From Methanobacteriota archaeon (GTDB lineage Archaea > Thermoplasmatota > Thermoplasmata > SG8-5 > JAGLSY01): a stretch of 64,000 nt of DNA. Shown piece after piece: positions 1 to 64,000 of the stretch. Each line of letters starts with the position of its first letter. Positions within the stretch are counted from its first letter, which is position 1. The notes under the pieces were generated by a model, which made no database searches, was not told where the DNA came from, and was given only the letters and a program-made list of their open reading frames with translations. Location: contig JAEHCO010000001.1 in assembly GCA_020697715.1 (NCBI GenBank), forward strand, positions 842,149-906,148, given 5' to 3'. The translations under genes and the position numbers were made by a program.

Positions 1-2596
1 TTACAGTGGCATCCCGATTCTTGATCGCATCCCTGAATCCAGGGTCTATGCCGAGTGCTCTTTCAAAGCACTCGAGGGCGAAAGTGTGCTCATCCATCCT
101 TGAGAGCGCGATACCCTTATTGTTCCATGCTTCCGGATGTTCAGGGTCGAGAGTTATAGCTTTATCCAGGATCCTTATCGCTTTGTCCAGATCATCATCA
201 CTGATCAGAACGAATCCTTTATTTGAAAGTAATAATGGAGTCTCATTTATGTTCAATGCCATGTCCAGGCAGGATATAGCTTCTTTGAACCTATCCATCT
301 CGTACAATGCGGCAGCTTTGTCCGCCCATGCAATGTCATTATCTTGATCGATATCTATGGCCCTATCGAAGTACTTGATAGATCCTTCTGGGTTGCCAGA
401 CGCGAGGATCGCATTTCCTTTATTGCACCAGGCCTCGGAGAAATCTGGATCTATCTGTATGGCTCTATCAAAGCACAGGATGGAGTCATCATGCTTTCCG
501 ATGCTGAGCAAAGCAATACCTTCCGCGTTCCACACCTCGGATGATCCTGGCTCGATCTCGATCGCTCTGTCAAAGCTCTCGATGGCCTTCAGGGTGTCAC
601 CGAGGCTCATGTGGATATTCGCTCTTTCTATCCACAATGCGGGCTCTTCCTTTTCTAGTTCTGTAAGCACATCATTGGCTCTCAGAGCATCTTCGAATTC
701 CCCAATCTCGATCAATGATGTTGCTCGATTCATCATGGCTGAAATGTTATCTGGCTCCTTCTTCAGGACCTTGTCATAATATTCAATGGCATCATCGAAC
801 CTTCCCATCAGATAAAGCAAATTAGCTTTCTCCAGTATTGATGATGCACGCTCCTCCAATTCGATGGTTGTGTTCAGGCAATCCAGTGCCTCATCGTACT
901 TCATCATCCTTATCAGCATTTTTGATTTCTCGAAAAGAATGGAATATTCTCTGATCTCCTCTTCCAGAGCCAGATCTTCCTCCACCTGTTCAAGCTCTGG
1001 TGGATCTCCAACTGGAAGTTCCGATTCTGGTAATGGTACGGCATCCTCAACTCCATGGCCGCATTTGGCACAGAAAGCCGCCGCATCTGTAAGAGGTGCA
1101 TCGCATGCGGAGCAGTTTGGATCTGATCCAAGTCCTATGAGGTCGGCAAAGTCATTTGTCAATGATTCCTCTGTGATCGCCGGCTTTTTGCTTGCAGCCT
1201 TTTTAGCTGCAAGTTTTGATTCTTCTGCTTCCCTGGCCTCTCTTTCCTCAGCTTCCTTGAGAAGAAGTTTCTCTTCGAGTTCCTTTGCCTTTTCTTCCTC
1301 TTCGATAAGGCGGAGGCGCTCTTCTTCCGCCTCTCTTTCTCTTCTTTCTTCCAATTCCAAAAGACGGGATTCATCCATTTCTTTCAAAGCTTCCTCTGCC
1401 TTCTTCTTCTCCTCTATGGCCAGGTCCCAATATGGTTTAAGAAGAAGTGAATTGTCAAAAGCATCAATGGCCCTTCTTGGATCTTCCATCGCCATCAGCG
1501 CGATGCCCTTTTGATAGTAAACCTCGGGACTTTTCTCAAGCCCCAGTACCTTGTCATAACATGAGATGCAATGCTCATACTGCTCCATATCATGCAGTAG
1601 CAGTCCCTTATTTAGCCAGGCCTCTTTGTAATCATCCTTTTTCGCCGTGGCCTTGTCAAAGGATTCCAGTGCATTTCCGTAATCCTTGAGGTATTTGAGT
1701 GCCACGCCTTTGTTATTAAGCACATTGATATTGTCTGGCTCAAGGAGCAATACTTTGTCATAGCACAGCACCGCTTCCTCATGCTTGCCCTGCTCATGCA
1801 GTGTCGCGCCTTTATTGTTCCAGGCTTTGGTGAAATTCTTGTTTATCTTCAATGCCTGGTCATAGCACTGGATCTCATCTTCATATCTTTGTAGTTCGTA
1901 ATAGATAGCTCCAAGATTATACCATGATTCCTCACTATCTGGATTGACCTCAAGAGCCTTTTTGAAACATTCGGCGGCTTCTTCCATTCTTTTCATGGAC
2001 TTCAAAACACTGCCTTTCATGATCCAAGCCAGGTCATAGTTCGGCTTCATTTTCAAAGCATTATCGTAGTATTCGATAGCTTTCTTGAAATTACCTGAAT
2101 TGAAAAAGTCATTGCCCCATCTCATCTGGTTCTCCAGCTCGTCAATGCTGGGTAGGAACCTCTCTCCATCTTGTTCAAGCACTTTCTTCGAGTCCTGCTT
2201 CTTGAGATCATCATCAAGTTCCAGCTCTTTCAGGAGCAGACCGAATTTGTCCCCATCCGCGAGATTCACACCAAGAAGATCAGCATACTTCCTCGCATCC
2301 TTGGAGAGCTTGGTCGTGGATATGAAGATCGCTCTGACATCGACACCTCCTCTCTTCCTGCCGACCATCTTCTGGATGTCCTCGGGTCCAGCATCTGAAT
2401 GGCCCCGTTTTACTTTGATCACAAAGGGCTCTGAGTTTCCTTCAACTTCTCTCAGTGCTTCTATCTCCACATCATCGGCTCTCATGCGAGAACTGGTTAT
2501 CTTGAAGTCCATCTTCTCCAGTAGTTTATTGGATAGTATCCGGAACTCCTCTGGACCGAGGTCATTGACTATGTTCATGAGATATTCCTGACCCAT
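1..2596 (-). CDS. TPR-repeat protein with N-terminal degenerate Mrr-like (restriction endonuclease-fold) domain and an internal zinc ribbon; 3' end lies outside the window
   Basis: Absent from the ORF track. Hand translation from ATG 2596 gives MGQEYLMNIVNDLGPEEFRILSNKLLEKMDF...VIKVKR...AIFISTTKLSKDARKYA...VNLADGDKF, then TPRs (KAIEYYDNALKMKPNYDLAWIMKG; LDPEHPEAWNNKGIAL) and CSAC...CAKC at about 1060-1115. The frame was open in every segment checked, including 1-390. Confidence 0.85.
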   Translation of the reverse strand, partial: MGQEYLMNIVNDLGPEEFRILSNKLLEKMDFKITSSRMRADDVEIEALREVEGNSEPFVIKVKRGHSDAGPEDIQKMVGRKRGGVDVRAIFISTTKLSKDARKYADLLGVNLADGDKFGLLLKELELDDDLKKQDSKKVLEQDGERFLPSIDELENQMRWGNDFFNSGNFKKAIEYYDNALKMKPNYDLAWIMKGSVLKSMKRMEEAAECFKKALEVNPDSEESWYNLGAIYYELQRYEDEIQCYDQALKINKNFTKAWNNKGATLHEQGKHEEAVLCYDKVLLLEPDNINVLNNKGVALKYLKDYGNALESFDKATAKKDDYKEAWLNKGLLLHDMEQYEHCISCYDKVLGLEKSPEVYYQKGIALMAMEDPRRAIDAFDNSLLLKPYWDLAIEEKKKAEEALKEMDESRLLELEERREREAEEERLRLIEEEEKAKELEEKLLLKEAEEREAREAEESKLAAKKAASKKPAITEESLTNDFADLIGLGSDPNCSACDAPLTDAAAFCAKCGHGVEDAVPLPESELPVGDPPELEQVEEDLALEEEIREYSILFEKSKMLIRMMKYDEALDCLNTTIELEERASSILEKANLLYLMGRFDDAIEYYDKVLKKEPDNISAMMNRATSLIEIGEFEDALRANDVLTELEKEEPALWIERANIHMSLGDTLKAIESFDRAIEIEPGSSEVWNAEGIALLSIGKHDDSILCFDRAIQIDPDFSEAWCNKGNAILASGNPEGSIKYFDRAIDIDQDNDIAWADKAAALYEMDRFKEAISCLDMALNINETPLLLSNKGFVLISDDDLDKAIRILDKAITLDPEHPEAWNNKGIALSRMDEHTFALECFERALGIDPGFRDAIKNRDATV

Positions 2597-2598
2597 GT

Positions 2599-5500
2599 TC
2601 AGCCTCCCTCCCTCAACCTTTTTGTACTTCTCTTCTTCCATGATCCAGCCTCTTCATGTTCGGGGTCCAATTCCAGGACCTTATCAAAGCTAATGATGGC
2701 CTGTTTATACTTTTCGGCCTCGTGCATGGTGACCCCTCTAGCCAACCAATTCTTTGGATTGTCCTTCCCCATCTTCACAGAGTAATCCATCGATCTTATG
2801 GCATCATCGTATTTGCCGATGTCCTTCTGTGCGACTCCCAGCAATCTCCATAGATAATCATTCTCTGGGTTTAATTTCAAAGCTTCTCTGTAAAGATTGA
2901 TGGCCTCATTATATCCACCATTCTTGTACATAAGACGTCCTTTTCCTATCAGGGCATCGCTATTCTCACCATCGACCTCTATGGCGAGATCATAAGCCTC
3001 TCGGGATTCATCGATCTTTCCCTGGCTTCGATGAACATCTCCTTTCAGAGTGAGTGCCCGACTATCATTCGGATATATTCTCAATGCGCTGTCCAGAGCT
3101 TGAATAGCTCCACCCCACTTGCCCTTCCTTAGCATTATATCCGCCTTGCCGATCAAAGCATCCGCATTGGTTGGAGCGAATTTGAGCAGTCCTTTATAGA
3201 TATTCTCTGCTTCATCCACCTTGTCCTTTTCCAATAGCATGTTCGCCTTCTTTATCCAGGCGTATTCATATTCTTCATCAAGGCTTATGGCCCTGTCATA
3301 GAATTGTAAAGCCCCGCCCCATCTTCCTTTCTGATGGAGAACATCTGCTTTTTTGGCCCATGCTTCTGGTTCATCTGGGTCTATATCAGATGCTTTCTCA
3401 TAGCATTTGTAGGCCTCGTCATATCTTTCGAGCCCTGCAAATCCATCTCCTATGCCCAGCCAGGCATCCATATTGTTCACATCTACCTCGATAATACCAT
3501 TGAAGCACACGATAGCGTCTTCGTACATCTCATTCTCAAGGTCGATGGTTCCCAGTAGGAATCGTGCATCAATGTGATCCTTATCAAGCTCTGTGGCTTT
3601 TTTCAATGACGCGACAGCTTCATCAAATTCTTCAATATCGTAGAGTCCTCTTCCTTTCTGGTACAAGGCCTCTATATTATCCTCATCTGACTCAAGGACC
3701 CTGTCCAACATCCTGAGTCCTTGTTTCTCGCGACCCATGTCTATCAATAATACTGCCTTGCCGGTCTGGAATTGAAGATTATCAGGGTTCAGATTGATAC
3801 CCGTATCGTAGCAAAGAAGGGCTCCCTCTTCATCCCCTTCTTCTATGAGCTCTTCAGCCCTTTCCAGAAGAGCCTCCTCATCATTGGATGGATCATGATC
3901 TTCGAGATCCTCATCCTCATCCTCATGATCGTCCTCCTCATCCAGTTCTTCATCCTCAACTTCCTCTTCAGGATCATCATCTTCCTCATCCGGCTCATCA
4001 TGGATAACTATGTCCTCTCCTTCAAGGACAAGCATATCTTCTGGATTCAGCATATCGACGATGTCCGCCTCTGTCTGCAGCTCTTCGATATCTGCGGCTT
4101 CTTCGATGATGGGAATGTCATCCACTTCTTTGCTTGGAGTTTCGGTATCTGATTTCGGCCCGCCCATTTTACCAAAGATATCATCGACATCCTGGAACCC
4201 TGCTTCGACATCAACGGTTCCTAACTCCGCCTCGACATCGATGGAGCCCTCATCTTCTTCCACATCTGTGTCAAGTGCATCTGTAAGGTCAGCGATACCC
4301 GATTTTTCTATCTCATCCACGGTATCTTCAATTTCATCATCTTCATGATCATCATCCTCATGATCATCCTCTTCAACCTCATCCTCAAAAGCCTCTTCTA
4401 TATCGGAGACCAGGTCTTCCTCAACAGGAAGCTCTGGCTCTGGCTGTGACTCTGGCTCTGTGGCTTCATCAATATCGGCCATGAGCTCGTCTTCCAGGGA
4501 TAGTTGATCATCAATGACATCGGCATCATCTTCATGATCTATATCATCTTCAATGACCTCATCAATTTCTTCCTCTATCGATGGCTCTGGAGTTATATCA
4601 TCATCAATTATTTCTTCGATCGGGGTCTCAAGTTCTGCTGGCATCTCAGTTTCTGCCGGCAATTCCACTGGATCTTCTTCCTTTATCTCAGATACTGGTT
4701 CCTCTGGTAGGGTCACACTTTCCGGGTGAAGTGGCAGTGGCTTCTTCTCCATCCGCCTGATGAATTTCGGTCTCGATGTGATGGTTTTGGCCAGATCATA
4801 ACATTCAACAGCCTCGTCTATGCTTCCGAGCTTGGTGAGTGCGTCACCCTTTCCTATCAGTGCCTCTGGGTGATTCTCATCCAGCTTGAGTGAAAAGTCA
4901 TAGCACATTATGGCTTCTTTATATTTGCCGATGGATAGCAGTGCGTCGCCCTTGTGCTTCCAGATGCCAGCTTCTTTCGGGGATAATAATAATGCTCTAT
5001 CAAAGCTCCTCAATGCATCCTCTTCTTCTCCAATATGAAGGTGAGCGGTTCCCTTGACATTCCAGATGATCCCATCTTCCGGATCCATGTCAAGGTATTC
5101 CTTGCTGGCTTCAATAGCCTCCTGAAACCTCTCTATAGAATAAAGGATTATAATGTGATTTCTCCTTGCTGGCATATATCCATCATCTTCCACCAAAGCT
5201 CTTTCATATTGCTTCAGAGCATAATCCGCACACCTGCTTTTGATCATCTTCGCATCCTTGTCATCAAATGCGATATTATCCTTCACCGCATTGACATTGA
5301 GCCAGGATACATTTCCTATCATGGTCTCCGCCCTTGCGCCAAGATCAAGCTCCGTGTATTTCTCATGAAGATCGTGAGCCATATCCTTCAGTCTATTTCC
5401 TATGTCTACCGCTTCCTTCGTGATAAGTATGCTCTCATCTGGCTCTATCTGGACCGGGATGCCAAGATGTTGGAGAAGACGCTTTATCTTCGATACTTGT

Positions 5501-5769
5501 TTTTCTATATCCTTCTCCTTCTCAATATTATTCTGGATCTTGTCAACATCATCTTCCAGGGATGCCAGTGATCCAAAGGACATGGCTTGGGTCGATGATG
5601 GTCCGATAATAATGGTCAAGGAGCCCATTTTTCTGGCTCTTGTGAGTGGACTTTCTCCTATCAATGAATATCCCGTGATAAGGGCCGGAGAATTATCTAG
5701 GCCTTGCTTCGTGCATGTGCCACATATCAGCCCACCACGGATCAGCTCTCCACAACCTATACAGTCCAA
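2599..5769 (-). CDS. Large TPR-repeat protein with N-terminal CxxC-CxxC zinc finger and a long acidic linker
   Basis: CIGC...CGTC at the N-terminus; two TPR blocks (e.g. EAGIWKHKGDALLSIGKYKEAIMCYD) separated by about 290 aa rich in D/E; stop is 2 nt from the next gene's ATG. Confidence 0.9.
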   Translation of the reverse strand: MDCIGCGELIRGGLICGTCTKQGLDNSPALITGYSLIGESPLTRARKMGSLTIIIGPSSTQAMSFGSLASLEDDVDKIQNNIEKEKDIEKQVSKIKRLLQHLGIPVQIEPDESILITKEAVDIGNRLKDMAHDLHEKYTELDLGARAETMIGNVSWLNVNAVKDNIAFDDKDAKMIKSRCADYALKQYERALVEDDGYMPARRNHIIILYSIERFQEAIEASKEYLDMDPEDGIIWNVKGTAHLHIGEEEDALRSFDRALLLSPKEAGIWKHKGDALLSIGKYKEAIMCYDFSLKLDENHPEALIGKGDALTKLGSIDEAVECYDLAKTITSRPKFIRRMEKKPLPLHPESVTLPEEPVSEIKEEDPVELPAETEMPAELETPIEEIIDDDITPEPSIEEEIDEVIEDDIDHEDDADVIDDQLSLEDELMADIDEATEPESQPEPELPVEEDLVSDIEEAFEDEVEEDDHEDDDHEDDEIEDTVDEIEKSGIADLTDALDTDVEEDEGSIDVEAELGTVDVEAGFQDVDDIFGKMGGPKSDTETPSKEVDDIPIIEEAADIEELQTEADIVDMLNPEDMLVLEGEDIVIHDEPDEEDDDPEEEVEDEELDEEDDHEDEDEDLEDHDPSNDEEALLERAEELIEEGDEEGALLCYDTGINLNPDNLQFQTGKAVLLIDMGREKQGLRMLDRVLESDEDNIEALYQKGRGLYDIEEFDEAVASLKKATELDKDHIDARFLLGTIDLENEMYEDAIVCFNGIIEVDVNNMDAWLGIGDGFAGLERYDEAYKCYEKASDIDPDEPEAWAKKADVLHQKGRWGGALQFYDRAISLDEEYEYAWIKKANMLLEKDKVDEAENIYKGLLKFAPTNADALIGKADIMLRKGKWGGAIQALDSALRIYPNDSRALTLKGDVHRSQGKIDESREAYDLAIEVDGENSDALIGKGRLMYKNGGYNEAINLYREALKLNPENDYLWRLLGVAQKDIGKYDDAIRSMDYSVKMGKDNPKNWLARGVTMHEAEKYKQAIISFDKVLELDPEHEEAGSWKKRSTKRLREGG

Positions 5770-5919
5770 TAATTCACCACATAGTCAATATACTGTTTAG
5801 GATAAAAAGCTTATTAATATATTATATTAGTGCTTATAATACTATATTTATGGTTAAAATTGTTATAATAATGCATGATTCGATGTTTTAATATCAATAT
5901 AAATCTCAAATGCTCAAGC

Positions 5920-6855
5920 TCAAAGACCGATGATCGCAGTAACTCTAACCTCTTTCATCGCCACACTGTCGTCAAGGAAAACGATGGTGGGTATATCATG
6001 GCCATGATCTGACAATGAGGCAAATCTATTCGTGAACTCGGTTGCCCAGGCCTCGTTTATGCCGAACCCTTTGGCAAGGAATATGGCGCATTTCGGATCC
6101 AGTACCTTGAGAGATAGCCAGTCTGACTTGTGCAATTCATCATTTAAGACAAATATGGGATCATCCCCTCGCCATTCAGCAACATCCATTCTAAAGATGT
6201 GGCTGATCTTGAATGTCTTTTTCAATTCTTTCAAACATCCTCTGTCCAGATCATTTAATTCCATGATAGGTGTGGCCACTACTTTGTTCATCACCTTGAA
6301 GGCCTTCATTAGCGGGAGATTGGGCACTTCTTTCAGAATTTGGTCGTTCTTGAAGACCACCGCACTGCCCCATTTTCTCAAAGCCTCTAATTGCTTTGTG
6401 GATATGTGACGTTTCTGAATGCCTTCCGCATTCAGGGGTGTGGTGATCAGAGCCAGAGGTGTTGCTTTGGACATTCTGGCGGATTTAGAGACCAGGGAAG
6501 CCAACCACCCTCCATTACTTCCGCCAAGACCAGCTATGGGGAATACGAGATCATAACCCTTTAGAAGATAACTTAGTTGAGCTTCAGCATCATTGTCTGC
6601 GTAATGTGAGTCTTTGGCCAGTGCTGAAGATGCCGCATCCTTGGAATTGATGATCATCTCTTCATCAGCTCCTGTACTGGATATCTTTCTTCTATCGGAG
6701 GCAATAGCTATTTTCTTCACGCCATGAGGGAGGTCAATACTGCGGAGGGCATTGCAACCCATGCCACCACATCCGACAACAGCTATTTTGAGAGGGCTAT
6801 GGCCCGCGCTAGAGCTCGTACTCTTTCTGAAAATCATGGTCCCATCCACGGTCAT
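5920..6855 (-). CDS. Divergent FtsZ/tubulin-superfamily protein
   Basis: KIAVVGCGGMGCNAL (T1 loop), AGLGGSNGG (degenerate tubulin signature), TTPLNAEG..KR, FKNDQIL and AFKVMN follow the FtsZ motif order. Confidence 0.8.
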   Translation of the reverse strand: MTVDGTMIFRKSTSSSAGHSPLKIAVVGCGGMGCNALRSIDLPHGVKKIAIASDRRKISSTGADEEMIINSKDAASSALAKDSHYADNDAEAQLSYLLKGYDLVFPIAGLGGSNGGWLASLVSKSARMSKATPLALITTPLNAEGIQKRHISTKQLEALRKWGSAVVFKNDQILKEVPNLPLMKAFKVMNKVVATPIMELNDLDRGCLKELKKTFKISHIFRMDVAEWRGDDPIFVLNDELHKSDWLSLKVLDPKCAIFLAKGFGINEAWATEFTNRFASLSDHGHDIPTIVFLDDSVAMKEVRVTAIIGL

Positions 6856-6910
6856 CCGCTCAGAATTGGGCTCACACCCTAAAAACCTATTGGAAGTCTA
6901 TTGCGGCGAA

Positions 6911-6941
6911 AAGTGGATATGCAACTGTAAGTTATCCACTT
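6911..6941. promoter_or_regulatory. 9-bp perfect inverted repeat in a divergent intergenic region (possible operator)
   Basis: AAGTGGATA-N13-TATCCACTT lies between the FtsZ-like and DMT genes. Confidence 0.35.
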
Positions 6942-6956
6942 CAGAAGTTGAATATT

Positions 6957-7892
6957 ATGGACATGTACCTTGTAGGAGCTTCAGCCGCGGTGTTCACCTC
7001 CGCACTATGGACCATAAATGCAATTCTATTCACTTCTGCTGGCAAGCGGATCGGAGCCATCAGTGTCAATGCCTGGCGGATCCTCTTCGCAGTTATTCTT
7101 CTATGGGTGACCCAGATACTTGTTTTCGGCAAGTTCTTTCCAGATGCGACAGGTGAGCAATGGTTCTGGATCGGACTGAGTGGAATAATAGGGCTGGGTG
7201 TGGGTGATTTCGGGCTTTTCGCTTCTTTTGTCATCATCGGCACCCGAAGATCGGTCCTGATGATGTCCCTGTCAGCCATATTCGCATCAATTGCCGCTTT
7301 CTTCCTCTTTGATGAGACATTGCAGATCGTGGCCGTCGTCGGTATCGCGGTCACATTGACTGGTGTCGTCATGGTGCTTCTGGAAGATGAGACCAAATCA
7401 GATGAGAGAAAATTGTCCAAGAAGGAAAAGACCTGGGGCATATCACTGGCCCTTGTCGGAGCTATTGGACAAGGGCTTGGATTGGCCTTTCTGAAGAAGG
7501 GAATGCTCCTATATCCTGAGGCTGATGGGCTTACAGAAGCTATGTCATTGGCTATCACTTCCACTTTGATCCGGATGATACTGGGCGCGATCTTCGTGTG
7601 GGTGGTCGTCACCATCTGGGGCAAGCTACCGGAGATCAAGGAAGCTCTCAAGGACAAGAAAGGGATGAAATATGTCACTGCTGGATCCTTCATCGGCCCC
7701 TTTATCGGTGTCACGCTCTCAACCCTGGCCGCCTACCTTGTGGAGGTCGGCGTTGCCCAGACCCTCCTTTCCCTGATGCCGGTCTTCATCATCCCAGTTG
7801 TCTGGCTCCTTTTCAAACAGAGGACCAGCTGGCGGGGCGTGGTGGGAGCTTTCATCGCGGTGGCTGGCGTGGCTATATTGTTCTTATTGTGA
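6957..7892 (+). CDS. DMT/EamA family transporter
   Basis: About 10 hydrophobic helices in two EamA-like halves (SGIIGLGVGDFGLF; GSFIGPFIGVTL). The track starts at 6948; the first ATG is 6957. Confidence 0.9.
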   Translation: MDMYLVGASAAVFTSALWTINAILFTSAGKRIGAISVNAWRILFAVILLWVTQILVFGKFFPDATGEQWFWIGLSGIIGLGVGDFGLFASFVIIGTRRSVLMMSLSAIFASIAAFFLFDETLQIVAVVGIAVTLTGVVMVLLEDETKSDERKLSKKEKTWGISLALVGAIGQGLGLAFLKKGMLLYPEADGLTEAMSLAITSTLIRMILGAIFVWVVVTIWGKLPEIKEALKDKKGMKYVTAGSFIGPFIGVTLSTLAAYLVEVGVAQTLLSLMPVFIIPVVWLLFKQRTSWRGVVGAFIAVAGVAILFLL

Positions 7893-8020
7893 GCTATGGA
7901 TATCACCAATTCAATTCATTCCCATACCCAAGTTCGTCAATTGTCTTTGCACCTTTAATTAACCTAATATACCATTAGGAAATTCAGGGTATCGTATTAG
8001 CTAAACATCAAGGTGATAAC

Positions 8021-8959
8021 ATGTCAACTGGCAGTGGTTTCGGAAAGGCAATATTGTTCGGCGAACATTTCGTCGTGTATGGGAAAGCGTCGATAGCTTC
8101 AGGAATATCAAAGAAGACAACGGTGACACTTGTCGAAGGAAAAGAGCCTGGCTTCAAAATAATCGACAAGAGACCGGCGGCTGATGGCTATATCGAGAAG
8201 TACGCGGAAGCTCAGCGCGAGTCTGTCGAGCTCATGAACAAAGCGGTCTGGCATCTGGATTTTGATGCCAATCCGGTCGAGGTCACCATCGGAGGCGACC
8301 TTTACTGCGCCTCCGGTGTAGGTGCTTCAGCGGCCAGTTGCGTCGCAATGGCCAGGGCTGTTTCCGAGCATTTCAATCTCAATTTGAATGATGAGCAGAT
8401 AAACCTCTGCGGCCTGGAAGGCGACAAGGCCTATGCCGGCACACCCAGTGGCATTGACAATACCTGCTCCACCTATGGCGGTCTTATTTTCTTCAGAAAG
8501 AACCTGGATGGCGGCTCCAATCAGATGGATCAGATAACTCTCGGCAAACCATTGAACATCCTCCTGGTATCAACAGGTGTGACGACCAAGACAAAGCAAG
8601 CTGTCGATGGCGTTCGGGAAAGAAAGGAGAAGGATCCAGAATATTACGAGCCTATCTTTGACCAGGCTGAGGAACTGGTCATCCTGGCAAAGGATGCTCT
8701 TGCACAAGGTAATTTGATAAAAGTGGGCCAGCTTATGGATCAGAATCACACTCTCCTGCAGGAAATTCGAGTATCACATCCAAAGCTTGATCATCTGGTC
8801 GATCTCACAAGGGAGAATGGAGCCCTTGGCGCGAAGATGACTGGTGGTGGCATGGGTGGATACATGATCGCGCTCTTTGCGGATGAGGAAACACAAGAAC
8901 TGGCTGCCCGAGTCTGTGAATCTGAAGGGTTCAAGGTCATCAGGGCGAGAATTGGATGA
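8021..8959 (+). CDS. mvk: Mevalonate kinase (GHMP family)
   Basis: GKAILFGEHFVVYG, SGVGASAA, GTPSGID and GAKMTGGGMGG motifs; adjacent to mevalonate pathway genes. Confidence 0.92.
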   Translation: MSTGSGFGKAILFGEHFVVYGKASIASGISKKTTVTLVEGKEPGFKIIDKRPAADGYIEKYAEAQRESVELMNKAVWHLDFDANPVEVTIGGDLYCASGVGASAASCVAMARAVSEHFNLNLNDEQINLCGLEGDKAYAGTPSGIDNTCSTYGGLIFFRKNLDGGSNQMDQITLGKPLNILLVSTGVTTKTKQAVDGVRERKEKDPEYYEPIFDQAEELVILAKDALAQGNLIKVGQLMDQNHTLLQEIRVSHPKLDHLVDLTRENGALGAKMTGGGMGGYMIALFADEETQELAARVCESEGFKVIRARIG

Positions 8960-9022
8960 TCATCCCACCCGAATAGTTATAAACTAATTTTTCATTACTA
9001 TATCCCATAAGGGAGTGTGTGA

Positions 9023-10336
9023 ATGGATCTACGTAAGTTCTTGGACAAGCTGGAAGCCAGTGGCAAATTGATAAGGGTGACTAAAGAGGTAAGCACGGAA
9101 TACGAGATAGCCAATGTCATCAATTCTTTTGGAGAGCAGCCGATCATCTTTGAAAATGTGAAGGACAGTGATTTTCCAGTATTTGCCGGGATCACATCTT
9201 CCAGAGATATTATCGCAGACGGCCTGGGGACTGTGAAAGAGGATCTCCTTCTCAAGATGGTGAATGCTCTTCGTGAGCCAGTGGAGCCAGATATGGTTGA
9301 CGGAGCTGACGCACCGTGTCAAGAAGTGGTCGTCCACGATCCAGATCTTTCTAGAGTTCCTTTTTTGATGCATCTGGAAGGCGATGGCGGTAGATACGCC
9401 ACCGCCACGTGTGCTATTATCAAGGATCCTGAAACTGGCCGTAATATGTCCTATCATAGATTGATGTATCGCGGTGGAAATAAATTCACAGCCAGGCTTA
9501 TTCCCAAACGGCAGACCAGGACCACTTATGACAAGGTGGAAGGCGAGGTGGAGATCGCGGTCTGTATTGGAAATTCCGTTCCCGTGATGATAGCGGCTTC
9601 CCTTGGACCAGCACCAGGAACTGACGAATTGGCAATAGCTAATTCATTGGGAAAGACCGACCTCGTTAAGTGTGTGACAAAAGATCTGGAAGTTCCAGCC
9701 AGCAGTGAGATCGTCCTCGAAGGTAGGCTGATCAAGCAGGCGGATATTGAAGGACCATTTGTCGACCTTACTGAAACTCGCGATTTCGAAAGGCAGGAGC
9801 CTATATTTGTCGTGGATTGCATCACGCATAGGAAGGACGCGATGTACCAGGCACTTCTGGCGGGTCGGAACGAGCATAAACTATTGATGGGTATGCCGAA
9901 AGAACCCACCATATACGATGAAGTTAGCAAAGTCTGCAAATGCACGAACGCGGTCATCACACTGGGTGGAGGATCGTGGCTGCATGGTGTTGTTCAAATT
10001 CAGAAGCAAAATGAGGATGATGGAAGGAAAGCGATCGAAGCAGCTTTCCTCGGTCACAAGAGCATGAAGCACGTGATAGTGGTCGAAGATGATGTGGATA
10101 TCTTCGATCCCATAGCGATAGAATGGGCAATAGCTACCAGGTTCCAGGCTCACAAGGATGCGATCATCATGCCGGATCAACCCGGATCTTCGCTGGACCC
10201 ATCCGGGGATCACAGTGGCAAGAAGACCATGATCACGAAAGTGGGATTGGATGTGACCAAGCCGGCTGGAGTGGATCCAGCCAAGTACGTGAAAGTAAGC
10301 TACAAGGATGTGAATGTTGATGAATACCGTGGGTGA
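9023..10336 (+). CDS. UbiD-family prFMN decarboxylase, probably anhydromevalonate phosphate decarboxylase
   Basis: MDLRKFLDKLEASGKL, NMSYHRL, EIVLEG, EGPFVD, WAIATRFQA and SSLDPS motifs; sits between mvk and the AcnX subunits. Confidence 0.88.
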   Translation: MDLRKFLDKLEASGKLIRVTKEVSTEYEIANVINSFGEQPIIFENVKDSDFPVFAGITSSRDIIADGLGTVKEDLLLKMVNALREPVEPDMVDGADAPCQEVVVHDPDLSRVPFLMHLEGDGGRYATATCAIIKDPETGRNMSYHRLMYRGGNKFTARLIPKRQTRTTYDKVEGEVEIAVCIGNSVPVMIAASLGPAPGTDELAIANSLGKTDLVKCVTKDLEVPASSEIVLEGRLIKQADIEGPFVDLTETRDFERQEPIFVVDCITHRKDAMYQALLAGRNEHKLLMGMPKEPTIYDEVSKVCKCTNAVITLGGGSWLHGVVQIQKQNEDDGRKAIEAAFLGHKSMKHVIVVEDDVDIFDPIAIEWAIATRFQAHKDAIIMPDQPGSSLDPSGDHSGKKTMITKVGLDVTKPAGVDPAKYVKVSYKDVNVDEYRG

Positions 10337-10637
10337 AGGGAAATTCAGGGTCTGGCTCCAATGCGAGGGCATAGGCAATGACCTGGTCTACATGCTTGGT
10401 GGCGGTCAGAGATCGCATATAGGGAGCATAGTTCTCAAGATACCGCAGAAAGAAGTGGAAATATTGAACCTGGAAGGACATTATGATCACAGGGTGCTGG
10501 TGCCTATTGCGGAGGCGGCAGCCCAGAAGTATCACAAGAAAGTGGTGGCACTGGGTGGAGTTCACATTGATGATGCGACCAAGGAAGAAATTGAACAATT
10601 GGTCGCCAATTGCATGGAGTTGATAAAGTGCATCTGA
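10314..10637 (+). CDS. LpdD-like (prenyl-FMN chaperone, PAC-like fold) small protein
   Basis: GNDL..LGGG..SHIG, GH.D and GGVHIDDATKEEI pattern; overlaps both neighbouring genes. Confidence 0.7.
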   Translation: MLMNTVGEGKFRVWLQCEGIGNDLVYMLGGGQRSHIGSIVLKIPQKEVEILNLEGHYDHRVLVPIAEAAAQKYHKKVVALGGVHIDDATKEEIEQLVANCMELIKCI

Positions 10638-11818
10638 CGAAAGAGCAGGAAGGCATGCTGGCTGGAGAACAGGGAGAAGTTGTGGAACGATTATTCCGCC
10701 TGCTTGTCCGATTGGGCGACATCTATGGCGCGGAGGAAATGATTCCCGTTGGTAGTGTGCAGGTCGCAGGTGTGTCATACAAGTCCATTGGTGATCCCGG
10801 TCTGGAATTTCTTGAGGACTTCGCGGCCAAAGGAGCGAAGGTCAAGACACTTACATATCTCAACCCTGCTGGCATGGACATGGAGAACTGGAAAGAAGTT
10901 GGCTTTCCAGAGGACTTCGCCAAGCCCCAGATAAGGATAATGGAAGCCTTCAGAAAGATGGGCATAGTGGTCACGGCCACATGCACTCCTTACCTCGCTG
11001 GCAATCTGCCAAGGTACAGGGAGCACATCGCGTGGTCCGAATCTTCTGCGGTATCATTTTCCAATTCCGTTATCGGAGCCAGGACCAATCGAGAAGGTGG
11101 CCCATCAGCACTGGCAGCCGCGATATGTGGTGTGACCCCGAACTACGGTCTGCATCTTGATGAGAATCGCAAGCCAAACATAATTGTGAAAGTGGATAAA
11201 GAATTGGAATTCAGCTCGGACTATGGAGCATTGGGATATCATGTTGGAAAGCAGGTGAAGAACAAAATACCTTATTTCACCGGAATACCCAGCTCGGCCA
11301 ATACGGATCAATTAAAAGCACTCGGAGCAGCCATGGCGGCCTCCGGAGCCGTCGCGCTTTACCATGCAGAGGGCCTGACACCCGAAGCTCAATTGATGGA
11401 TGTATCTGGATTGGAGACCATCAATGTCGGAAAGGAGGAGATGGCCACTACTTACGAGACTCTGAACACAGGATCCATACCGGACATCGCGATACTTGGA
11501 TGTCCGCATGCGTCATTGCGAGAAATAGGGAGTTTGGCTGGCAAACTAGAGGGCTTGAAGCTCAAAAGACCCATCTGGATATGCACTTCCAGGGTGATGA
11601 AGGAAGCTGCCGATCGCATGGGATTCATCACTATCATAGAGAATGCCGGGGGCAGGGTGGTCGCCGATACCTGCATGGTGGTCTCACCCATTGAGGAAAT
11701 GGGTTTCAATATTACAGGTGTGAATTCAGGAAAGGCCGCGAACTACTTGCCTGGCTTCTGCCAGCAACAGGTTGTTTTCCATGATGTGGATGAGCTCATA
11801 AGGAGGCTGTCAGCATGA
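10628..11818 (+). CDS. Aconitase X large subunit / phosphomevalonate dehydratase large subunit
   Basis: QVAGVSYKSIG, TCTPY, WSESSAV..NSVIGARTNREGG, GCPH and DTCMVVSP. Likely start is GTG 10628 (track 10610). Confidence 0.92.
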   Translation: MHLTKEQEGMLAGEQGEVVERLFRLLVRLGDIYGAEEMIPVGSVQVAGVSYKSIGDPGLEFLEDFAAKGAKVKTLTYLNPAGMDMENWKEVGFPEDFAKPQIRIMEAFRKMGIVVTATCTPYLAGNLPRYREHIAWSESSAVSFSNSVIGARTNREGGPSALAAAICGVTPNYGLHLDENRKPNIIVKVDKELEFSSDYGALGYHVGKQVKNKIPYFTGIPSSANTDQLKALGAAMAASGAVALYHAEGLTPEAQLMDVSGLETINVGKEEMATTYETLNTGSIPDIAILGCPHASLREIGSLAGKLEGLKLKRPIWICTSRVMKEAADRMGFITIIENAGGRVVADTCMVVSPIEEMGFNITGVNSGKAANYLPGFCQQQVVFHDVDELIRRLSA

Positions 11819-12198
11819 AAGGGCGAATGATCAACCCCGGAAAGGTCGAGGCCGAGGCCATCGTATCCAGCGAGCCCATCGGGTTCTATGGTGGTATCGA
11901 TGCAAAGACCGGCATAGTGATCGAGAAAGGTCATCAGCTTGAAGGACAATCGGTCACTGGCAAGATCTTGGTCTTCCCTCAGGGAAAGGGCTCGACTGTC
12001 GGTTCCTATGTCATTTACGGCCTGCACATGAATGGTGTTGGCCCAGCGGCTATCATCAATAAGGAAACAGAGACAATTGTCGCTACAGGTGTGATATTGG
12101 CAGATATACCATGTATCGATGGTATAGACATCGATCAGATAAAGACTGGCAATAAGCTCAAGATAGATGCTGACGAAGGCCTGGTAGAGATAATATAG
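11815..12198 (+). CDS. Aconitase X small (swivel) subunit / phosphomevalonate dehydratase small subunit (DUF126)
   Basis: GGID..TG, GKILVFP.GKGSTVGSY; ATGA overlap with the large subunit. Confidence 0.92.
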   Translation: MKGRMINPGKVEAEAIVSSEPIGFYGGIDAKTGIVIEKGHQLEGQSVTGKILVFPQGKGSTVGSYVIYGLHMNGVGPAAIINKETETIVATGVILADIPCIDGIDIDQIKTGNKLKIDADEGLVEII

Positions 12199-12206
12199 AG
12201 GAACTC

Positions 12207-12968
12207 ATGCTGTCAATCCTCAATGCCCTGATATTAGGATTTCTATGGGGCATTCGTAGAGGTGCCAGCTCCTGTCTCGCTCTGTGTATTCCATCCATTG
12301 TGCCGACCCTCATGGAGGAGCGTGGGAATTGGAAGAGTGGCCTCAAGGTCGCTCTCTGGTTCAATGCACCCCGAATTATCATATTATCACTTTTAGGTGC
12401 GGTAATTGGTGCTGGCGGATACATAATAAAAGAAGGTGTTCAGGAATTTTCTGTGGGCTCATCCATCTGGGCTATTGGCTATGGCATTGTGGGATGCATC
12501 ATGATCATCTACGGAACCTTCATATTCGCCACCATTTCGGATAAGCTGGAAGAAGGAGGCGATGCGGATGATGTCGATCAGGGATCTTGCATGGAAACAC
12601 CACATCCATTGCTCTCCAAGTTCAACTTGATAACACCAAAGAGCAGAACAGGCCTCTTTTTGTGGGGAGGCCTGGTAAGCATCGCTTGCATCGGGGAGAC
12701 CGTGCTGGCTATCGAGACGATCTTTGTCGGGATATTCACTGCCGAAGGAGCTGTAAGCCCAATGACCGGAGCAATGCTCGGAGCTCTGGCCTTTTTCATA
12801 TTCGCACTTGGCACTGCGATACCATCAATGCTGATCGCCTCTTTCAGCACCTCACTGGCCGATCGTGAAAAAAGAAGAACAAGACTTCTACAGATCGAGA
12901 AATTCTCAGGTGTTTTGATGATAGTTTTCGGCGGTATACTGGTGATGACAGCGGTGTTCGTTATTTGA
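12207..12968 (+). CDS. DsbD/CcdA-like (DsbD_2-type) membrane protein
   Basis: 6-7 TM helices with intramembrane Cys (SSCLALC, IACIGE) and FALGTAIPSML...SGVLMIVFG. Confidence 0.65.
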   Translation: MLSILNALILGFLWGIRRGASSCLALCIPSIVPTLMEERGNWKSGLKVALWFNAPRIIILSLLGAVIGAGGYIIKEGVQEFSVGSSIWAIGYGIVGCIMIIYGTFIFATISDKLEEGGDADDVDQGSCMETPHPLLSKFNLITPKSRTGLFLWGGLVSIACIGETVLAIETIFVGIFTAEGAVSPMTGAMLGALAFFIFALGTAIPSMLIASFSTSLADREKRRTRLLQIEKFSGVLMIVFGGILVMTAVFVI

Positions 12969-12975
12969 TATTCAT

Positions 12976-15942
12976 TCAGGACTCTGGCTCTTCTTTCTTA
13001 TCTTCTATTTTGCCAGGTTTCTTTTTCCGAACAATTCTAGCGATATTCAATCCAATAGCGACCATGGCGAACATGATCAATACCGCGATACCCATGGTAT
13101 TGAAGGCTCCTGGATCGGCTATCTCTCCAGCACCGTGGTGGTCATCTCCATGATCTTCAACAGGAATAAGATGCGCATCCAGCCACTCGGTCTCCTGGAT
13201 ATTACCTGCCTCGTCCTCCGCGATTATCTTGTAATGGAATATATTGTGAATATCTTCTATCGGGTATGCGCTGGCGATGTATGTATTACCTCCAACTTCC
13301 CGCACTGTCATATTCACCTCGAAGGTCGGGGAGCATACTTCATCCGTACAGGAATAGTAGATCATCTTGACCTCCACCGGGTTTAGGTCACCTACCACGG
13401 CAGATACGTTTATGAGATCCGTAGACATGGCATCTACTGGCTCGTGCTCCGCACTTGCTATTATCGGGGGTATGATGTCATCCTTTACCAGAAGTGTGAG
13501 CTTTTGATTAAGATCTACAGTTGTGTCATTAACTCCCCTGGCTCTTATATTGAACTCCGCGATATCTCCCAGTGTGCTGTTGACATTGCTGATATCAACA
13601 GTTATGGCCTCTGATCCCATAGCTGGAACTGTGATATTATCAACAGACAGATCCACTGACCATCTGGATATATCATTGCTGGAAAGGTTGGCTTGTATAG
13701 CTACATCTTGATAGTTCCAAAGAGTTAGATCGAAAGATGCTGAGCTGTTCATCTCAATGGCCTTGATATCAATATCGGCTTCCCATACCAATGCATCCTC
13801 GATGCCCGCATCGATCATCTTCGAGTTCACAAGCACCCCATCTTGCCATACTGTGATAACCACACCCAGGTTGCTAAGTCTGAAATCAGAATAGGCCAAT
13901 GCATCTGTGCCATCCCATGTGATGTTTATCATTTCGATCTGACTTTCAGCCAGGTCGACCGTCTGGTTCGCTATCAGGTCGATGAAGGCATTTGGTATTG
14001 GATCTTCATCTTTATTAGGGAATCTGGATACTTTCTCTATCAGGGATGCCTTTACCAGCACCGTGTGGGTGGAATTGTCTATATTCATAATGGAAATGTT
14101 TGTCTGTAAGGATCCGGATGATTCGCTCATTATTCCGGTTATGGAAACATTGGCCTGAGCCAGTTCCGCACTGTTGATAGATCTCATGTATTCACTAATA
14201 ACACTATCAAGAACACCTGGGGTATCTATATTGCCACCGCCAGCTGTATTGATCGGGCCACCATTGAATATCGCCCATGGATGACCCTTGCTTGTATTGC
14301 TATAGTCATTTTTGATCTCTCTCAGGTATTTGGTTTCCATGAATATTGAATGATTACCAGATACCGTATCCGCATCAGTATTATAGGCTATGAAGTTCGT
14401 AATGCCCAGTTCTTCGAATTCCATAAGTACTTCCTCGGTAACTGGGCAATTGACACATGTCTCATCCACGAACAGCTCGACGAAAGGCATCTTTCCTGTA
14501 TCCACGACAGATATTGGCCCAGCAGCCTCCTGATACATCGCGACAGCATCTTCTATCACGATCTCCAGATCAGCTTTCTTGGAAACTCCAGCATCACTGG
14601 AAGAACCATATACTGACTTGAATACTGGCAGAACACCATCCGCGGTCTGATTAAGGGTGACTATGGCGAATAATGGAACGCCGGATGTGTCGTCAATTTC
14701 TCCCAACACATCATAATCATAGTAGCTGTTTACTTCATCCTCTGGTGCGAGATCGAGATTTATGTGTATGAACTTGATCTGTTCCCCATACTCTTCCTCA
14801 AGCTCGTCAATATGCGGATCCATCTCATCACATGCCGCACAAACTATCGTTCGATAATGAAGGAATACTGGACTGTGATCCAGGGTCTCCGTGACAAAAT
14901 CCTGATGATTTCCAGTACCATCATCATTGACCGTGTCCGAATCACTGAAGAACCATTCATCCGGGCTCACCGGATCAAGAGCCAGGCAACCCAAACAAGG
15001 TATGGCATTGATCGCATCCACGCGTTCGTAGCCCGCATTGTAAGCTCCTGCGAACATCAGACTCGCGGCCAATATGACCACGATCATCCATGGCATGAAT
15101 CCAGCCATCTTTCCCTTTGCGAATCTGGAACCCAGTTTCAGAGATCCATGCCTGCAATTGTCCACACATCTTCCGCAGAGAATGCACTCCGCATCTTCGT
15201 GTCTTCCCATGCCCTTCACGTCCATAGGGCATGCTCTCTCACAGAGATTGCAGTTTGTACAGGATCCCTCATCCCTTGAGAGGTTGACAGCGGACTTGTA
15301 GTTCAATGGAGCCAAGAAAGCTCCGACTGGGCACAGATACTTGCACCATCCCCTGACGACCAGTAATATCAATATTATGAAAAGCACGATGGATGTGATC
15401 TTTATCGGGAAGGTGGTTCCCAGTGTCCATTCAGAGGCATAGAATACCAGTGTGGGTACGGTTCCAGTCACTCCGCCAACTGGGCAGAAAGTGGTATAGA
15501 AAAGATCCATCGCCCAATAAGATAGGAAAGGTATCGCGATCAATATGAGGTATTTGATGTACTTCACACGATGATCGATCTCTCCACCTATCTTCTTGTT
15601 AAGATATTTGCCGATGCCAGTCTTATTGGTAACATCCTGTAGGGCACCTATTGGGCACCCCCATCCACAGAATGCTCTTCCGAAAAGCAATCCCATCAGT
15701 ACCATGAATCCTATAAAGAAACCAAGCATCGCCATGCCGGTCCAGAACAATCCCTCGATCTGTATATCGATGACCGAGTGTTCCAGTATCCCGATAGGGC
15801 ATGCTCCCACATCCCAGGGACATGAGTAACAGAAGAAGTAAGGGTAGATGATCCCGGTCGTGCTCAACCCGAACAATATTCCTGAAAGTGTGACTACCAG
15901 GAATGCGATCTGCGCTGTTCTTCTGTAAGTGCTGAGCTGCAT
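12976..15942 (-). CDS. Membrane polyferredoxin (NapH/YccM-like) fused to extracellular thioredoxin-like domains, Ig-like domains and a C-terminal TM anchor
   Basis: CYSCP...CPIG, GRAFCGWGCP, RGWCKYLCP and two 4Fe-4S motifs (CTNCNLCERACP, CILCGRCVDNC), followed by CLGC, CAAC and CVNCP motifs and a terminal hydrophobic helix. Confidence 0.8.
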   Translation of the reverse strand: MQLSTYRRTAQIAFLVVTLSGILFGLSTTGIIYPYFFCYSCPWDVGACPIGILEHSVIDIQIEGLFWTGMAMLGFFIGFMVLMGLLFGRAFCGWGCPIGALQDVTNKTGIGKYLNKKIGGEIDHRVKYIKYLILIAIPFLSYWAMDLFYTTFCPVGGVTGTVPTLVFYASEWTLGTTFPIKITSIVLFIILILLVVRGWCKYLCPVGAFLAPLNYKSAVNLSRDEGSCTNCNLCERACPMDVKGMGRHEDAECILCGRCVDNCRHGSLKLGSRFAKGKMAGFMPWMIVVILAASLMFAGAYNAGYERVDAINAIPCLGCLALDPVSPDEWFFSDSDTVNDDGTGNHQDFVTETLDHSPVFLHYRTIVCAACDEMDPHIDELEEEYGEQIKFIHINLDLAPEDEVNSYYDYDVLGEIDDTSGVPLFAIVTLNQTADGVLPVFKSVYGSSSDAGVSKKADLEIVIEDAVAMYQEAAGPISVVDTGKMPFVELFVDETCVNCPVTEEVLMEFEELGITNFIAYNTDADTVSGNHSIFMETKYLREIKNDYSNTSKGHPWAIFNGGPINTAGGGNIDTPGVLDSVISEYMRSINSAELAQANVSITGIMSESSGSLQTNISIMNIDNSTHTVLVKASLIEKVSRFPNKDEDPIPNAFIDLIANQTVDLAESQIEMINITWDGTDALAYSDFRLSNLGVVITVWQDGVLVNSKMIDAGIEDALVWEADIDIKAIEMNSSASFDLTLWNYQDVAIQANLSSNDISRWSVDLSVDNITVPAMGSEAITVDISNVNSTLGDIAEFNIRARGVNDTTVDLNQKLTLLVKDDIIPPIIASAEHEPVDAMSTDLINVSAVVGDLNPVEVKMIYYSCTDEVCSPTFEVNMTVREVGGNTYIASAYPIEDIHNIFHYKIIAEDEAGNIQETEWLDAHLIPVEDHGDDHHGAGEIADPGAFNTMGIAVLIMFAMVAIGLNIARIVRKKKPGKIEDKKEEPES

Positions 15943-15951
15943 GTGATTACC

Positions 15952-18825
15952 TTATTCTGTCTTCTTCGCTGTTTCGTCTGATATTTCAGTCTCGGTGCTT
16001 GGTTCTTCAGCTGGAGTTTCTTCGTTTGGGGCTTCTGGCTCGATATCTGAAGGTGCTTTGCCAGGTCCCTTGCCCATCATCATGATCGCGACTACGGCCA
16101 CGACGATAAGAACTATACCCAGAATGGCAAAGACGATCATGCTATCACTATCGTCATCTGTACCCGCATCATCATCAGTGACATTGCCATCATCAGCATT
16201 ATCATCGATGGTATCTGTGTTATCACCGATACCATCGCCATCCGAGTCAGTGTCCTCTGTCTCATCCAGTGGGAAGTCATCATTGATATCCAGGACACCG
16301 TCACCATCATCATCATCGTCCTCGGCATTGGTCAGTCCATCATTGTCCGTATCGTATGGCATTGTGTCTGTCGTATCTGGGATCTTATCATTATCATCAT
16401 CACCATCGATATCATTGTCCAATCCGTCATTGTCCGTATCGTATGGCATGGTGTCAATGGTATCCGGGATCCCATCCTCATCATCATCCAGATCTGCATT
16501 GTCTCCAATACCATCACCATCATAATCCATGGTCTCGGAAGCATCCTTTGGGAAGGCATCATCTACATCATCTGTCCCATCATCATCATCATCTGTGTCC
16601 GCATTATCTCCGGTCCCATCTCCATCCGTATCGATGGATTCTGTCGCATCCAGTGGGAAGGCATCTGTAAGATCGGGCACGCCATCACCATCATCGTCGG
16701 TGTCCGCATTGTCTCCGATATTATCAGAATCGGTGTCATTCCACTCGCCAGCATTTTCTGGGAAGATATCCACAGTGTTATTGTAGCCATCTCCATCGAT
16801 GTCATCGTCCAATGAATCCGGTATTCCATCATCATCGATGTCGGATGGCATGGATGTATCATCCAGTGGGTCTGTCCCTTCCTGGATCTCCACCGTGTCG
16901 AGCCAGCCATCTCCATCATCATCAGTGTCTACATCGTCACCGATGCCGTCTCCGTCCGTATCATTGTCTATAAAGAGAACCTTCGAGGCCATGTTATTGT
17001 CCTCGAATGCCTCATCAATGGCATCCAATGGGTCGAGAGTGACATTTATCGTATGATTGCCTGGAGTGGCTGTCCAGTTGAAGGTGACAATGGTGTATTC
17101 GCCATCATTCAAAGTGGTGATATTATCAGAACCCAGATATGTCTCATTTGTTGTGAAGCTGGTGAAGTTCAGAAGGATATCCGTGGCTGGGGCATTTCCC
17201 GTATTGCTCACATTTATCATCATCTCTATGATATTTCCTTCAAGGTAGGTGCCAACTGTATCATTGAACTCCAGATCCGTATCATCAATGTTAAGATCCG
17301 CTATTGGAACAGAGTTGACCTGTATGGAGAAATTCTTATATCCAGTTACCACACCGAACAATGTACCATCAACAGTTACATTTACAGTGTAAGTGTCCTC
17401 AGTTGCAGGAACTGTGATCAAGACATTGAAATCACCATTTGTATCTGTGACCACCGTGTCATTGGAGAGGGCGGTACCATCAATGGAAACATTGACCATT
17501 TCTCCTACTGAGGGATCGCCATTTCCGTATGTGGCTGTTCCATTGACCCATATCTGTGTGCTTGGAAATGCTATGGTGGGATCTGCATTGGCTGTCACAT
17601 CCAGAACAGGTGTCTGGACATCGACATCGATCGTATTGGATAGTTCGCTGTCATCATAGGTCTCATCAATGGCAGTCACGGTTATGGTACAGGCTCCTGG
17701 AGTCATTGGTAAAGTGACTTGCTGGCTGAAATTACCGTCAGCATCTGTGGATATCGCGTGATTGCCTGTGCTAAGATTGACCCAGGCCTTTGTTGTCTCG
17801 ACAGGGGTTCCATCATCATATTTGACGGTGCCGTTCACAAGAACAGATTCACCGGGATAAACAGAAGTTGGGAAAGCCGTTAGAGCGATATCATCCACTT
17901 GCGGAAATGCCACTACTTGGAACATGACATCGGCAGATACACATGGCACATTCCTTGTCTCATTACCAGCCCAGTTCTGGGTCGTATTGGTCATGTCAGT
18001 GCTGATATTGTAGAATCCAGGTGTGGTTGGAGCTGTGATCATAAATGAGTAATTCCCATTAGCATCTGTCTTGCCATTTATAGTGGGGTTGTAGGTGAGG
18101 CTCATGGGTGTGTCTTCAACAGGTATCAAATGTGAATAATTGCCTGGCTTTGATGTACTTGGCCAGTAATGTGCACTTCCATTCACCCAGAAGGTCTCAC
18201 CAGGATCCAAAATAGCCTTTGAGGCGACAGAGGTCGCATTGGTCTGTTCCGGAGGCCAGGCGGGGTTGACGTAGATCCTGTCACCATTATCAATACCATC
18301 TCCATTAAAATCAGGATAATATAACCAATCCCAGGTGGTTGTATTTTCTAAATATAGCGTAAAGTAAAAATCATATCCGTCTCCATGGGAAGCCTCGTAT
18401 ACATTGGCTGACAGCCCCTCATCTCCGGGTAATTGGTAAGTGAAGAGATTGTAAGTAGTCATGTTTATGGGAGAAAGCTCGACCCAAGGAGGGGGCGTGT
18501 CATAACATATGGTATGATTACAATATCCTGTAAAGATCTCTGCATAATCAATTGATAGATTCGTCATAATATTCAATGTTATTATGTCTCCTGCCTCTTC
18601 AATTTCAATATATGAAGGTTGAATTCCAATTGCCTCCCAGTAAATACCCATCGGATACCTGGGAGTGGTGTAAATATCTATTATAGCGTCCTCTTGTGGT
18701 ATGACAATTGGGGCTGAAACTTCTTCCTGCTGTGGCATCGAAGTACCTGGCCCAATCATCAATGGGGTCATGAAGCTCAATATCAGAATTCCTGCTATCA
18801 TCATGCTGAACTGTGTTTTCTTCAT
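15952..18825 (-). CDS. Cell-surface protein: signal peptide, Ig-like and CARDB domains, thrombospondin type-3 repeats, C-terminal TM
   Basis: Signal peptide; CARDB-like VSNTGNAPA...DPLDAIDEAFEDNN; many DxDxDGxGD/DAFP repeats; TM helix followed by an acidic tail. Confidence 0.85.
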   Translation of the reverse strand: MKKTQFSMMIAGILILSFMTPLMIGPGTSMPQQEEVSAPIVIPQEDAIIDIYTTPRYPMGIYWEAIGIQPSYIEIEEAGDIITLNIMTNLSIDYAEIFTGYCNHTICYDTPPPWVELSPINMTTYNLFTYQLPGDEGLSANVYEASHGDGYDFYFTLYLENTTTWDWLYYPDFNGDGIDNGDRIYVNPAWPPEQTNATSVASKAILDPGETFWVNGSAHYWPSTSKPGNYSHLIPVEDTPMSLTYNPTINGKTDANGNYSFMITAPTTPGFYNISTDMTNTTQNWAGNETRNVPCVSADVMFQVVAFPQVDDIALTAFPTSVYPGESVLVNGTVKYDDGTPVETTKAWVNLSTGNHAISTDADGNFSQQVTLPMTPGACTITVTAIDETYDDSELSNTIDVDVQTPVLDVTANADPTIAFPSTQIWVNGTATYGNGDPSVGEMVNVSIDGTALSNDTVVTDTNGDFNVLITVPATEDTYTVNVTVDGTLFGVVTGYKNFSIQVNSVPIADLNIDDTDLEFNDTVGTYLEGNIIEMMINVSNTGNAPATDILLNFTSFTTNETYLGSDNITTLNDGEYTIVTFNWTATPGNHTINVTLDPLDAIDEAFEDNNMASKVLFIDNDTDGDGIGDDVDTDDDGDGWLDTVEIQEGTDPLDDTSMPSDIDDDGIPDSLDDDIDGDGYNNTVDIFPENAGEWNDTDSDNIGDNADTDDDGDGVPDLTDAFPLDATESIDTDGDGTGDNADTDDDDDGTDDVDDAFPKDASETMDYDGDGIGDNADLDDDEDGIPDTIDTMPYDTDNDGLDNDIDGDDDNDKIPDTTDTMPYDTDNDGLTNAEDDDDDGDGVLDINDDFPLDETEDTDSDGDGIGDNTDTIDDNADDGNVTDDDAGTDDDSDSMIVFAILGIVLIVVAVVAIMMMGKGPGKAPSDIEPEAPNEETPAEEPSTETEISDETAKKTE
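16200..16970 (-). repeat. Coding tandem TSP3 calcium-binding repeats
   Basis: Repeated DTDDDGDG / DAFPLD / DTMPYDTDNDGL units; boundaries approximate. Confidence 0.8.
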
Positions 18826-18904
18826 TTTATCTTCCTCTGTAAATTATTGAATGATATTGTAAATGTGAATTATGTTTTAGTATTTGTTTCTGATGGTGAT
18901 TTTA

Positions 18905-18943
18905 TTAAAAAATTAAATGGGAGAGAGCCCGTAGGGCTCTCTC
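18905..18943 (-). terminator. Hairpin plus T-tract terminator
   Basis: GAGAGAGCCC-GTA-GGGCTCTCTC (18921-18943), followed by a T-rich run on the minus strand, 20 nt after the stop at 18963. Confidence 0.7.
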
Positions 18944-18962
18944 ATTTACTTATTCCTCATGC

Positions 18963-21842
18963 TTACCAGTTGACTGTCCATGTCGAGCCTGAACTTACAT
19001 AGACCCAATATGCCTCACCACGCTGTAGGACATAGTCATCTGCCAGTGTGATGATATTGTATGGTCCAGCACCGTAGCCCTCAACTTTGGTTGCACCAGT
19101 TGCTGTCTTCAGATCCAATACATCATAGGCTGAATCATCCACTGCGGGGTAACCGATAAGGTTCCAGCCAGCATTCAAAGCTATGCCTGTGCTTGTAGGT
19201 TCATATCCCTGACCAACAGTCAGGAGTGTACCTGCTGTTGTGAGTTTCACCCACATGCCTTTGGCATTGTCCACGTTCGGCATGTCCTGTGCGATCCCAG
19301 CAGCTGCCTGTGCTTTGTCATAGGTCTTCCAGTGGTCTGTAGCATCTATTGTGTCATACCAGCAGACAGTTTCCCATGTGGTGTCGCCATTACCCCAACT
19401 CGCATCATCGAGAACTGTTAGGACATCTCCAGATGCTGTTATTGGGAATGAGACAAAGATCCAGTCTCCAGCTGATGCTGCACTTGTGTCCACATCGTAG
19501 TTGATCGGTGGTGATCCGGTTCCAATGGTCGGTGCTACCTTTGATTGTGTCTGGCCATAGTCGTATTCCATGTAGACTATTGGTGATGGCTGGTCGAAGG
19601 TAAGGGCCACATTGTCGAAGCCGACATAGTAGTTCCCGTCACCCTTGTTGGTTGAGTCATGCCTGAATCCCAGCTTGAGGTAATATGTGGTATCAGAATC
19701 TACTGCCGCTGACACATCAATTGTTCCGCTTCCAGTCCAGCCATATGTTCCACTTACATCAGAATTCCAAAGTTCTGAACCCCTTGAAGGGGCACCTGAG
19801 AAGTCGTCAATGAAAGCATATAAGGTCATTGTGGCAAGGTCTATGCCAACCTGAGTACAGGCGTGGTCCAATGACAGCTGTGCACTGAAGGGTGAGAAAC
19901 CAGTGGCGACTGGAAGTTCCCAGTAACCGGAGTATTCCTCGACAACGCTCTGACCGCCTCCATCACTGATAATTCCGATGTCAACATATCCGCCAGGGTT
20001 ACCGCCAGAAGATTGGTAGTTGCCTACCACATTACCGCCTGCAGTTCCCATGACCCACTGGTGGAAGGTCCAAGGTGTGGCAGCAGAATCGAATCCCTGA
20101 TTATCTGATTGTCCAGCAAATGATGGATATGGCCCACCAACTGCCTCGACCCAGATCTCAACTACTAAGCTGTCTCCATCACCGATTGCTCCAGACAATG
20201 TCTCTGTCCAGGTGAATTCATGTGATGTGGGGAATGCTCCAATATTCTCATTATCAAGGATCGTGGTGTATATTGGTGTACCCAAGTTGGATGACGTAAA
20301 GATCTTGGCGTACAGGTATGCTTCTAATGGATTGTAACCTGCATTTGGTGTCTTTCCGAACACATTGAAGGTCCAGGCACCGTTTATCGACTTGCCTGAG
20401 AAGGTCTGTGTAGTCTCCCATGTTCCCAATTGGAAGTGGCCAGCATCTGTTATGTCCCCGGTGTCGATCTCATTTTGTGTCAACTCGGCTGGGTTGATAT
20501 TCAGATCAAATGGTCCATCCAATTGGAAGTACCACTCGTCGTCGGGTGTGTTCATGACACTGAAGCACTCTGCACTGGTTGCATATCTGTAATTTCCAAG
20601 CGAGTCTGTTGCTTTGACCCTAACCATGTATGCTATGCCATCAGATACAGATGTTGTGTCCCATGTGTATTGGAAAGGGGCGATATTGTTGTCGGTGCCA
20701 GTGTATATGGTCGTCCAAGCCTGCCCACCATTTGCACTGTATTGGACCTCTATGTCCAATCCAGTGTCTGGGTCATCCTCGAAATCTGTAGCTGTCCATT
20801 CGACAACGACATCTCCACTGAGAACCTGCTCTGCGGCTCCTGTTGGTGTGACAAGTGTAACATCTGGTGCCAGATTGTCGAACAATTCGACCTCTGCCTG
20901 GTAGACCTCCCTGGTCGCCATATCCTGTACGAAGACAGTGGCTCCGATCTTGTCAACTACCCAGTCGGTGTCCAATGTTAATGGATAGCTCAGAGAGACC
21001 CAGTCTCCAGGGTTTGCTCCAGCTGTGTCAAATATTGGCTCTCCTACTCCACCAGCAGGCAAGATGTTCCATACTGCCCAGTCCAATTCGGCCTCGCCGT
21101 TCGGGTAAGGGGAAGCGTCCCATATCATATTGACTGGATCCCACAAAGGCCTGTTTATGTCTGTTTCCCAAAGGTAGACAAAGGCTCTCAAGTTTGTTGA
21201 AATAATTGCATCAGAAGCCTCAATATAGAGATTCATCGTACCATCTAGGCTCAAACCATTTATTGAGCTTCCAGCTGTATCGATTATCAAAGGTGATGGA
21301 ACTGCTGCTGCGTTATTGAAGGCAGTCACATAGGTGGCTGTCGTCTGGCCCGTATTAATGTCTCCTCCATCAAGGAAACAATCTGGAACACCAGTAATTC
21401 CATAGTAATTCACCCTCTCAATAACAGAATTGTCTGCATTACAGTAGTTGTATACCGCATCTGTAGCTGCACTTGGCCACCATACATGTACGTATGCTGG
21501 AGCCACAACATCATAGCCCACCGTCTCTATGGCAGGGGTCCACAATGGATTGTGGCTTGCACAGGGGGGACAGGCCCACTCTGTATAATCCACAGCCAAT
21601 GATGTTCTCTGTACCGAGTGCGGTGTGTAACCTGGTGTTGTCCCATACGTTTTCACAATTGGCGCTGTCGCAATTGATTGCGGCGGCTCTGCCGCGCTAA
21701 CGATGGGGGCATTACCATCCATTACCACACGCTCTGGAATGGCTTCTGGAGTTGTTTCACTGACCACTCCTACTGTCAAAAGTCCAAACCCACTTATTAT
21801 CATCATAGCAGTTACTATTCCCGCTAATAATTTCAATTTCAT
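18963..21842 (-). CDS. Secreted protein with an Omp28/thioredoxin-like N-terminal domain, beta-sandwich domains and the shared C-terminal module
   Basis: Signal peptide; DYTEWACPPC and YYGITGVPDCFLDG; C-terminal WIFVSFP...GWNLIGYP...GEAYWVYV. ATG 21842 follows a GAGGAGGA ribosome-binding site (track 21872). Confidence 0.8.
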   Translation of the reverse strand: MKLKLLAGIVTAMMIISGFGLLTVGVVSETTPEAIPERVVMDGNAPIVSAAEPPQSIATAPIVKTYGTTPGYTPHSVQRTSLAVDYTEWACPPCASHNPLWTPAIETVGYDVVAPAYVHVWWPSAATDAVYNYCNADNSVIERVNYYGITGVPDCFLDGGDINTGQTTATYVTAFNNAAAVPSPLIIDTAGSSINGLSLDGTMNLYIEASDAIISTNLRAFVYLWETDINRPLWDPVNMIWDASPYPNGEAELDWAVWNILPAGGVGEPIFDTAGANPGDWVSLSYPLTLDTDWVVDKIGATVFVQDMATREVYQAEVELFDNLAPDVTLVTPTGAAEQVLSGDVVVEWTATDFEDDPDTGLDIEVQYSANGGQAWTTIYTGTDNNIAPFQYTWDTTSVSDGIAYMVRVKATDSLGNYRYATSAECFSVMNTPDDEWYFQLDGPFDLNINPAELTQNEIDTGDITDAGHFQLGTWETTQTFSGKSINGAWTFNVFGKTPNAGYNPLEAYLYAKIFTSSNLGTPIYTTILDNENIGAFPTSHEFTWTETLSGAIGDGDSLVVEIWVEAVGGPYPSFAGQSDNQGFDSAATPWTFHQWVMGTAGGNVVGNYQSSGGNPGGYVDIGIISDGGGQSVVEEYSGYWELPVATGFSPFSAQLSLDHACTQVGIDLATMTLYAFIDDFSGAPSRGSELWNSDVSGTYGWTGSGTIDVSAAVDSDTTYYLKLGFRHDSTNKGDGNYYVGFDNVALTFDQPSPIVYMEYDYGQTQSKVAPTIGTGSPPINYDVDTSAASAGDWIFVSFPITASGDVLTVLDDASWGNGDTTWETVCWYDTIDATDHWKTYDKAQAAAGIAQDMPNVDNAKGMWVKLTTAGTLLTVGQGYEPTSTGIALNAGWNLIGYPAVDDSAYDVLDLKTATGATKVEGYGAGPYNIITLADDYVLQRGEAYWVYVSSGSTWTVNW

Positions 21843-22108
21843 CTTATTCCTCCTCTTTGTCTCTAACTTCAATTGTACTATTTTGATACACTAATGTTAG
21901 ATGTTAGCACATATTAATATAGTTAATATATATAAGATTTATTGCAATAATATAGCACAATGAATTAGTTTTTTGTTATGTTTGAATAATAAGGTTATAG
22001 ATGGTATGGCAGGCTGATTATGACCTTAAAATAATACTTTTTTCTATGTTAAATTCATGCTAAATTGTTCAATAGAAATTCCTATATATCACCATCTCCT
22101 TCTATCAT

Positions 22109-22609
22109 ATGATGTGGAGAAAGATAGAGGATGAATTTTCCCGCTTGCCGTCCCAGGCAGTCGTTGCCAAGTACATGTTGGAGACTGGCATAAAGGTCGA
22201 TAAGATGAAATTATATTTCGACAAGGTCGCCATGTCACATTCTCAGCTGGCCACCGCACTTGAGAAGGATAAGCGAGTGGTCACATCCACTGTCAAGACC
22301 ATCAATGATAATCCCCGTCTGTATGAGATATACTCCAAATTGACCCCCACATGCAATCTTTTCAATATGGCTCTGAACATGGGCTGGGGTGTTATCGGAT
22401 TGGATATCTGCTATACTGGAAAACCAGGGACCATGGGTGAGATCACCAGTATAATCGGTGAGGGTGGCATCTCCATCAGACAGGCGCAATGCCCTGCTAC
22501 TTCCGCCGGCCTTCTGTACATAATAACAGACACTCCGATCCCTGCAAAGATCATAGAGAAGATCAAGACAGTGGCTGATGTGAAGACTATCACTTTCTAT
22601 CAAGAATGA
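22109..22609 (+). CDS. Regulator of amino acid metabolism with ACT domain (COG2150-like)
   Basis: MW..I...F...PSQ..VA..MLE.G; C-terminal PG.MGEITSII...GISIRQ ACT motif. Confidence 0.8.
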   Translation: MMWRKIEDEFSRLPSQAVVAKYMLETGIKVDKMKLYFDKVAMSHSQLATALEKDKRVVTSTVKTINDNPRLYEIYSKLTPTCNLFNMALNMGWGVIGLDICYTGKPGTMGEITSIIGEGGISIRQAQCPATSAGLLYIITDTPIPAKIIEKIKTVADVKTITFYQE

Positions 22610-22705
22610 ACTCAGACCCTATTTTTATATAATTAGTCTTTCATACACATTATATTACTAATTTATGCAGATATGCATGATGAATTGTATGATGGAGAGA
22701 TATAG

Positions 22706-25700
22706 ATGAGTTTATTAGAAAATATGAAAAGTGGGCAAATTAAAGCAATGATTTCAGTTTTAATGGTAGGGTTGATGTTCCTCATGAGTGCGGGGCCAAT
22801 CATGGCGGAATATTCTGGAGATGCGATATCTCAGGACGGTGGCAATGCCACAACTCCTGCGGCTTTCCCAACTCCTTGGCTTGATGATTTTGAATTTGGT
22901 GTGCTTGGTGGAAGTACTGGGGTCAATTGGACGACCACGGACATAACACTTTCCGGTGTGAGCAATGCCATATCTCAATCGGGAATCAATTCCCTTTACA
23001 CATGCGGAGGATCTGTAGTCGTTAATTCCTCTTCTATAGATACCAGTTCTCTTAGTTATACTCAGTTAACATTCTGGATAATGAGAGGGGACGATGGTGT
23101 GATCGGTAGTGAGGATACGGATGCAGGTGAGAACTTCGTAGTGTCTTACTTAAATGATCTTGGTTCTTGGATAACTCTCGAGATCTTCCTAGGTAGTGGT
23201 TTAAATGGAGAGATCATGTCCAGGGAATATTCATTGCCAGCAGATGCAAATCATGCAAATTTCCAGGTTCAATTCGAGCAGACAGCAGGAAGTGGTTTTG
23301 GGATGGATTACTGGCATGTGGACGATGTCATGGTCAGAGAATATACGCCCTTCGAAGTGGAGGTGACCCCTGGATCCCAAACAGGTTCAGCCCCAGCAGG
23401 TGGGGTGGTCGATCACCATATCAGTATTGAGAACATAGGAATATTGAATGACACATATGATCTTTCTGTATCTGGAAATACTTGGCCAGTGACCTTTAGA
23501 AACATGGCGGATACCATGGATATCACGATGATCAGTGTACCTGTCGGCAATATGATCCAGGTGATCGTACGTGTGAATATTGCAAACACTGCCATGCCTG
23601 GTGATTCAGATCTTGCCAACATAACTGTCACTTCACAAAGTGATGGCTCAGTGGAGGATAAATGCATTGTGAATACTGAATTTTACATGACTGTTAGCAG
23701 TGGCGGTGCTTATTTCGTTACTGGATCCTTATCAGATTGGGCTTATGTATCCAATGATGGGTCCCAACATTTCATATTCAATACTTTTGATTGGGTTTGG
23801 CCGACATATGCTAACAGTGGTGAGATACTTCTCATATGGGACGAAGACGCTTGGAATGATGCCTGGAGAACTGAAATGGGACTTCGCAGTATACCATTCA
23901 CACAAGTTACTGGTAGCGCGGTAAATGCCAGCATGCTGGATAGTACCACTTATCCGATGATCATAATTTCTGAAATGATGTACACCGCATCTCTTCCAAA
24001 TATGGAATCACTCGTTACTGAATTTGAGGACTATGTATTGGATGGAGGAGTTCTTATTGATATGATAGGCACCAACAATTTGAGGAGATGGAGCCAGGGA
24101 ACTCCAGGTCCTTTTGGAACAGTAACGGATGCCACTACAGATCTTAACAATTATGTTGCTGAGGTTGGACATGAGATGGTTGAAAATATCCCTATGCCTT
24201 TCTTTTCAGGCAACTCCGCATCTCATGCCAGAATAACCACATCACCAAACGGTTCTATTGACCTTCTTACAACAGGGACGACCCCGGGCGGGGTTCCAGT
24301 GGCTTGCTGGCTTGAATTTACAAGCTTTGAGAATGTCACAGTATTATGGACATCTCCTGCCAATGATTCCACGAGTGTCCCGGTCAATAACAATATCGTT
24401 GTGGTATATGATCAGAATATGAATTCCAGTGATATACCAGTGCTTTCACAGGTTGGCGGTACAGATCCAGGAGGATGGACATTCACAGGCTGGTCTTCAT
24501 CAAATATAAATAATGACACCGCGACATGGACGCATAATGACTGGGCACTGAACCAGACCGTGAACATGACGGTTTACAATGGTAGTTCGATAAGTGGGAA
24601 TGTGCCAATTCAATATAATTGGACCTTCAATACCACATTGGGTGGTGTCACAACAGCCAATGCCACAGGCCCCATTGGTACCTGGTCAAATAATGCTGAT
24701 ATTGACATTCAATATGTGACAACCGGAGGCCCATCCACTGTTGATATTTATTATTCGACAAATGGTGGGGCAACCTGGACCTTGATAGGTACTGATGATC
24801 CCGCAGACGGATCCTTCCTATGGACCATTCCAGGAGAGGGGGTGTATTCTTGGATAGCCGTGTCTCCTGATGAGATCGCACCTGTTCCAACAGATATACC
24901 CGAAATTAGCTCTTACCAGTATGATGCTACATCACCTGCTTCATCTGCTGACCTGATAACCCCTTACTGGCATGAGTCCTCGCTTTTGATAACAGCAACA
25001 GCAAATGATGCTCTAAGTGGTGTATCCTCTGTCCAGCTCTATTATAGATACTCGGCGGATAATGCATCATGGGGAGGTTGGATATTATTCAATACGGACA
25101 GCGCCGCTGCTTATGATTTCAACTTTGATTTCCCACAGTCTGATGGTTATTATGAATTCTACACTATTGCGATGGATAATGCCTTCAATATGGAGGCAGC
25201 TCCCGGGTCTGCAGATGCCATATGTGCCTATGATCCTGTCCCACCAGCAAGCTGGGTAGATATGATATCACCTTACCTCCAGCATATGTCGCCTTTACTC
25301 ATAACCGCCACAGCAAGTGATGCCACGACAAGTGTGGATTATGTGGAATTATGGTACAGGTATTCGAACTTTAACTTCACTTGGGGTGCATGGACGATAA
25401 TAGGTAATGATACGACATCACCATATTCGTATAGCTTCACATTCCCTAATGGTGAAGGTTACTATCAATTCTACACTCGGGCAATGGACAATAATTCTCA
25501 ATATGAGCCAGCTCCAGTAATGGCTGACACATCCTGTCAATATGAACTGATCATTCCAGATGTCACATCTGTGGTTCCTGTAGATGCATCCACTGGCATA
25601 GATATTGGTCAGGATGTCAGTGTGGTATATGATGGGACCATGAACACTCTTGTCACTCCGATATTGACACAGACTGGCGGTACCAACCCGGGTGGCTGGG

Positions 25701-27295
25701 TCTTTGTAGGATGGTCCACGACCAATGTAGCGGATGATACAGCCACATGGACCCACAGTGATTGGACATATGCTCAGCTTATCACTTTGCAAATAAATGG
25801 GGGTGAAAATCTCTATGGTAACTCACTTGCAAATCCTGCTACCTGGAGCTTCACGACCTTTGTGCCGGATATGACACCACCTGTGGTGGATGCTGGCAAT
25901 GACAGATTTGAGAACTCGATCTTCACACAATACGGTTCAGCCACTGATGCAGAATCTGGGGTCGATGGATATGAATGGACACAGGAATCTGGTCCAGGTA
26001 CTATCACTTTCCAGGATCCATATAATGCGTATACCCAAATGGAGGCTGATACTGATGGGGTATATGTGGTAAGCCTCATGGCCTATGATTTCGAAGGAAA
26101 TAGTGCCACTGACACCTTTAGACTTGTATGGGATACGGTCGTTCCTATTGTTGATGCAGGACCTAATAGCACCCGGAATAAGCAATTCACTCAGTACGGC
26201 ACGGTCATAGAAGAAGGAAGTGGGATCAGTTACTACTCATGGACAGTGGAAATTGGATATGTCAGTCATATCACCTTTGGATCCAGTTATGATAATCAGA
26301 CCACGATTCGATCTGACTCAGATAGGACATACACCATCCGGTTCACCGTCTCTGATCTTGCAGGAAATAGCGCCTATGATGAATTCACTTTGGTTTGGGA
26401 TACCACGTCCCCCATGGTCACTATAACTCCATCTGGAAATGATGTCCCGATCGATACCAATATCACCTTGTCCTTTGATGAGGAAATGAACCGCGACAGT
26501 GTGGAAGCTGGTCTGATAATACTATGGAACAATGGGGATGAATATGTTGAGGATGATACGATCACTGGAACCTTCAACTGGAATGATGCTGGCTCAGAGG
26601 TGTCCTTCGATCCAGATGATCCGCTATCTTATAGTATGAAATATACTGTGGAATTCACAAATTCGGTGAGAGATATAGCTGGTAACAAAATGGGCAGTGA
26701 TGGAGGATACAAGGGCTTTATCACCATGGATGAACCAATTCCACCAGCAGGCGATATAGAAGGCCAGATATTGGATAATAATGATGAACCTATCGAAGGA
26801 GCCGTGGTCGAGATAATGATCGATGGAGTTTCGTATAGTGACACGACGGATTCAGATGGTAATTTCGAAATAGAGGGCGTTCCTGTAGGAACTCACGATA
26901 TGACAGTTACCAAAGGTACTGTGGAAGATACCATATCGGTTGTGATCGAGCCTGATGACACTACAGAGGTCCCACCTTTCAATCTTGTTCCAGAAACAGT
27001 AGAGGATGATGGAGCATCGAGCTTTTGGTGGATACTGTTAATAATAATAGTAGTGGTAATTCTGATCTTGATCATCGTGATGAAGAATAAGAAAAATGGA
27101 CCACCGCAACAGGCACACACACCTCCACAACATTACGAGGATCCCCCACCGCCACCAGGATATGTCGATCAGTCTGCTAGCACCATGCCTCCAGAGGGAG
27201 CTCCCCCTACGACTCCAGGGGAAGCAACACCTGTGATGCCAGAAGAGGCACCACCGATGCCACCTGAAGATATGCCACCAGCATCTCCTGAATAG
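22706..27295 (+). CDS. Large cell-surface glycoprotein with SbsA/Big_5-type Ig domains, repeated beta-sandwich units, a carboxypeptidase-regulatory-like domain, TM anchor and Pro-rich tail
   Basis: Signal peptide; duplicated GGTxPGGW...DTATWTHxDW, GYYxFYT.AMD and PxVDAG units; WWILLIIIVVVILILIIV; many NxS/T sequons. Confidence 0.85.
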   Translation: MSLLENMKSGQIKAMISVLMVGLMFLMSAGPIMAEYSGDAISQDGGNATTPAAFPTPWLDDFEFGVLGGSTGVNWTTTDITLSGVSNAISQSGINSLYTCGGSVVVNSSSIDTSSLSYTQLTFWIMRGDDGVIGSEDTDAGENFVVSYLNDLGSWITLEIFLGSGLNGEIMSREYSLPADANHANFQVQFEQTAGSGFGMDYWHVDDVMVREYTPFEVEVTPGSQTGSAPAGGVVDHHISIENIGILNDTYDLSVSGNTWPVTFRNMADTMDITMISVPVGNMIQVIVRVNIANTAMPGDSDLANITVTSQSDGSVEDKCIVNTEFYMTVSSGGAYFVTGSLSDWAYVSNDGSQHFIFNTFDWVWPTYANSGEILLIWDEDAWNDAWRTEMGLRSIPFTQVTGSAVNASMLDSTTYPMIIISEMMYTASLPNMESLVTEFEDYVLDGGVLIDMIGTNNLRRWSQGTPGPFGTVTDATTDLNNYVAEVGHEMVENIPMPFFSGNSASHARITTSPNGSIDLLTTGTTPGGVPVACWLEFTSFENVTVLWTSPANDSTSVPVNNNIVVVYDQNMNSSDIPVLSQVGGTDPGGWTFTGWSSSNINNDTATWTHNDWALNQTVNMTVYNGSSISGNVPIQYNWTFNTTLGGVTTANATGPIGTWSNNADIDIQYVTTGGPSTVDIYYSTNGGATWTLIGTDDPADGSFLWTIPGEGVYSWIAVSPDEIAPVPTDIPEISSYQYDATSPASSADLITPYWHESSLLITATANDALSGVSSVQLYYRYSADNASWGGWILFNTDSAAAYDFNFDFPQSDGYYEFYTIAMDNAFNMEAAPGSADAICAYDPVPPASWVDMISPYLQHMSPLLITATASDATTSVDYVELWYRYSNFNFTWGAWTIIGNDTTSPYSYSFTFPNGEGYYQFYTRAMDNNSQYEPAPVMADTSCQYELIIPDVTSVVPVDASTGIDIGQDVSVVYDGTMNTLVTPILTQTGGTNPGGWVFVGWSTTNVADDTATWTHSDWTYAQLITLQINGGENLYGNSLANPATWSFTTFVPDMTPPVVDAGNDRFENSIFTQYGSATDAESGVDGYEWTQESGPGTITFQDPYNAYTQMEADTDGVYVVSLMAYDFEGNSATDTFRLVWDTVVPIVDAGPNSTRNKQFTQYGTVIEEGSGISYYSWTVEIGYVSHITFGSSYDNQTTIRSDSDRTYTIRFTVSDLAGNSAYDEFTLVWDTTSPMVTITPSGNDVPIDTNITLSFDEEMNRDSVEAGLIILWNNGDEYVEDDTITGTFNWNDAGSEVSFDPDDPLSYSMKYTVEFTNSVRDIAGNKMGSDGGYKGFITMDEPIPPAGDIEGQILDNNDEPIEGAVVEIMIDGVSYSDTTDSDGNFEIEGVPVGTHDMTVTKGTVEDTISVVIEPDDTTEVPPFNLVPETVEDDGASSFWWILLIIIVVVILILIIVMKNKKNGPPQQAHTPPQHYEDPPPPPGYVDQSASTMPPEGAPPTTPGEATPVMPEEAPPMPPEDMPPASPE

Positions 27296-27480
27296 ATATA
27301 CATCAGTGTCTTCCAGATATCGTAGATCACAAAGACTATGAGCAATGTATGTTCGATTTGAAATACTATAGGAATAGTGCTTGACATCCAAAAAGATCAT
27401 GCCTGGCTTGGTCGCTCTAACTATATGAAATGTGGATGTATGATTTGGTGCTTTAAAGTATTAGACTATAAAGCTATCCC

Positions 27481-27496
27481 AAAACCTTTTTTAAAT
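27481..27496 (+). promoter_or_regulatory. Archaeal BRE/TATA-like promoter
   Basis: AAAACCTTTTTTAAAT about 30 nt upstream of ATG 27527; similar ACCTTTA motifs occur at about 7951, 42559 and 46348. Confidence 0.5.
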
Positions 27497-27526
27497 GCCC
27501 TATCAATATAAGAATGGAGTGAAATC

Positions 27527-28021
27527 ATGGCAAGCATCGAGGATGAACTGGTCAAGGCAGACATACTATTAGCGGAATTTGAACATGAAAAAGCCAGAAA
27601 GAAGTTCAATGATATCATTAAAAAGGATCCAAAGAATGCAAGGGCTTACTTCGGTAAGGCTGAAGCTTCTCTGGGAGTACACAAGGTGAAGGCTGAAGAG
27701 ATACAGGAATTATACATGAAAGCTGCTGAACTGGATCCTGAAGAAGTGTACTATGTCACTTCTCTCGCATCTTTCTGCAATGATATAGGTCGCTTCAATG
27801 AGGCCGAGGAGTATTATAACAAGGCCACTGAGATAGATGAGGAAAATGCTGGTCTGTATTTCTCCGAGTTCGCAATGGGCTATTTCACAAGGGCTCCGAT
27901 CGCCATGGAAAAGTTCCTTGATGAGACCACGACACGTATGATCAAGAAGAAATCCTTGACATACATGTTAAAAGCTCTGGACATGGATGAGAAAGAAGCA
28001 ATGGAACTTCTCTCAGATTAG
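27527..28021 (+). CDS. Small TPR protein
   Basis: DPKNARAYFGKA, YMKAAELDPEE and EAEEYYNKATEID. Confidence 0.85.
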   Translation: MASIEDELVKADILLAEFEHEKARKKFNDIIKKDPKNARAYFGKAEASLGVHKVKAEEIQELYMKAAELDPEEVYYVTSLASFCNDIGRFNEAEEYYNKATEIDEENAGLYFSEFAMGYFTRAPIAMEKFLDETTTRMIKKKSLTYMLKALDMDEKEAMELLSD

Positions 28022-28167
28022 ATATTCTATTAATTGCATTTTTTAAGCTATCAGCTTCAGCTTATCGAATCATCCCCAAGCTTGGGTTGGATTCAATAAG
28101 GGCTCATATTCCTGCTAAACTTCAATGATTTATCAGAAGGAATACCCCCTTTAGGGTTTGGGAGCCC

Positions 28168-28305
28168 TCATTCTTTTCCGCTGGTGCAACTCTTGCATCC
28201 GCCCGAGTGTGGATCCAGGCAGCTCTTGCAGGATATCTTCCCGCATAAGGAACAGCTTGTCATCGCAGGCTTCCCACATACATGGCATACTCCCATGAGT
28301 TTCAT
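28168..28305 (-). CDS. 45-aa zinc-finger microprotein with four CxxC pairs
   Basis: Hand translation MKLMGVCHVCGKPAMTSCSLCGKISCKSCLDPHSGGCKSCTSGKE; its ATG overlaps the mptA stop (ATGA). Too short for the ORF track. Confidence 0.75.
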   Translation of the reverse strand: MKLMGVCHVCGKPAMTSCSLCGKISCKSCLDPHSGGCKSCTSGKE

Positions 28306-29180
28306 GCTTTGAGCTCTCCCAATGTCGTGACCCTTTCGGCAAATGCATTATGTTTGTGTATGGATTCCTGACTTTCACTCTTTGCCATTATCCTTACATC
28401 ATCTGGCATGTTCTGATATTTGTCCAGTACCGCGCTAAGTATGTCTCTGACGACATCTTCCACGAATTTGGGATTGGCATGAGCCTTTTCAACGATATCC
28501 GCTTCATGCTTTCTTTTCAATATCTCCCTGGTAGGGCTGCTCAATGATCCCTCAAGTATGTTTATGAGATCCTCGGCTTCAACATCGAAATTTGCAGGGA
28601 CGTCTATCTCCAGACTGCTGATATTCCTCTGATTGTGGGTGATGATCGGAATTGCCTTGAGCAATTCCTCACTTTCCGGGTGGCGGGAAAGGTATCTGTC
28701 CCTCACTTCCTCCATCGCACACGGACAGGCCGTCATACCGATGACCTCCACACCTATTGATTTGTTGGATTCACCATTTCGGAAGCTTACTGCTGTTGCC
28801 TTAAGAAGATAAGATTCCAGACTGCTGGTACCTCCATTCACTTCTCTCTCCATGAAATAATCCGCCATGATGTTCACCTCTGAACATGTAGCATATTCAT
28901 GTCTGATCAAAAGCTCAGAGCATATCCTGTCTGCTAGTATTTCCAGGCTGTCAGCATGATCTCTCACACTCTCATCCAGAACCTGTGATAGAACCTCAAG
29001 GTTCCTGGAAAGATGAGAGCCTTTCAATTCAGCTGGAAGGTCGACAAAGATATCGAAACTGGCAGTTAGCACAACTTCCTTGTTACCTCTCTTAATTGTC
29101 ACAGGCTTCTTGACATCTGTGACACCTACTCTCGTTAGCTTGAAACTTCCTCTCAGTAATTGGCTCTGGACATCGGACAT
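28302..29180 (-). CDS. mptA: GTP cyclohydrolase MptA / FolE2 family
   Basis: DVQ...RVGV, KGSHLSR, GMTACPC, THNQR, NPKFVEDVVR and ESIHKHNAFA. ATG 29180 follows GGAGTGA (track 29216). Confidence 0.9.
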   Translation of the reverse strand: MSDVQSQLLRGSFKLTRVGVTDVKKPVTIKRGNKEVVLTASFDIFVDLPAELKGSHLSRNLEVLSQVLDESVRDHADSLEILADRICSELLIRHEYATCSEVNIMADYFMEREVNGGTSSLESYLLKATAVSFRNGESNKSIGVEVIGMTACPCAMEEVRDRYLSRHPESEELLKAIPIITHNQRNISSLEIDVPANFDVEAEDLINILEGSLSSPTREILKRKHEADIVEKAHANPKFVEDVVRDILSAVLDKYQNMPDDVRIMAKSESQESIHKHNAFAERVTTLGELKA

Positions 29181-29372
29181 TATGTCACTCCTATATCGTG
29201 GTCTTATTAACAACATGTAGATAAAGATTGGTATCTTTTCTATCCCTAATTTCGCTTGCTTGATCTTGCTTGATATTTTACATTAGGATGTGATGAGATC
29301 CGCGATGATATATCATAAAAATACCACTATAAGTTAAGTATCTGATATCGATATCCATCCAGTGGTGATATT

Positions 29373-30173
29373 TTGGAAGATGATATAAAGATCATAAATA
29401 GAAAAGAATTCGATATGGATGGCGCGGTACTGATCGAAGGGTTCCCAAGTGTTGGAATGGTCAGCACCATTGTTTCCAATTATCTGATCAAGATCCTCAA
29501 GCTGGAATATGTGGGTTCCATATCATCAAGACACTTCTATCCCACAGCTGTAGTGGTGAACTCCATACCTATGCCACCTATGAGGATATATGCTGGAAAA
29601 CCCATGTGTGATGATGGTAATATCTGTAGCAAGGTGGTTGTCGTGACATCCGAATTTCCTCCACCGACCGAATTGATGAAGCCCCTTGTTGACAATATTA
29701 TCGAATGGTCCGAAAAAGCGGGGATCAGACAGATCATATCCGTTGAGGGCATAGTGAACACAAAGGCCGATGCAGCGAATGGTGCATCGGAGGATGATGA
29801 AGGTGCTACCTATGGTATTGCCAGTTCAGAACCCTCCCGCGAGCTGATAAAGGATCTGGAAGCTCTCACACCACTTGAAAATGGTGTGATAACTGGAATT
29901 TCCGGCGTATTGCTCTATGAAGCAGAGAGGCTGGGAAGGGATGTCATATGTCTATTGGCTGATGCACATTCGGACTATCCAGATGCGCGAGCTGCGGCTA
30001 GACTGATAGTTTGCCTTGACAATTTCCTGCCAAAGGTCAAATTGGACCCACAACCACTCATTGATGAGGCCGAACTTCTTGAAGGCCAGCTTAAGAAAGC
30101 GGTCAAGCAAGCACAGCCTGCTATTCAGAAATCACCTGCACTATCAGAAATATCACAGCATATGTATGGCTGA
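29373..30173 (+). CDS. PAC2-family proteasome assembly chaperone-like protein
   Basis: LIEGFPSVGMVSTI, PPMRIY, ITGISGVLL, PDARAAA and a C-terminal MYG. Confidence 0.88.
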   Translation: MEDDIKIINRKEFDMDGAVLIEGFPSVGMVSTIVSNYLIKILKLEYVGSISSRHFYPTAVVVNSIPMPPMRIYAGKPMCDDGNICSKVVVVTSEFPPPTELMKPLVDNIIEWSEKAGIRQIISVEGIVNTKADAANGASEDDEGATYGIASSEPSRELIKDLEALTPLENGVITGISGVLLYEAERLGRDVICLLADAHSDYPDARAAARLIVCLDNFLPKVKLDPQPLIDEAELLEGQLKKAVKQAQPAIQKSPALSEISQHMYG

Positions 30174-30233
30174 ATTTATTCATACTCTTTCAAACCCATA
30201 TCATAATTATTTAAATAAGAAGTATGATGTACA

Positions 30234-32555
30234 TTGAGCGAGGTGCTGTTAACGTCTAATGATTTCCTTCCCGATGGTAAACTGATCCGAACTATCCACG
30301 GCGGAGAGGATACTCTCAAGAAAAGTCTTATAAAACTCAAGAAATATGAGTTCACTGGCTACGTTAAGAGCATGCTGAAGCGTGATGGGAAGATATCTGA
30401 AGGATATTTGATAATTAAAAATGGAGTTCCTGTAGCGGCAGTCTATGGTCGAAGAGATGGATCCGATCTGCAGATAACGAAGCAGGGTGAGAAAGCTCTT
30501 AAACTTGCCTGGGTGGATTCCTATGATGATAAATGTGAGATAGAGGTCAGAGGTAGATTGGAGGTAGATGCATTTCTCTCAGAACATCCCGAATCCTCCA
30601 TTACTGTTCTGAAACCCTCTGGAAAGAAAAGACCACGAGCCAAAGTGGGGATATCGTGGGGGGATTCAAATAATAAAGAACCAAATAAGACAGGTCCGAG
30701 CAAGGAATTGAAACCCCTTCAAAATAGGATCGAACTATGGAGATCTGAAGGATATGTCGTGAACAACCTTCAGGAGGCTCTTGAAGGTCCAATTGAAAAT
30801 GCGAAGCACATGTTCGACGAATTCAGTGAGAATATCAAGAAGATAGATTTTTTCAAGGACGATCTGGAAAGCATGGATACCATCGGTCATGGGACCGAGG
30901 TGGAAAAGCTCAAGGCTCTTTTCAAGAATCCGATGAAGATAACCGCCATAGAAGCCGCTATGGAAGATCTGAGCGACAAGATACATATATTGGATGACCC
31001 AGAGGAATCTGAAGATATAGGAACTGGACATGATTTCAATCTGGAAATAGAGCCAATAGTTGCTGAAAAGCCACCAACTACTGAACCGATCATCGAGAAG
31101 CCAGTTCAGAAGTCAAAACCTGTATTCAGTTCAGTTCCCGAACTAGATCCCATTGTCATGAACAAGGAAGAAACTATCAAAGAGCCTATTGAGGATCTTT
31201 GTGGGATATGTGGCGGTGGTATGGGCGGTCTTGATGAATGTCCAATATGCGGTGCTATCAGGAACACGAAAACAGACAAAGGAAAGCTTGATGATATTCT
31301 CAAGACGAAGGATACTGGACTCATTCCCACATTCACCTTCGAGAATTTTGTTGTCGGGGACAATAACAGATTCTCGCAAGCGGCTTCCTTGGCTGTTGCC
31401 AAAGCCGAATCATCTGTTTACAATCCATTATTGATCTGCAGTGGAGTTGGTCTTGGTAAGACACATATGATCAATGCCATAGGAAATTATGTGGTAAATG
31501 GTGATGAGGGTAGGAAGGTCCTTTATATCACCACCGAGAAGTTCATGCAGGAATTCATAGAAGCTACCAGATCCAATAAGCTGAAGGCTTTCAGAAGCCG
31601 ATATAGAAAGATAGACATTCTTCTTTTAGATGATATCCAGTTCATCGCCGATCAGGAAGCTGTTCAGGATGAATTGTTCCATACTTTCAATGCTCTTTAT
31701 AAGGATAATAAACAGATAGTCATGTCCAGTGATTGTCCATTAAAAGATATATCTGGCTTGAAGGATAGACTTGTCTCTCGTTTCGAATCAGGCCTGGTTA
31801 CAGATATACAGGCTCCGGATCTTGAGACCCGAGTGAGCATATTGAGGAAGAAGGCCGAGATAGCGGGCTTTGTTGTTGGAGATGATGTATTGAATTTCAT
31901 TTCCCGGATATATACCAGCAATGTCCGGCTTTTGGAAGGTGCATTGAATAAGATCATCGCATATTGTGAATTGATGAACACAAGCCCAACAATATCCCTT
32001 GCAGAAGATGTTTTGAGAGATGAGAATAAGGAGCCTGTCAAAGAAGAGCCCAAAGAAAAGGAAGCTGAGATCTTTGATGGTGGGGTCAAGTCGGATAAAT
32101 TAAAGATATCTCGTAGCTATCTGGTGGAAGAGGATCGTCCTGAAAAATGCTTTGAGATATTCGTCGAAACACTTGATCTGGGATATGCTGGCATGTGTAT
32201 CAGCAGGACCAATCCCAGGCGTCTCAGGGGTGACTATGACTTTGGGGAATCGGAATTATTATGGCTAACTGATAGGGAAAGTTCAGAGGCCACGATACAG
32301 CCTGCACTTGAAAGGATCATTTACAAGATAGAGGATCTACTGAACACTGGTAAAAAGGGCATTCTTTTGATAGATGGCCTTGAATATCTCATTAGCAATA
32401 GCAGCTTTGACGCTGTCCTGAGATTCCTTCGAAGATTGATAGATGATGTTTCTGAAAGTGATTCGATATTCCTGATGTCCGTGACACCTGGCACACTTGA
32501 CCCTCAGGATCTGAAGATATTGGAAAGGGAAATGGAAGTTATTTCTTTTATTTAA
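30234..32555 (+). CDS. Multidomain protein: DUF2226-like N-domain, zinc ribbon, DnaA-type AAA+ domain (about 31320-32021) and C-terminal DUF835
   Basis: FTFENFVVGDNN, YNPLLICSGVGLGKTH, LLLDDIQF, FHTFNAL, RLVSRFESGL, PDLETRVSILRKKA, SNVRLLEGAL; C-terminal ISRTNP, WLT, ILLIDGLEYLI..S.FDAVLRFL. Confidence 0.88.
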   Translation: MSEVLLTSNDFLPDGKLIRTIHGGEDTLKKSLIKLKKYEFTGYVKSMLKRDGKISEGYLIIKNGVPVAAVYGRRDGSDLQITKQGEKALKLAWVDSYDDKCEIEVRGRLEVDAFLSEHPESSITVLKPSGKKRPRAKVGISWGDSNNKEPNKTGPSKELKPLQNRIELWRSEGYVVNNLQEALEGPIENAKHMFDEFSENIKKIDFFKDDLESMDTIGHGTEVEKLKALFKNPMKITAIEAAMEDLSDKIHILDDPEESEDIGTGHDFNLEIEPIVAEKPPTTEPIIEKPVQKSKPVFSSVPELDPIVMNKEETIKEPIEDLCGICGGGMGGLDECPICGAIRNTKTDKGKLDDILKTKDTGLIPTFTFENFVVGDNNRFSQAASLAVAKAESSVYNPLLICSGVGLGKTHMINAIGNYVVNGDEGRKVLYITTEKFMQEFIEATRSNKLKAFRSRYRKIDILLLDDIQFIADQEAVQDELFHTFNALYKDNKQIVMSSDCPLKDISGLKDRLVSRFESGLVTDIQAPDLETRVSILRKKAEIAGFVVGDDVLNFISRIYTSNVRLLEGALNKIIAYCELMNTSPTISLAEDVLRDENKEPVKEEPKEKEAEIFDGGVKSDKLKISRSYLVEEDRPEKCFEIFVETLDLGYAGMCISRTNPRRLRGDYDFGESELLWLTDRESSEATIQPALERIIYKIEDLLNTGKKGILLIDGLEYLISNSSFDAVLRFLRRLIDDVSESDSIFLMSVTPGTLDPQDLKILEREMEVISFI

Positions 32556-32575
32556 TTTGATCCTGCTGGACCAAA

Positions 32576-34225
32576 TTAAATCACATAATTCTCTTTGTCA
32601 AGGAAATCCTTGAATTCTTTTACTGAATGAAGGGCTTCTGGATAATTCTTATCCTTCATCGCGATATTTGCCTTTTTCAAAAATTCTACTGGCTTGGCAA
32701 TATCAATGTTCATCATCTTTATTTCCAATAGGCTTGTCTTGGCCTTTTTCATGGCTGTGGATATGTGAGTTGGAAGTATCTCATTAAGACTGTCCTGAGC
32801 CTGTTTCGCGAATATGGAGGCTGAGTTCCAATCTTCATTCTCAGCTGCTTTCTTTGCCTCATTGTAAAAGCTTAAAGCCGTTCCCATCTCGATGTTCATG
32901 GCCTTTGCATCTTCCATTGTGGCTCCCATTATTCTGAGAACGCTCTTTGCATCCAGAGCTTCTTCGCCCACGGTCTCTTTCAATAATGAATCCACTTTCT
33001 TTATCTCTAATAGAACTGTCTCAAAATCATATGAGGACATCGCATTTTGAATACTGGCCATGCTCATCTGGATAGCTGAAGAACCTTGGGTCTCCGCATC
33101 TGCCTCATTGGCCTTGAGCTTGAGAGCTTTCACCCTCTCGTTCATATGATCCATGATTATCTTTTCAATACCTGCCTTACCCTCTTCGACCAGTCTTACC
33201 GCGGTCTCAAGATCCTTATTCTTTCCTGCCGCCACGGCTTGATTTATCAGGCCTCTGCTTTTGGTTACATTTATCTCGCATCTTTTGGCCACTGCGAGAT
33301 ATTTTTTCACTTCTCCAATTAGCTTGGGAAGTTCTTTGTATTTCTCTTTTAAATTGGCCCTGCTCTGTGCGGACATCTCTGCGGAAGGTGCGGATGCTTC
33401 TGCCGGAGCCGGCTGAGGTGTGGGTGTGGGTGTGGGTGTGGGTGTAGGTTTTTGTGCCGGGCTGATCTTTTCCTCGATCTTCGCAGGCTGTGGTTGAACC
33501 ACTTTCTCGGGTTGTGGCTTAGTGACCTCTGGTTTAGGCTGTGGTTGTTCTGTCACAACGGGTTTAGCAGCTTCTGGTTCAGGCTTCGCTTCAACTGCTT
33601 TCTCTTCCTTCATCGCCTTCATCCTTTCAGCAAAGCTCAATTCCTTTGCCGGTTCTGGCTCTGGTTTTGCCTCGACTACAGGAGCAGCAGGCTCTGAGCT
33701 CTCCCCCTTCATCGCCTTCATCCTTTCAGCAAAGCTCAGTTCCTTTACTGGCTCTGGCTCAGGAGTGGGTTCTGGAGTTGGCTCTGGGATCGCTTCTTCG
33801 GCCTCCTCAACTTCCTCATCCCCAAACTCCGCCCCACAGTTGGGACAGACATCGGTATTGATATCTACCAAGGTCTGGCATAATGGACATTCGAAGACCT
33901 CTCCTTCAGCAAATTCCACACCACAATTTGGGCAAGCGGCGGCATCTTCTGGAATTAATTTATTACATTCTGGACATTCGAACATCTCTGCCTGTGGTTC
34001 TGCTGTGGTTGCTGCAAAAGGATCTCCCTCCGCGGCCTTGAGAAGGTCGCCCATATGCCCATCTACCTGACCTACTAGCTCGACATCCTCCCCCACCTCC
34101 ACTCTTTGTCCATCGACCTGGAAAAGTGTCAGGTCTGTTTTGCAGGAAGGGCATGACTTGTCATCAAGCGGTACGCTCTCATCGCATACGGGGCATATTC
34201 TCTGTTTTGTCCCTGGCTCGCTCAT
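32576..34225 (-). CDS. Multi-zinc-ribbon protein with a Pro/Glu-rich linker and helical C-terminal region
   Basis: Six CPxC motifs forming three ribbons; linker with duplicated KELSFAERMKAMK; helical repeats at the C-terminus. Confidence 0.85.
   Translation of the reverse strand: MSEPGTKQRICPVCDESVPLDDKSCPSCKTDLTLFQVDGQRVEVGEDVELVGQVDGHMGDLLKAAEGDPFAATTAEPQAEMFECPECNKLIPEDAAACPNCGVEFAEGEVFECPLCQTLVDINTDVCPNCGAEFGDEEVEEAEEAIPEPTPEPTPEPEPVKELSFAERMKAMKGESSEPAAPVVEAKPEPEPAKELSFAERMKAMKEEKAVEAKPEPEAAKPVVTEQPQPKPEVTKPQPEKVVQPQPAKIEEKISPAQKPTPTPTPTPTPQPAPAEASAPSAEMSAQSRANLKEKYKELPKLIGEVKKYLAVAKRCEINVTKSRGLINQAVAAGKNKDLETAVRLVEEGKAGIEKIIMDHMNERVKALKLKANEADAETQGSSAIQMSMASIQNAMSSYDFETVLLEIKKVDSLLKETVGEEALDAKSVLRIMGATMEDAKAMNIEMGTALSFYNEAKKAAENEDWNSASIFAKQAQDSLNEILPTHISTAMKKAKTSLLEIKMMNIDIAKPVEFLKKANIAMKDKNYPEALHSVKEFKDFLDKENYVI
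33417..33446. repeat. Hexamer microsatellite (GGTGTG)x4-5 encoding a Pro-Thr repeat
   Basis: Four perfect GGTGTG units plus GGTGTA. Confidence 0.85.
33607..33738. repeat. 33-bp exact direct repeat with a 99-bp period
   Basis: CCTTCATCGCCTTCATCCTTTCAGCAAAGCTCA at 33607-33639 and 33706-33738. Confidence 0.85.
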
Positions 34226-34392
34226 CTTTCATCCGCCTTACTGACTGAAGTTCGAAACATGACCACAGGTATGCCCACTATACCTTTCAGTACACTGATC
34301 GAACTTGATATGAATAATGCCCAGTAATACTGAACAGTATATTTATCTTTTCGTATATACTCTATATAATGCTTTGTGGCCGCTTAGATAAT

Positions 34393-35571
34393 TCAACTTT
34401 CCTTACCTTTGGTGTTCTTGTGAACGATCTCGACCAGATCCCTGACCTTGAACTTCTTGCCGGTCTCCTTTTTGAAATCAGATGCGGCATTGGAGAACAT
34501 GGATTTACATGCCGGGCAAGCGGAGACAATGAAGTCTCCCTCCAATTCATTGGCCTCGGTAAGTCTGGCTTTTGCCATGGATGATGAGATATCATAGTTG
34601 GTGGATTGCAGACCGCCCCCACCTCCACAGCAGTGACTCTTATCTCTATTGAATTTGAATTCCTTCACTTCGGCAAAATGTGAAAGTAGTTTCCTGGGCT
34701 CGTCATACATTTCCGCATGGCGACCGAGATCGCAAGGATCGTGGTAAAGGACATTTCCTTCCAGCTTCTTGGTGACTGTGAGATCGCCTTTCTCGATAAG
34801 TTCGTCGAAGAACTCCAGTATGTGCTTGGATTCCAGACCGAGATCCACTCCATTCTCTGGATAGATATGATGGAGTGTCCTGTAGCATCCGGGACAAGGT
34901 GTGACCACCATTTTCGGTCTCGGGTTCAGTGTTTCGATCTGCTCCAGCAGGCCCTTCCCAAAAGCATCCGAGTCATAACCAGCCAGGTAATTGAGGAAAC
35001 CACAGCATGGCTCCTTCTCTCCCAGGGTGGTGTAGCTCACTCCTGCTCTTTCCAGTATCTTGAAAATGGCGGATGTCACCTTCATATCCGTATTGGATGC
35101 GACGCATCCCAGGAATACCAGCACATCTCCGCCGGTCCTCAGCTTGGCCTTTGCCTCATCAGGCAGGAACTCCTCCCTGGCACTTGCTGGTTCTCCCTGT
35201 GGATTGCCGTGCTTCTCAATATTTTCCAGAGCTAGTTCCATGGTTTCTGGAACCTCATGTAAGCCTGCCAGCTCCTGCCTGGCAGCCATGAGCACATCCA
35301 CGGTCTTGACATTGGAAGGACACCTGCGCATACAATCTCCGCAAGTGGTGCATTCGAATATTGATTGGACAACTGAATCGTCCACTGGTATGTCGCCTTG
35401 CAAAAGACCGTAGGCCAGCACCATCTTCGACCTGGCCGTATTGTGATCCCACAATGTGCCCTTGAAGGCCGGGCATACGGATTTACAATATCCGCAGGAA
35501 GTACAGAGTAATGTTTGATCATACAATGCCTTCAGCTTATCGCCCTTGATGTACTTCTTATCATCACTCAT
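34393..35571 (-). CDS. Fe-S oxidoreductase, GlcF/HdrD-like (two 4Fe-4S motifs and two CCG domains)
   Basis: CTSCGYCKSVCP, CTTCGDCMRRCP, EPCCG, YHDPCDLGR, HCCGGGGG and ACPAC. Confidence 0.9.
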   Translation of the reverse strand: MSDDKKYIKGDKLKALYDQTLLCTSCGYCKSVCPAFKGTLWDHNTARSKMVLAYGLLQGDIPVDDSVVQSIFECTTCGDCMRRCPSNVKTVDVLMAARQELAGLHEVPETMELALENIEKHGNPQGEPASAREEFLPDEAKAKLRTGGDVLVFLGCVASNTDMKVTSAIFKILERAGVSYTTLGEKEPCCGFLNYLAGYDSDAFGKGLLEQIETLNPRPKMVVTPCPGCYRTLHHIYPENGVDLGLESKHILEFFDELIEKGDLTVTKKLEGNVLYHDPCDLGRHAEMYDEPRKLLSHFAEVKEFKFNRDKSHCCGGGGGLQSTNYDISSSMAKARLTEANELEGDFIVSACPACKSMFSNAASDFKKETGKKFKVRDLVEIVHKNTKGKES

Positions 35572-37000
35572 CGAAGTTCACCTCCGCGGGGTATCTGAGG
35601 CTGAACATTATGTGCTCGCTCTCCCACTCGAACATCTTGCCCGGGTTCATGATATTATTTGGATCGAGAGCGTCCTTGATAGCTTTCATGGTCTTGATCG
35701 CAGTTGCTCTTTCCTTCTTCATGTAAGGGGCTTTGGCCATTCCCACACCGTGCTCGCCAGTCACTGTCCCATCGAGAGAAAGCACCAGGTCGTAGATCTC
35801 CTCCACTGCTTTTTCCGCGCGTTTCCAGTCATCTTCCTTGCTTGGATCGATGAGGAATTTCGTGTGAAGGTTACCATCACTGGCATGACCGTAAGTGGCG
35901 ATTATCACCTTGTTGCGGTCGGATATCTCTTTGAAACCAATGACCGCCTGAGCCACCCTGGAAATAGGAACGCCCATGTCATCGGCCAGTGATACGATCT
36001 TCAGCTCTGGGCTATAACCACCCAGAGCTGGCAGGACGGACTTTCTGGCCTCGTGCCAGAGGCCATAAACGGCTTTATCATCGGATACGATGATCTCGGT
36101 GGCTCCACTTGCCTTACAAACTTCCTCCACCTGTCGGATCTCGCGGCCAACTTCCTCGATAGGTCCGTCAACCTCGATTATCAGAATTGCTGGAACATCG
36201 GGCAAACCGGCATCGATCCCGCGGTTTGCCGCGGTGATGCAGGTATTGTCCATGATCTCCATGGAACTTGGAATAATAGGATGTGCAATTATATTCGAAA
36301 TCGCCTGGCCCGCTTTCTCCACCTTGTCAAAGCTGACTAAAGCTGCTGCAACAGCTTTAGGCAAAGCGACAATTTTTAAAGTAACTTCGGTGATGATACC
36401 CAGTGTGCCCTCAGAGCCCACGAATAACTTTTCCAATTGGTAGCCGGAGCTGTTCTTCAGAGTGTGCGTGCCAACCTTCATTATCTCCCCGGTTGGAAGT
36501 ACAACCTCCAGCCCAAGAACATAATCCCTTGTCGCGCCGTATTTGATGGCTCTCATTCCGCTGGCATTCAGTGACACCATGCCACCGATGTTAGCAGCTT
36601 CCGCGCTTCCTGGAGAGCCCGGGAACTGGTATCCCGCGCTTTTCAGCTCATTGTTCAGGTGATCGTAAATAACACCTGGCTCGACTATGCAGAACAAATT
36701 CTCGGGTGTTATGCTTTTGATCTTGTTCATGGCCTGCATGTCCAGAGTGATCCCGCCCTTGATGGGAACTGCTGCTCCACAAAGGCCAGTACCCGCGCCT
36801 CGCGGTGTTATCGGCACCTTGTACTTATTGGCCAGTTTCACTATCTTGGACACCTCTTCGGTATTCATCGGCCTAGCCACTGCATCGGGCATCGCCCGAT
36901 ATATGCTGGCATCTGATGAATAAGCATATCTGGCGGCCGTGCTGGTGGTGAAGTTCTCTCCTAAAAGCTCCTGCAATTCCTTGAACATTTCTTCGGACAT
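35564..37000 (-). CDS. FAD-linked D-2-hydroxyacid dehydrogenase, GlcD/D-lactate dehydrogenase family
   Basis: PRGAGTGLCG, IKYGATRDYVLGLEVV, GSEGTLGIITE, GHASDGNLH, TGEHGVG and DPNNIMNPGK. Confidence 0.92.
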   Translation of the reverse strand: MSEEMFKELQELLGENFTTSTAARYAYSSDASIYRAMPDAVARPMNTEEVSKIVKLANKYKVPITPRGAGTGLCGAAVPIKGGITLDMQAMNKIKSITPENLFCIVEPGVIYDHLNNELKSAGYQFPGSPGSAEAANIGGMVSLNASGMRAIKYGATRDYVLGLEVVLPTGEIMKVGTHTLKNSSGYQLEKLFVGSEGTLGIITEVTLKIVALPKAVAAALVSFDKVEKAGQAISNIIAHPIIPSSMEIMDNTCITAANRGIDAGLPDVPAILIIEVDGPIEEVGREIRQVEEVCKASGATEIIVSDDKAVYGLWHEARKSVLPALGGYSPELKIVSLADDMGVPISRVAQAVIGFKEISDRNKVIIATYGHASDGNLHTKFLIDPSKEDDWKRAEKAVEEIYDLVLSLDGTVTGEHGVGMAKAPYMKKERATAIKTMKAIKDALDPNNIMNPGKMFEWESEHIMFSLRYPAEVNFDE

Positions 37001-37162
37001 TTACATCATCCTCTGTCTGCGTGGAACACCCAGTCCCATACAGGTATCCAAAAGTTAACCCTGATAATGATATATAATTTCCGCATGAAAGCAGATATTT
37101 ATATGCGTATTATGTTTAGGTGACTTAGGTGAGAGGAGGAGTCGATCATTGTAGAAGAAGAT

Positions 37163-37408
37163 GTGAAAATCAGTAAAGGCGGATTGATCTTGATTATCTT
37201 TTGGCTGGCATTGATAAATTTCGTCATAATTTATATTAATATGACCTCCCCTTCTTTGGATAATGTTCATAATATGATCTACATGTTTGTTATCATCTTT
37301 TTATTCATCGTAATAATTGTTTTTATATTGATCTATTATCTGGATCATATTCGAAAGACCCCTAAACGAAGCCTCCCAGAGATTGATGAACCGTCGATGG
37401 AAGGATGA
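37163..37408 (+). CDS. Small two-TM hypothetical membrane protein
   Basis: Two hydrophobic stretches; start codon uncertain. Confidence 0.5.
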   Translation: MKISKGGLILIIFWLALINFVIIYINMTSPSLDNVHNMIYMFVIIFLFIVIIVFILIYYLDHIRKTPKRSLPEIDEPSMEG

Positions 37409-37505
37409 AGGGATGCCTCGCCTACAGGGCGGCATATAAATATTCGAATTGTGTTTAGGATACATATCAAACGAACATACTAAAATAAAGATAAGGTGAT
37501 GACAG

Positions 37506-37808
37506 ATGCCAGTACTTTGGTTTATGGAATATGATATTCCCAAGGATGCGGAAGCCAGTAAGAGATACATGAACTATATTTTTGATGAAGAATACAGTTG
37601 CATGGTGATGGACAAGTGCGAGAAGATAGGTGCGAAATTGAATGTCTGGTGCGATGATTCGAGCCATATTATTTTCACCATCGAGTTCGACACAATCGAG
37701 GACTATGACAGATTGTTCGAAGATCCCGAGTGGCAGAAAGGAATGGATCGCCTGAACCAGCTTGTTCTCAATGCGAATACCAGGATGATGCGACCTGCTG
37801 GGGAGTAG
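37506..37808 (+). CDS. Hypothetical protein, possible dimeric alpha-beta barrel fold
   Basis: AAGGTGA ribosome-binding site; IEFDTIEDYDRLFEDPEWQK pattern resembles NIPSNAP/DUF1330-like proteins. Confidence 0.6.
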   Translation: MPVLWFMEYDIPKDAEASKRYMNYIFDEEYSCMVMDKCEKIGAKLNVWCDDSSHIIFTIEFDTIEDYDRLFEDPEWQKGMDRLNQLVLNANTRMMRPAGE

Positions 37809-37872
37809 TTTTTTGCCACATGCAACGAAAGTCATATAAGAGAGACTTTCGATTCACATGAGAGGGAAGTAA

Positions 37873-38655
37873 TTGACTACAAAAGAAGATGTGCCAGATT
37901 CTATTACTGATAAGGAGTTAAGAGACCTGATTAGAGAAAATTATAAGCAATCAGTAGAATCAAGAGATTTTAAAAAATTAAACTCTTTTATACGTAAGTA
38001 TTCTAAAATTATTAATGCTAAAAGATTTTTCAATGAGTTTAAAAATGCCCTATCAGATCAACGTACTGAATTAAATAATTCTATAAAATATCTAGAACCC
38101 AGATATTCAATTTTTCGAGAGGCTCTTGATGCTGTAGCTAAACAGAGCCCTGCTCTATTTATGGACAAGATCAAAAACCCTCCAAATGTGTGCCTATTGA
38201 GAAATGAAATATTTAATGCATTTATCATTATCAAAAGAGAAGGTAGAATGTTTGCAGATTTGGAAGAACAAGACAAAATTGATAAAGAAATTCATTTGAT
38301 TCAGAAATGCTGGGAGCTCTATAAATCACAAAGAAATTTAATGTGTAATATGTTAGAAGAAATTAATAATCCATCAATGAAAGAATATGTTAGAGAGAAA
38401 GCAAAATTACATGATACGAAACTGTCCAGAAACATCAGAAATGCCGACTCACATTTAAGAGTACAAAATTTCCCCGAAAGAAGGATGGTTCATCTACGTA
38501 ATTTGCGTAATGATAAAATTGACTGGGAAGATGATATCCCATATGATGATTTTGAAGATATTTTCTATGATTTATTAAATTTCAATAATGCTATGGCAAC
38601 AGCAGAAGAGGAAGTCTCAATAGGCATATTAGAACAAATGGTGAAATCTCGATAG
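37873..38655 (+). CDS. AT-rich hypothetical protein with an RxxxxH (HEPN-like) motif
   Basis: Largely helical, charged sequence; IRNADSH at about 38434-38454. Confidence 0.55.
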   Translation: MTTKEDVPDSITDKELRDLIRENYKQSVESRDFKKLNSFIRKYSKIINAKRFFNEFKNALSDQRTELNNSIKYLEPRYSIFREALDAVAKQSPALFMDKIKNPPNVCLLRNEIFNAFIIIKREGRMFADLEEQDKIDKEIHLIQKCWELYKSQRNLMCNMLEEINNPSMKEYVREKAKLHDTKLSRNIRNADSHLRVQNFPERRMVHLRNLRNDKIDWEDDIPYDDFEDIFYDLLNFNNAMATAEEEVSIGILEQMVKSR

Positions 38656-38774
38656 CAAGCGCCCTTAACAGACGGGAGACAGTACGGGGAAAATAGTACT
38701 TTCACTCACCCTAGCCTATTACTTATATACAATCTACCTAATATGGTCTTTAGAAGTAAGGGAGGATAAGTTAA

Positions 38775-39176
38775 ATGCCAGAATTAAAAAATTACAGAGT
38801 GTTTATAAGCCATGCGTGGGAATACAATGCAGATTACCATAGATTAGTAAAAATGCTTAATGAGGCAGATCTATTCAATTGGTCAAATTACAGCGTGCCA
38901 GAACATGACCCATTGGATATGAAAGGATTAATGACTGCATTAGAAAGACAAATTGATCCAACAAATATTGTAATTATCCTATCGGGAATGTATGCTGCCC
39001 ATAGTGACTGGATACAAAAAGAGATAGATATAGCTATCAAGAAAGGTAAAACTATAATCGGAATTGCACCATGGGGTCAACAAAATATTCCTGTTGTCAT
39101 TCAAGAAGCCGCTGAAGATGTAATAAGATGGAATACAACATCTATTATTGATGCTATTCGGAAGTATGCTAAATGA
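38775..39176 (+). CDS. Stand-alone TIR-domain protein (MTH538/DUF1863, Thoeris ThsB-like)
   Basis: YRVFISHAW, NYSVP..DP, VIILSGMY...SDWIQKEIDIA (catalytic Glu position), IIGIAPWG and WNTTSIIDAIR. Confidence 0.88.
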   Translation: MPELKNYRVFISHAWEYNADYHRLVKMLNEADLFNWSNYSVPEHDPLDMKGLMTALERQIDPTNIVIILSGMYAAHSDWIQKEIDIAIKKGKTIIGIAPWGQQNIPVVIQEAAEDVIRWNTTSIIDAIRKYAK

Positions 39177-39649
39177 AAAAAACTGATTATGGAGAGCAAT
39201 ATAACGTGCATCTGCTGGAACAATATAAATTATATGTAGAAATGGCAGATCGCATAAGTATTCGAAGAGGTCAAACAAATAAATTTTATATTTCTCTCTT
39301 GTCAGGATTATTGGCTTTACTATCGATAATGATTGGAACAGAAGGCTTTGATGATATACGCTTGACCGTATTGTTTGCGATTGGATTTCTAGGAACTGTA
39401 CTATGTTTAGTATGGTTTATCAACATAAATTCATACAGACAGTTAAACACTGCTAAGTTTAAAATTATAAACAAAATGGAAGAGAGCTTACCATATCCCT
39501 GTTATGATCTTGAATGGAAACTCCTTGGCCAGGGGAAAGAAAGTAAGAAATATTTACAATTAACACGCGTAGAAAAATATATACCAATTATTCTTTCAGT
39601 TCCTTACATATTACTGCTTGGATATACAATATATATTTGGTTTATTTAA
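39173..39649 (+). CDS. Three-TM membrane protein, RipA-like octameric membrane protein family; putative defence effector
   Basis: LLEQYKLYVEMADRISIRR..TNKFY, W...INSYRQLNTAKF.II..ME..LP, EW..L and LT.VEKYIP; ATGA overlap with the TIR gene. Confidence 0.75.
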   Translation: MKKTDYGEQYNVHLLEQYKLYVEMADRISIRRGQTNKFYISLLSGLLALLSIMIGTEGFDDIRLTVLFAIGFLGTVLCLVWFININSYRQLNTAKFKIINKMEESLPYPCYDLEWKLLGQGKESKKYLQLTRVEKYIPIILSVPYILLLGYTIYIWFI

Positions 39650-39794
39650 TATTCAAGAACCCCTAGTAGGCAGGGCTTGATGCAGGGCACAATGTTAGGG
39701 GAGTAAGAAGCCAAGAATCCCCCTAGTCTGATCTAACCCGATGATAATTTTATTAACACAATATAACTTCAGGTTTCCCACAGGGAGCAATAAG

Positions 39795-41051
39795 ATGAAA
39801 TTCAATATTCCATATGGAAAGGAAAGTGTTGAGATCGATTTTGATTTACCGCATACGATCCTGATGCCCAATTCGGTCGAGGTCAGGGACGAGGCCAAGG
39901 TGCTGGATGAAGCTCTGGCCAACCCGATTGGGTCGGTGCCTTTTTCAGAGTTCGCTGATAAATCCGAGAGAATGCTGGTCATCGTGAATGACGCGACAAG
40001 GCCGACACCGACGAAGAAGGTGTTGGAACTTCTTCGTGACGACTTGACCGCGCATCCGGATGTGACCTATGTCGTGGCTACTGGAGTTCACAGAGCTCCG
40101 ACTGATGAGGAATACCAATTCATCTTCGGGGACATGTACGAAGATGTTAAAGATAAAATAATCGCGCACGATGCGAGAAAAGATGAGGATATGGTGTATC
40201 TGGGCGTGTCGAAGAATGGAACAGAAATGTACCTGAATAAAATAGTTCCAGAGATCAAGAATGTGGTCGTCATCGGCAGTGTGGAGCCGCATTATTTCGC
40301 TGGATACACGGGAGGTCGAAAAGCATTCCTTCCGGGTGTCGCTTCCTACAAGACAATTGAAATGAACCACAAGGCCGCGCTCAGCGATTCCGCAAGGTCA
40401 CTGGCATTGGAGGGAAATCCAGTTCATGAGGACATGATAGATGCGATGAACGTGCTGAAGGACATCAATGTCTTTTCCATTCAGACGGTACTGACTGGCG
40501 ACCACAGTATTTACGCGGTTACTGCTGGGGATCTTTTCCAGAGCTTCGATGCCGCTATCGAGAGAGCCAATGAGGTGTTCTGCGTGCCACTGGATGCGAA
40601 AGCAGATATTGTGATCTCTGTAGCTCCGTATCCGATGGACATAGACCTGTATCAGAGCCAGAAGGCACTGGATAACAGCAAGCTGGCATTGAAGGACGGC
40701 GGAGTTACGATAATAGTTTCCAAGTGCAGGATGGGAGTGGGAGAAGAAGCCTTCCTCGACCTGCTTGGAAGTGCCGCGACACCCGAAGAGATAATGAAGA
40801 AGCTGGAAGGCGAGTATAAGTTAGGATACCACAAGGCGGCGAAGATGGCGCAGATAGGGACCTGGGCCAGTATTTACGGGGTCACTGACCTTTCGGACGA
40901 GATGATGCTGAAGGCACATCTCAAGCCTTTCGCATCCGTGCAAAAGGCTTTGGATGCCGCGATCGTGGAAATGAAAGGCAAGGGCAGGGAACCTAGTCTC
41001 GTGATAATGCCAGCCGGTAGTTTGACCATACCATTAGTGAGGGGTGAATAA
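39795..41051 (+). CDS. larA: LarA-family nickel-pincer 2-hydroxyacid racemase
   Basis: PYG, ALANPIG, IVNDATRPTP, ATGVHR, PHYFAGYTGGRK and DLYQSQKAL. ATG 39795 (track 39741). Substrate is uncertain. Confidence 0.88.
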   Translation: MKFNIPYGKESVEIDFDLPHTILMPNSVEVRDEAKVLDEALANPIGSVPFSEFADKSERMLVIVNDATRPTPTKKVLELLRDDLTAHPDVTYVVATGVHRAPTDEEYQFIFGDMYEDVKDKIIAHDARKDEDMVYLGVSKNGTEMYLNKIVPEIKNVVVIGSVEPHYFAGYTGGRKAFLPGVASYKTIEMNHKAALSDSARSLALEGNPVHEDMIDAMNVLKDINVFSIQTVLTGDHSIYAVTAGDLFQSFDAAIERANEVFCVPLDAKADIVISVAPYPMDIDLYQSQKALDNSKLALKDGGVTIIVSKCRMGVGEEAFLDLLGSAATPEEIMKKLEGEYKLGYHKAAKMAQIGTWASIYGVTDLSDEMMLKAHLKPFASVQKALDAAIVEMKGKGREPSLVIMPAGSLTIPLVRGE

Positions 41052-41913
41052 TTTGTTTGATGAAGAAAAAGTATTGAAGGCTCTGGTGAAGGGCATGAGG
41101 GATGGAGTTATAGAATTACCACTGGATGTGCACGAGAAGATAAAGGAAGCACATGCGAAGGAGACCAATGAGACCGCTAAGAATCAACTGGAGGCCATAC
41201 TGACGAATATCCAGCTGGCACACGATGGGCAAGCTCCAATGTGCCAGGATACTGGCGTGCAGATATTCTTCATAAAAGCGGGCTATGATTTCCCATATTT
41301 GAAGGAACTGGTAAAGCTCGTTCCAAAGGCCATAGCGAAGGCCACGACGGATGTTCCATTGAGGCCGAACACAGTGAATCCATTTGATGGCACTAATCCA
41401 AAAAATAACTTGGGCTTCAATATGCCCGCTATGACCATCGACATGGTGGAAGGCGATGGAGCAACGGTCTATGTCTTCCCCAAGGGCGGTGGAAGCGAGA
41501 ACATGTCCAAGCTCTGGATGCTTACGCCAGCACAGGGCTTCAAGGTCATGAAACAGAAGATAATCGAGCAGGTTCAATTCGCAGGAGGCAAGCCATGCCC
41601 GCCGATAGTTGTCGGAATTGGCATTGGAGGGGGAGCGGACATCGCGATGAAGCTGGCGAAAAAGGCACTTCTCCGACCACTGGATGAGCCAAATCCAAAG
41701 CCCGAGATCGCGGAGATGGAGAAGGAACTCCTGGACATGATAAACTCATTGGGTGTGGGAGCGATGGGAATGGGCGGAGATACGACATCTCTCGCGGTCC
41801 AGATCGAATACACGAACAGACATCCCGCGACCTTCCCGGTCGGGATGGTGATTCAGTGCTGGTGTGACAGACGCCAGAGCATTAAGATAAACAAAGACGG
41901 GATGGTGGTGTAA
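41044..41913 (+). CDS. Class I Fe-S fumarate hydratase (tartrate dehydratase-like), alpha subunit
   Basis: [34 protein letters not shown] and IQCWC. Confidence 0.9.
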
Positions 41914-42510
41914 TTGGCTGAATACAGACTCACCACACCAGTTGATGAAGAGACAATTTCCAAGCTGAAAGTTAATGATGTCGTTTACCTGAGCGGTACT
42001 GTTTTCACCGCTCGCGACGAGGCCCACATGGAACTGATGGAGGACGGCGGTGTCGAGGGATTTGACATGACTGGCCTTGGTCTTTACCATGCTGGACCTG
42101 TGATGAAAAAGGAAGGAGACGAATGGCAAGTGGTATCCGCTGGCCCGACCACGAGTTATAGAATGGAAACTCTGGAGCCCAAGTTCCTGGACATGTTCCC
42201 GGTGAAGCTGATAATCGGCAAGGGCGGCATGGGTCCGCTTACACTCGCGGCCCTGAAGAAGAACAATGTCGTTTATGTATCATTCACTGGCGGAGCCGGA
42301 GCTCTGGCCGCGAAAGGTCTGGGCAAGGTCAAGACCGTTTATTACCTTGACAAGCTGGGCATGCCCGAAGCTGTCTGGGTCTTCGAGGCCAAGGAATTCG
42401 GACCACTCGTTGTGTCGATGGATTCCCACGGTGATTCCCTATACGATGTGGTCAATGCTAAGACCAAGCAGCAGATGGAGAAGATCTTCAAGGAAACGCT
42501 GGGTGTTTGA
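41914..42510 (+). CDS. Class I Fe-S fumarate hydratase, beta subunit
   Basis: TARDEAH, YHAGP, SAGPTTSYRM, IGKGGM, LGMPEA and DSHG. Confidence 0.9.
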   Translation: MAEYRLTTPVDEETISKLKVNDVVYLSGTVFTARDEAHMELMEDGGVEGFDMTGLGLYHAGPVMKKEGDEWQVVSAGPTTSYRMETLEPKFLDMFPVKLIIGKGGMGPLTLAALKKNNVVYVSFTGGAGALAAKGLGKVKTVYYLDKLGMPEAVWVFEAKEFGPLVVSMDSHGDSLYDVVNAKTKQQMEKIFKETLGV

Positions 42511-42529
42511 ATCTGGCCAACACTGAATG

Positions 42530-42556
42530 ATGACCGCGGAAAAACACCGCGGTCAT
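42530..42556 (+). terminator. 10-bp hairpin after the fumarase genes
   Basis: ATGACCGCGG-AAAAACA-CCGCGGTCAT. Confidence 0.55.
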
Positions 42557-42605
42557 AAACCTTTATTACTTTCTTTTCATTACCCACGGCACGAGAGTGA
42601 ATAAA

Positions 42606-43781
42606 ATGAAGATCCATGAATATCAGGCCAAGGAGATATTTGCCAGGTATGGAATACCCGTGCCAGAAGGTCAAATGGTCACAGAAGTGGGCGATGTAAA
42701 AAGATTTTTCGAAGAGAAGGGCGGGCCAGTTGTTGTCAAAGCTCAGATCCATGCCGGTGGCAGGGGTAAGGGCGGCGGGGTCAAGTTCTCCCCAACTGTC
42801 GAGGTCGCGGAACAGGCGGCCAAGGACATAATGGGCATGACATTGGTCACCCACCAGACCGGGCCAGAGGGAAAATTGGTCCAGAGACTTCTTGTCGAGA
42901 AGGCGGCCAATATCGAGACCGAGATGTACCTGGGATTCGTGATGGATCGTGAAACATCACGAGTTGCGATAATCGCTTCCACCGAAGGTGGCGTGGAGAT
43001 AGAAAAGGTCGCTGCTGAGACTCCGGAGAAGATAATCAAGATCTGGATCGACCCAGCTGTTGGTCTCATGCCTTTCCAGGCAAGGGAAGTTTGCTTCAAA
43101 TTGGGCCTTGAAGGAACTGCTTTCAAGGGCGGTGTGAAGATGCTTCAGAACCTTTACAGGATGTTCACTGAAGAGGATGCTTCCATGGCGGAGATCAATC
43201 CCATGATAGTTACAAAGGAAGGAGAAGCAATGGCGCTGGATGCGAAGGTCAATTTCGATGACAATGCCGGATTCAGGCAAAAACACCATGCGGAACTCCG
43301 TGACATCAGCGAGGAAGACCCACTGGAGGTCGAGGCTTCCAAGTTCGACCTCAATTATATCAAGTTGGATGGCAAGGTCGGTTGCATGGTGAATGGCGCG
43401 GGATTGGCAATGGCCACCATGGATCTCATCAAGCAATGTGGGAGCGAGCCAGCCAATTTCCTCGATGTCGGAGGATCAGCTTCTGCGGAAGGAGTGGAGA
43501 ATGCCTTCAGGATACTAATGAGCGACAAGGATGTCAAGTGCGTGTTGATAAATATCTTTGGCGGAATTGTCCGATGTGACAAGGTGGCCAATGGTGTTGT
43601 CGAGGCCATCAGGAATATCGGAAATGTTGAAGTTCCGATAGTTGTCAGATTAGAAGGCACAAATGCCAAAGAAGGCCTGGAAATAATCAACAATTCGGGA
43701 TTGAACTTCCACACAGCCCAGGGCTTTGCGGATGCGGCCAAGAAAGCTGCAGATCTTGCAGAAGGCAGAGGAGGTGCTTGA
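42606..43781 (+). CDS. sucC: Succinyl-CoA synthetase beta subunit
   Basis: [48 protein letters not shown] and [10 protein letters not shown]. Confidence 0.96.
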
Positions 43782-43782
43782 T

Positions 43783-44652
43783 ATGGCAATTTTACTAAAA
43801 GAACACACGAAAGTGATGGTTCAGGGACTTGGCAAGGAAGGCCAGTTCCATGCGGAGAAGATGTTGGAATGCGGAACAAAGGTCGTTGCAGGAATTCGAC
43901 CTGGAAAGGCAGGCCAGGACGTTCTCGGAATACCATGCTTCAATACAGTCGCGGATGCAAAAGCCGCGACTGGCGCCAATGCTTCCATCATATTCGTACC
44001 ATCGCCCTTCGCGGCAGACGCGGTCATGGAGGCCATAGATGCGGAACTCGAACTGGTCGTCTTGATAACCGAAGGAATTCCAACACTGGACATGATCAAG
44101 GTCAAGAACAAACTAAAGAACAGCAAGACGAATCTCATAGGTCCTAATTGTCCAGGTATAATCACACCAGGTATTGGCAAAATGGGTATCTTGCCAGTTA
44201 GTATCTTCATACCTGGCAAGTGCGGTGTCATATCCCGATCTGGAACTCTCACATACGAGGTCGCGGCCCAGCTAACAGCAGTTGGTATTGGCCAGAGCAC
44301 GTGCATCGGTATCGGAGGAGACCCTGTAATAGGAACCTCACACAGGGACGCTCTCGAGATGTTCAATAATGACCCGGACACGGACATGGTCGCGCTTATC
44401 GGTGAGATCGGTGGAACTGATGAGGAAATTGCAGCTGAATATATCAAGGACCACATGACGAAGCCAGTGGTCGCATTTATAGCCGGATCAACAGCCCCCA
44501 AGGGTAAGAGAATGGGTCATGCTGGTGCTATCATCGCTGGTGGAAAAGGAACCGCAGCGGAAAAGAAGGAAGCCCTTCGAGCCGCGGGTGTCGCGGTCGC
44601 AGACTCTCCGGCGGATGTGGGTATCACTGCAAAGAGGATACTGGAAGGTTAA
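43783..44652 (+). CDS. sucD: Succinyl-CoA synthetase alpha subunit
   Basis: [22 protein letters not shown] and KRMGHAGA (phospho-His). Confidence 0.96.
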
Positions 44653-44853
44653 GGTGCATGAGACCCTCGCCCTTTGGACGAGGGTTATCTTCTTCTTCTT
44701 CATCATCATCCCGCATAATTTATGCAATGCCAGTATATTATCTATAGAATGCGAAAAATAACAATTATTAATTAATAATATATCAAAAATGAGAATATAT
44801 ATATAGTACAAATGCCATTGTGTTATACATAGCCAATAAGGGAGGATTATGAT

Positions 44854-46203
44854 ATGTTAGTGTTAGTTAGATTATTTCCAAAAGGTGGATTGAGTAATTT
44901 CTGTAATGTGTTTGAGAGCGAGAAGAGAAACCTGTACTGGGACGATGTAAAGCCCCTGTATGCTCTTCGCCAGGAAGGCAAGAGATATGTCAGCATACTT
45001 CTGGATGTGAAGAAGTTCGAAGCTGTTGAGAATGTTTTCTTGAAGGACGTTATGGCCATGGCGTCAGTAAGCCAGACCCGTACCATCCCGATCATGAGCC
45101 CGATATATTTCCCACTTCCAGAGGGACATCCGGAAGATATGGATCGATACATCGCCGTGCTGAGGGTGGATCCTGAAAATTACAAATCCGTGTACGATAA
45201 TATCGCGGCAACCAAGACAGATGGCAATGCCTTCATCAATTATGTATCGTACTCATTTGGGGATGATGACATAATAGTTTCAATGTTCGCAAAGGACAGG
45301 GAAGCTGCCAATAAATTTGCCAATGATAAGATAAATTCCATCGATGGAGTGAATGCGATGGATGTCTCGAAGATAGTTCGAAGGCTACCTATGCTCCCTC
45401 AGAATGAGATGAATGCCCATACAGATAGATTTATTTATTCAGCTCCTGCGGGAGAGGGCGGATCTCTGAAAAACCCAGATCTATTCAATAAATATGCCAG
45501 CGAGAAGGATTCCTTCACGGTCATAGTGAGGATGTTTGGCAAGACTGGTATGACCAAGTTATGGGATGAGATAAAGTCAGATGTTCCCAAGTTCGAAACT
45601 GAATTTATCAAACCTCTCTATGCTTCAAGACCTGAAAAGAAGAATTATTCATCAGTGATCTTTGAAGTAAACAATTTCGAAGATCTCAAGGATTTCGTTG
45701 TGGACAATATGCAGAATATGAGCTCGGTCAGCAAAACAAGGACTATACCCATGCTCGAACCTACGTATTTCCTGATGCCTAAACAACATCCTGATGGTCT
45801 GTTCAGGTTCCTCATAACTCTGCGAGTTCTTCCAAAGCATTACCAGGCAGTACGTTCGAAGATCACGGGATATGCGTATCCTGACAATGTTTACCTCACC
45901 TATGTATCATACACTCTTGGAGAGGATGATCTATTGGTATCCGTGCTGGCAGAATCAAGGAAAGCTGTCCAGAACTTTGCCAAATTGGCCTTTGAGAATA
46001 TGGACAGTGTGACATCGTACGACATTTCCAATCAGATGGCCACAACGAGATTGACCAGCCCGGAGACTTGGAAGAAGCATCAGAACCGCTTCCTTTCGAA
46101 CTTTGACAAGCATCACAAGAAGGAGTATGATTCCAGATATGACTGGACTGATGAGTTCAAAGACGATGCCGCTATGTCTGGCGCCTTTGTCAGCGATCTA
46201 TAA
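44854..46203 (+). CDS. Internally duplicated protein made of four Lrp/AsnC ligand-binding (RAM)-like domains, no HTH
   Basis: The two halves align (KPLYA; SVSxTRTIP..P.YF..P..HP; LRV.P..Y; YVSY..G.DD..VS). G.xD and V..T.T patterns match RAM domains. Confidence 0.6.
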   Translation: MLVLVRLFPKGGLSNFCNVFESEKRNLYWDDVKPLYALRQEGKRYVSILLDVKKFEAVENVFLKDVMAMASVSQTRTIPIMSPIYFPLPEGHPEDMDRYIAVLRVDPENYKSVYDNIAATKTDGNAFINYVSYSFGDDDIIVSMFAKDREAANKFANDKINSIDGVNAMDVSKIVRRLPMLPQNEMNAHTDRFIYSAPAGEGGSLKNPDLFNKYASEKDSFTVIVRMFGKTGMTKLWDEIKSDVPKFETEFIKPLYASRPEKKNYSSVIFEVNNFEDLKDFVVDNMQNMSSVSKTRTIPMLEPTYFLMPKQHPDGLFRFLITLRVLPKHYQAVRSKITGYAYPDNVYLTYVSYTLGEDDLLVSVLAESRKAVQNFAKLAFENMDSVTSYDISNQMATTRLTSPETWKKHQNRFLSNFDKHHKKEYDSRYDWTDEFKDDAAMSGAFVSDL

Positions 46204-46213
46204 AATAGATAAA

Positions 46214-46252
46214 CGGAGGCCGTTGTAATTTCGGCCTCCGATCTTTCATTTT
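46214..46252 (+). terminator. Hairpin plus T-rich terminator
   Basis: CGGAGGCCG-N9-CGGCCTCCG followed by ATCTTTCATTTT. Confidence 0.65.
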
Positions 46253-46278
46253 AAATATTTTTCTTAGAAAGTTATAGA

Positions 46279-46309
46279 TTATTAAGAGTTTAATAAAAAC
46301 TCTTAATAA
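46279..46309. promoter_or_regulatory. 13-bp perfect inverted repeat upstream of the aconitase-ACL-IDH genes
   Basis: TTATTAAGAGTTT-AATAA-AAACTCTTAATAA. Confidence 0.5.
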
Positions 46310-46411
46310 CCTCTTTTACTTTACCCAGTGATATCTTAGCATAGATAACCTTTAATTAACAGTTAAAGGGGGGTTTGAAAACAGTATTGAATAGATATAG
46401 GATTGATTATC

Positions 46412-48346
46412 ATGGGTAGAAGTTTGACACGTAAGATTTTAGAGGAACATTTGGTAGTGGGCGAATATGTGCCTGGGAATGAGATCGGCATCAAGATCGA
46501 TCAGACATTGACCCAGGACGCGACAGGGACCATGGCTTATTTGCAATTCGAGGCTATGGGTCTAGACAAGGTCAAGACCGAGCTTTCTGTAAGCTATGTG
46601 GATCATAATACGGTCCAGGTAGGTTTCGAGAATGCGGATGATCACAAATATTTACAATCGGTGGCCGCCAAGTTCGGCATCGTGTATTCAAAGGCTGGCA
46701 ATGGAATTTGCCACCAGGTCCACTTAGAGAGATTTGGTAAGCCAGGAAAGACAATGACTGGCTCGGACAGCCACACTCCAACAGGCGGTGGCATTGGTAT
46801 GATATCCATAGGTGCTGGTGGCTTGGATGTCGCTGTCGCCATGGGTGGCGGGCCATTTTACATAACATGCCCCAGGGTGTACAAGATAAACCTGGTGGGC
46901 GAGCTTTCAGACTGGGTCAGTGCGAAAGATGTGGTTCTGAAAATGCTGGAGATATTCAGCGTCAAGGGCAATGTTGGCGTGATAATGGAATATGCTGGCC
47001 CTGGTGTTGCCACTCTTTCCGTCCCGGAAAGAGCGACCATCACGAACATGGGAGCCGAAATGGGAGTTACCACTTCCATTTTTCCATCGGACGAGGAGAC
47101 CAGGCGATTCTTGAAAGCACAGGGTCGCGAAGACGATTGGACAGCGATGGCCGCGGATGATGATGCGGAATATGACAAGGTCATCGATCTCGATCTAAGC
47201 ACTATCGAACCAATGGCCGCAGCTCCTCACAGCCCGGGAAAGGTCATCAAGGTAAGCGAGATGACAGGTACCAAGGTGGACCAAGTTTTGGTTGGCTCTT
47301 GTACAAATTCATCCTACAAGGACATGGTGACGGTTGCCAAGATAATGAAGGGCAAGCGAGCCCACCCAGATACATCATTCGGAATAGCCCCTGGTTCAAG
47401 ACAGGTGCTTCAGATGATCGCCAAGGAAGGATACCTGGCAGATCTAATTGATAGTGGTGCCAGGGTTTTGGAATCCGCATGCGGCTTTTGCATTGGAAAT
47501 CACCAGAGCCCGAAGACCGATGCCATATCCCTCAGGACGAATAACAGGAACTTCGAAGGACGTAGTGGTACAAAGAGCGCGCAAGTTTACTTGATAAGTC
47601 CAGAAGTGGCGGCTGTTTCCGCAGTAGCTGGAACCTTCACCGATCCCCGAACTGCTGGTCTTGCTTTCCCGAATGTGGAAATGCCAGATAATTTCCTTAT
47701 CGACGATTCCATGTTCATATTCCCGCAGGATGCTCCACCCAATGTCGAGGTCTACAGGGGTCCGAATATCGGTAACCCTCCAAGCAATGACAGGATGTCT
47801 GACGATATCATTGGGGACATCATGCTCAAGGTGGGGGACAATATAACCACCGATCATATCATGCCAGCAGGAGCAAGATTGAAGTATCGATCCAATGTTC
47901 CAAAATACTCCGAGTTCGTATTTGAACCAGTGGACACCACCTTCCCAACACGTTCGATGGAGAACAAGGAGAAAGGCAGACACAATATCATCATGGCCGG
48001 AAAATCATACGGCCAAGGTAGTTCACGAGAGCATGCGGCACTTTGTCCCATGTACCTCGGTGTGAAGGCTGTTATCGCGAAGTCCGTCGAGAGGATACAT
48101 GCGGCTAACCTTGTGAACTTCGGAATAGTTTCACTGGCTTTCAAGAATGAAGCTGATTATGACAAGGTAGATCAGGGTGATGAGATCGAGATGCCCGGTA
48201 TCAAACAGAAGATCATGGCCAGTGAGCCCGTGATGCTTGTGAACAAGACCAAGGGCATGGAATTGGAGCTCACATACGATCTATCGGACAGACAGAAGGA
48301 GATCCTATGCGAGGGTGGGCTACTGGCCTACACCGTGAAGGAGTAA
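46412..48346 (+). CDS. Aconitate hydratase (short single-chain type)
   Basis: QDATGTMA, DHN, GICHQVH, GSDSHT, GSCTNS, ACGFCIG, NRNFEGRSG, TTDHIMP and YGQGSSREHAA. Confidence 0.93.
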   Translation: MGRSLTRKILEEHLVVGEYVPGNEIGIKIDQTLTQDATGTMAYLQFEAMGLDKVKTELSVSYVDHNTVQVGFENADDHKYLQSVAAKFGIVYSKAGNGICHQVHLERFGKPGKTMTGSDSHTPTGGGIGMISIGAGGLDVAVAMGGGPFYITCPRVYKINLVGELSDWVSAKDVVLKMLEIFSVKGNVGVIMEYAGPGVATLSVPERATITNMGAEMGVTTSIFPSDEETRRFLKAQGREDDWTAMAADDDAEYDKVIDLDLSTIEPMAAAPHSPGKVIKVSEMTGTKVDQVLVGSCTNSSYKDMVTVAKIMKGKRAHPDTSFGIAPGSRQVLQMIAKEGYLADLIDSGARVLESACGFCIGNHQSPKTDAISLRTNNRNFEGRSGTKSAQVYLISPEVAAVSAVAGTFTDPRTAGLAFPNVEMPDNFLIDDSMFIFPQDAPPNVEVYRGPNIGNPPSNDRMSDDIIGDIMLKVGDNITTDHIMPAGARLKYRSNVPKYSEFVFEPVDTTFPTRSMENKEKGRHNIIMAGKSYGQGSSREHAALCPMYLGVKAVIAKSVERIHAANLVNFGIVSLAFKNEADYDKVDQGDEIEMPGIKQKIMASEPVMLVNKTKGMELELTYDLSDRQKEILCEGGLLAYTVKE

Positions 48347-48403
48347 AATCACATTACTAAAAATAATGAATATTGAGAGAAAATGAATTAAGGAGGAGGT
48401 AAG

Positions 48404-48434
48404 TTGAATGTGCGAATCCAATTCGCACATTCAA
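48404..48434 (+). other. Perfect 14-bp hairpin between aconitase and aclB
   Basis: TTGAATGTGCGAAT-CCA-ATTCGCACATTCAA. Confidence 0.7.
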
Positions 48435-48464
48435 ATTTCCAACTTGAAAAGGAGGAAATCAAAT

Positions 48465-49742
48465 ATGGCACAAAAAGCAATAAGAGAGGCGGACGGAAAG
48501 AAGATGATGGCCCGCCTATTGAAAGATTACACTGGTGGCAAGTACCCTGTCAAGGACAGATACATCACCATTGGACCAGAGACCGATATGAAGAAATTAC
48601 CAAATAAATACAAATGGCTGACCAAGGAGAAGTTGGTCGTGAAGCCAGACCAACTTATCAAGAGACGAGGCAAGAGCAAGCTTCTTCTGCTTAACACGGA
48701 CTGGAAAGAAGCCGAGAAATGGATCAAGGCAAGGATGAGCAAGAAAGTCACAGTTGGAAAAACAACTGGCGTACTGGATCATTTCATTGTCGAGCCTTTC
48801 ATACCACATGAGCAGAAGGACGAGTATTACTTCGCCATAACATCCGTACTGGAAGGCGATCTTGTTCTATTCTACCATGAAGGAGGAGTGGATGTTGGAG
48901 ATATTGATGCGAAGGCAACAAAAATGCTCGTGCCAATAGGTGAAATGCCAACAGCCGCTGAGTTTGAGAAGAAGCTCGTGGCCAAGGCACCGAAGGACCG
49001 CAAGAAGATGTTGGCAGAGTTCTTCGAGGGCATGTACAAATTCTACGCAGACCTGAACTTCGCTTATCTGGAGATCAATCCCGTGGTTGTCGTTGGAAAA
49101 GACATCTATCCACTGGATCTGGCTGCCAAGCTGGATGACACTGCCAAATTTGTTTCAGGTAAGAAATGGGGCGATGTCGAGTTCCCATCACCATTTGGCA
49201 GGATAAGGACTCCGGAGGAGGAGTACATCGACATGCTGGATGGAAAGACCGGATCTTCTCTAAAGTTAACCGTATTGAACCCTGAAGGAAGGATATGGAC
49301 CATGGTCGCAGGTGGCGGAGCTTCTGTCATCTATGCCGATACCATTACCGATCTTGGCTTCATGGATGAGATGGCTAATTATGGTGAATACTCGGGAAAT
49401 CCCAATGAGGAGTTCACTTACCTTTATGCGAAGACCATATTGGATCTCATGACCAAGAAGCCGAACAAGAAGGGCAAATATCTGATAGTTGGCGGAGGTA
49501 TCGCCAACTTCACGGATGTTGCTAAAACTTTCACTGGCATTATTCGCGCCCTGCGCGAATACGGTGACAAACTGAAGAAACAGAAGGTCAAGATATATGT
49601 GAGAAGGGGTGGACCGAACTACGCGACTGGATTGAAGAATATCGGAGCCCTAAAAGAGGAAATTGGCCTGGACATCGAGGTCTATGGGCCGGAGACTCAC
49701 ATGACGAACATTGTTTCCATGGCTTTGAAGGGAGGTAAGTGA
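48465..49742 (+). CDS. aclB: ATP citrate lyase beta subunit
   Basis: [56 protein letters not shown] and RRGGPNY. Confidence 0.95.
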
Positions 49743-49743
49743 A

Positions 49744-51606
49744 ATGGCTGCTAAAAAGACAACTCAGAAAAAGACCGAAAAGAAACCATACGAGCTTTTC
49801 GATAAAACAACACAGGCCTTCATCTACAATAGGCAAGTGGCGGCGACCCAGAGGATGCTTGATTTCGATTATGTAAGCGACAGGGAAACACCATCGGTCG
49901 CGGCTATCATCAATCCGACTGGCAAGGATGGCCTGGAGAAGTTCTTCTTCGGACCAAAGGAGATATTGATCCCCGTGTTCAAGTCCATGAAGGACGCGGC
50001 AAAGAAGCACAAGAACGTGGATGTGATGATCAGCTTCGCTTCCTTCAGGTCAGCACCTAAATCCGTCGAGGAAGCCTTCGAGATAAAGCAATTGAAAACA
50101 ATTGTTGTAATTGCCGAGGGTGTTCCAGAGAGAAGGATGAAGGAGCTTATCGCCAAGGCCAAGAAACTGGACCGCGTTATAATCGGGCCAGCAACTGTGG
50201 GTGGAATTCAGGCTGGAGCTTTCAAGATAGGCAATACCGCAGGAACTATCGACAATATCATCGAGTCAAAACTCGGAAGACCTGGCTCGGTTGGTTTCGT
50301 ATCCAAATCCGGTGGTCTGAGCAATGAGGCTTACAATATCATAGCCCGAAATACTGACGGTCTCTACGAAGGGATCGCCATCGGGGGCGACATGTATCCA
50401 GGAAGCACATTGATGGATCATCTCATGAGATATGAGAAGAACCCGAAGGTGAAGATGCTGGTATGTTTGGGAGAAGTAGGCGGAGTTGATGAATACAACA
50501 TTGTCGAGGCTCTTGAAAAGAAGAAGATAAATAAGCCACTGGTAATGTGGGTCACTGGCACCTGTGCCAAGGCCTTCAAGACCGATGTCCAGTTCGGACA
50601 TGCAGGAGCGAAAGCTGACGCAGAGGCCGAGACAGCCGATGCCAAGAACAAGGCATTGAAGAAAGCAGGCGCGATCGTGCCAAACTCCTTCGACGACTAT
50701 GCCTTGAAGATCAACCAAACCTACAAGAAATTGGTCAAGGCTGGCAAGATAAAGCCAGGTCCAGAACCAGTGGCTCCGATAATGCCAGCAGATTATGCCA
50801 AGGCTATGAAAGCCGGAGAAATAAGAAAACCATCCAGCTTTATCTCCACCATCTCAGATGAGAGGGGTGAGGAGCTTTACTACGGCAATATGGCGATAAC
50901 CGATGTGTTCAAGAAAGATATCGGACTGGGCGGTGTTCTCAGTATACTGTGGTTCAAGAAATTGATGCCAAGGTACGCTTGCAAATTCATCGAGAACGTG
51001 CTCATGGTCGTAGCCGACCACGGACCTGCTGTTTCCGGTGCACATAATACGATAGTCGCGACAAGAGCTGGCAAAGATCTCATTTCTTCACTTGTGAGCG
51101 GTTTGCTATGTATCGGGCCAAGGTTCGGAGGCGCGATAGACGGAGCTGCCCAGATGTTCTCCTCTGCTTATGATAGGGGACTGACACCTCAGGAATTCAT
51201 CGATGAGATGAAAGCTAAAGGCGTGAACATCCAGGGCATCGGTCACCGTGTGAAGAGTGTGCACAATCCGGATATGAGAGTGACAGTGATGAAGAACTAC
51301 GTGAAGAAGAACTTCAAGAAATCACCATTGCTGGACTATGCTTTGGAAGTGGAGAAACTAACCACTTCCAAGCGTGACAATCTCATACTGAATGTGGATG
51401 GTGTCATTGGAATATGCTTCGCCGACATGCTGAGAAACGAGTTTCCGAAGGCTGTGGCGGATGAATACATCAACATGGGCGCATTGAACGGTCTTTTCGT
51501 TCTCGGAAGAAGCATCGGCTTCATGGGACATCATATGGACCAGAAGAGATTGAAACAACCGATGTACAGGCATCCGTGGGATGATATCCTTTACATGAAG
51601 GAGTAA
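49744..51606 (+). CDS. aclA: ATP citrate lyase alpha subunit
   Basis: [24 protein letters not shown] (phospho-His), [25 protein letters not shown] and RHPWDDI. Confidence 0.95.
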
Positions 51607-51612
51607 TGGACC

Positions 51613-53841
51613 ATGACCAAAGGAAAGATAATATACACTATCGTGGACGAGGCTCCCGGCCTCGCCACTTACTCCTTTCTACCAGTGGTGAAGGCATTTA
51701 CAGAAGCAGCGGGTGTGTCCGTCGAAACAAGAGACATCTCTCTTGCTGGAAGGATCATAGCGAAGTTCCCCGAGAAACTCACGGAAGAACAGAGAATATC
51801 CGATGACCTGGCTGAGTTGGGTGATCTGGTAAAGAAACCAGAGGCCAATGTGATAAAACTACCATGCATCAGTGCTTCCCTGGGACAACTGAAGGCTACC
51901 GTGAAGGAACTTCAGGGAAAGGGATACAACCTGCCAGACTACCCAGAGGACCCTCATACTGATGAGGAGAAGGATATCAAGAGCAGATATGACAAGGTCA
52001 AGGGCTCGGCAGTGAATCCAGTTCTGAGAGAAGGTAATTCCGACAGAAGGGCTCCAGCCAGTGTGAAGAACTACGCACGGGCAAATCCTCATCCGATGGG
52101 TGAATGGACAGCCAATAATCCTGCCCATGTATCCACCATGTCCGAAGGAGACCTCGCGCACAATGAGATATCCACCACTATCAAGCCACAGGATATTGGA
52201 GACTGTGTAATAGAATTCCATAAAATGGACGGCTCCAAGGTCGTGCTCAAGGAAAGGACACCTCTTCTGGACGGGGAGATAATCGATGCCTCGAAGATGA
52301 GCAGGAATGCTCTAAGGGTCTTCCTGGAGGAGCAGATCAATGACTGCAAAGAGAAGGACCTGCTTTTCAGCATCCATCTGAAGGCAACTATGATGAAGGT
52401 GAGCGATCCCATATTCTTCGGGCATGCGGTCTCCGTATTCTTCAAGGAGGTCTTTGACAAGCACACCTCCACCTTTGAGGAATTGGGAGTGAATCCCAAT
52501 AATGGCCTCTCCGAGCTCTATCAGAAGCTGGACAAGCTGCCTGATGACAAGAAAGCGGAGATAATCGCTGATATCGAGGCGGTCAAGGCAAAGAGACCCA
52601 AGCTGGCAATGGTGGACTCAGACAAGGGCATCACCAACCTGCATGTGGGCAGCGACACTATCATCGACGCATCATTGCCCAGGTATGTTCGTGAATCTGG
52701 AACCATGTGGGGCCCTGACGGAAAGCAGCATCCTGCAAAGGCCATCATACCCGATTCCAGCTACGCTGGCATATACCAGGCGACAGTGGACGACTGCAAG
52801 GCCAACGGCGCATATGATCCAACCACCATGGGAACAGTTCCCAATGTAGGCCTAATGGCTCAAAAGGCAGAGGAATATGGATCCCATGACAAAACATTTG
52901 AGATATCTGGCAATGGAACTGTAAAGGTGGTCTCAGCAGTAGGCAATATTCTTTTGGAGATCTCAGTAGAGGACGGCGATGTCTTTAGGATGTGCCAGGT
53001 CAAGGACCTACCGATCCAAGATTGGGTCAAATTAGCTGTTACCAGGGCACGCGCCACTGGATGGCCAGCAATATTCTGGCTGGACAAGGACCGAGCCCAT
53101 GATGCTGAATTGATCGAGAAAGTGCACACTTACCTGCAGGACCATGACACGTCGGGCCTGAACATACAGGTCATGCCTCCTACCGAGGCCACCAAGTTCT
53201 CGGTCGAGAGGATGAGGAAGGGCGAGAACACGATCTCAGTGACTGGCAATGTCCTCAGGGACTACAATACGGACCTATTCCCAATACTTGAAGTGGGGAC
53301 CAGCGCCAAGATGCTCTCGATAGTACCGCTCATGAACGGCGGTGGATTGTTCGAGACCGGAGCTGGAGGATCAGCTCCAAAGCATGTGCAGCAGTTCCAG
53401 AAGGAGGGACATCTGAGATGGGATTCCTTGGGCGAGTTCCTTGCATTGGCAGCCAGTCTGGAGCATTTGGCCATCGTATTCGATAATCCTCGGGCGCAGA
53501 TATTGGCCGACACACTGGACAAAGCAAATGGCAAGTTCCTTCTTGAGGACAAGTCACCATCCAGGAAGGTCAATGAGCCAGACAATCGCCACAGCCATTT
53601 CTACCTGACAATGTACTGGGCTCAGGAACTGGCCGCTCAGAATGACGACCAGGAATTGCAAGCACGCTTTGCCAAGCTGGCGCAGGAATTGGAAGCCAAT
53701 GAGCAGAAGATATATGACGAGCTCATGACAGCACAGGGCCAGCCAGTTGATTACAATGGCTACTTCAAGCCCAATGACGAGCTTGCAGTTAAGGCCATGA
53801 GGCCGAGCGCGACCTTCAATGCACTAGTGGACAACCTTTGA
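51613..53841 (+). CDS. icd: Monomeric NADP-dependent isocitrate dehydrogenase
   Basis: [53 protein letters not shown] and [12 protein letters not shown]; 742 aa. Confidence 0.96.
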
Positions 53842-53858
53842 TCGAGCGGAAGCAGAAA

Positions 53859-53900
53859 TGAAAGGCCGCTTCAAACGGCCTTTCACCATTTCATTTTCTT
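53859..53900 (+). terminator. Hairpin plus T-rich terminator after icd
   Basis: TGAAAGGCCG-CTTCAAA-CGGCCTTTCA followed by a T-rich run. Confidence 0.7.
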
Positions 53901-53934
53901 CAATTTTTATTTATACCTCTTTCCCAATCTATTG

Positions 53935-54840
53935 ATGATGAAAAAACCCGAGCTCGCGGTCATGATAGCCGTTATCTCAGTATCCTTTTCTGCCATCTTG
54001 ATCCGGTGGGCAACAGCTCCCGCACTGGCCATTGCTTTTTGGAGGCTTTTATTCACCACCTTGCTCCTCATGCCTTTCGCCTTGTTCTACAAGCGGGATG
54101 AGATAAGATCCCTGGGCTGGAAGGGCATAGGCAAGACAGCACTCATTGGTTTAGTGCTGGCTACACATTTTTCACTATGGATACGCTCCCTGGAATTGAC
54201 CACTGTGGCCAGTTCTGTCATACTTGTAACTGCCCATCCTATCCTGGTGGCTGGATTATCATACTATCTGTGGAAGGAGCCAGTGTCCAAGACCAATGCC
54301 TTCGGTATTGGCATTGCGATAATTGGCATCATAGTGCTTTCATGGGGTGATATGGGTGCGGGGAATCTCACCGGCAATGTACTCGCCCTGATTGCCGGAA
54401 TATGTGCAGGTCTGTACATACTGGCTGGAAGAAGGATGCGCCGTGATGTATCTCTTCTTTCCTACGCATTTCTGGTCTACATATTCTGTGCCATATTCCT
54501 GGCCATCATGTGCCTGACCACGTCCACGAAATTCTACCCTTATCCAAAAGAAGATTTTTACTTGTTCATCACCATGGCCGCTATACCCGGAATACTGGGC
54601 CACACTTTGTACAACTGGGCACTCAAACATGTAAAAGCCTCGGTCGTATCTGTAAGTCTGCTGGCCGAGCCCATCGGTTCAACAGCTCTGGCCTTTCTTC
54701 TGCTAGGAGAGACACCCGGGTCCATCCTTGTGATAATTGGGGGCGCATTGACCCTGCTAGGAATTCTATTGACTGTGAGAAAGGTTCGTACCAGAGGCAA
54801 AGCCAGAAGATCCAGGTCAAAAAAGATCACTACTTCTTGA
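53935..54840 (+). CDS. DMT/EamA family transporter
   Basis: SFSAILIR, HFSLWIRSL..TTVASS, GHTLYNWAL and LAEPIG. Confidence 0.9.
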   Translation: MMKKPELAVMIAVISVSFSAILIRWATAPALAIAFWRLLFTTLLLMPFALFYKRDEIRSLGWKGIGKTALIGLVLATHFSLWIRSLELTTVASSVILVTAHPILVAGLSYYLWKEPVSKTNAFGIGIAIIGIIVLSWGDMGAGNLTGNVLALIAGICAGLYILAGRRMRRDVSLLSYAFLVYIFCAIFLAIMCLTTSTKFYPYPKEDFYLFITMAAIPGILGHTLYNWALKHVKASVVSVSLLAEPIGSTALAFLLLGETPGSILVIIGGALTLLGILLTVRKVRTRGKARRSRSKKITTS

Positions 54841-56620
54841 CCTTATGTCGCACACGCACTGCTTCGCCTTTCACACTCTGCACCATCTCGTCCGCATTCA
54901 TCTTCGCAGTGCCAGCCCCTCTCAATGACCCATCCTGGCCAATGATGCAAATCTCGTCCCCAACCCTTATCCGGGGGTCGGCTTCCTCCACACCAACCGC
55001 GAACAGGTTGCCGATCAGGTCGAAATCATGCATCTTCACCGTGTACAAGTTCTTCTCCACCATGAGCTTCGCCAGGTCCAGCGTGGGAATTAAAAATCCA
55101 CTGGCCTCGGATACCATGGCCAGTTGTTGATTGCCCTTCCTGATCTTGAGAATAGGATAGCGGCCCTTGACATGGCAACCGTGGAAGATATCGGTCGCAT
55201 CTTCACCCCACTGGAACCTGGCCATATTGGTGACCTCCTCCAATGTTCTTCTCTTCCAGTCTGGCTTGCTGTCCAATAGCGGGATATTATCCAGTGCGTC
55301 CCGGAGATCGACGAGGGATTGCGCATCCGTTGGTCTATCTCCAGCTGTGGAGATAGCGCCATCCAGGTATTCCTGATCGTCAAAGATATCATCGTCTCCA
55401 AAATGAACGATGATGTGATCATATTTGTTTATGGCCAGGTACTCCTTGAGAAGCACATTGATCATTTTTTTCTCATCCTCATACCAATGGCCAGTTACAG
55501 GAATATCATAATGCTGGGCAGGATATGTGAGCTCCAGCTCTCTGGGAACAAGACCCAGGGGCGATGTGATGATAAGCTCATGCACCCGATGTCCAACTTT
55601 TGAATTGCTTATCACTTCTCTGAACTTCTGATGGCTCTTTGATTTGGAATAAGGTTTCCTGGCCGAGCATGGCAATATCAGAAGAATATCCTGTTCCGAT
55701 GGCTTCCAGTACCTTGTCAACACGCGCTCGCGGAACCGCTTGACATCCGGTCTTTCAAGAGATAATCTCGTAGTGGCCTGGAATTCAGGCCCAATAACTG
55801 GAGATCTCTTCTCCTCGAATTCGGGATACCTTTTGTCCATAAGCCTGAGCATGGCCACCAGCTCGGGCGAGGTTTTCGCCCGGTACTCGATGAACTGCCG
55901 CAAACCTCGTTTGGCCAGTTTACCCCTGATCTGCTGTAGTTCCGTCTGCAAGGCCAGGAAATTATGCTCCCGCAACCTATCATTGGCCGAGGCATCAAGG
56001 TCGCAGCCCCTGCATGCGCATTCTCCCTCGTCCACATCCTCGTGTGGTACAGCTCCATCAGATCTGAGGAACATTTTCTTGCGCGTTAGGAATACCACTC
56101 GGGTGGCATCCAGCAGATCCGCGCCCAGGTAAAATAAGATTCCGATATTGTGAGGCATGGCCACGCCCGGTAAATAAAGAATATTCTGATAACCAATGCC
56201 CTCTCTTATGCGAAGCATGGTCTCGACAAATCTGAAAGGATTCTGATACAGTTCGACAGCTCCCTCGAGAATGAATATATCCGCCTTCTCGCGAATACCG
56301 ATCATCTCGTCATCGGTTATACTGGCTCTGATGACCGCGATATTATCTTTAATTGTAAAATTCGGAAGCTCATAGCCTTTGAGATCATATCCATTGGGAA
56401 CACCCGAGTAGCTTGGCAAGGAGATCGAAACTCCACCGATCTCCATCAGCAGGCCATTATTTCCACCACTCTCTTTCAGCACACCACCAGCATAGCCGGG
56501 AGCGTCCATCCTGTGGCTCTCTGGGAACAGGATGTTCGGAATTGGAAGTTTCCAACCATCACCAGTATAAGTTCCAGACCTGACGGTCGCATCTCGTAAT
56601 TTTACTTCGAGCATTGGCAC
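54830..56620 (-). CDS. arcS: Archaeosine synthase subunit alpha
   Basis: Degenerate TGT-like N-domain, LPCSARKPYSKSKSH, ITSPLGLVPRELE..YPA.HYDIPVTG.W and a C-terminal PUA domain. Confidence 0.9.
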   Translation of the reverse strand: MPMLEVKLRDATVRSGTYTGDGWKLPIPNILFPESHRMDAPGYAGGVLKESGGNNGLLMEIGGVSISLPSYSGVPNGYDLKGYELPNFTIKDNIAVIRASITDDEMIGIREKADIFILEGAVELYQNPFRFVETMLRIREGIGYQNILYLPGVAMPHNIGILFYLGADLLDATRVVFLTRKKMFLRSDGAVPHEDVDEGECACRGCDLDASANDRLREHNFLALQTELQQIRGKLAKRGLRQFIEYRAKTSPELVAMLRLMDKRYPEFEEKRSPVIGPEFQATTRLSLERPDVKRFRERVLTRYWKPSEQDILLILPCSARKPYSKSKSHQKFREVISNSKVGHRVHELIITSPLGLVPRELELTYPAQHYDIPVTGHWYEDEKKMINVLLKEYLAINKYDHIIVHFGDDDIFDDQEYLDGAISTAGDRPTDAQSLVDLRDALDNIPLLDSKPDWKRRTLEEVTNMARFQWGEDATDIFHGCHVKGRYPILKIRKGNQQLAMVSEASGFLIPTLDLAKLMVEKNLYTVKMHDFDLIGNLFAVGVEEADPRIRVGDEICIIGQDGSLRGAGTAKMNADEMVQSVKGEAVRVRHKVKK

Positions 56621-56654
56621 TGGAATACTGAGGCGGAATATAAATGTGTTCAGC

Positions 56655-59600
56655 CTAAGGTATCATCCAGGGATAGAATCCATTAGAGTATATCCAGTAA
56701 GCTTGACCGATCTGGAAAGCGGCTCCATCAGGCATGGGCTCGATACCGTAAGTTGACATATCATTGAACCTCTCGATGGTCATGACCATACCTCCAGATT
56801 CCACTTTCAGATTGCCTGCTGTATAACCCTCAGTATCTGATGGGTAACCCACCATGTTCCAGCCTGGTTGCAGAGTGACGACAGTTCCTGATGGGGCGCT
56901 TCCAGTCTCGCCCATTGTAAGAAGATTATCTCCATCATTTCTAGTCACATACATCCAGACACCCATTGTATTATCCACATCGGGCATATCTTGAGGTAAG
57001 CCAGCTGCTGCCTGTGCCTTATCATAGCACTTCCAATGGTCAATTGCATCTGCAGGATCATACCACATTATCGAGCTCCAGGTAGTTCCTCCATCTCCAA
57101 AGATGGTATCATTGAATATTATGTCCACTGAATTGTCCACATTCACTGGGAATGATACAAATCTCCATCCTACATCCATCCCCATGTCATATGGAATCTC
57201 TGGAAGGAAGCCAGCTATGTAGATGGCAGTTGCATATGATCCTGCCCAATTGCCAGAAGAATCCTGCCCTCTGACCCATAGCTTATTCCATTCTCCAATG
57301 CTCCAGCCGGCTGTTACAGCCCCTGGTATGAAGACAGTGACATCCTCATTGATCTCATCCCACACTCCATCCACGACATTCATTGGAGTTCCTGGCCAGT
57401 TTGCGGTTTCTCCCAAGCACCATTCAGCTGCAGTGATGTATGACTCACCAGTCATTGAATCATCAATTATGGCATTAAGGTTCACTGAGTCTCCTGGTTC
57501 TATGGGATTGATATCGCTAACAACACTTCCCGGCACTGTGATCGGGGGCGTGTTATCCACGCCATGTTCTATTGTGAAGTCCATTGATTCTGAATAATCA
57601 CTAAGAACTGCATAAGTTGCAGTTCCAAGGCCGACTACTTTTATTCTGTAAGTGTCCGCATCTTCAAGGGCGCTTATGTCCCATACCAAGCTTGTTTGAC
57701 TACCTGGCAATGGAGCACCGTTTATCTTGATATATTCCTGACCGCTGTTCGGGCTGTAATAGACATCTACGGACGTAGCATCAGATATTGTCCAATCAAT
57801 TGTGTAAGTGGTCGTGGACGTGATGGTCTCCCCACCAATTGGATTTACTAAATCCGCGGTAGGATGGTTCCCGCCAAGTAGCCACTGAATTGTTTCATCA
57901 AGTAATTCCGCTCTCTCCAGGTCGATGGTCGGTGGAGATCCAGCTGGATCCCAGTTCCCGCCTGTATTTGTCGAATCGATCATATTGTGTGAGAAGGCAT
58001 TGAAGGCTATCCTGGCCGTACCTGCAGCTCCACCACCTGTCTGCGCAACTCCCGCGGCAGTTCCACCATATTCATGATCATTATAATCCCATATGGCAAC
58101 CCCTGGGGCTATGGCATTTATATCATCTGGCCAGAACCTGCTTGAGCCGTAAACATCCTGCTCAAGGTCCATATTGTCCAAGTTGTAAATATCATTCAGA
58201 ACATGTCCATTATCTATAACCATGAAAGGATCTGTGCCTGGTGGACCACCACCGCCTTCATCTCCACCACCGCCATCAGCATCGTCTCCGAGGTATTCGG
58301 CCTTCAGATAGTCCTCACACCAGGTGACATCGGGATCTGTTCCAACTAAACTCATATCCCATGCTATGTCCTGACCCACTATGTAGGCCATTGGAACTGT
58401 TCCTTGGCTGGTCAATGGCTGGTCGAGATAACCTGCCAGTGCCTCTCTGTCATCAGCACTCAATTGAGGGAATCCTTCAGATGGGACCCAAATGATCATG
58501 GAAGCCTGATTAAGATCCTCGGTCGATGGAGAACCCAATACATTCATATCCCAATGACTGTAGGTCCATCCAGTGTATTCCAAATTATTCATCCAGTCCA
58601 GTTCATAGGGTGAGCCATCTAATGGAGATATACTGCCTATGTCGTCATCGACCAGCATTATCAGTGGCCCTCCGGTCGTGGCACTTCTGGTGCTGAATGT
58701 GTAATATCCTCCTCCATAGTCATCATAGGTGGATCTTCCATACATATCGGCGGATTCCACCCAGAACTCGTATTTCGTATCTCCCAAGAGTCCTGTCATT
58801 GGTATCTGATGATCCATGACGAGGTGATCATCATGAATAATTGTCCATGTAGGCGAGCCAAACACTCTGTAATACACAGTGCTATTCGCATTTTCATCGG
58901 TATCCCAGGTCATTATGGTAGACACTCCAGATATCTCACTTGCAAATACATTTGATATGACTGGCTCATGAATATCAATTAATGCATATGCTATGGAGTC
59001 ATGAATAGGAGATGTATCTGAATAAGTGGTGGTTATGGTCTCACCGTCACTGACCTGTAATTTTCCATCTCCTGGCGCTGCGATCCCCATATCTGTTAAT
59101 ATAGAGCCAGTATAAACACTTGAATTGAAGTCCAGGACATTCAATGTGACGATCTCTGAATCCCCACTAACACTTCCTGTGATCGTTATATCAACTGTAG
59201 GAGGAAAGCTATTGGTATCCTCCAATCTGAAATTTATGATATCCGAATCATCATAGACAGATCGATCCATCTGAATAAGACCATGGCCATCATCGAAGTT
59301 CCCTGTCGCGACCAGGGCGAAGTTCTGAGGACCTATTGCGATGTTCGAAGCATCGATCCTGATGGTGTAAATACCTGGAGATGGAATATTCAGATATGCG
59401 CATTCCACATTGTTCAATATATCATATGAACCATTGAACATGGATTCTCCACCTGAGAAGACATTTCCCTTGTATTCCATTGCGCCAGGTGCGATCAATG
59501 TCAGATCCAGATCATTGACCAGTGCCTTTGCGGCTGCTGGATCTCCTTGATAATCGGACCAGACCAAAGATATCTTCAATGGCTCAGAGGCATCTGTAAC

Positions 59601-61421
59601 ACTGATCTCATATTCCATATAGTCTCCAGTGACCATGCCCTGGGATTGATCAATGACCATCATTTCTTTTGAATCTCCTATGAAGTAAAGGCTATTATCC
59701 AGATGGATCCTGCCCCATCCCTCGTCCATATTGGGGATATCCGGGGTTCCAATGTCAACAGCCCCGTTTATCATGGTAGCTTTGAGAAGAGCCGCGGACG
59801 GACTCCATCCATTGGCATTTACAGGATATCCTTTAGGATACCATCCTTCTCTGTAATATTGGCGGACCATGGCAGCTGCTCCACCTGCTGCGGCTGTTGC
59901 CCAGCTTGTTCCCTGCATTGTTTGATATCCGCCGCCTCCATCAACTGACTGAACTGATTCACCAGGAACCACGATGTCTGGCTTGATACGGCCATCCATC
60001 GCAGGCCCTCTACTGCTGAATGCTGATACAGTGATCCCATCACTGCTGGCCGAGCCAACTCCTATCACATTCTTTGATTCGGCCTGGCAATCTATAGTGT
60101 ATCCTGATGGTCCATCACCGCCTACTGACCAGAACATGGAGAAATCCTGACTATCATAGACGTATGAGTCGATCATGACACATTGATCCCTGTATCCTGA
60201 ACCACCACCCCAGCTATTGCTCTGTATCTTTGAATCGTAATTATCTTCTGTGAATTTGAATAGATCATTATAGTAATCCTCGGGCGGGTATACATATTGC
60301 CATTCAAGGATATCAGGTGTCGCTGCATCATCTTCTCTCATTATGTCCTGCATCACGATCTCCGCCATGAAAGCATGACCATCATATGTACCAGGATTCC
60401 AAATTCCATAAGGTGCTCCATCTCCTGCTATGACACCGGCTGCGAAGCTTCCGTGAAAGGCTGAACCTGATTCATCCCCTAATTGGCCATCTGCACCTTC
60501 GGGAACATAGTTAGCCTTGACCTTGAGATAATTGCCTGGAATGCCATATACCGCCCCATTGAAACTATCATGATCAATATCTGAAAGCCCAATTCCCTCT
60601 GCAATACCCGAATCTGCGATAGTGACGACCTCTCCGCGGCCATTAATGCCCTGTGCATGAAGTGGGCGGGTCGTACTTCCGGATTGGACCAGTGGAACAT
60701 TATCATCATTCGAAGGCTCTGCGAGTACAAATTCAGAGACCCATTTGACCTCTGGCCTTGATATTAAATAACTTATCAAGGAAGCATCAACTTCCGCATT
60801 TACAGTATTGACTTCTCTGGAATTCGCAATGCCCAGTATATTTCCACCAGAGTTTTTCGTGATCTCCCTCACGATGTCGCCATTGGACGAGCCCGGGAAT
60901 AATGTGATACTTAATTTCACGATTCCAGTCGCTGTTGCCAATGCCGGGTCCACTTTGTAAGCTGGCTCGTAGCTTCCGCACCATCTGATATCCTGAAGTG
61001 CATTGACCTTGCCTTTGGCATTCGTGTTCATCGTGACGAGAAGTGCATTGTCAGGAATATAACTGACAATGGTCGCCCCTGCCTTTATTATACCACTCTT
61101 CCACTCCTCGGTTATCTTGCCAGGAGCTTGGATGATATATGGCTGTTCCACCCAGGGAGAATTACCATAGGAATTTGCAGATGCGATGATTGGAGCATTA
61201 CCGCCAATTGGGTCGAATGATCCATATTTCAATTTGATCATACCATTCGAATTGCCAGTTGGTATGGCATCATCAATATCATTGGTAGGGACAATATCAT
61301 CATGACTATTATCTGCAAAACCAATTGTTATAGATGAGAATATAAGAGAAATAATTATAAAACCTACAAATAACCTGTTAACACTACCTAGCCCACTTTT
61401 TCTGTTCCCCATATCTTCCAT
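56655..61421 (-). CDS. Secreted S8 (KP-43-like) subtilisin-family protein with accessory domains and the shared C-terminal module
   Basis: Signal peptide; IADSG, FHGS, GTSW, FSSRGP..DGRIKPD, GWGRI and LVNDLDL. Confidence 0.88.
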   Translation of the reverse strand: MEDMGNRKSGLGSVNRLFVGFIIISLIFSSITIGFADNSHDDIVPTNDIDDAIPTGNSNGMIKLKYGSFDPIGGNAPIIASANSYGNSPWVEQPYIIQAPGKITEEWKSGIIKAGATIVSYIPDNALLVTMNTNAKGKVNALQDIRWCGSYEPAYKVDPALATATGIVKLSITLFPGSSNGDIVREITKNSGGNILGIANSREVNTVNAEVDASLISYLISRPEVKWVSEFVLAEPSNDDNVPLVQSGSTTRPLHAQGINGRGEVVTIADSGIAEGIGLSDIDHDSFNGAVYGIPGNYLKVKANYVPEGADGQLGDESGSAFHGSFAAGVIAGDGAPYGIWNPGTYDGHAFMAEIVMQDIMREDDAATPDILEWQYVYPPEDYYNDLFKFTEDNYDSKIQSNSWGGGSGYRDQCVMIDSYVYDSQDFSMFWSVGGDGPSGYTIDCQAESKNVIGVGSASSDGITVSAFSSRGPAMDGRIKPDIVVPGESVQSVDGGGGYQTMQGTSWATAAAGGAAAMVRQYYREGWYPKGYPVNANGWSPSAALLKATMINGAVDIGTPDIPNMDEGWGRIHLDNSLYFIGDSKEMMVIDQSQGMVTGDYMEYEISVTDASEPLKISLVWSDYQGDPAAAKALVNDLDLTLIAPGAMEYKGNVFSGGESMFNGSYDILNNVECAYLNIPSPGIYTIRIDASNIAIGPQNFALVATGNFDDGHGLIQMDRSVYDDSDIINFRLEDTNSFPPTVDITITGSVSGDSEIVTLNVLDFNSSVYTGSILTDMGIAAPGDGKLQVSDGETITTTYSDTSPIHDSIAYALIDIHEPVISNVFASEISGVSTIMTWDTDENANSTVYYRVFGSPTWTIIHDDHLVMDHQIPMTGLLGDTKYEFWVESADMYGRSTYDDYGGGYYTFSTRSATTGGPLIMLVDDDIGSISPLDGSPYELDWMNNLEYTGWTYSHWDMNVLGSPSTEDLNQASMIIWVPSEGFPQLSADDREALAGYLDQPLTSQGTVPMAYIVGQDIAWDMSLVGTDPDVTWCEDYLKAEYLGDDADGGGGDEGGGGPPGTDPFMVIDNGHVLNDIYNLDNMDLEQDVYGSSRFWPDDINAIAPGVAIWDYNDHEYGGTAAGVAQTGGGAAGTARIAFNAFSHNMIDSTNTGGNWDPAGSPPTIDLERAELLDETIQWLLGGNHPTADLVNPIGGETITSTTTYTIDWTISDATSVDVYYSPNSGQEYIKINGAPLPGSQTSLVWDISALEDADTYRIKVVGLGTATYAVLSDYSESMDFTIEHGVDNTPPITVPGSVVSDINPIEPGDSVNLNAIIDDSMTGESYITAAEWCLGETANWPGTPMNVVDGVWDEINEDVTVFIPGAVTAGWSIGEWNKLWVRGQDSSGNWAGSYATAIYIAGFLPEIPYDMGMDVGWRFVSFPVNVDNSVDIIFNDTIFGDGGTTWSSIMWYDPADAIDHWKCYDKAQAAAGLPQDMPDVDNTMGVWMYVTRNDGDNLLTMGETGSAPSGTVVTLQPGWNMVGYPSDTEGYTAGNLKVESGGMVMTIERFNDMSTYGIEPMPDGAAFQIGQAYWIYSNGFYPWMIP

Positions 61422-61599
61422 GTAATCTCCTCAGGATCATGCCTTGCCAGACATGCGTCAGGAAACAGTAATTAGCATATATTCTTTCAATGAATTGAAG
61501 AAAATATCAGCTAGCCCTCTTCCCTGATATTGTATATAATGCATTGTTTTTGACGTATTTAAGTATATTCTTTGTTATGTTTACTTATAAGTAATAGAT

Positions 61600-61648
61600 G
61601 AAAAAGATAAAAAGAAAGTAAAAGGGGGGAAGGCTTGGAACCTTCCCC
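61600..61648 (-). terminator. Hairpin plus T-tract terminator
   Basis: GGGGAAGG-CTTGGAA-CCTTCCCC (61626-61648) with a long T-rich tail on the minus strand. Confidence 0.65.
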
Positions 61649-61669
61649 ATTATGCTTTTCTTAGGCCGC

Positions 61670-64000
61670 CTATGGTATTATCCAGGCATATGCTCCTGTG
61701 GAGTACACCCAGTATCCTTCACCGATCTGGAATTGATCGATGTCCGGCATGACCTCTGTGTTATAGGCTGCTGCTCCATTGAAGCGCTCCACTGCTGTGA
61801 CTGAGCCACCAGAATCTGTTTTCAGATCTCCGGCTGTGTATCCCTCGACCTGTGATGGGAAACCGACCATGTTCCAGCCAGCCACCAGGTTTATCGTAGT
61901 ACCTGATGGATTGACGCCAGTTACCTTGATAAAGCCATCTCCCACAGTGTCCACGAATATCCAGGCTCCCATTTCCTCATCCATGTAATTGTGGTTGATT
62001 CCAGGGAATGCCGAGATGTAGGTCTTCCAGTTGCTGCCGGGAGCTGCACTTCCATCATAGTGGTGGAAAGTGTTCCAGGTGGTGTCACCATCTGTATCCA
62101 TCAGTGCATTTGGCAGAGATGTATCTCCAGGTAGTAATGGAAGTGAAACGAAGTTCCAGCCCGCTACTACAGGTATCAGATATTCCGGTGCTGTCACGGT
62201 GACTGTAACCGTAGTTACAGGTCCCCAACCATTTGGTCCGTTCCCACGAACACTCAAGATATGATCGCCAGCACCCCATGAGGACGTGTCAATGACCACT
62301 GTGAAGTTATCGAGTGGTCCATCCCAGAACAGATCGAATGGTGATGCTATTGCATTAGCCAGTCCTATGCCAGGATCGACAGTGTCGAACCATTCCGCAC
62401 CATATAGGAATGGGAACACATTCTCGTCAACGGTCGTATTGTCCACGATATCCGCAGTTAGGGTGATAATGCCTGTTCCTATGGTTATGCTCAGTGGTGT
62501 TACACCATCAGCCAGCACATTGAAGGCTCCGGGTAGTGTATCGAACTTGGAAACAATTCCCGAGTCTATACTATCGTATGTGCCATCTGTGGCAACCACG
62601 TAGTACCAGCAGTTCTCTGGATCCAGTATCTCATTGGTATCCACATACTGTGATGTACCAGCTCCAACGTTTCCAACCAGGCTGTATGGCCCTTCATACC
62701 ACTCGCTATTTGCCTCATCGGCCTTGTAGATGTCATAACCAGTCACATCATATGCTCCAGCACCATCATCACTTGACAATGTCCATGTCAGTATCAGATC
62801 ATCCGGACTTGTCGTGACGATAGTTTCCACATACATCTCATCAATGCTGACCACATCTGCTGTAGTGGTGTCAGCTGGGTCGGTATCTCGGACTGCAACA
62901 TAGAATGCTCCATTGAATCCAGCACCCAGGTCATATGAGAATTGATCAAGACCTGGTGTTGAGTCTGTGGCCATTAGGGTCTCCTCACCTGCGAATGCTC
63001 CTGTCTGGGAGTAGTAATACTCGAAGGTATCATCGCCAGTGAATCCCGTGGTCGCGTAGAACATGTGTGTGCTGCCTGCAGGTACACCCTGGAACTGCCA
63101 CTGATGCTCTAATGAATAAGAGGATCCTGCAGCACCATAATCGTAGGTCACCCATACGTAGTCAAAGTATACTGCATCTGCTCCGCCTGGATCATTGTTG
63201 ATGTAATGGACATCCAATGCCGCTATCTCCGCAATGGTGTCAACGCCATCTGCAAAAATATTATAGCTGGCCACTCGGTTATTATCACCATCGGTAGGCA
63301 CAATACCTGTTCCCAACCAAGCACCTCCTTCGTTGATGGAGAATTCTACATCATTTGTGGCACCGTGGCCCGCCTGAGTAGAGAACTTCATCCAAAGGGT
63401 TGCTGCACTTACTGGATCGGGGTTTCCAGATGTGTCAAAATTATCGATCCACATAATACCATTCTTGCCAATTGTGTTGGTTGTTCCGTCATCTCCATTG
63501 ATCTGCGCGACAGTTGTTCCTGCTGTATCTCCAGCCTCTATAACACTTGGCAGTGCATTGGCTGTTCCTCCGCCTGCTGAAAATAACTCAGTGATATCCT
63601 CTGTTACAGCATCTGCTGGCATCTGTGTCGCAGCATATGTGTTAACGATACCATTGTTTTCCACAGCTATATCACTGCTAGCTTGCTGGTAAAATGTTGA
63701 TCCTGCACCTCCAGGCTGACTTAGAAGATCAGTTACTGGGCCAGGTGGCATCGAGTTCACAGTGTAGATATTGATCAATGTCTCATTGTTTATAGCCACT
63801 GCATCTCCTGGAAGCATGCTCATCACGGATATCTCGTACTCTGCCTCATCATCGAAGTCATACATCCAGTTCATCTGCTCGGTCTCGAGTTGAGCCAGCG
63901 TCAGAGTGGTGTCTTTAACATTAGTGTAGAGTGAACCCAGGCCTGCTGTCTTCTTCGATATCCTTATATCGTCAACATTCCAGCCAGTTCCACCACCTGC
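61670..64000 (-). CDS. C-terminal part of a large secreted protein (FN3/beta-sandwich domains and the shared C-terminal module); start lies outside the window
   Basis: The frame stays open from 63874 to the edge (AGGGTGWNVDDIRI...). It ends GWNFVSLP...GWNMVGFP...GEGYWVYS. Confidence 0.85.
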   Translation of the reverse strand, partial: AGGGTGWNVDDIRISKKTAGLGSLYTNVKDTTLTLAQLETEQMNWMYDFDDEAEYEISVMSMLPGDAVAINNETLINIYTVNSMPPGPVTDLLSQPGGAGSTFYQQASSDIAVENNGIVNTYAATQMPADAVTEDITELFSAGGGTANALPSVIEAGDTAGTTVAQINGDDGTTNTIGKNGIMWIDNFDTSGNPDPVSAATLWMKFSTQAGHGATNDVEFSINEGGAWLGTGIVPTDGDNNRVASYNIFADGVDTIAEIAALDVHYINNDPGGADAVYFDYVWVTYDYGAAGSSYSLEHQWQFQGVPAGSTHMFYATTGFTGDDTFEYYYSQTGAFAGEETLMATDSTPGLDQFSYDLGAGFNGAFYVAVRDTDPADTTTADVVSIDEMYVETIVTTSPDDLILTWTLSSDDGAGAYDVTGYDIYKADEANSEWYEGPYSLVGNVGAGTSQYVDTNEILDPENCWYYVVATDGTYDSIDSGIVSKFDTLPGAFNVLADGVTPLSITIGTGIITLTADIVDNTTVDENVFPFLYGAEWFDTVDPGIGLANAIASPFDLFWDGPLDNFTVVIDTSSWGAGDHILSVRGNGPNGWGPVTTVTVTVTAPEYLIPVVAGWNFVSLPLLPGDTSLPNALMDTDGDTTWNTFHHYDGSAAPGSNWKTYISAFPGINHNYMDEEMGAWIFVDTVGDGFIKVTGVNPSGTTINLVAGWNMVGFPSQVEGYTAGDLKTDSGGSVTAVERFNGAAAYNTEVMPDIDQFQIGEGYWVYSTGAYAWIIP

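Follow-up and report, generated by a model that had tools for sequence, protein, structure and literature searches.

In bacteria, the textbook initiator of replication is DnaA, a protein that archaea would not be expected to use. The locus described here raises the question of what a DnaA-type ATPase is doing in an archaeon of the class Thermoplasmata. The window, that is, the whole stretch of 64,000 nucleotides that was analyzed, contains at 30234..32555 on the plus strand an intact open reading frame of 773 amino acids, which starts with TTG and encodes four modules: an N-domain, a helical module, DnaA domain III and DUF835. An alternative GTG start is located at 30243, where the database copy of the protein (P0001, 770 aa) begins. 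The surroundings of the gene have a GC content of 0.42-0.45, close to the typical values of the window, and an Rfam search across the window yielded no match.

DnaA domain III, comprising the AAA+ core and the lid, spans 31296..32042 on the plus strand (aa 355-603), as indicated by Pfam, NCBIfam and 8bv3 matches. The Pfam family Bac_DnaA (PF00308) matched aa 365-524 with an E-value of 2.8e-60 (203.6 bits; cut-off, 23), and it was also matched by 20 of 20 aligned relatives. When the protein was compared with the NCBIfam model of DnaA (TIGR00362), aa 354-603 aligned with profile positions 95-340 of 437, corresponding to domain III alone, and the score of 329 bits was below the curated equivalog cut-off of 343.9. 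Domain III of Bacillus subtilis DnaA (8bv3) aligned with aa 363-596 without a gap over 234 residues (E 3.7e-78, 267 bits). Further, the module was 49-55% identical to DnaA proteins of bacterial length, including that of Anaeromonas frigoriresistens (P0153; 54%). The original prediction had named Walker A, Walker B, box VII and sensor II motifs and a CGIC/CPIC pair, all of which were found where it had placed them: GVGLGKTH at aa 404-411, LLLDDIQF at aa 463-470, RLVSRF at aa 512-517 and NVRLLEGAL at aa 563-571. In an alignment of the fusion family (the best 120 relatives), the Walker A lysine (K409) was kept in 120 of 120 members and the threonine in 119, the Walker B aspartates in 120 and 118, R512 of box VII in 118, the arginine finger R516 in 112 and R565 of sensor II in 119. 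The module thus possesses every residue required for ATP binding, hydrolysis and the contact between protomers through the box VII arginine finger. This pattern fits the ATP-dependent oligomerizing module that had been proposed.

The other parts of DnaA were not found. Neither DnaA_N (domain I) nor Bac_DnaA_C (domain IV, PF08299) was among the 12 Pfam families matched by the fusion protein at E ≤ 1, and only about 18 linker residues lie between the DnaA lid and DUF835. Domain IV was likewise without a match at E ≤ 1e-3 in 13 other archaeal DnaA-III proteins. Thus, the cryptic domain IV that had been raised as an objection did not appear in the Pfam search of the fusion protein at E ≤ 1, and the matches to PF00308, PF05763 and TIGR00362 bore out the description of a DnaA domain III that is joined to DUF835 and lacks domains I and IV.

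We then compared the residues that contact single-stranded DNA, using the contact list in PMC10721633 (B. subtilis DnaA numbering), between 120 fusion members and 68 rows of canonical DnaA. I190 was kept in 30 of the 120 fusions, whereas canonical DnaA had I or V in 68/68. At I193, 92 of the 120 fusions had K (31), R (27), T (26) or S (8), and canonical DnaA had I, L or V in 66/68. Lysine occupied the K222 position in 31/120 fusions, compared with K or R in 66/68 canonical rows. PMC10721633 also describes severe growth defects caused by alanine substitutions of I190 and I193, the loss of strand separation in I190A and an essential role of K222. Thus, on the evidence of the alignment, three key single-stranded DNA contacts of canonical DnaA have decayed in the DUF835 fusions. 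Binding to nucleic acid is still conceivable, because the pocket residues E183 (111/120), R202 (111/120) and E228 (114/120) were conserved and about half of the family (58/120) had K or R at I193. Long forms of the protein, described below, were closer to canonical DnaA, with I190 in 8/11, a hydrophobic residue at I193 in 10/11 and K222 in 7/11.

The N-terminal alpha/beta domain (30261..30599, plus strand; aa 10-122) was modeled alone with a pLDDT of 90.5 and a pTM of 0.84, and its mean column identity was 44%. A Foldseek search with this domain revealed no convincing solved relative (best E 0.13), and a 260-aa N-terminal model had no Foldseek match at E ≤ 1e-3. The best VIA matches were acetolactate decarboxylase (Z 5.3) and the N-domain of NucS/EndoMS (Z 4.7); we assign no fold to the domain because both scores fall below the background level of that tool. 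The domain had been described as DUF2226-like, which did not hold: the N-terminal 139 aa matched DUF2226 (PF09987) at profile positions 27-67 of 252 with an E-value of 0.029 and 14.3 bits, below the cut-off of 22, only 2 of 20 family members matched at E ≤ 1, and no match at E ≤ 1e-5 was detected in 151 Thermoplasmatota genomes. A protein atlas gave DUF2226 (0.88) and PatA_N (0.84) as leads.

The helical module (30702..31001, plus strand; aa 157-256) was modeled as a helical bundle, with helices at 159-259 and a pLDDT of about 90. When the 260-aa N-terminal model was used in a fold search, all matches were helical bundles of a generic kind, the best reaching Z 7.0. Long forms contain up to eight repeats of the module, tandem proteins carry it in the middle of a pair of DnaA-III modules, and in the genome under study it also occurs in a 452-aa open reading frame immediately downstream of a KaiC paralogue. 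In the variable linker that follows, a CGIC (aa 323-326) and CPIC (aa 336-339) pair forms a zinc ribbon at 31200..31250 on the plus strand (aa 323-339). The zinc ribbon named in the original prediction is therefore present in the protein of the window but is not a family-wide feature, as a CxxC...CxxC pair precedes the AAA+ module in 39/120 members.

The C-terminal DUF835 domain (32097..32552, plus strand; aa 622-773) is preceded by a K/E-rich linker (aa 604-621). Pfam DUF835 (PF05763) matched aa 634-767 with an E-value of 1.1e-25 (90.4 bits; cut-off, 33.1), and 20 of 20 aligned relatives matched. It was the best conserved module, with a mean column identity of 63% (alignment A4). The suggestion that DUF835 is an inactivated KaiC agrees with the label 'iKaiC' in a table in PMC5847659, which also gives REC-DUF835 architectures. 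A direct comparison detected no relationship, although both profiles are narrow: hhalign of the DUF835 alignment against that of the neighboring KaiC gave a probability of 0.4%. The only matches of the fusion on the KaiC side, all of them weak, were FlaH (E 0.0014) and DUF7504 (14/20 members). The number of GK[ST] motifs in DUF835 was rejected as a test for Walker A, because such a count is not positional.

The fusion is widespread. Among the best 120 database relatives, both Pfam domains were detected in 118, which answers the search for Bac_DnaA plus DUF835 that had been proposed, and all four modules were detected in 117. Of the 401 genomes sampled from the class, 181 contained DnaA-III, and only one of these had more than a single match. 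It was near-universal in some families (43/46, 32/33, 11/11 and 10/10 genomes) and was not found in the genomes sampled from others (0/48, 0/59 and 0/43). Thus, the DnaA-III/DUF835 gene is single-copy and vertically conserved in many families of Thermoplasmata. The source records automatically annotate relatives as 'chromosomal replication initiator protein DnaA'. In the literature available to our search, no description of a DnaA-DUF835 protein was encountered. The genome under study (93.8% complete, 0.56% contamination) has a single Bac_DnaA gene, which is located on a 956-kb contig. As had been expected of an archaeal host, it also has Orc1/Cdc6, with two genes above the family cut-off (423 and 262 bits), both on the same contig at 455 and 640 kb from the fusion gene.

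A gene encoding a 549-aa protein is located convergently at 32576..34225 on the minus strand. In its product, three zinc ribbons are joined through a P/E-rich linker to a helical C-domain of about 250 aa; DZR and zinc-ribbon families of Pfam were matched, and the C-domain was conserved across relatives. The synteny with a zinc-ribbon gene that had been predicted was confirmed at 67 of 77 archaeal loci, and 66 of these 67 genes lie within 166 bp of the end of the fusion. Six of the ten loci without the gene have less than 300 bp of downstream sequence, so that the gene was present at 67 of 71 testable loci. The predicted link to KaiC was supported by gene order, as, among the 59 loci whose downstream sequence extends for 3 kb or more, 43 encode a KaiC-family ATPase two genes downstream of the fusion. 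The window and its closest relatives (L010 and L011) are exceptions, with the KaiC and second zinc-ribbon genes lying apart from the fusion; in the genome under study this pair is located on the same contig at about 241.6-243.6 kb, some 630 kb away, where the second Orc1/Cdc6 gene is 8.5 kb distant and a DHH/DHHA1 RecJ-like gene is nearby. The expected synteny with PAC2 was limited to the three closest relatives. An apparently conserved upstream paralogue proved to be a single-linkage artefact made up of phosphoglycerate kinase, a permease and ThiC. A TIR-type island is located within the window, 6 kb from the fusion.

A segment resembling the partner C-domain also occurs within proteins of the fusion family. 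The C-domain profile matched inside a DnaA-DUF835 protein of one other lineage (E 1.6e-7) and, in a form that is split, the half carrying DUF835 (E 4.7e-7); the match between the helical-module profile and the partner C-domain was weak (E-values of 0.01-0.3). In the protein atlas, the matches of the C-domain were confined to unnamed clusters from Thermoplasmatota, with EzrA at 0.79.

In an unrooted tree, a branch with an SH-aLRT value of 99 separated the fusion from canonical DnaA, and tandem forms labeled as bacterial fell on the side of the fusion. The horizontal acquisition of DnaA-III that had been suggested is plausible, but an unrooted tree gives no direction. The other non-canonical DnaA-III proteins on this side resemble the fusion in having DnaA-III but no domain IV, and in many cases also its helical module and N-domain. 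They comprise long forms of the arrangement N-domain/helical repeat/DnaA-III/zinc ribbon, in which the ribbon follows DnaA-III in proteins of 1212 and 1423 aa, proteins of 420 aa, and tandem DnaA-III/helical/DnaA-III proteins from MAGs labeled WOR-3, TA06, Stahlbacteria and, in one case, Gemmatimonadetes. Unlike the fusion, all of these lack DUF835.

Comparison with known systems further delimits the protein. With bacterial DnaA it has in common the AAA+ core and lid of the initiator clade, Walker A and B, the box VII arginine finger and sensor II. It differs from bacterial DnaA in that domains I, II and IV are absent, other N-terminal modules and a C-terminal DUF835 are present, the three single-stranded DNA contacts have decayed and the host is an archaeon with Orc1/Cdc6. 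Orc1/Cdc6 is also an AAA+ ATPase of the initiator clade but represents a family of its own, in which DNA is bound by a winged-helix domain. Hda, the regulatory inactivator of DnaA, serves regulation rather than origin opening and, like the fusion, belongs to the AAA+ proteins of the DnaA family but lacks domain IV, which binds DNA. However, it is a short bacterial protein without the N-domain, helical module or DUF835, and it was a far weaker match: TIGR03420 scored 80.8 bits, below its cut-off of 194.8, and the Hda structure 5x06 scored 28.7 bits compared with 267 for DnaA. DUF835 signaling proteins of Euryarchaeota, for example REC-DUF835, likewise carry a C-terminal DUF835 behind a variable front end, which in the fusion is a DnaA-type ATPase with two further modules of no assigned family.

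We consider that the gene probably encodes an archaeal regulator that is specific to this lineage and has a DnaA-type AAA+ module at its core, rather than a replication initiator, and that it acts as an ATP-driven, self-assembling and KaiC-linked switch (probability of about 0.55). In such a switch, ATP-bound protomers would assemble head to tail in the manner of DnaA, and in the assembly the highly conserved DUF835 domains would be brought close to one another, as would the N-domains and helical modules. DUF835 would then serve as an adaptor to the KaiC-family ATPase, the convergently encoded multi-zinc-ribbon protein may act in the same circuit, and ATP hydrolysis would reset the assembly. 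The adaptor role is based on gene order and the published label, because the profile comparison found no relation between DUF835 and KaiC.

Alternatively, the protein may still act on nucleic acid as a DnaA-like, ATP-dependent oligomer on single-stranded DNA or RNA, with zinc ribbons helping in cis or in trans and with DUF835 and KaiC regulating it; chromosome organization, repair or replication timing would be possible roles. The conserved E183, R202 and E228, the K or R at I193 in 58/120 members and the more canonical I190, I193 and K222 of the long forms are consistent with this, as are the recurrence of zinc ribbons (internal in 39/120, in the convergent partner and after DnaA-III in the 1212- and 1423-aa forms) and the position of the KaiC/zinc-ribbon pair 8.5 kb from the second Orc1/Cdc6 gene, near the RecJ-like gene. 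Zinc ribbons, however, are promiscuous and often mediate protein contacts, and the fusion has neither domain IV nor another recognized DNA-binding domain. Further, the hydrophobic wedge residues and K222, which PMC10721633 reports to be functionally important, are mostly lost in the DUF835 fusions. We regard this alternative as possible but rather unlikely.

That the protein is a bona fide initiator, either for a second origin or replacing Orc1/Cdc6, is highly improbable. Its AAA+ module strongly resembles the one in a true initiator (267 bits with B. subtilis DnaA and 329 bits with TIGR00362) and its relatives are annotated as such, but the latter score is below the cut-off, domain I and the DnaA-box-binding domain IV are absent, the single-stranded DNA contacts have decayed, two Orc1/Cdc6 genes are located on the same contig, and DnaA-III was not found in large parts of the class (for example, 0/48, 0/59 and 0/43 genomes in three families). 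A role in antiviral defense or in a mobile element is very unlikely as well. Some members gave weak AAA+/STAND-like matches (NACHT and ATPase_2) and the TIR-type island is nearby, but neither the fusion nor the partner matched a PADLOC model at E ≤ 1e-3, the gene occurs as a single copy and its distribution follows families in a way that looks vertical, its conserved neighbors elsewhere include housekeeping genes such as phosphoglycerate kinase, and its GC content is not far from that of the window. The bacterial look of the AAA+ module, and nothing else, could point to a chimeric assembly or bacterial contamination, and we give this practically no weight: hundreds of independent assemblies contain this fusion, the contamination is 0.56%, and the 956-kb contig carries both Orc1/Cdc6 genes. 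Thus, the two objections of this kind that had been anticipated fell away, a chimera and a bacterial origin of the contig both being refuted by the conservation of the four-module fusion across genomes.

A bolder proposal, which we hold to be improbable, is that a domesticated bacterial-type initiator engine is the core of a conserved multi-gene module, still polymerizes on single-stranded nucleic acid and signals the presence of the latter to a KaiC-type ATPase. Besides DnaA-III/DUF835 and the multi-zinc-ribbon partner, the module would speculatively comprise a KaiC-family ATPase that is highly conserved, a zinc-ribbon protein with a coiled coil, and a surface protein. If the engine does polymerize on nucleic acid and signal it in this way, it would be a sensor of bacterial ancestry that serves a checkpoint of replication or of the cell cycle in an Orc1/Cdc6-dependent cell.

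The preferred regulatory reading has its own implications. A well-preserved DnaA ATPase module, stripped of its origin-binding parts and linked to DUF835, zinc-ribbon and KaiC-family genes, would represent a natural experiment in which the AAA+ engine of an initiator was put to other use. The automatic annotation as a replication initiator is misleading, and in archaeal MAGs it could distort the prediction of origins or inferences at the domain level. The fusion also offers an entry point to the poorly understood KaiC/DUF835 circuits of archaea. In the genome under study, DUF835 is also joined to V4R and to TPR domains, and KaiC paralogues adjoin a DUF835-TPR pair and the helical-module protein.

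The fusion gene was a single unbroken ORF of 773 aa (window 30234-32555, +), and its database copy started with GTG three codons downstream of the window ORF start. A TTTAAATA box at window 30210-30217 lay 16 nt before TTG 30234 and 25 nt before GTG 30243; judging by the archaeal consensus, we take it to be a possible TATA box. If it is one, the fusion would be transcribed from its own promoter into an mRNA with no leader or almost none, favouring the GTG start.

Pfam detected Bac_DnaA (aa 365-524, E 2.8e-60) and DUF835 (aa 634-767, E 1.1e-25). The NCBIfam DnaA equivalog aligned to aa 354-603 with profile positions 95-340 of 437 only, a region that is domain III, and scored 329 bits, slightly below its cut-off of 343.9; the Hda model scored 80.8 compared with a cut-off of 194.8. 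The top match among solved structures was domain III of Bacillus subtilis DnaA (8bv3; E 3.7e-78, 267 bits), which aligned to aa 363-596 without gaps, and the solved Hda structure 5x06 reached only 28.7 bits. The motifs quoted in the original prediction were all located at the positions assigned to them. DnaA domains I and IV were absent, as had been predicted, neither model matching even at E <= 1. Further, a cryptic domain IV has no room in the fusion, because the K/E-rich stretch between the AAA+ lid and DUF835 is only ~18 residues long.

The module layout was derived from an alignment of 20 sequences (37-71% identical to the window protein) and two structure predictions. An alpha/beta N-domain (aa 10-122; pLDDT 90.5 and pTM 0.84 when modelled alone) was followed by a disordered linker of low model confidence (~aa 123-156), a helical bundle (aa 157-256; pLDDT ~90), a variable linker containing a CGIC...CPIC zinc ribbon (aa 257-354), DnaA domain III (DnaA-III; aa 355-603, from the Pfam, NCBIfam and solved-structure matches) and DUF835 (aa 622-773). 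DUF835 was the best conserved module, with a mean column identity of 63% compared with 44% for the N-domain. The zinc ribbon was present in the window protein as described but was not a family-wide feature, occurring in only 39 of the best 120 of 625 relatives. The proposed likeness of the N-domain to DUF2226 was not borne out: the match was sub-threshold (14.3 bits; cut-off, 22), two of the 20 aligned members matched, and none of 151 Thermoplasmatota genomes had a DUF2226 match at E <= 1e-5. Solved structures included no convincing relative of the N-domain (Foldseek best E 0.13; VIA best Z 5.3), and protein-atlas matches to DUF2226 (0.88) and PatA_N (0.84) are leads only. A second N-domain copy (E 8.5e-15, local profile) was found at the N-terminus of an 809-aa ORF without a Pfam match on another contig of this genome (G000:C22:161844-164279, -; locus L162:1342-3771).

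The contig that carries the window is 956 kb long and belongs to a genome of 2.12 Mb (93.8% complete, 0.56% contamination). The fusion was the only Bac_DnaA gene of this genome, and two Orc1/Cdc6 genes above the family cut-off were located on the same contig, ~455 and 640 kb from it. A search of 5.8 billion proteins scored 7997 candidates, 625 of which were relatives at E <= 1e-3. Among the best 120 of these, PF00308 and PF05763 occurred together in 118, the exceptions being the shorter proteins P0005 (568 aa) and P0007 (627 aa; partial according to its source record), and local profiles found all four modules in 117. Source records label them as MAGs of Thermoplasmata, Methanomassiliicoccales or Methanobacteriota. 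A query consisting of just the AAA+ part (E <= 1e-30) matched 181 of 401 sampled genomes of the class (76 of 259 high-quality genomes), once per genome in all but one. The AAA+ part was near-universal in six families (43/46, 32/33, 11/11, 10/10, 10/13 and 32/44 genomes) and was not found in three others (0/48, 0/59 and 0/43). The genome context, the shared architecture of the relatives and the spread in the class thus exclude the chimeric assembly or bacterial contamination considered in the original prediction, and that the fusion is an artefact is barely conceivable.

We surveyed 80 related loci in species-representative genomes, comprising 77 archaeal loci and three bacterial DnaA genes, in which the AAA+ part alone matched. 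Immediately downstream of the fusion lay a convergent gene (window 32576-34225, -), whose 549-aa product has three zinc ribbons and a P/E-rich linker along with a conserved helical C-domain (~250 aa). Synteny with this gene was conserved in 67 of the 77 archaeal loci, and in 66 of the 67 the gap to the end of the fusion was no more than 166 bp. Of the ten loci lacking the partner, six had <300 bp of downstream sequence, and one of the other four was on the same contig as L097, a locus whose DnaA-DUF835 protein itself contained a match to the partner C-domain profile (E 1.6e-7). PAC2, flagged in the original prediction, was a neighbour only in the three closest relatives.

Downstream sequence reached 3 kb or more in 59 loci, and 43 of these encoded, beyond the partner, a KaiC-family ATPase of ~240 aa. 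It was unusually conserved, column identity averaging 76% over 23 genomes. Next came a coiled-coil protein ending in zinc ribbons, and often then a CARDB protein. The P-loop in this alignment is GPPGSMKT, with M at the place before the lysine; a glycine usually precedes it. The KaiC block has moved in the window's own lineage: the orthologue, 78% identical to the KaiC of locus L014, and its zinc-ribbon neighbour were found at ~241.6-243.6 kb of the window's contig (KaiC, L160:6837-7589, -). Genes around the displaced pair (L160, G000:C11:236000-248000) encode alanyl-tRNA synthetase, Trm1, NTPase_1 and a RecJ-like DHH/DHH-CID/DHHA1 protein, and the second Orc1/Cdc6 gene lies ~8.5 kb away. Elsewhere in this genome, DUF835 was also fused to V4R and to TPR repeats, and KaiC paralogues were found beside a DUF835-TPR pair and immediately before a 452-aa helical-module protein.

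DnaA-III also occurred in other architectures, none of which had domain IV at E <= 1e-3 among those tested. Archaeal proteins of 419-426 aa carried it alone (L090:1544-2821, L091:1427-2686, L092:1432-2712); one scored 322 bits to TIGR00362, below the cut-off, and in their family (f26) 23 of 24 sampled genomes matched the whole-fusion model, a count that includes DUF835-only matches. Long forms of 1212-1423 aa from another class of the phylum (L093:2476-6699, -; L094:4-3642, +; L095:1024-5295, +) combined the fusion's N-domain and 4-8 helical modules with DnaA-III; by Pfam, L094 and L095 end in double zinc ribbons, and tblastn found partner-like ribbons in all three. A split pair in a single 3.58-Mb contig (G150; L096:2065-3480 and 3565-4494) encoded DnaA-III (471 aa) and DUF835 (309 aa) in adjacent frames, with one TGA inside the read-through match of the genome search, and may reflect genuine splitting, gene breakage or recoding. 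Its DUF835 half began with a segment resembling the partner C-domain (E 4.7e-7). Tandem DnaA-III/helical-module/DnaA-III proteins of ~570-700 aa (P0134-P0147 and others; L102-L158) came from genomes labelled WOR-3, TA06, Stahlbacteria and one Gemmatimonadetes MAG, and two giant proteins had two DnaA-III modules (P0132, 1876 aa; P0133, 1990 aa).

We inferred an unrooted tree from 198 AAA+ rows under LG+G4, using the quick search of IQ-TREE. One branch, with an SH-aLRT of 99, parted 102 canonical-looking rows (68 whose tail has the size of domain IV, 32 others and two tandem) from 96 non-canonical rows (36 DUF835 fusions, 34 tandem, 11 N-domain/helical, 11 others, three short and one split). One clade with weak support (62) held 34 of the 36 fusions, the tree did not resolve deeper relations, and composition was aberrant in several tandem rows. 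The data are thus compatible with the non-canonical forms having arisen once. Given the distribution of DnaA, acquisition from bacteria is the parsimonious reading, of which the unrooted tree gives neither donor nor direction.

An excerpt of PMC10721633 lists E183, N187, I190, I193, N196, R202, K222, E223 and E228 of B. subtilis DnaA as touching the DnaA-trio strand and R264 as the arginine finger. Since the alignment to 8bv3 had no gaps, fusion numbers equal B. subtilis numbers plus 252. We compared 120 fusion family members with 68 canonical bacterial-length rows. The Walker A K and T were retained in 120 and 119 of the 120 members, the two Walker B D residues in 120 and 118, R512 in 118, the arginine finger R516 in 112 and sensor II R565 in 119, which we read as strong constraint on ATP binding, hydrolysis and protomer-protomer contact. 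Among the strand contacts listed in that excerpt, I190 was I in 30/120 (canonical, I or V in 68/68), I193 was mostly K, R, T or S (31, 27, 26 and 8 of 120; canonical, I, L or V in 66/68) and K222 was K in 31/120 (canonical, K or R in 66/68). E183 (111/120; canonical, 68/68), R202 (111/120; canonical, R in 46/68 and K in 17/68) and E228 (114/120; canonical, 66/68) were retained. The window protein has Q439, I442, T445, N448, R454, Q474, E475, E480 and R516. Its C501 is unusual, R standing at this position in 112 of 120 relatives. We read the strand-separating contacts of the canonical type as relaxed in the fusion family; the 419-426-aa proteins retain hydrophobic residues at I190/I193, and K222.

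Set beside the observed architecture, residue conservation, distribution and gene order, our favoured reading, with a probability of roughly 0.55, is that the fusion is an ATP-driven self-assembling switch or scaffold coupled via DUF835 to the KaiC-family ATPase. We infer that ATP-bound protomers would join via the arginine finger, as in DnaA, clustering the N-domains, helical modules and DUF835 domains. DUF835 would contact the KaiC-family ATPase and couple assembly to it, the multi-zinc-ribbon partner would act in the same signalling circuit, and ATP hydrolysis would reset the assembly.

The residue pattern fits a module for ATP-dependent assembly better than one that opens origins, and a true initiator is very improbable. 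The same pattern may allow another nucleic-acid contact, and a retained nucleic-acid-directed role is a tentative alternative that we rate unlikely. Membership of a defence or mobile element is scarcely more credible than an initiator. In source records these genes are called 'chromosomal replication initiator protein DnaA', 'DnaA/Hda family protein' or 'DUF835 domain-containing protein'; the sequences are therefore already known but labelled misleadingly. A full-text literature search returned no description of the DnaA-DUF835 fusion, and mention in arCOG-type tables is possible. The sole paper found for DUF835 was PMC5847659, where a table row enters REC-DUF835 as 'iKaiC'.

Elsewhere in the window, a low-GC patch at 38-40 kb (GC 0.349) encloses two adjoining genes (together 38775-39649, +), the first for a 133-aa ThsB-like TIR protein (PF08937, E 6.1e-18; PADLOC ThsB, E 1.9e-13) and the second for '8xMP', an octameric membrane protein of 158 aa (PF24838, E 7.5e-40); the pair resembles a small archaeal island of defence type. 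A predicted surface protein of 1529 aa (22706-27295, +) contains Big_5, PKD-like and CarboxypepD_reg domains, with a hydrophobic stretch near its C-terminus and a proline-rich tail.

Follow-up and report, generated by a model that had tools for sequence, protein, structure and literature searches.

A thsB-like TIR gene and the overlapping gene of a small membrane protein of the 8xMP family probably form a Thoeris-type abortive-infection module in an archaeon, in which an ADP-ribose-derived signal made by the TIR would gate an oligomeric 8xMP membrane effector. The two genes lie on a cassette of ~1.9 kb that appears to have been acquired horizontally. The pair would most likely be a variant of an anti-virus suicide system that is already known, and not a system of a new kind. 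Its logic has precedent in the membrane effectors of Thoeris types II, V, and VII and is not specific to archaea. Herein, the window denotes the whole stretch of 64,000 nucleotides that was analysed, from contig JAEHCO010000001.1 of a Methanobacteriota archaeon.

A translationally coupled gene pair in an AT-rich island

The pair consists of the following genes:

38775..39176, + strand: thsB-like gene, 133 aa, ATG start; stand-alone TIR with the candidate catalytic Glu E83 (ORF list, Pfam, PADLOC)
39173..39649, + strand: 8xMP-family gene, 158 aa, ATG start; three-TM protein, predicted N-in/C-out, putative membrane effector (ORF list, Pfam PF24838)

The two ORFs share 4 nt, and their coordinates force this overlap to read ATGA, which holds the stop codon of the TIR and the start codon of 8xMP. 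An earlier note, made from the letters and an ORF list, had described a 133-aa TIR with two motifs, overlapping by ATGA a 158-aa protein with three TM segments, inside an AT-rich island with no SIR2-SLOG, Macro, or caspase gene nearby. Each of these observations was reproduced. In the translation, FISH occupies residues 10-13 and WIQKEI residues 79-84 of the TIR. Kyte-Doolittle analysis with a 19-residue window placed hydrophobic segments at residues 36-59, 61-87, and 136-158 of the 158-aa protein. The GC content was 0.375, 0.330, and 0.369 across positions 37001-40000, compared with 0.48-0.53 on either side.

The ORFs from 32576 to 46203 matched families other than SIR2-SLOG, Macro, and caspase. 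The flanking matches were confined to a zinc-ribbon protein, a CCG/Fe-S protein, an FAD-linked oxidase, LarA, the alpha and beta subunits of fumarase and of succinyl-CoA ligase, and an AsnC-type domain, so the surroundings of the island are housekeeping genes and not a defence island. The three remaining ORFs of the island had no significant Pfam or PADLOC match, and NCBIfam gave a family for neither the TIR nor the 8xMP protein.

The TIR is a member of the ThsB family

The 133-aa TIR matched the Pfam family ThsB_TIR (PF08937) with 65.5 bits (E 6e-18, cut-off 21.2), and the PADLOC model PDLC00418 for ThsB was the best of five ThsB models matching at E<=0.011 (E 1.9e-13). Both assignments place it among the ThsB-family TIRs that characterize Thoeris systems. 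Residues F10, S12, S40, E83, and W119 were invariant across 33 TIRs linked to 8xMP genes, and E83, within W79-x3-E83, is the candidate for the catalytic Glu expected of a Thoeris TIR. The window TIR could be aligned with the TIR protein 3h16 over FISHAW and W..KE, with E83 falling in the W..KE stretch. By analogy with TIR enzymes, E83 would be the catalytic Glu of the NAD+-processing site.

The best sequence match in the PDB was MTH538 of Methanothermobacter (1eiw; E 2.3e-9, residues 62-129). Both proteins are small, stand-alone, archaeal, and TIR-like. However, MTH538 has an Ala aligned to E83 and a Glu aligned to W79, so the catalytic residue may not be common to both. With only 133 aa, the window TIR lacks an extra sensor domain. 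Three divergent 8xMP-linked TIRs also gave sub-threshold matches to nucleoside 2-deoxyribosyltransferase.

The membrane protein is most conserved on its basic cytoplasmic face

The 158-aa protein is a full-length, high-scoring member of PF24838, named '8xMP, octameric membrane protein family' (136.3 bits, E 7.5e-40, gathering cut-off 30, profile positions 1-135 of 136), and the genome search confirmed this membership. At E<=1e-3, 811 homologues were retrieved, with the best non-self match at 65-68% identity. Bacterial and archaeal members shared 57-65% identity, and 36 plasmid records matched the family. The named relatives in sequence records were, every one, annotated as 'hypothetical protein' or similar, and literature searches found no function study of PF24838, 8xMP, or the octameric membrane protein family.

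Conservation in 8xMP is concentrated on the basic cytoplasmic face and TM1. Residues conserved at >=90% numbered 20 of 37 in the N-terminal part, 14 of 18 in TM1, and 29 of 51 in the TM2-TM3 loop, compared with none of the 8 in the outer loop. Lys and Arg residues were distributed likewise, with 7 in the N-terminal 37 residues, 10 in loop 85-135, and 1 in loop 56-63. Taken over the cytoplasmic residues, 49 of 88 were conserved at >=90%, with 17 Lys/Arg on this face. Among the invariant positions of 8xMP are the basic R27, R31, R32, R89, K95, and K97 and the aromatic Y88 and W115. The earlier note had argued that an effector with no obvious ligand-binding domain may imply a new activation mechanism. 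This argument is weakened by the conserved basic face and by the precedent of ThsF, a validated effector with three TM segments, and SLATT, two Thoeris effectors that likewise lack classical sensor domains and whose models show basic pockets where protomers meet (Yirmiya et al., bioRxiv 10.64898/2025.12.03.692087).

PF24838 was the only Pfam report for the protein at E<=1, and no recognised nucleotide-binding domain was found. Searches of solved structures with the single sequence and with a profile returned only noise (E 0.33-1.2). The AF2 monomer model was all-helical (pLDDT 78), and Foldseek found nothing in the PDB at E<=1e-3. A wide VIA-align search with the model gave a top Z of 10.2 for an SPX domain (5ijj); next came nonspecific bundles of helices, ClyA among them (Z 8.7). 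We rejected a likeness to the SPX or ClyA folds, as these values are under the meaningful level for helical proteins. Look-alikes outside PF24838 in the ESM Atlas scored at most 0.81 and serve as leads only; one cluster contained 11% PycTM at 0.75. An oligomeric state and pore formation are suggested for 8xMP by the Pfam family name and by analogy. Literature searches returned no support for the link between RipA/Rip1-like proteins and anti-phage pores that the earlier note had cited.

The association recurs from both sides

Seen from 8xMP, the neighbourhood was surveyed in 80 genome loci from many phyla. A homologue of the window TIR lay upstream on the same strand in 37 of them, and 36 of these TIR genes ended within ~60 nt of the 8xMP start, as read by hand from the coordinates. 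Pfam added a ThsB_TIR directly upstream in three more (L007, L079, and L083), bringing the TIRs directly upstream to 40/80. TIR genes of three Pfam families lay within ~1.5 kb in eight further loci (L013, L031, L051, L017, L028, L063, L065, and L080), for a total of 48/80. The TIRs near 8xMP in L028 and L031 were of the CAP12/Pycsar NADase-effector type and not of the ThsB type.

No TIR was found within ~1.5 kb in the other 32 loci. A caspase gene alone stood beside 8xMP in L008, L016, L053, and L061, an AbiJ_NTD4-DUF7014 gene without a TIR in L029, and a radical SAM protein gene also occurred beside 8xMP in a TIR-less locus. Because such loci pair 8xMP with other genes, 8xMP does not strictly need a TIR. 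Caspase, 8xMP, and TIR genes occurred together in L013, an arrangement reminiscent of the Thoeris operons with two effectors, ThsH plus ThsI, that Yirmiya et al. described.

Seen from the TIR, 80 metagenome loci carried TIRs 45-63% identical to that of the window, and an 8xMP gene was the neighbour in 20 of them. Among the other 60, the neighbour was SLATT in 25, TPR-S in 7, and caspase in 2. A quick tree of 81 TIRs showed 11 changes of the 8xMP label, at least three of them forced by well-supported branches. The 8xMP-linked and SLATT-linked TIRs were interleaved, and the closest relative of the window TIR was a SLATT-linked TIR with 64% identity.

The co-occurrence elsewhere that the earlier note had asked to see was thus found in both directions, with a TIR near 48/80 8xMP loci and 8xMP beside 20/80 TIR relatives. 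Since the pair recurs across phyla, the adjacency is more than chance, and together with the 4-nt overlap and the 40/80 directly upstream TIRs, these counts identify 8xMP as a conserved putative effector gene in one operon with the TIR, as in Thoeris. The proposal of a minimal system of archaea did not hold, as most of the 80 8xMP loci were bacterial, for example from Dehalococcoidia, cyanobacteria, and Proteobacteria. Defence neighbours (PADLOC, E<=1e-10) were present in 6 of 13 TIR-8xMP loci examined and absent from 7, counts to be read as they stand, without a background control.

Yirmiya et al., who count 29 putative effectors, predicted new Thoeris types by effector-swap logic, whereby a TIR clade that is also linked to accepted Thoeris effectors brings in a new one. 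The clade of the window TIR has such links (SLATT 25, TPR-S 7, and caspase 2). According to these authors, SLATT is the type VII effector, caspase-like proteases are the type IV effectors, and a TPR-bearing protein is that of type VIII; the SLATT and caspase proteins have been validated as Thoeris effectors. Because the swapped partners are effectors in validated Thoeris types, the TIR would be the constant signal maker in its clade.

Comparison with known Thoeris types and a proposed mechanism

Type V (ThsB plus ThsF, DUF2270/PF10028) resembles the window pair as a two-gene operon of a TIR and a small three-TM protein without a classical sensor domain. In the model of Yirmiya et al., copies of ThsF assemble into a ring, with basic pockets at the contacts between protomers. 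The parts of 8xMP follow one another as in ThsF: an N-terminal helix in the cytoplasm comes first, then a TM hairpin, then a helical loop of ~50 residues on the cytoplasmic side, and finally the third TM. However, 8xMP is not a DUF2270 protein, and PF10028 matched neither the protein nor the whole genome at E<=1. The hhalign comparison of 8xMP and DUF2270 alignments, both shallow, was collinear over 128 columns and not significant (probability 0.9%, E 0.062). The type V signal is 3'cADPR, which should not be assumed for the window pair.

Type VII (ThsB plus ThsH, SLATT) likewise combines a TIR with a membrane-spanning effector, and the SLATT-linked relatives of the window TIR reach up to 64% identity to it. 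In contrast, 8xMP carries no SLATT/DUF4231 signature at E<=1, has three TM segments, and is far more conserved in sequence. Types I, II, and IV (SIR2-SLOG, TM-Macro, and caspase-like) share with the pair the ThsB-type TIR as infection sensor and signal maker and a separate adjacent effector, and type II also kills via the membrane, so that types II, V, and VII all employ membrane effectors. Unlike in types I, II, and IV, genes for SLOG, Macro, and caspase are absent in and beside the window island.

For types I and II, PADLOC v2.0.0 requires ThsA beside ThsB, and neither the 158-aa protein nor the other island ORFs qualified as ThsA. The lack of a complete-system match, which the earlier note would have taken as support for novelty, was indeed observed, but PADLOC v2.0.0 gives no complete system because it has no model for 8xMP. 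Literature searches found no biochemical or phage data on any TIR-8xMP pair and no paper that ties a TIR to 8xMP by name, and the main text of Yirmiya et al. mentions neither '3TM' nor 'PF24838'. The Thoeris-like reading of the earlier note thus stood in its core, with the pair conserved both ways and the TIR clade found beside validated effector families; its archaeal specificity did not, and its case for a new mechanism was weakened.

On this basis, virus infection would lead the TIR to turn NAD+ into an ADP-ribose-derived signal. Canonical cADPR would be the first candidate, because type VII SLATT-linked TIRs are reported to make canonical cADPR (Yirmiya et al.) and interleave with the 8xMP-linked TIRs. 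The signal would bind the cytoplasmic N-terminal helix and the TM2-TM3 loop of an oligomeric 8xMP ring, octameric if the Pfam name is followed. The ring would then open or disrupt the membrane, and the cell would stop before the virus matures. Several observations count against this reading, namely, the absence of a recognised nucleotide-binding domain in 8xMP, the 32 8xMP loci without a TIR nearby, the CAP12/Pycsar type of some neighbouring TIRs, the short window TIR without a further sensor domain, the Ala of MTH538 at the position of E83, and the housekeeping surroundings of the island.

The island is absent from a close relative and starts with a hairpin repeat

The remaining features of the island are as follows:

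37816..39774, no strand: inserted or deleted segment of ~1.9 kb, the whole island; absent from the same-genus genome G303, which has 77 nt there
37820..37857, + strand: repeat module of 35-38 nt at the left (5') edge of the island; contains an 8-bp hairpin (CGAAAGTC...GACTTTCG) and a core resembling BRE/TATA, and lies 15 nt upstream of the 260-aa ORF
37873..38655, + strand: near-orphan ORF of 260 aa, co-inserted with the pair; not a conserved partner
39660..39701, + strand: inverted repeat CCCCTA...TAGGGG just 3' of the 8xMP stop, read by eye

The G303 genome (94% complete) showed 88-90% identity to window positions 35564-37120, 37435-37815, and 39775-41913, and only 77 nt separated the blocks that end at 37815 and start at 39775. 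Judged by eye, the host-like sequence may start again near 39694. A look-up of sequencing runs for positions 37816-39700 listed none. Above its cut-off, PF24838 was found in 9 of a sample of 301 genomes of the phylum and in none of 3 same-genus genomes. The low-GC indel relative to G303 and the patchy spread of PF24838 suggest that the island was acquired horizontally. The inverted repeat behind 8xMP may be a terminator or the end of an element; blastn of positions 39650-39790 against the genome returned only the self-match.

The 260-aa ORF had no Pfam, PADLOC, or NCBIfam match above noise and only 3 relatives among 1.84 billion representatives, and tblastn found no copy in any of the 80 8xMP loci. 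R189, A191, and H194 (an Rx4H motif) were invariant in a 4-sequence alignment. This motif would be in line with a HEPN RNase, but the AF2 model (pLDDT 79.7) places beta strands right after it and had no fold match in the PDB at E<=1e-3.

The repeat module occurs in one exact copy in the window (0 expected by chance) and in twelve copies at <=5 mismatches in the genome, where a composite repeat of ~110 nt gave 21 matches at E<=1e-6. Its DNA fold was estimated at -7.1 kcal/mol, and on motif inspection it looks promoter-like. Elsewhere in the genome, the hairpin repeat punctuates arrays of orphan-gene cassettes. The arrays that share it start on contig C1, where they adjoin a Y1_Tnp gene and a tRNA. 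When the island is compared with IS200/IS605-type or integron-like cassettes, its left edge is the hairpin repeat, the window site holds no recombinase, and no significant match to the repeat was seen at the right end of the island. Two other origins of the repeat were ruled out: a CRISPR array, because tandem repeats are absent and the spacing is 0.3-1.7 kb, and a by-product of gene paralogy, because no paralogue of the 260-aa protein is encoded elsewhere in the genome. No known RNA family in Rfam matched it.

Other explanations of the pair

A broader proposal, which we put forward tentatively, is that 8xMP is a general-purpose membrane executioner in prokaryotic immunity, gated at its conserved cytoplasmic face with no classical sensor domain and used interchangeably by ThsB TIRs (probably with canonical cADPR), CAP12-type TIR/STING pairs, and caspases. 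The archaeal copy would then be a cassette of an undescribed array system, recognizable by a hairpin repeat that carries a promoter and lies beside a Y1 transposase and a tRNA.

The roles of the two proteins might also be reversed, which we consider unlikely. The 8xMP ring would be a membrane sensor or scaffold, for example of envelope perturbation at virus entry or lysis, and the soluble neighbour would be the effector, activated by direct contact with no diffusible signal; this would be an NAD+-depleting TIR here and a caspase, AbiJ-type, or STING-TIR protein elsewhere. The neighbours of 8xMP are indeed exchangeable, comprising TIRs of three Pfam families, caspase (5 loci), AbiJ_NTD4-DUF7014 (L028 and L029), a split TIR-STING (L031), and RyR (L051). 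For the family of the CAP12/Pycsar-type TIRs beside 8xMP, the annotation is NADase effector, and translational coupling through ATGA fits a stoichiometric complex. However, the clade of the window TIR swaps SLATT, TPR-S, and caspase partners, which are effectors in validated Thoeris types, and the L013 arrangement of caspase, 8xMP, and TIR resembles a two-effector Thoeris operon. Moreover, an envelope sensor would not be expected to conserve its cytoplasmic side and leave the outer loop unconserved, as 8xMP does.

We regard as improbable a selfish, toxin-antitoxin-like pair in which 8xMP is a latent toxin checked by or co-expressed with the TIR and which serves mainly to prevent loss of the cassette. 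This would fit the small size of the module, its two translationally coupled genes, and its place on an inserted cassette, as well as the 8xMP genes on plasmids (36 plasmid records) and the PIN-domain and other toxin-antitoxin-like genes near 8xMP in L024, L038, and L077. In contrast, the invariant catalytic-type Glu and the ThsB membership point to enzymatic signalling, and validated defence effectors pair with the same TIR clade; abortive infection and toxin-antitoxin function can also coexist. Likewise improbable is a non-defence role, with 8xMP as a housekeeping or stress membrane protein and the MTH538-like protein as its nucleotide- or nucleoside-handling partner enzyme, for although the window flanks are housekeeping genes, several 8xMP loci lack a defence neighbour (7 of 13 at E<=1e-10), and three divergent 8xMP-linked TIRs have sub-threshold nucleoside 2-deoxyribosyltransferase matches, it is opposed by the patchy spread (9/301 phylum genomes and 0/3 same-genus genomes), the low-GC indel, the swapped partners from defence effector families, and the defence neighbours in 6 of 13 loci.

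Implications

The window locus itself is of modest practical value, the pairing being common, and the cassette-array repeat may be the more original lead. If the function proposed for the Thoeris-type module is true, a very widespread and unusually conserved family of membrane effectors would be added to immunity by TIR signalling, and archaea would be shown to carry a TIR-8xMP system. Because the effector has only 158 residues and no add-on sensor domain, 8xMP would then offer a compact model for the opening of a membrane assembly by a small nucleotide signal.

An inserted AT-rich segment carries an overlapping TIR-8xMP gene pair

The ORF listing and the protein profiles bore out the arrangement described in the earlier note, a 133-aa TIR protein overlapping a 158-aa three-TM protein through ATGA. 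The features, in window coordinates, were as follows.

37820-37857: hairpin repeat of 35-38 nt, inside the segment missing from the same-genus genome G303
37873-38655: 260-aa ORF, inside the segment missing from G303
38775-39176: TIR gene, 133 aa, same strand as the 8xMP gene, inside the segment missing from G303
39173-39649: 8xMP gene, 158 aa, same strand as the TIR gene, inside the segment missing from G303

The stop codon of the TIR gene and the start codon of the 8xMP gene share the four bases ATGA. The 133-aa protein is a stand-alone TIR domain, matching the Pfam family ThsB_TIR at 65.5 bits (cut-off 21.2) and the PADLOC ThsB model at E 1.9e-13, and its closest solved relative by sequence was the archaeal TIR-like protein MTH538 (E 2.3e-9). 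Both motifs read by the earlier note were found in its translation, FISH at residues 10-13 and WIQKEI at 79-84. The 158-aa protein has three hydrophobic segments (residues 36-59, 61-87, and 136-158) and, over its full length, belongs to PF24838 ('8xMP, octameric membrane protein family'; 136.3 bits, cut-off 30), with no match in the PADLOC or NCBIfam models.

The GC content was 0.33-0.375 for 37001-40000 and about 0.5 to the left and right, in agreement with the AT-rich island noted before. The flanking genes encode an FAD-linked oxidase, a CCG/Fe-S protein, LarA, fumarase, and succinyl-CoA ligase; as the earlier note had stated, no SIR2, SLOG, Macro, or caspase gene lies near the pair. G303 (94% complete) was collinear with the window up to 37815 and again from 39775, at 88-90% identity, with 77 nt in place of the 1959 nt of the window. 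The island is an insertion, and the pair was acquired horizontally and is intact. 8xMP is rare in the host lineage: PF24838 scored above its cut-off in 9 of 301 sampled genomes of the phylum, own genome counted, and in none of three same-genus genomes (74-94% complete).

The 260-aa protein is a near-orphan, with only three relatives among 1.84 billion representatives, and an invariant R-x-A-x-x-H (Rx4H) motif is common to them. Its AF2 model (pLDDT 79.7) gave no fold match in the PDB, and it was absent beside 8xMP in all 80 other loci. Its gene was transferred together with the pair, yet is no conserved partner of it. Two small ORFs (37163-37408 and 37506-37808) lie to the left of the indel, still in AT-rich DNA. 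An 81-aa two-TM protein there had only weak matches, to TMEM128 and PycTM, and a 100-aa ORF is kept in the sister genome at 89% DNA identity and therefore belongs to the host backbone rather than to the island.

A hairpin repeat opens the island

The own genome has 21 copies (E<=1e-6) of a composite repeat about 110 nt long. Two hairpins are predicted in its left module (about 50 nt), which a short linker joins to a 35-nt right module containing a hairpin of 8 bp and a BRE/TATA-like core; the TIR-8xMP island opens with the right module alone. Besides window 37820-37857, copies lie at C1:18399-22614 and on contigs C4, C7, and C24 (loci L112, L113, L115-L117). On the small contigs the repeat stands between ORFs on one strand, about 90-310 aa long and without a Pfam match, and this repeat-punctuated region is cassette-array-like. 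Each same-genus genome had 3-6 copies, and one of 17 other relatives had a match. No Rfam family was found for the repeat, and its interpretation as a CRISPR array was rejected. The first cassette of the C1 array is immediately preceded by an IS200-like Y1 transposase gene (C1:16308-16976, minus strand; 223 aa; Y1_Tnp 100 bits) and a tRNA gene (C1:~17057-17144; L115, L112:258-345; Rfam 55 bits), which may serve the array as mobilizing enzyme and integration site, respectively. The repeat at the island edge deserves separate study.

Related TIRs are paired with different partners

Co-occurrence was most informative when viewed from the TIR side. An alignment of the closest TIRs, used to scan metagenomes, yielded 80 loci with TIRs 45-63% identical to that of the window. 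An 8xMP gene adjoined the TIR gene in 20 of them, usually 3-60 nt downstream. For the other 60 loci, 90 of the 104 flanking ORFs were scanned; the other 14 were ORFs of at most 93 aa and the two that flank the TIR in L130, a locus identical to L129. The partners found were SLATT/DUF4231 (25), TPR-S (7), and caspase (2), and several of these loci carried further TIR paralogues. A quick tree of 81 TIRs, built by maximum likelihood and itself short and poorly resolved, had 8xMP-linked TIRs interleaved with the others; the 8xMP label needed 11 changes, at least three of them forced by well-supported branches. The TIR closest to that of the window (64%) is linked to SLATT. Effectors are swapped at the level of this TIR clade.

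Downstream of some close relatives of this TIR come ORFs of 185-204 aa without a Pfam match (L129/L130:3477-4031, L140:3398-4009, L176:3427-4038, L196:1778-2383, and L198:1986-2591), possibly further unrecognized Thoeris effectors. A second TIR locus of the own genome (C32:61034-62926; L118:5034-6926, minus strand) has ThsB_TIR genes of 256 and 191 aa on either side of a 193-aa ORF without a family match, with an Imm5-like gene nearby, and may be another Thoeris-like system with an unrecognized effector.

The pair recurs across bacteria and archaea

The 8xMP family is large and strikingly conserved, with 811 homologues at E<=1e-3 and bacterial and archaeal members 57-65% identical to the window protein. 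We compared 80 genome loci from Dehalococcoidia, cyanobacteria, Proteobacteria, Bacteroidota, Thermotogae, Methanosarcinales, Methanocella, Archaeoglobus, Nitrososphaeria, and others. In 37 loci a gene for a homologue of the TIR studied here lay upstream of 8xMP on the same strand, 36 of these TIRs ending no more than about 60 nt before the 8xMP start. More divergent ThsB TIRs were directly upstream in three further loci (Pfam), and ThsB, TIR_2, or CAP12/Pycsar TIR genes lay within about 1.5 kb in another eight. A TIR was therefore near 8xMP in 48 of 80 loci, the recurrence on which the earlier note had made its proposal depend; the spread of the 80 loci over bacteria and archaea (Dehalococcoidia, cyanobacteria, Proteobacteria, and others) contradicts its idea of a minimal archaeal novelty. 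In the other 32 loci the ORFs examined (90-100 aa or longer, out to about 1.5 kb) included no TIR; some contigs end close to the 8xMP gene.

Direct neighbours of 8xMP also included caspases (five loci), AbiJ_NTD4-DUF7014 (two loci), and radical SAM proteins. Composite operons with 8xMP in other genomes were a split TIR of CAP12 type with STING and 8xMP (L031:3832-5477, alphaproteobacterial MAG), a caspase with 8xMP and TIR_2 (L013:4006-6422, Cyclobacteriaceae MAG), and TIR_2 followed by a RyR-domain protein and 8xMP (L051:3315-5430, Deferribacteres MAG). When 102 neighbour ORFs of 13 TIR-8xMP loci were scanned, six loci had a PADLOC match at E<=1e-10 (BrxH/SngC, Csa3, PDC-S41/Nhi, HEC-01A/B, SoFic/mad3, and MTase/DrmD).

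Conserved residues and a possible mechanism

Residues F10, S12, S40, E83, and W119 were invariant in all 33 8xMP-linked TIRs. E83, the candidate catalytic Glu as known from TIR enzymes, is part of a W-x3-E stretch alignable with a bona fide TIR protein. In 8xMP, Lys and Arg number seven in residues 1-37, ten in loop 85-135, and one in loop 56-63, a bias that assigns a cytoplasmic position to the N-terminus and the long loop. Positions conserved to at least 90% made up 20/37 of the N-terminal part, 29/51 of loop 85-135, 14/18 of TM1, and 0/8 of the outer loop; conservation clusters in TM1 and the cytoplasmic parts. A candidate binding surface therefore exists, though no named domain, and the activation mechanism, which the earlier note had thought might be new, need not be so. 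The monomer model was all-helical (pLDDT 78) and resembled nothing specific in the PDB.

The pair is probably a Thoeris-type abortive-infection module in which a TIR signal acts on oligomeric 8xMP. The TIR would sense infection and then make an ADPR-derived signal, for which cADPR, through the link with SLATT, is a first guess; an oligomeric 8xMP assembly would bind this signal on its cytoplasmic face, and the signal-bound assembly would compromise the membrane, perhaps as a pore. Reversed roles, with 8xMP acting in the membrane as sensor or scaffold and the TIR as an NADase effector activated by contact, would suit the variety of 8xMP neighbours and the CAP12-type TIRs among them, but seem unlikely given the effector swapping on the TIR side and the cytoplasmic conservation of 8xMP. 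A cassette-stabilizing toxin-antitoxin pair or a non-defence role is a minor possibility.

A recent preprint (Yirmiya et al., bioRxiv 10.64898/2025.12.03.692087) gives SLATT as the effector of the validated Thoeris type VII, a TPR-bearing protein as that of type VIII, and a caspase-like protease as that of type IV; there, types VII and VIII both signal with canonical cADPR, and new types are predicted where one TIR cluster links to known and new effectors, the very pattern seen here from the TIR side. Types II, V, and VII couple a membrane effector to a TIR, and the TIR-8xMP pair would work like them. The type V effector is PF10028 (DUF2270) and that of type VII is SLATT; because neither signature was found here, the latter being looked for in the 158-aa protein, the pair is not a member of either type. 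When the profiles of 8xMP and DUF2270 were compared, the alignment was collinear without reaching significance (probability 0.9%, E 0.062). The earlier idea of a Thoeris-like TIR with a membrane effector was largely right, and its novelty claims were not. At sequence level the pair has the features by which Thoeris systems are recognized, and it is a new archaeal member of a widespread candidate Thoeris-like class.
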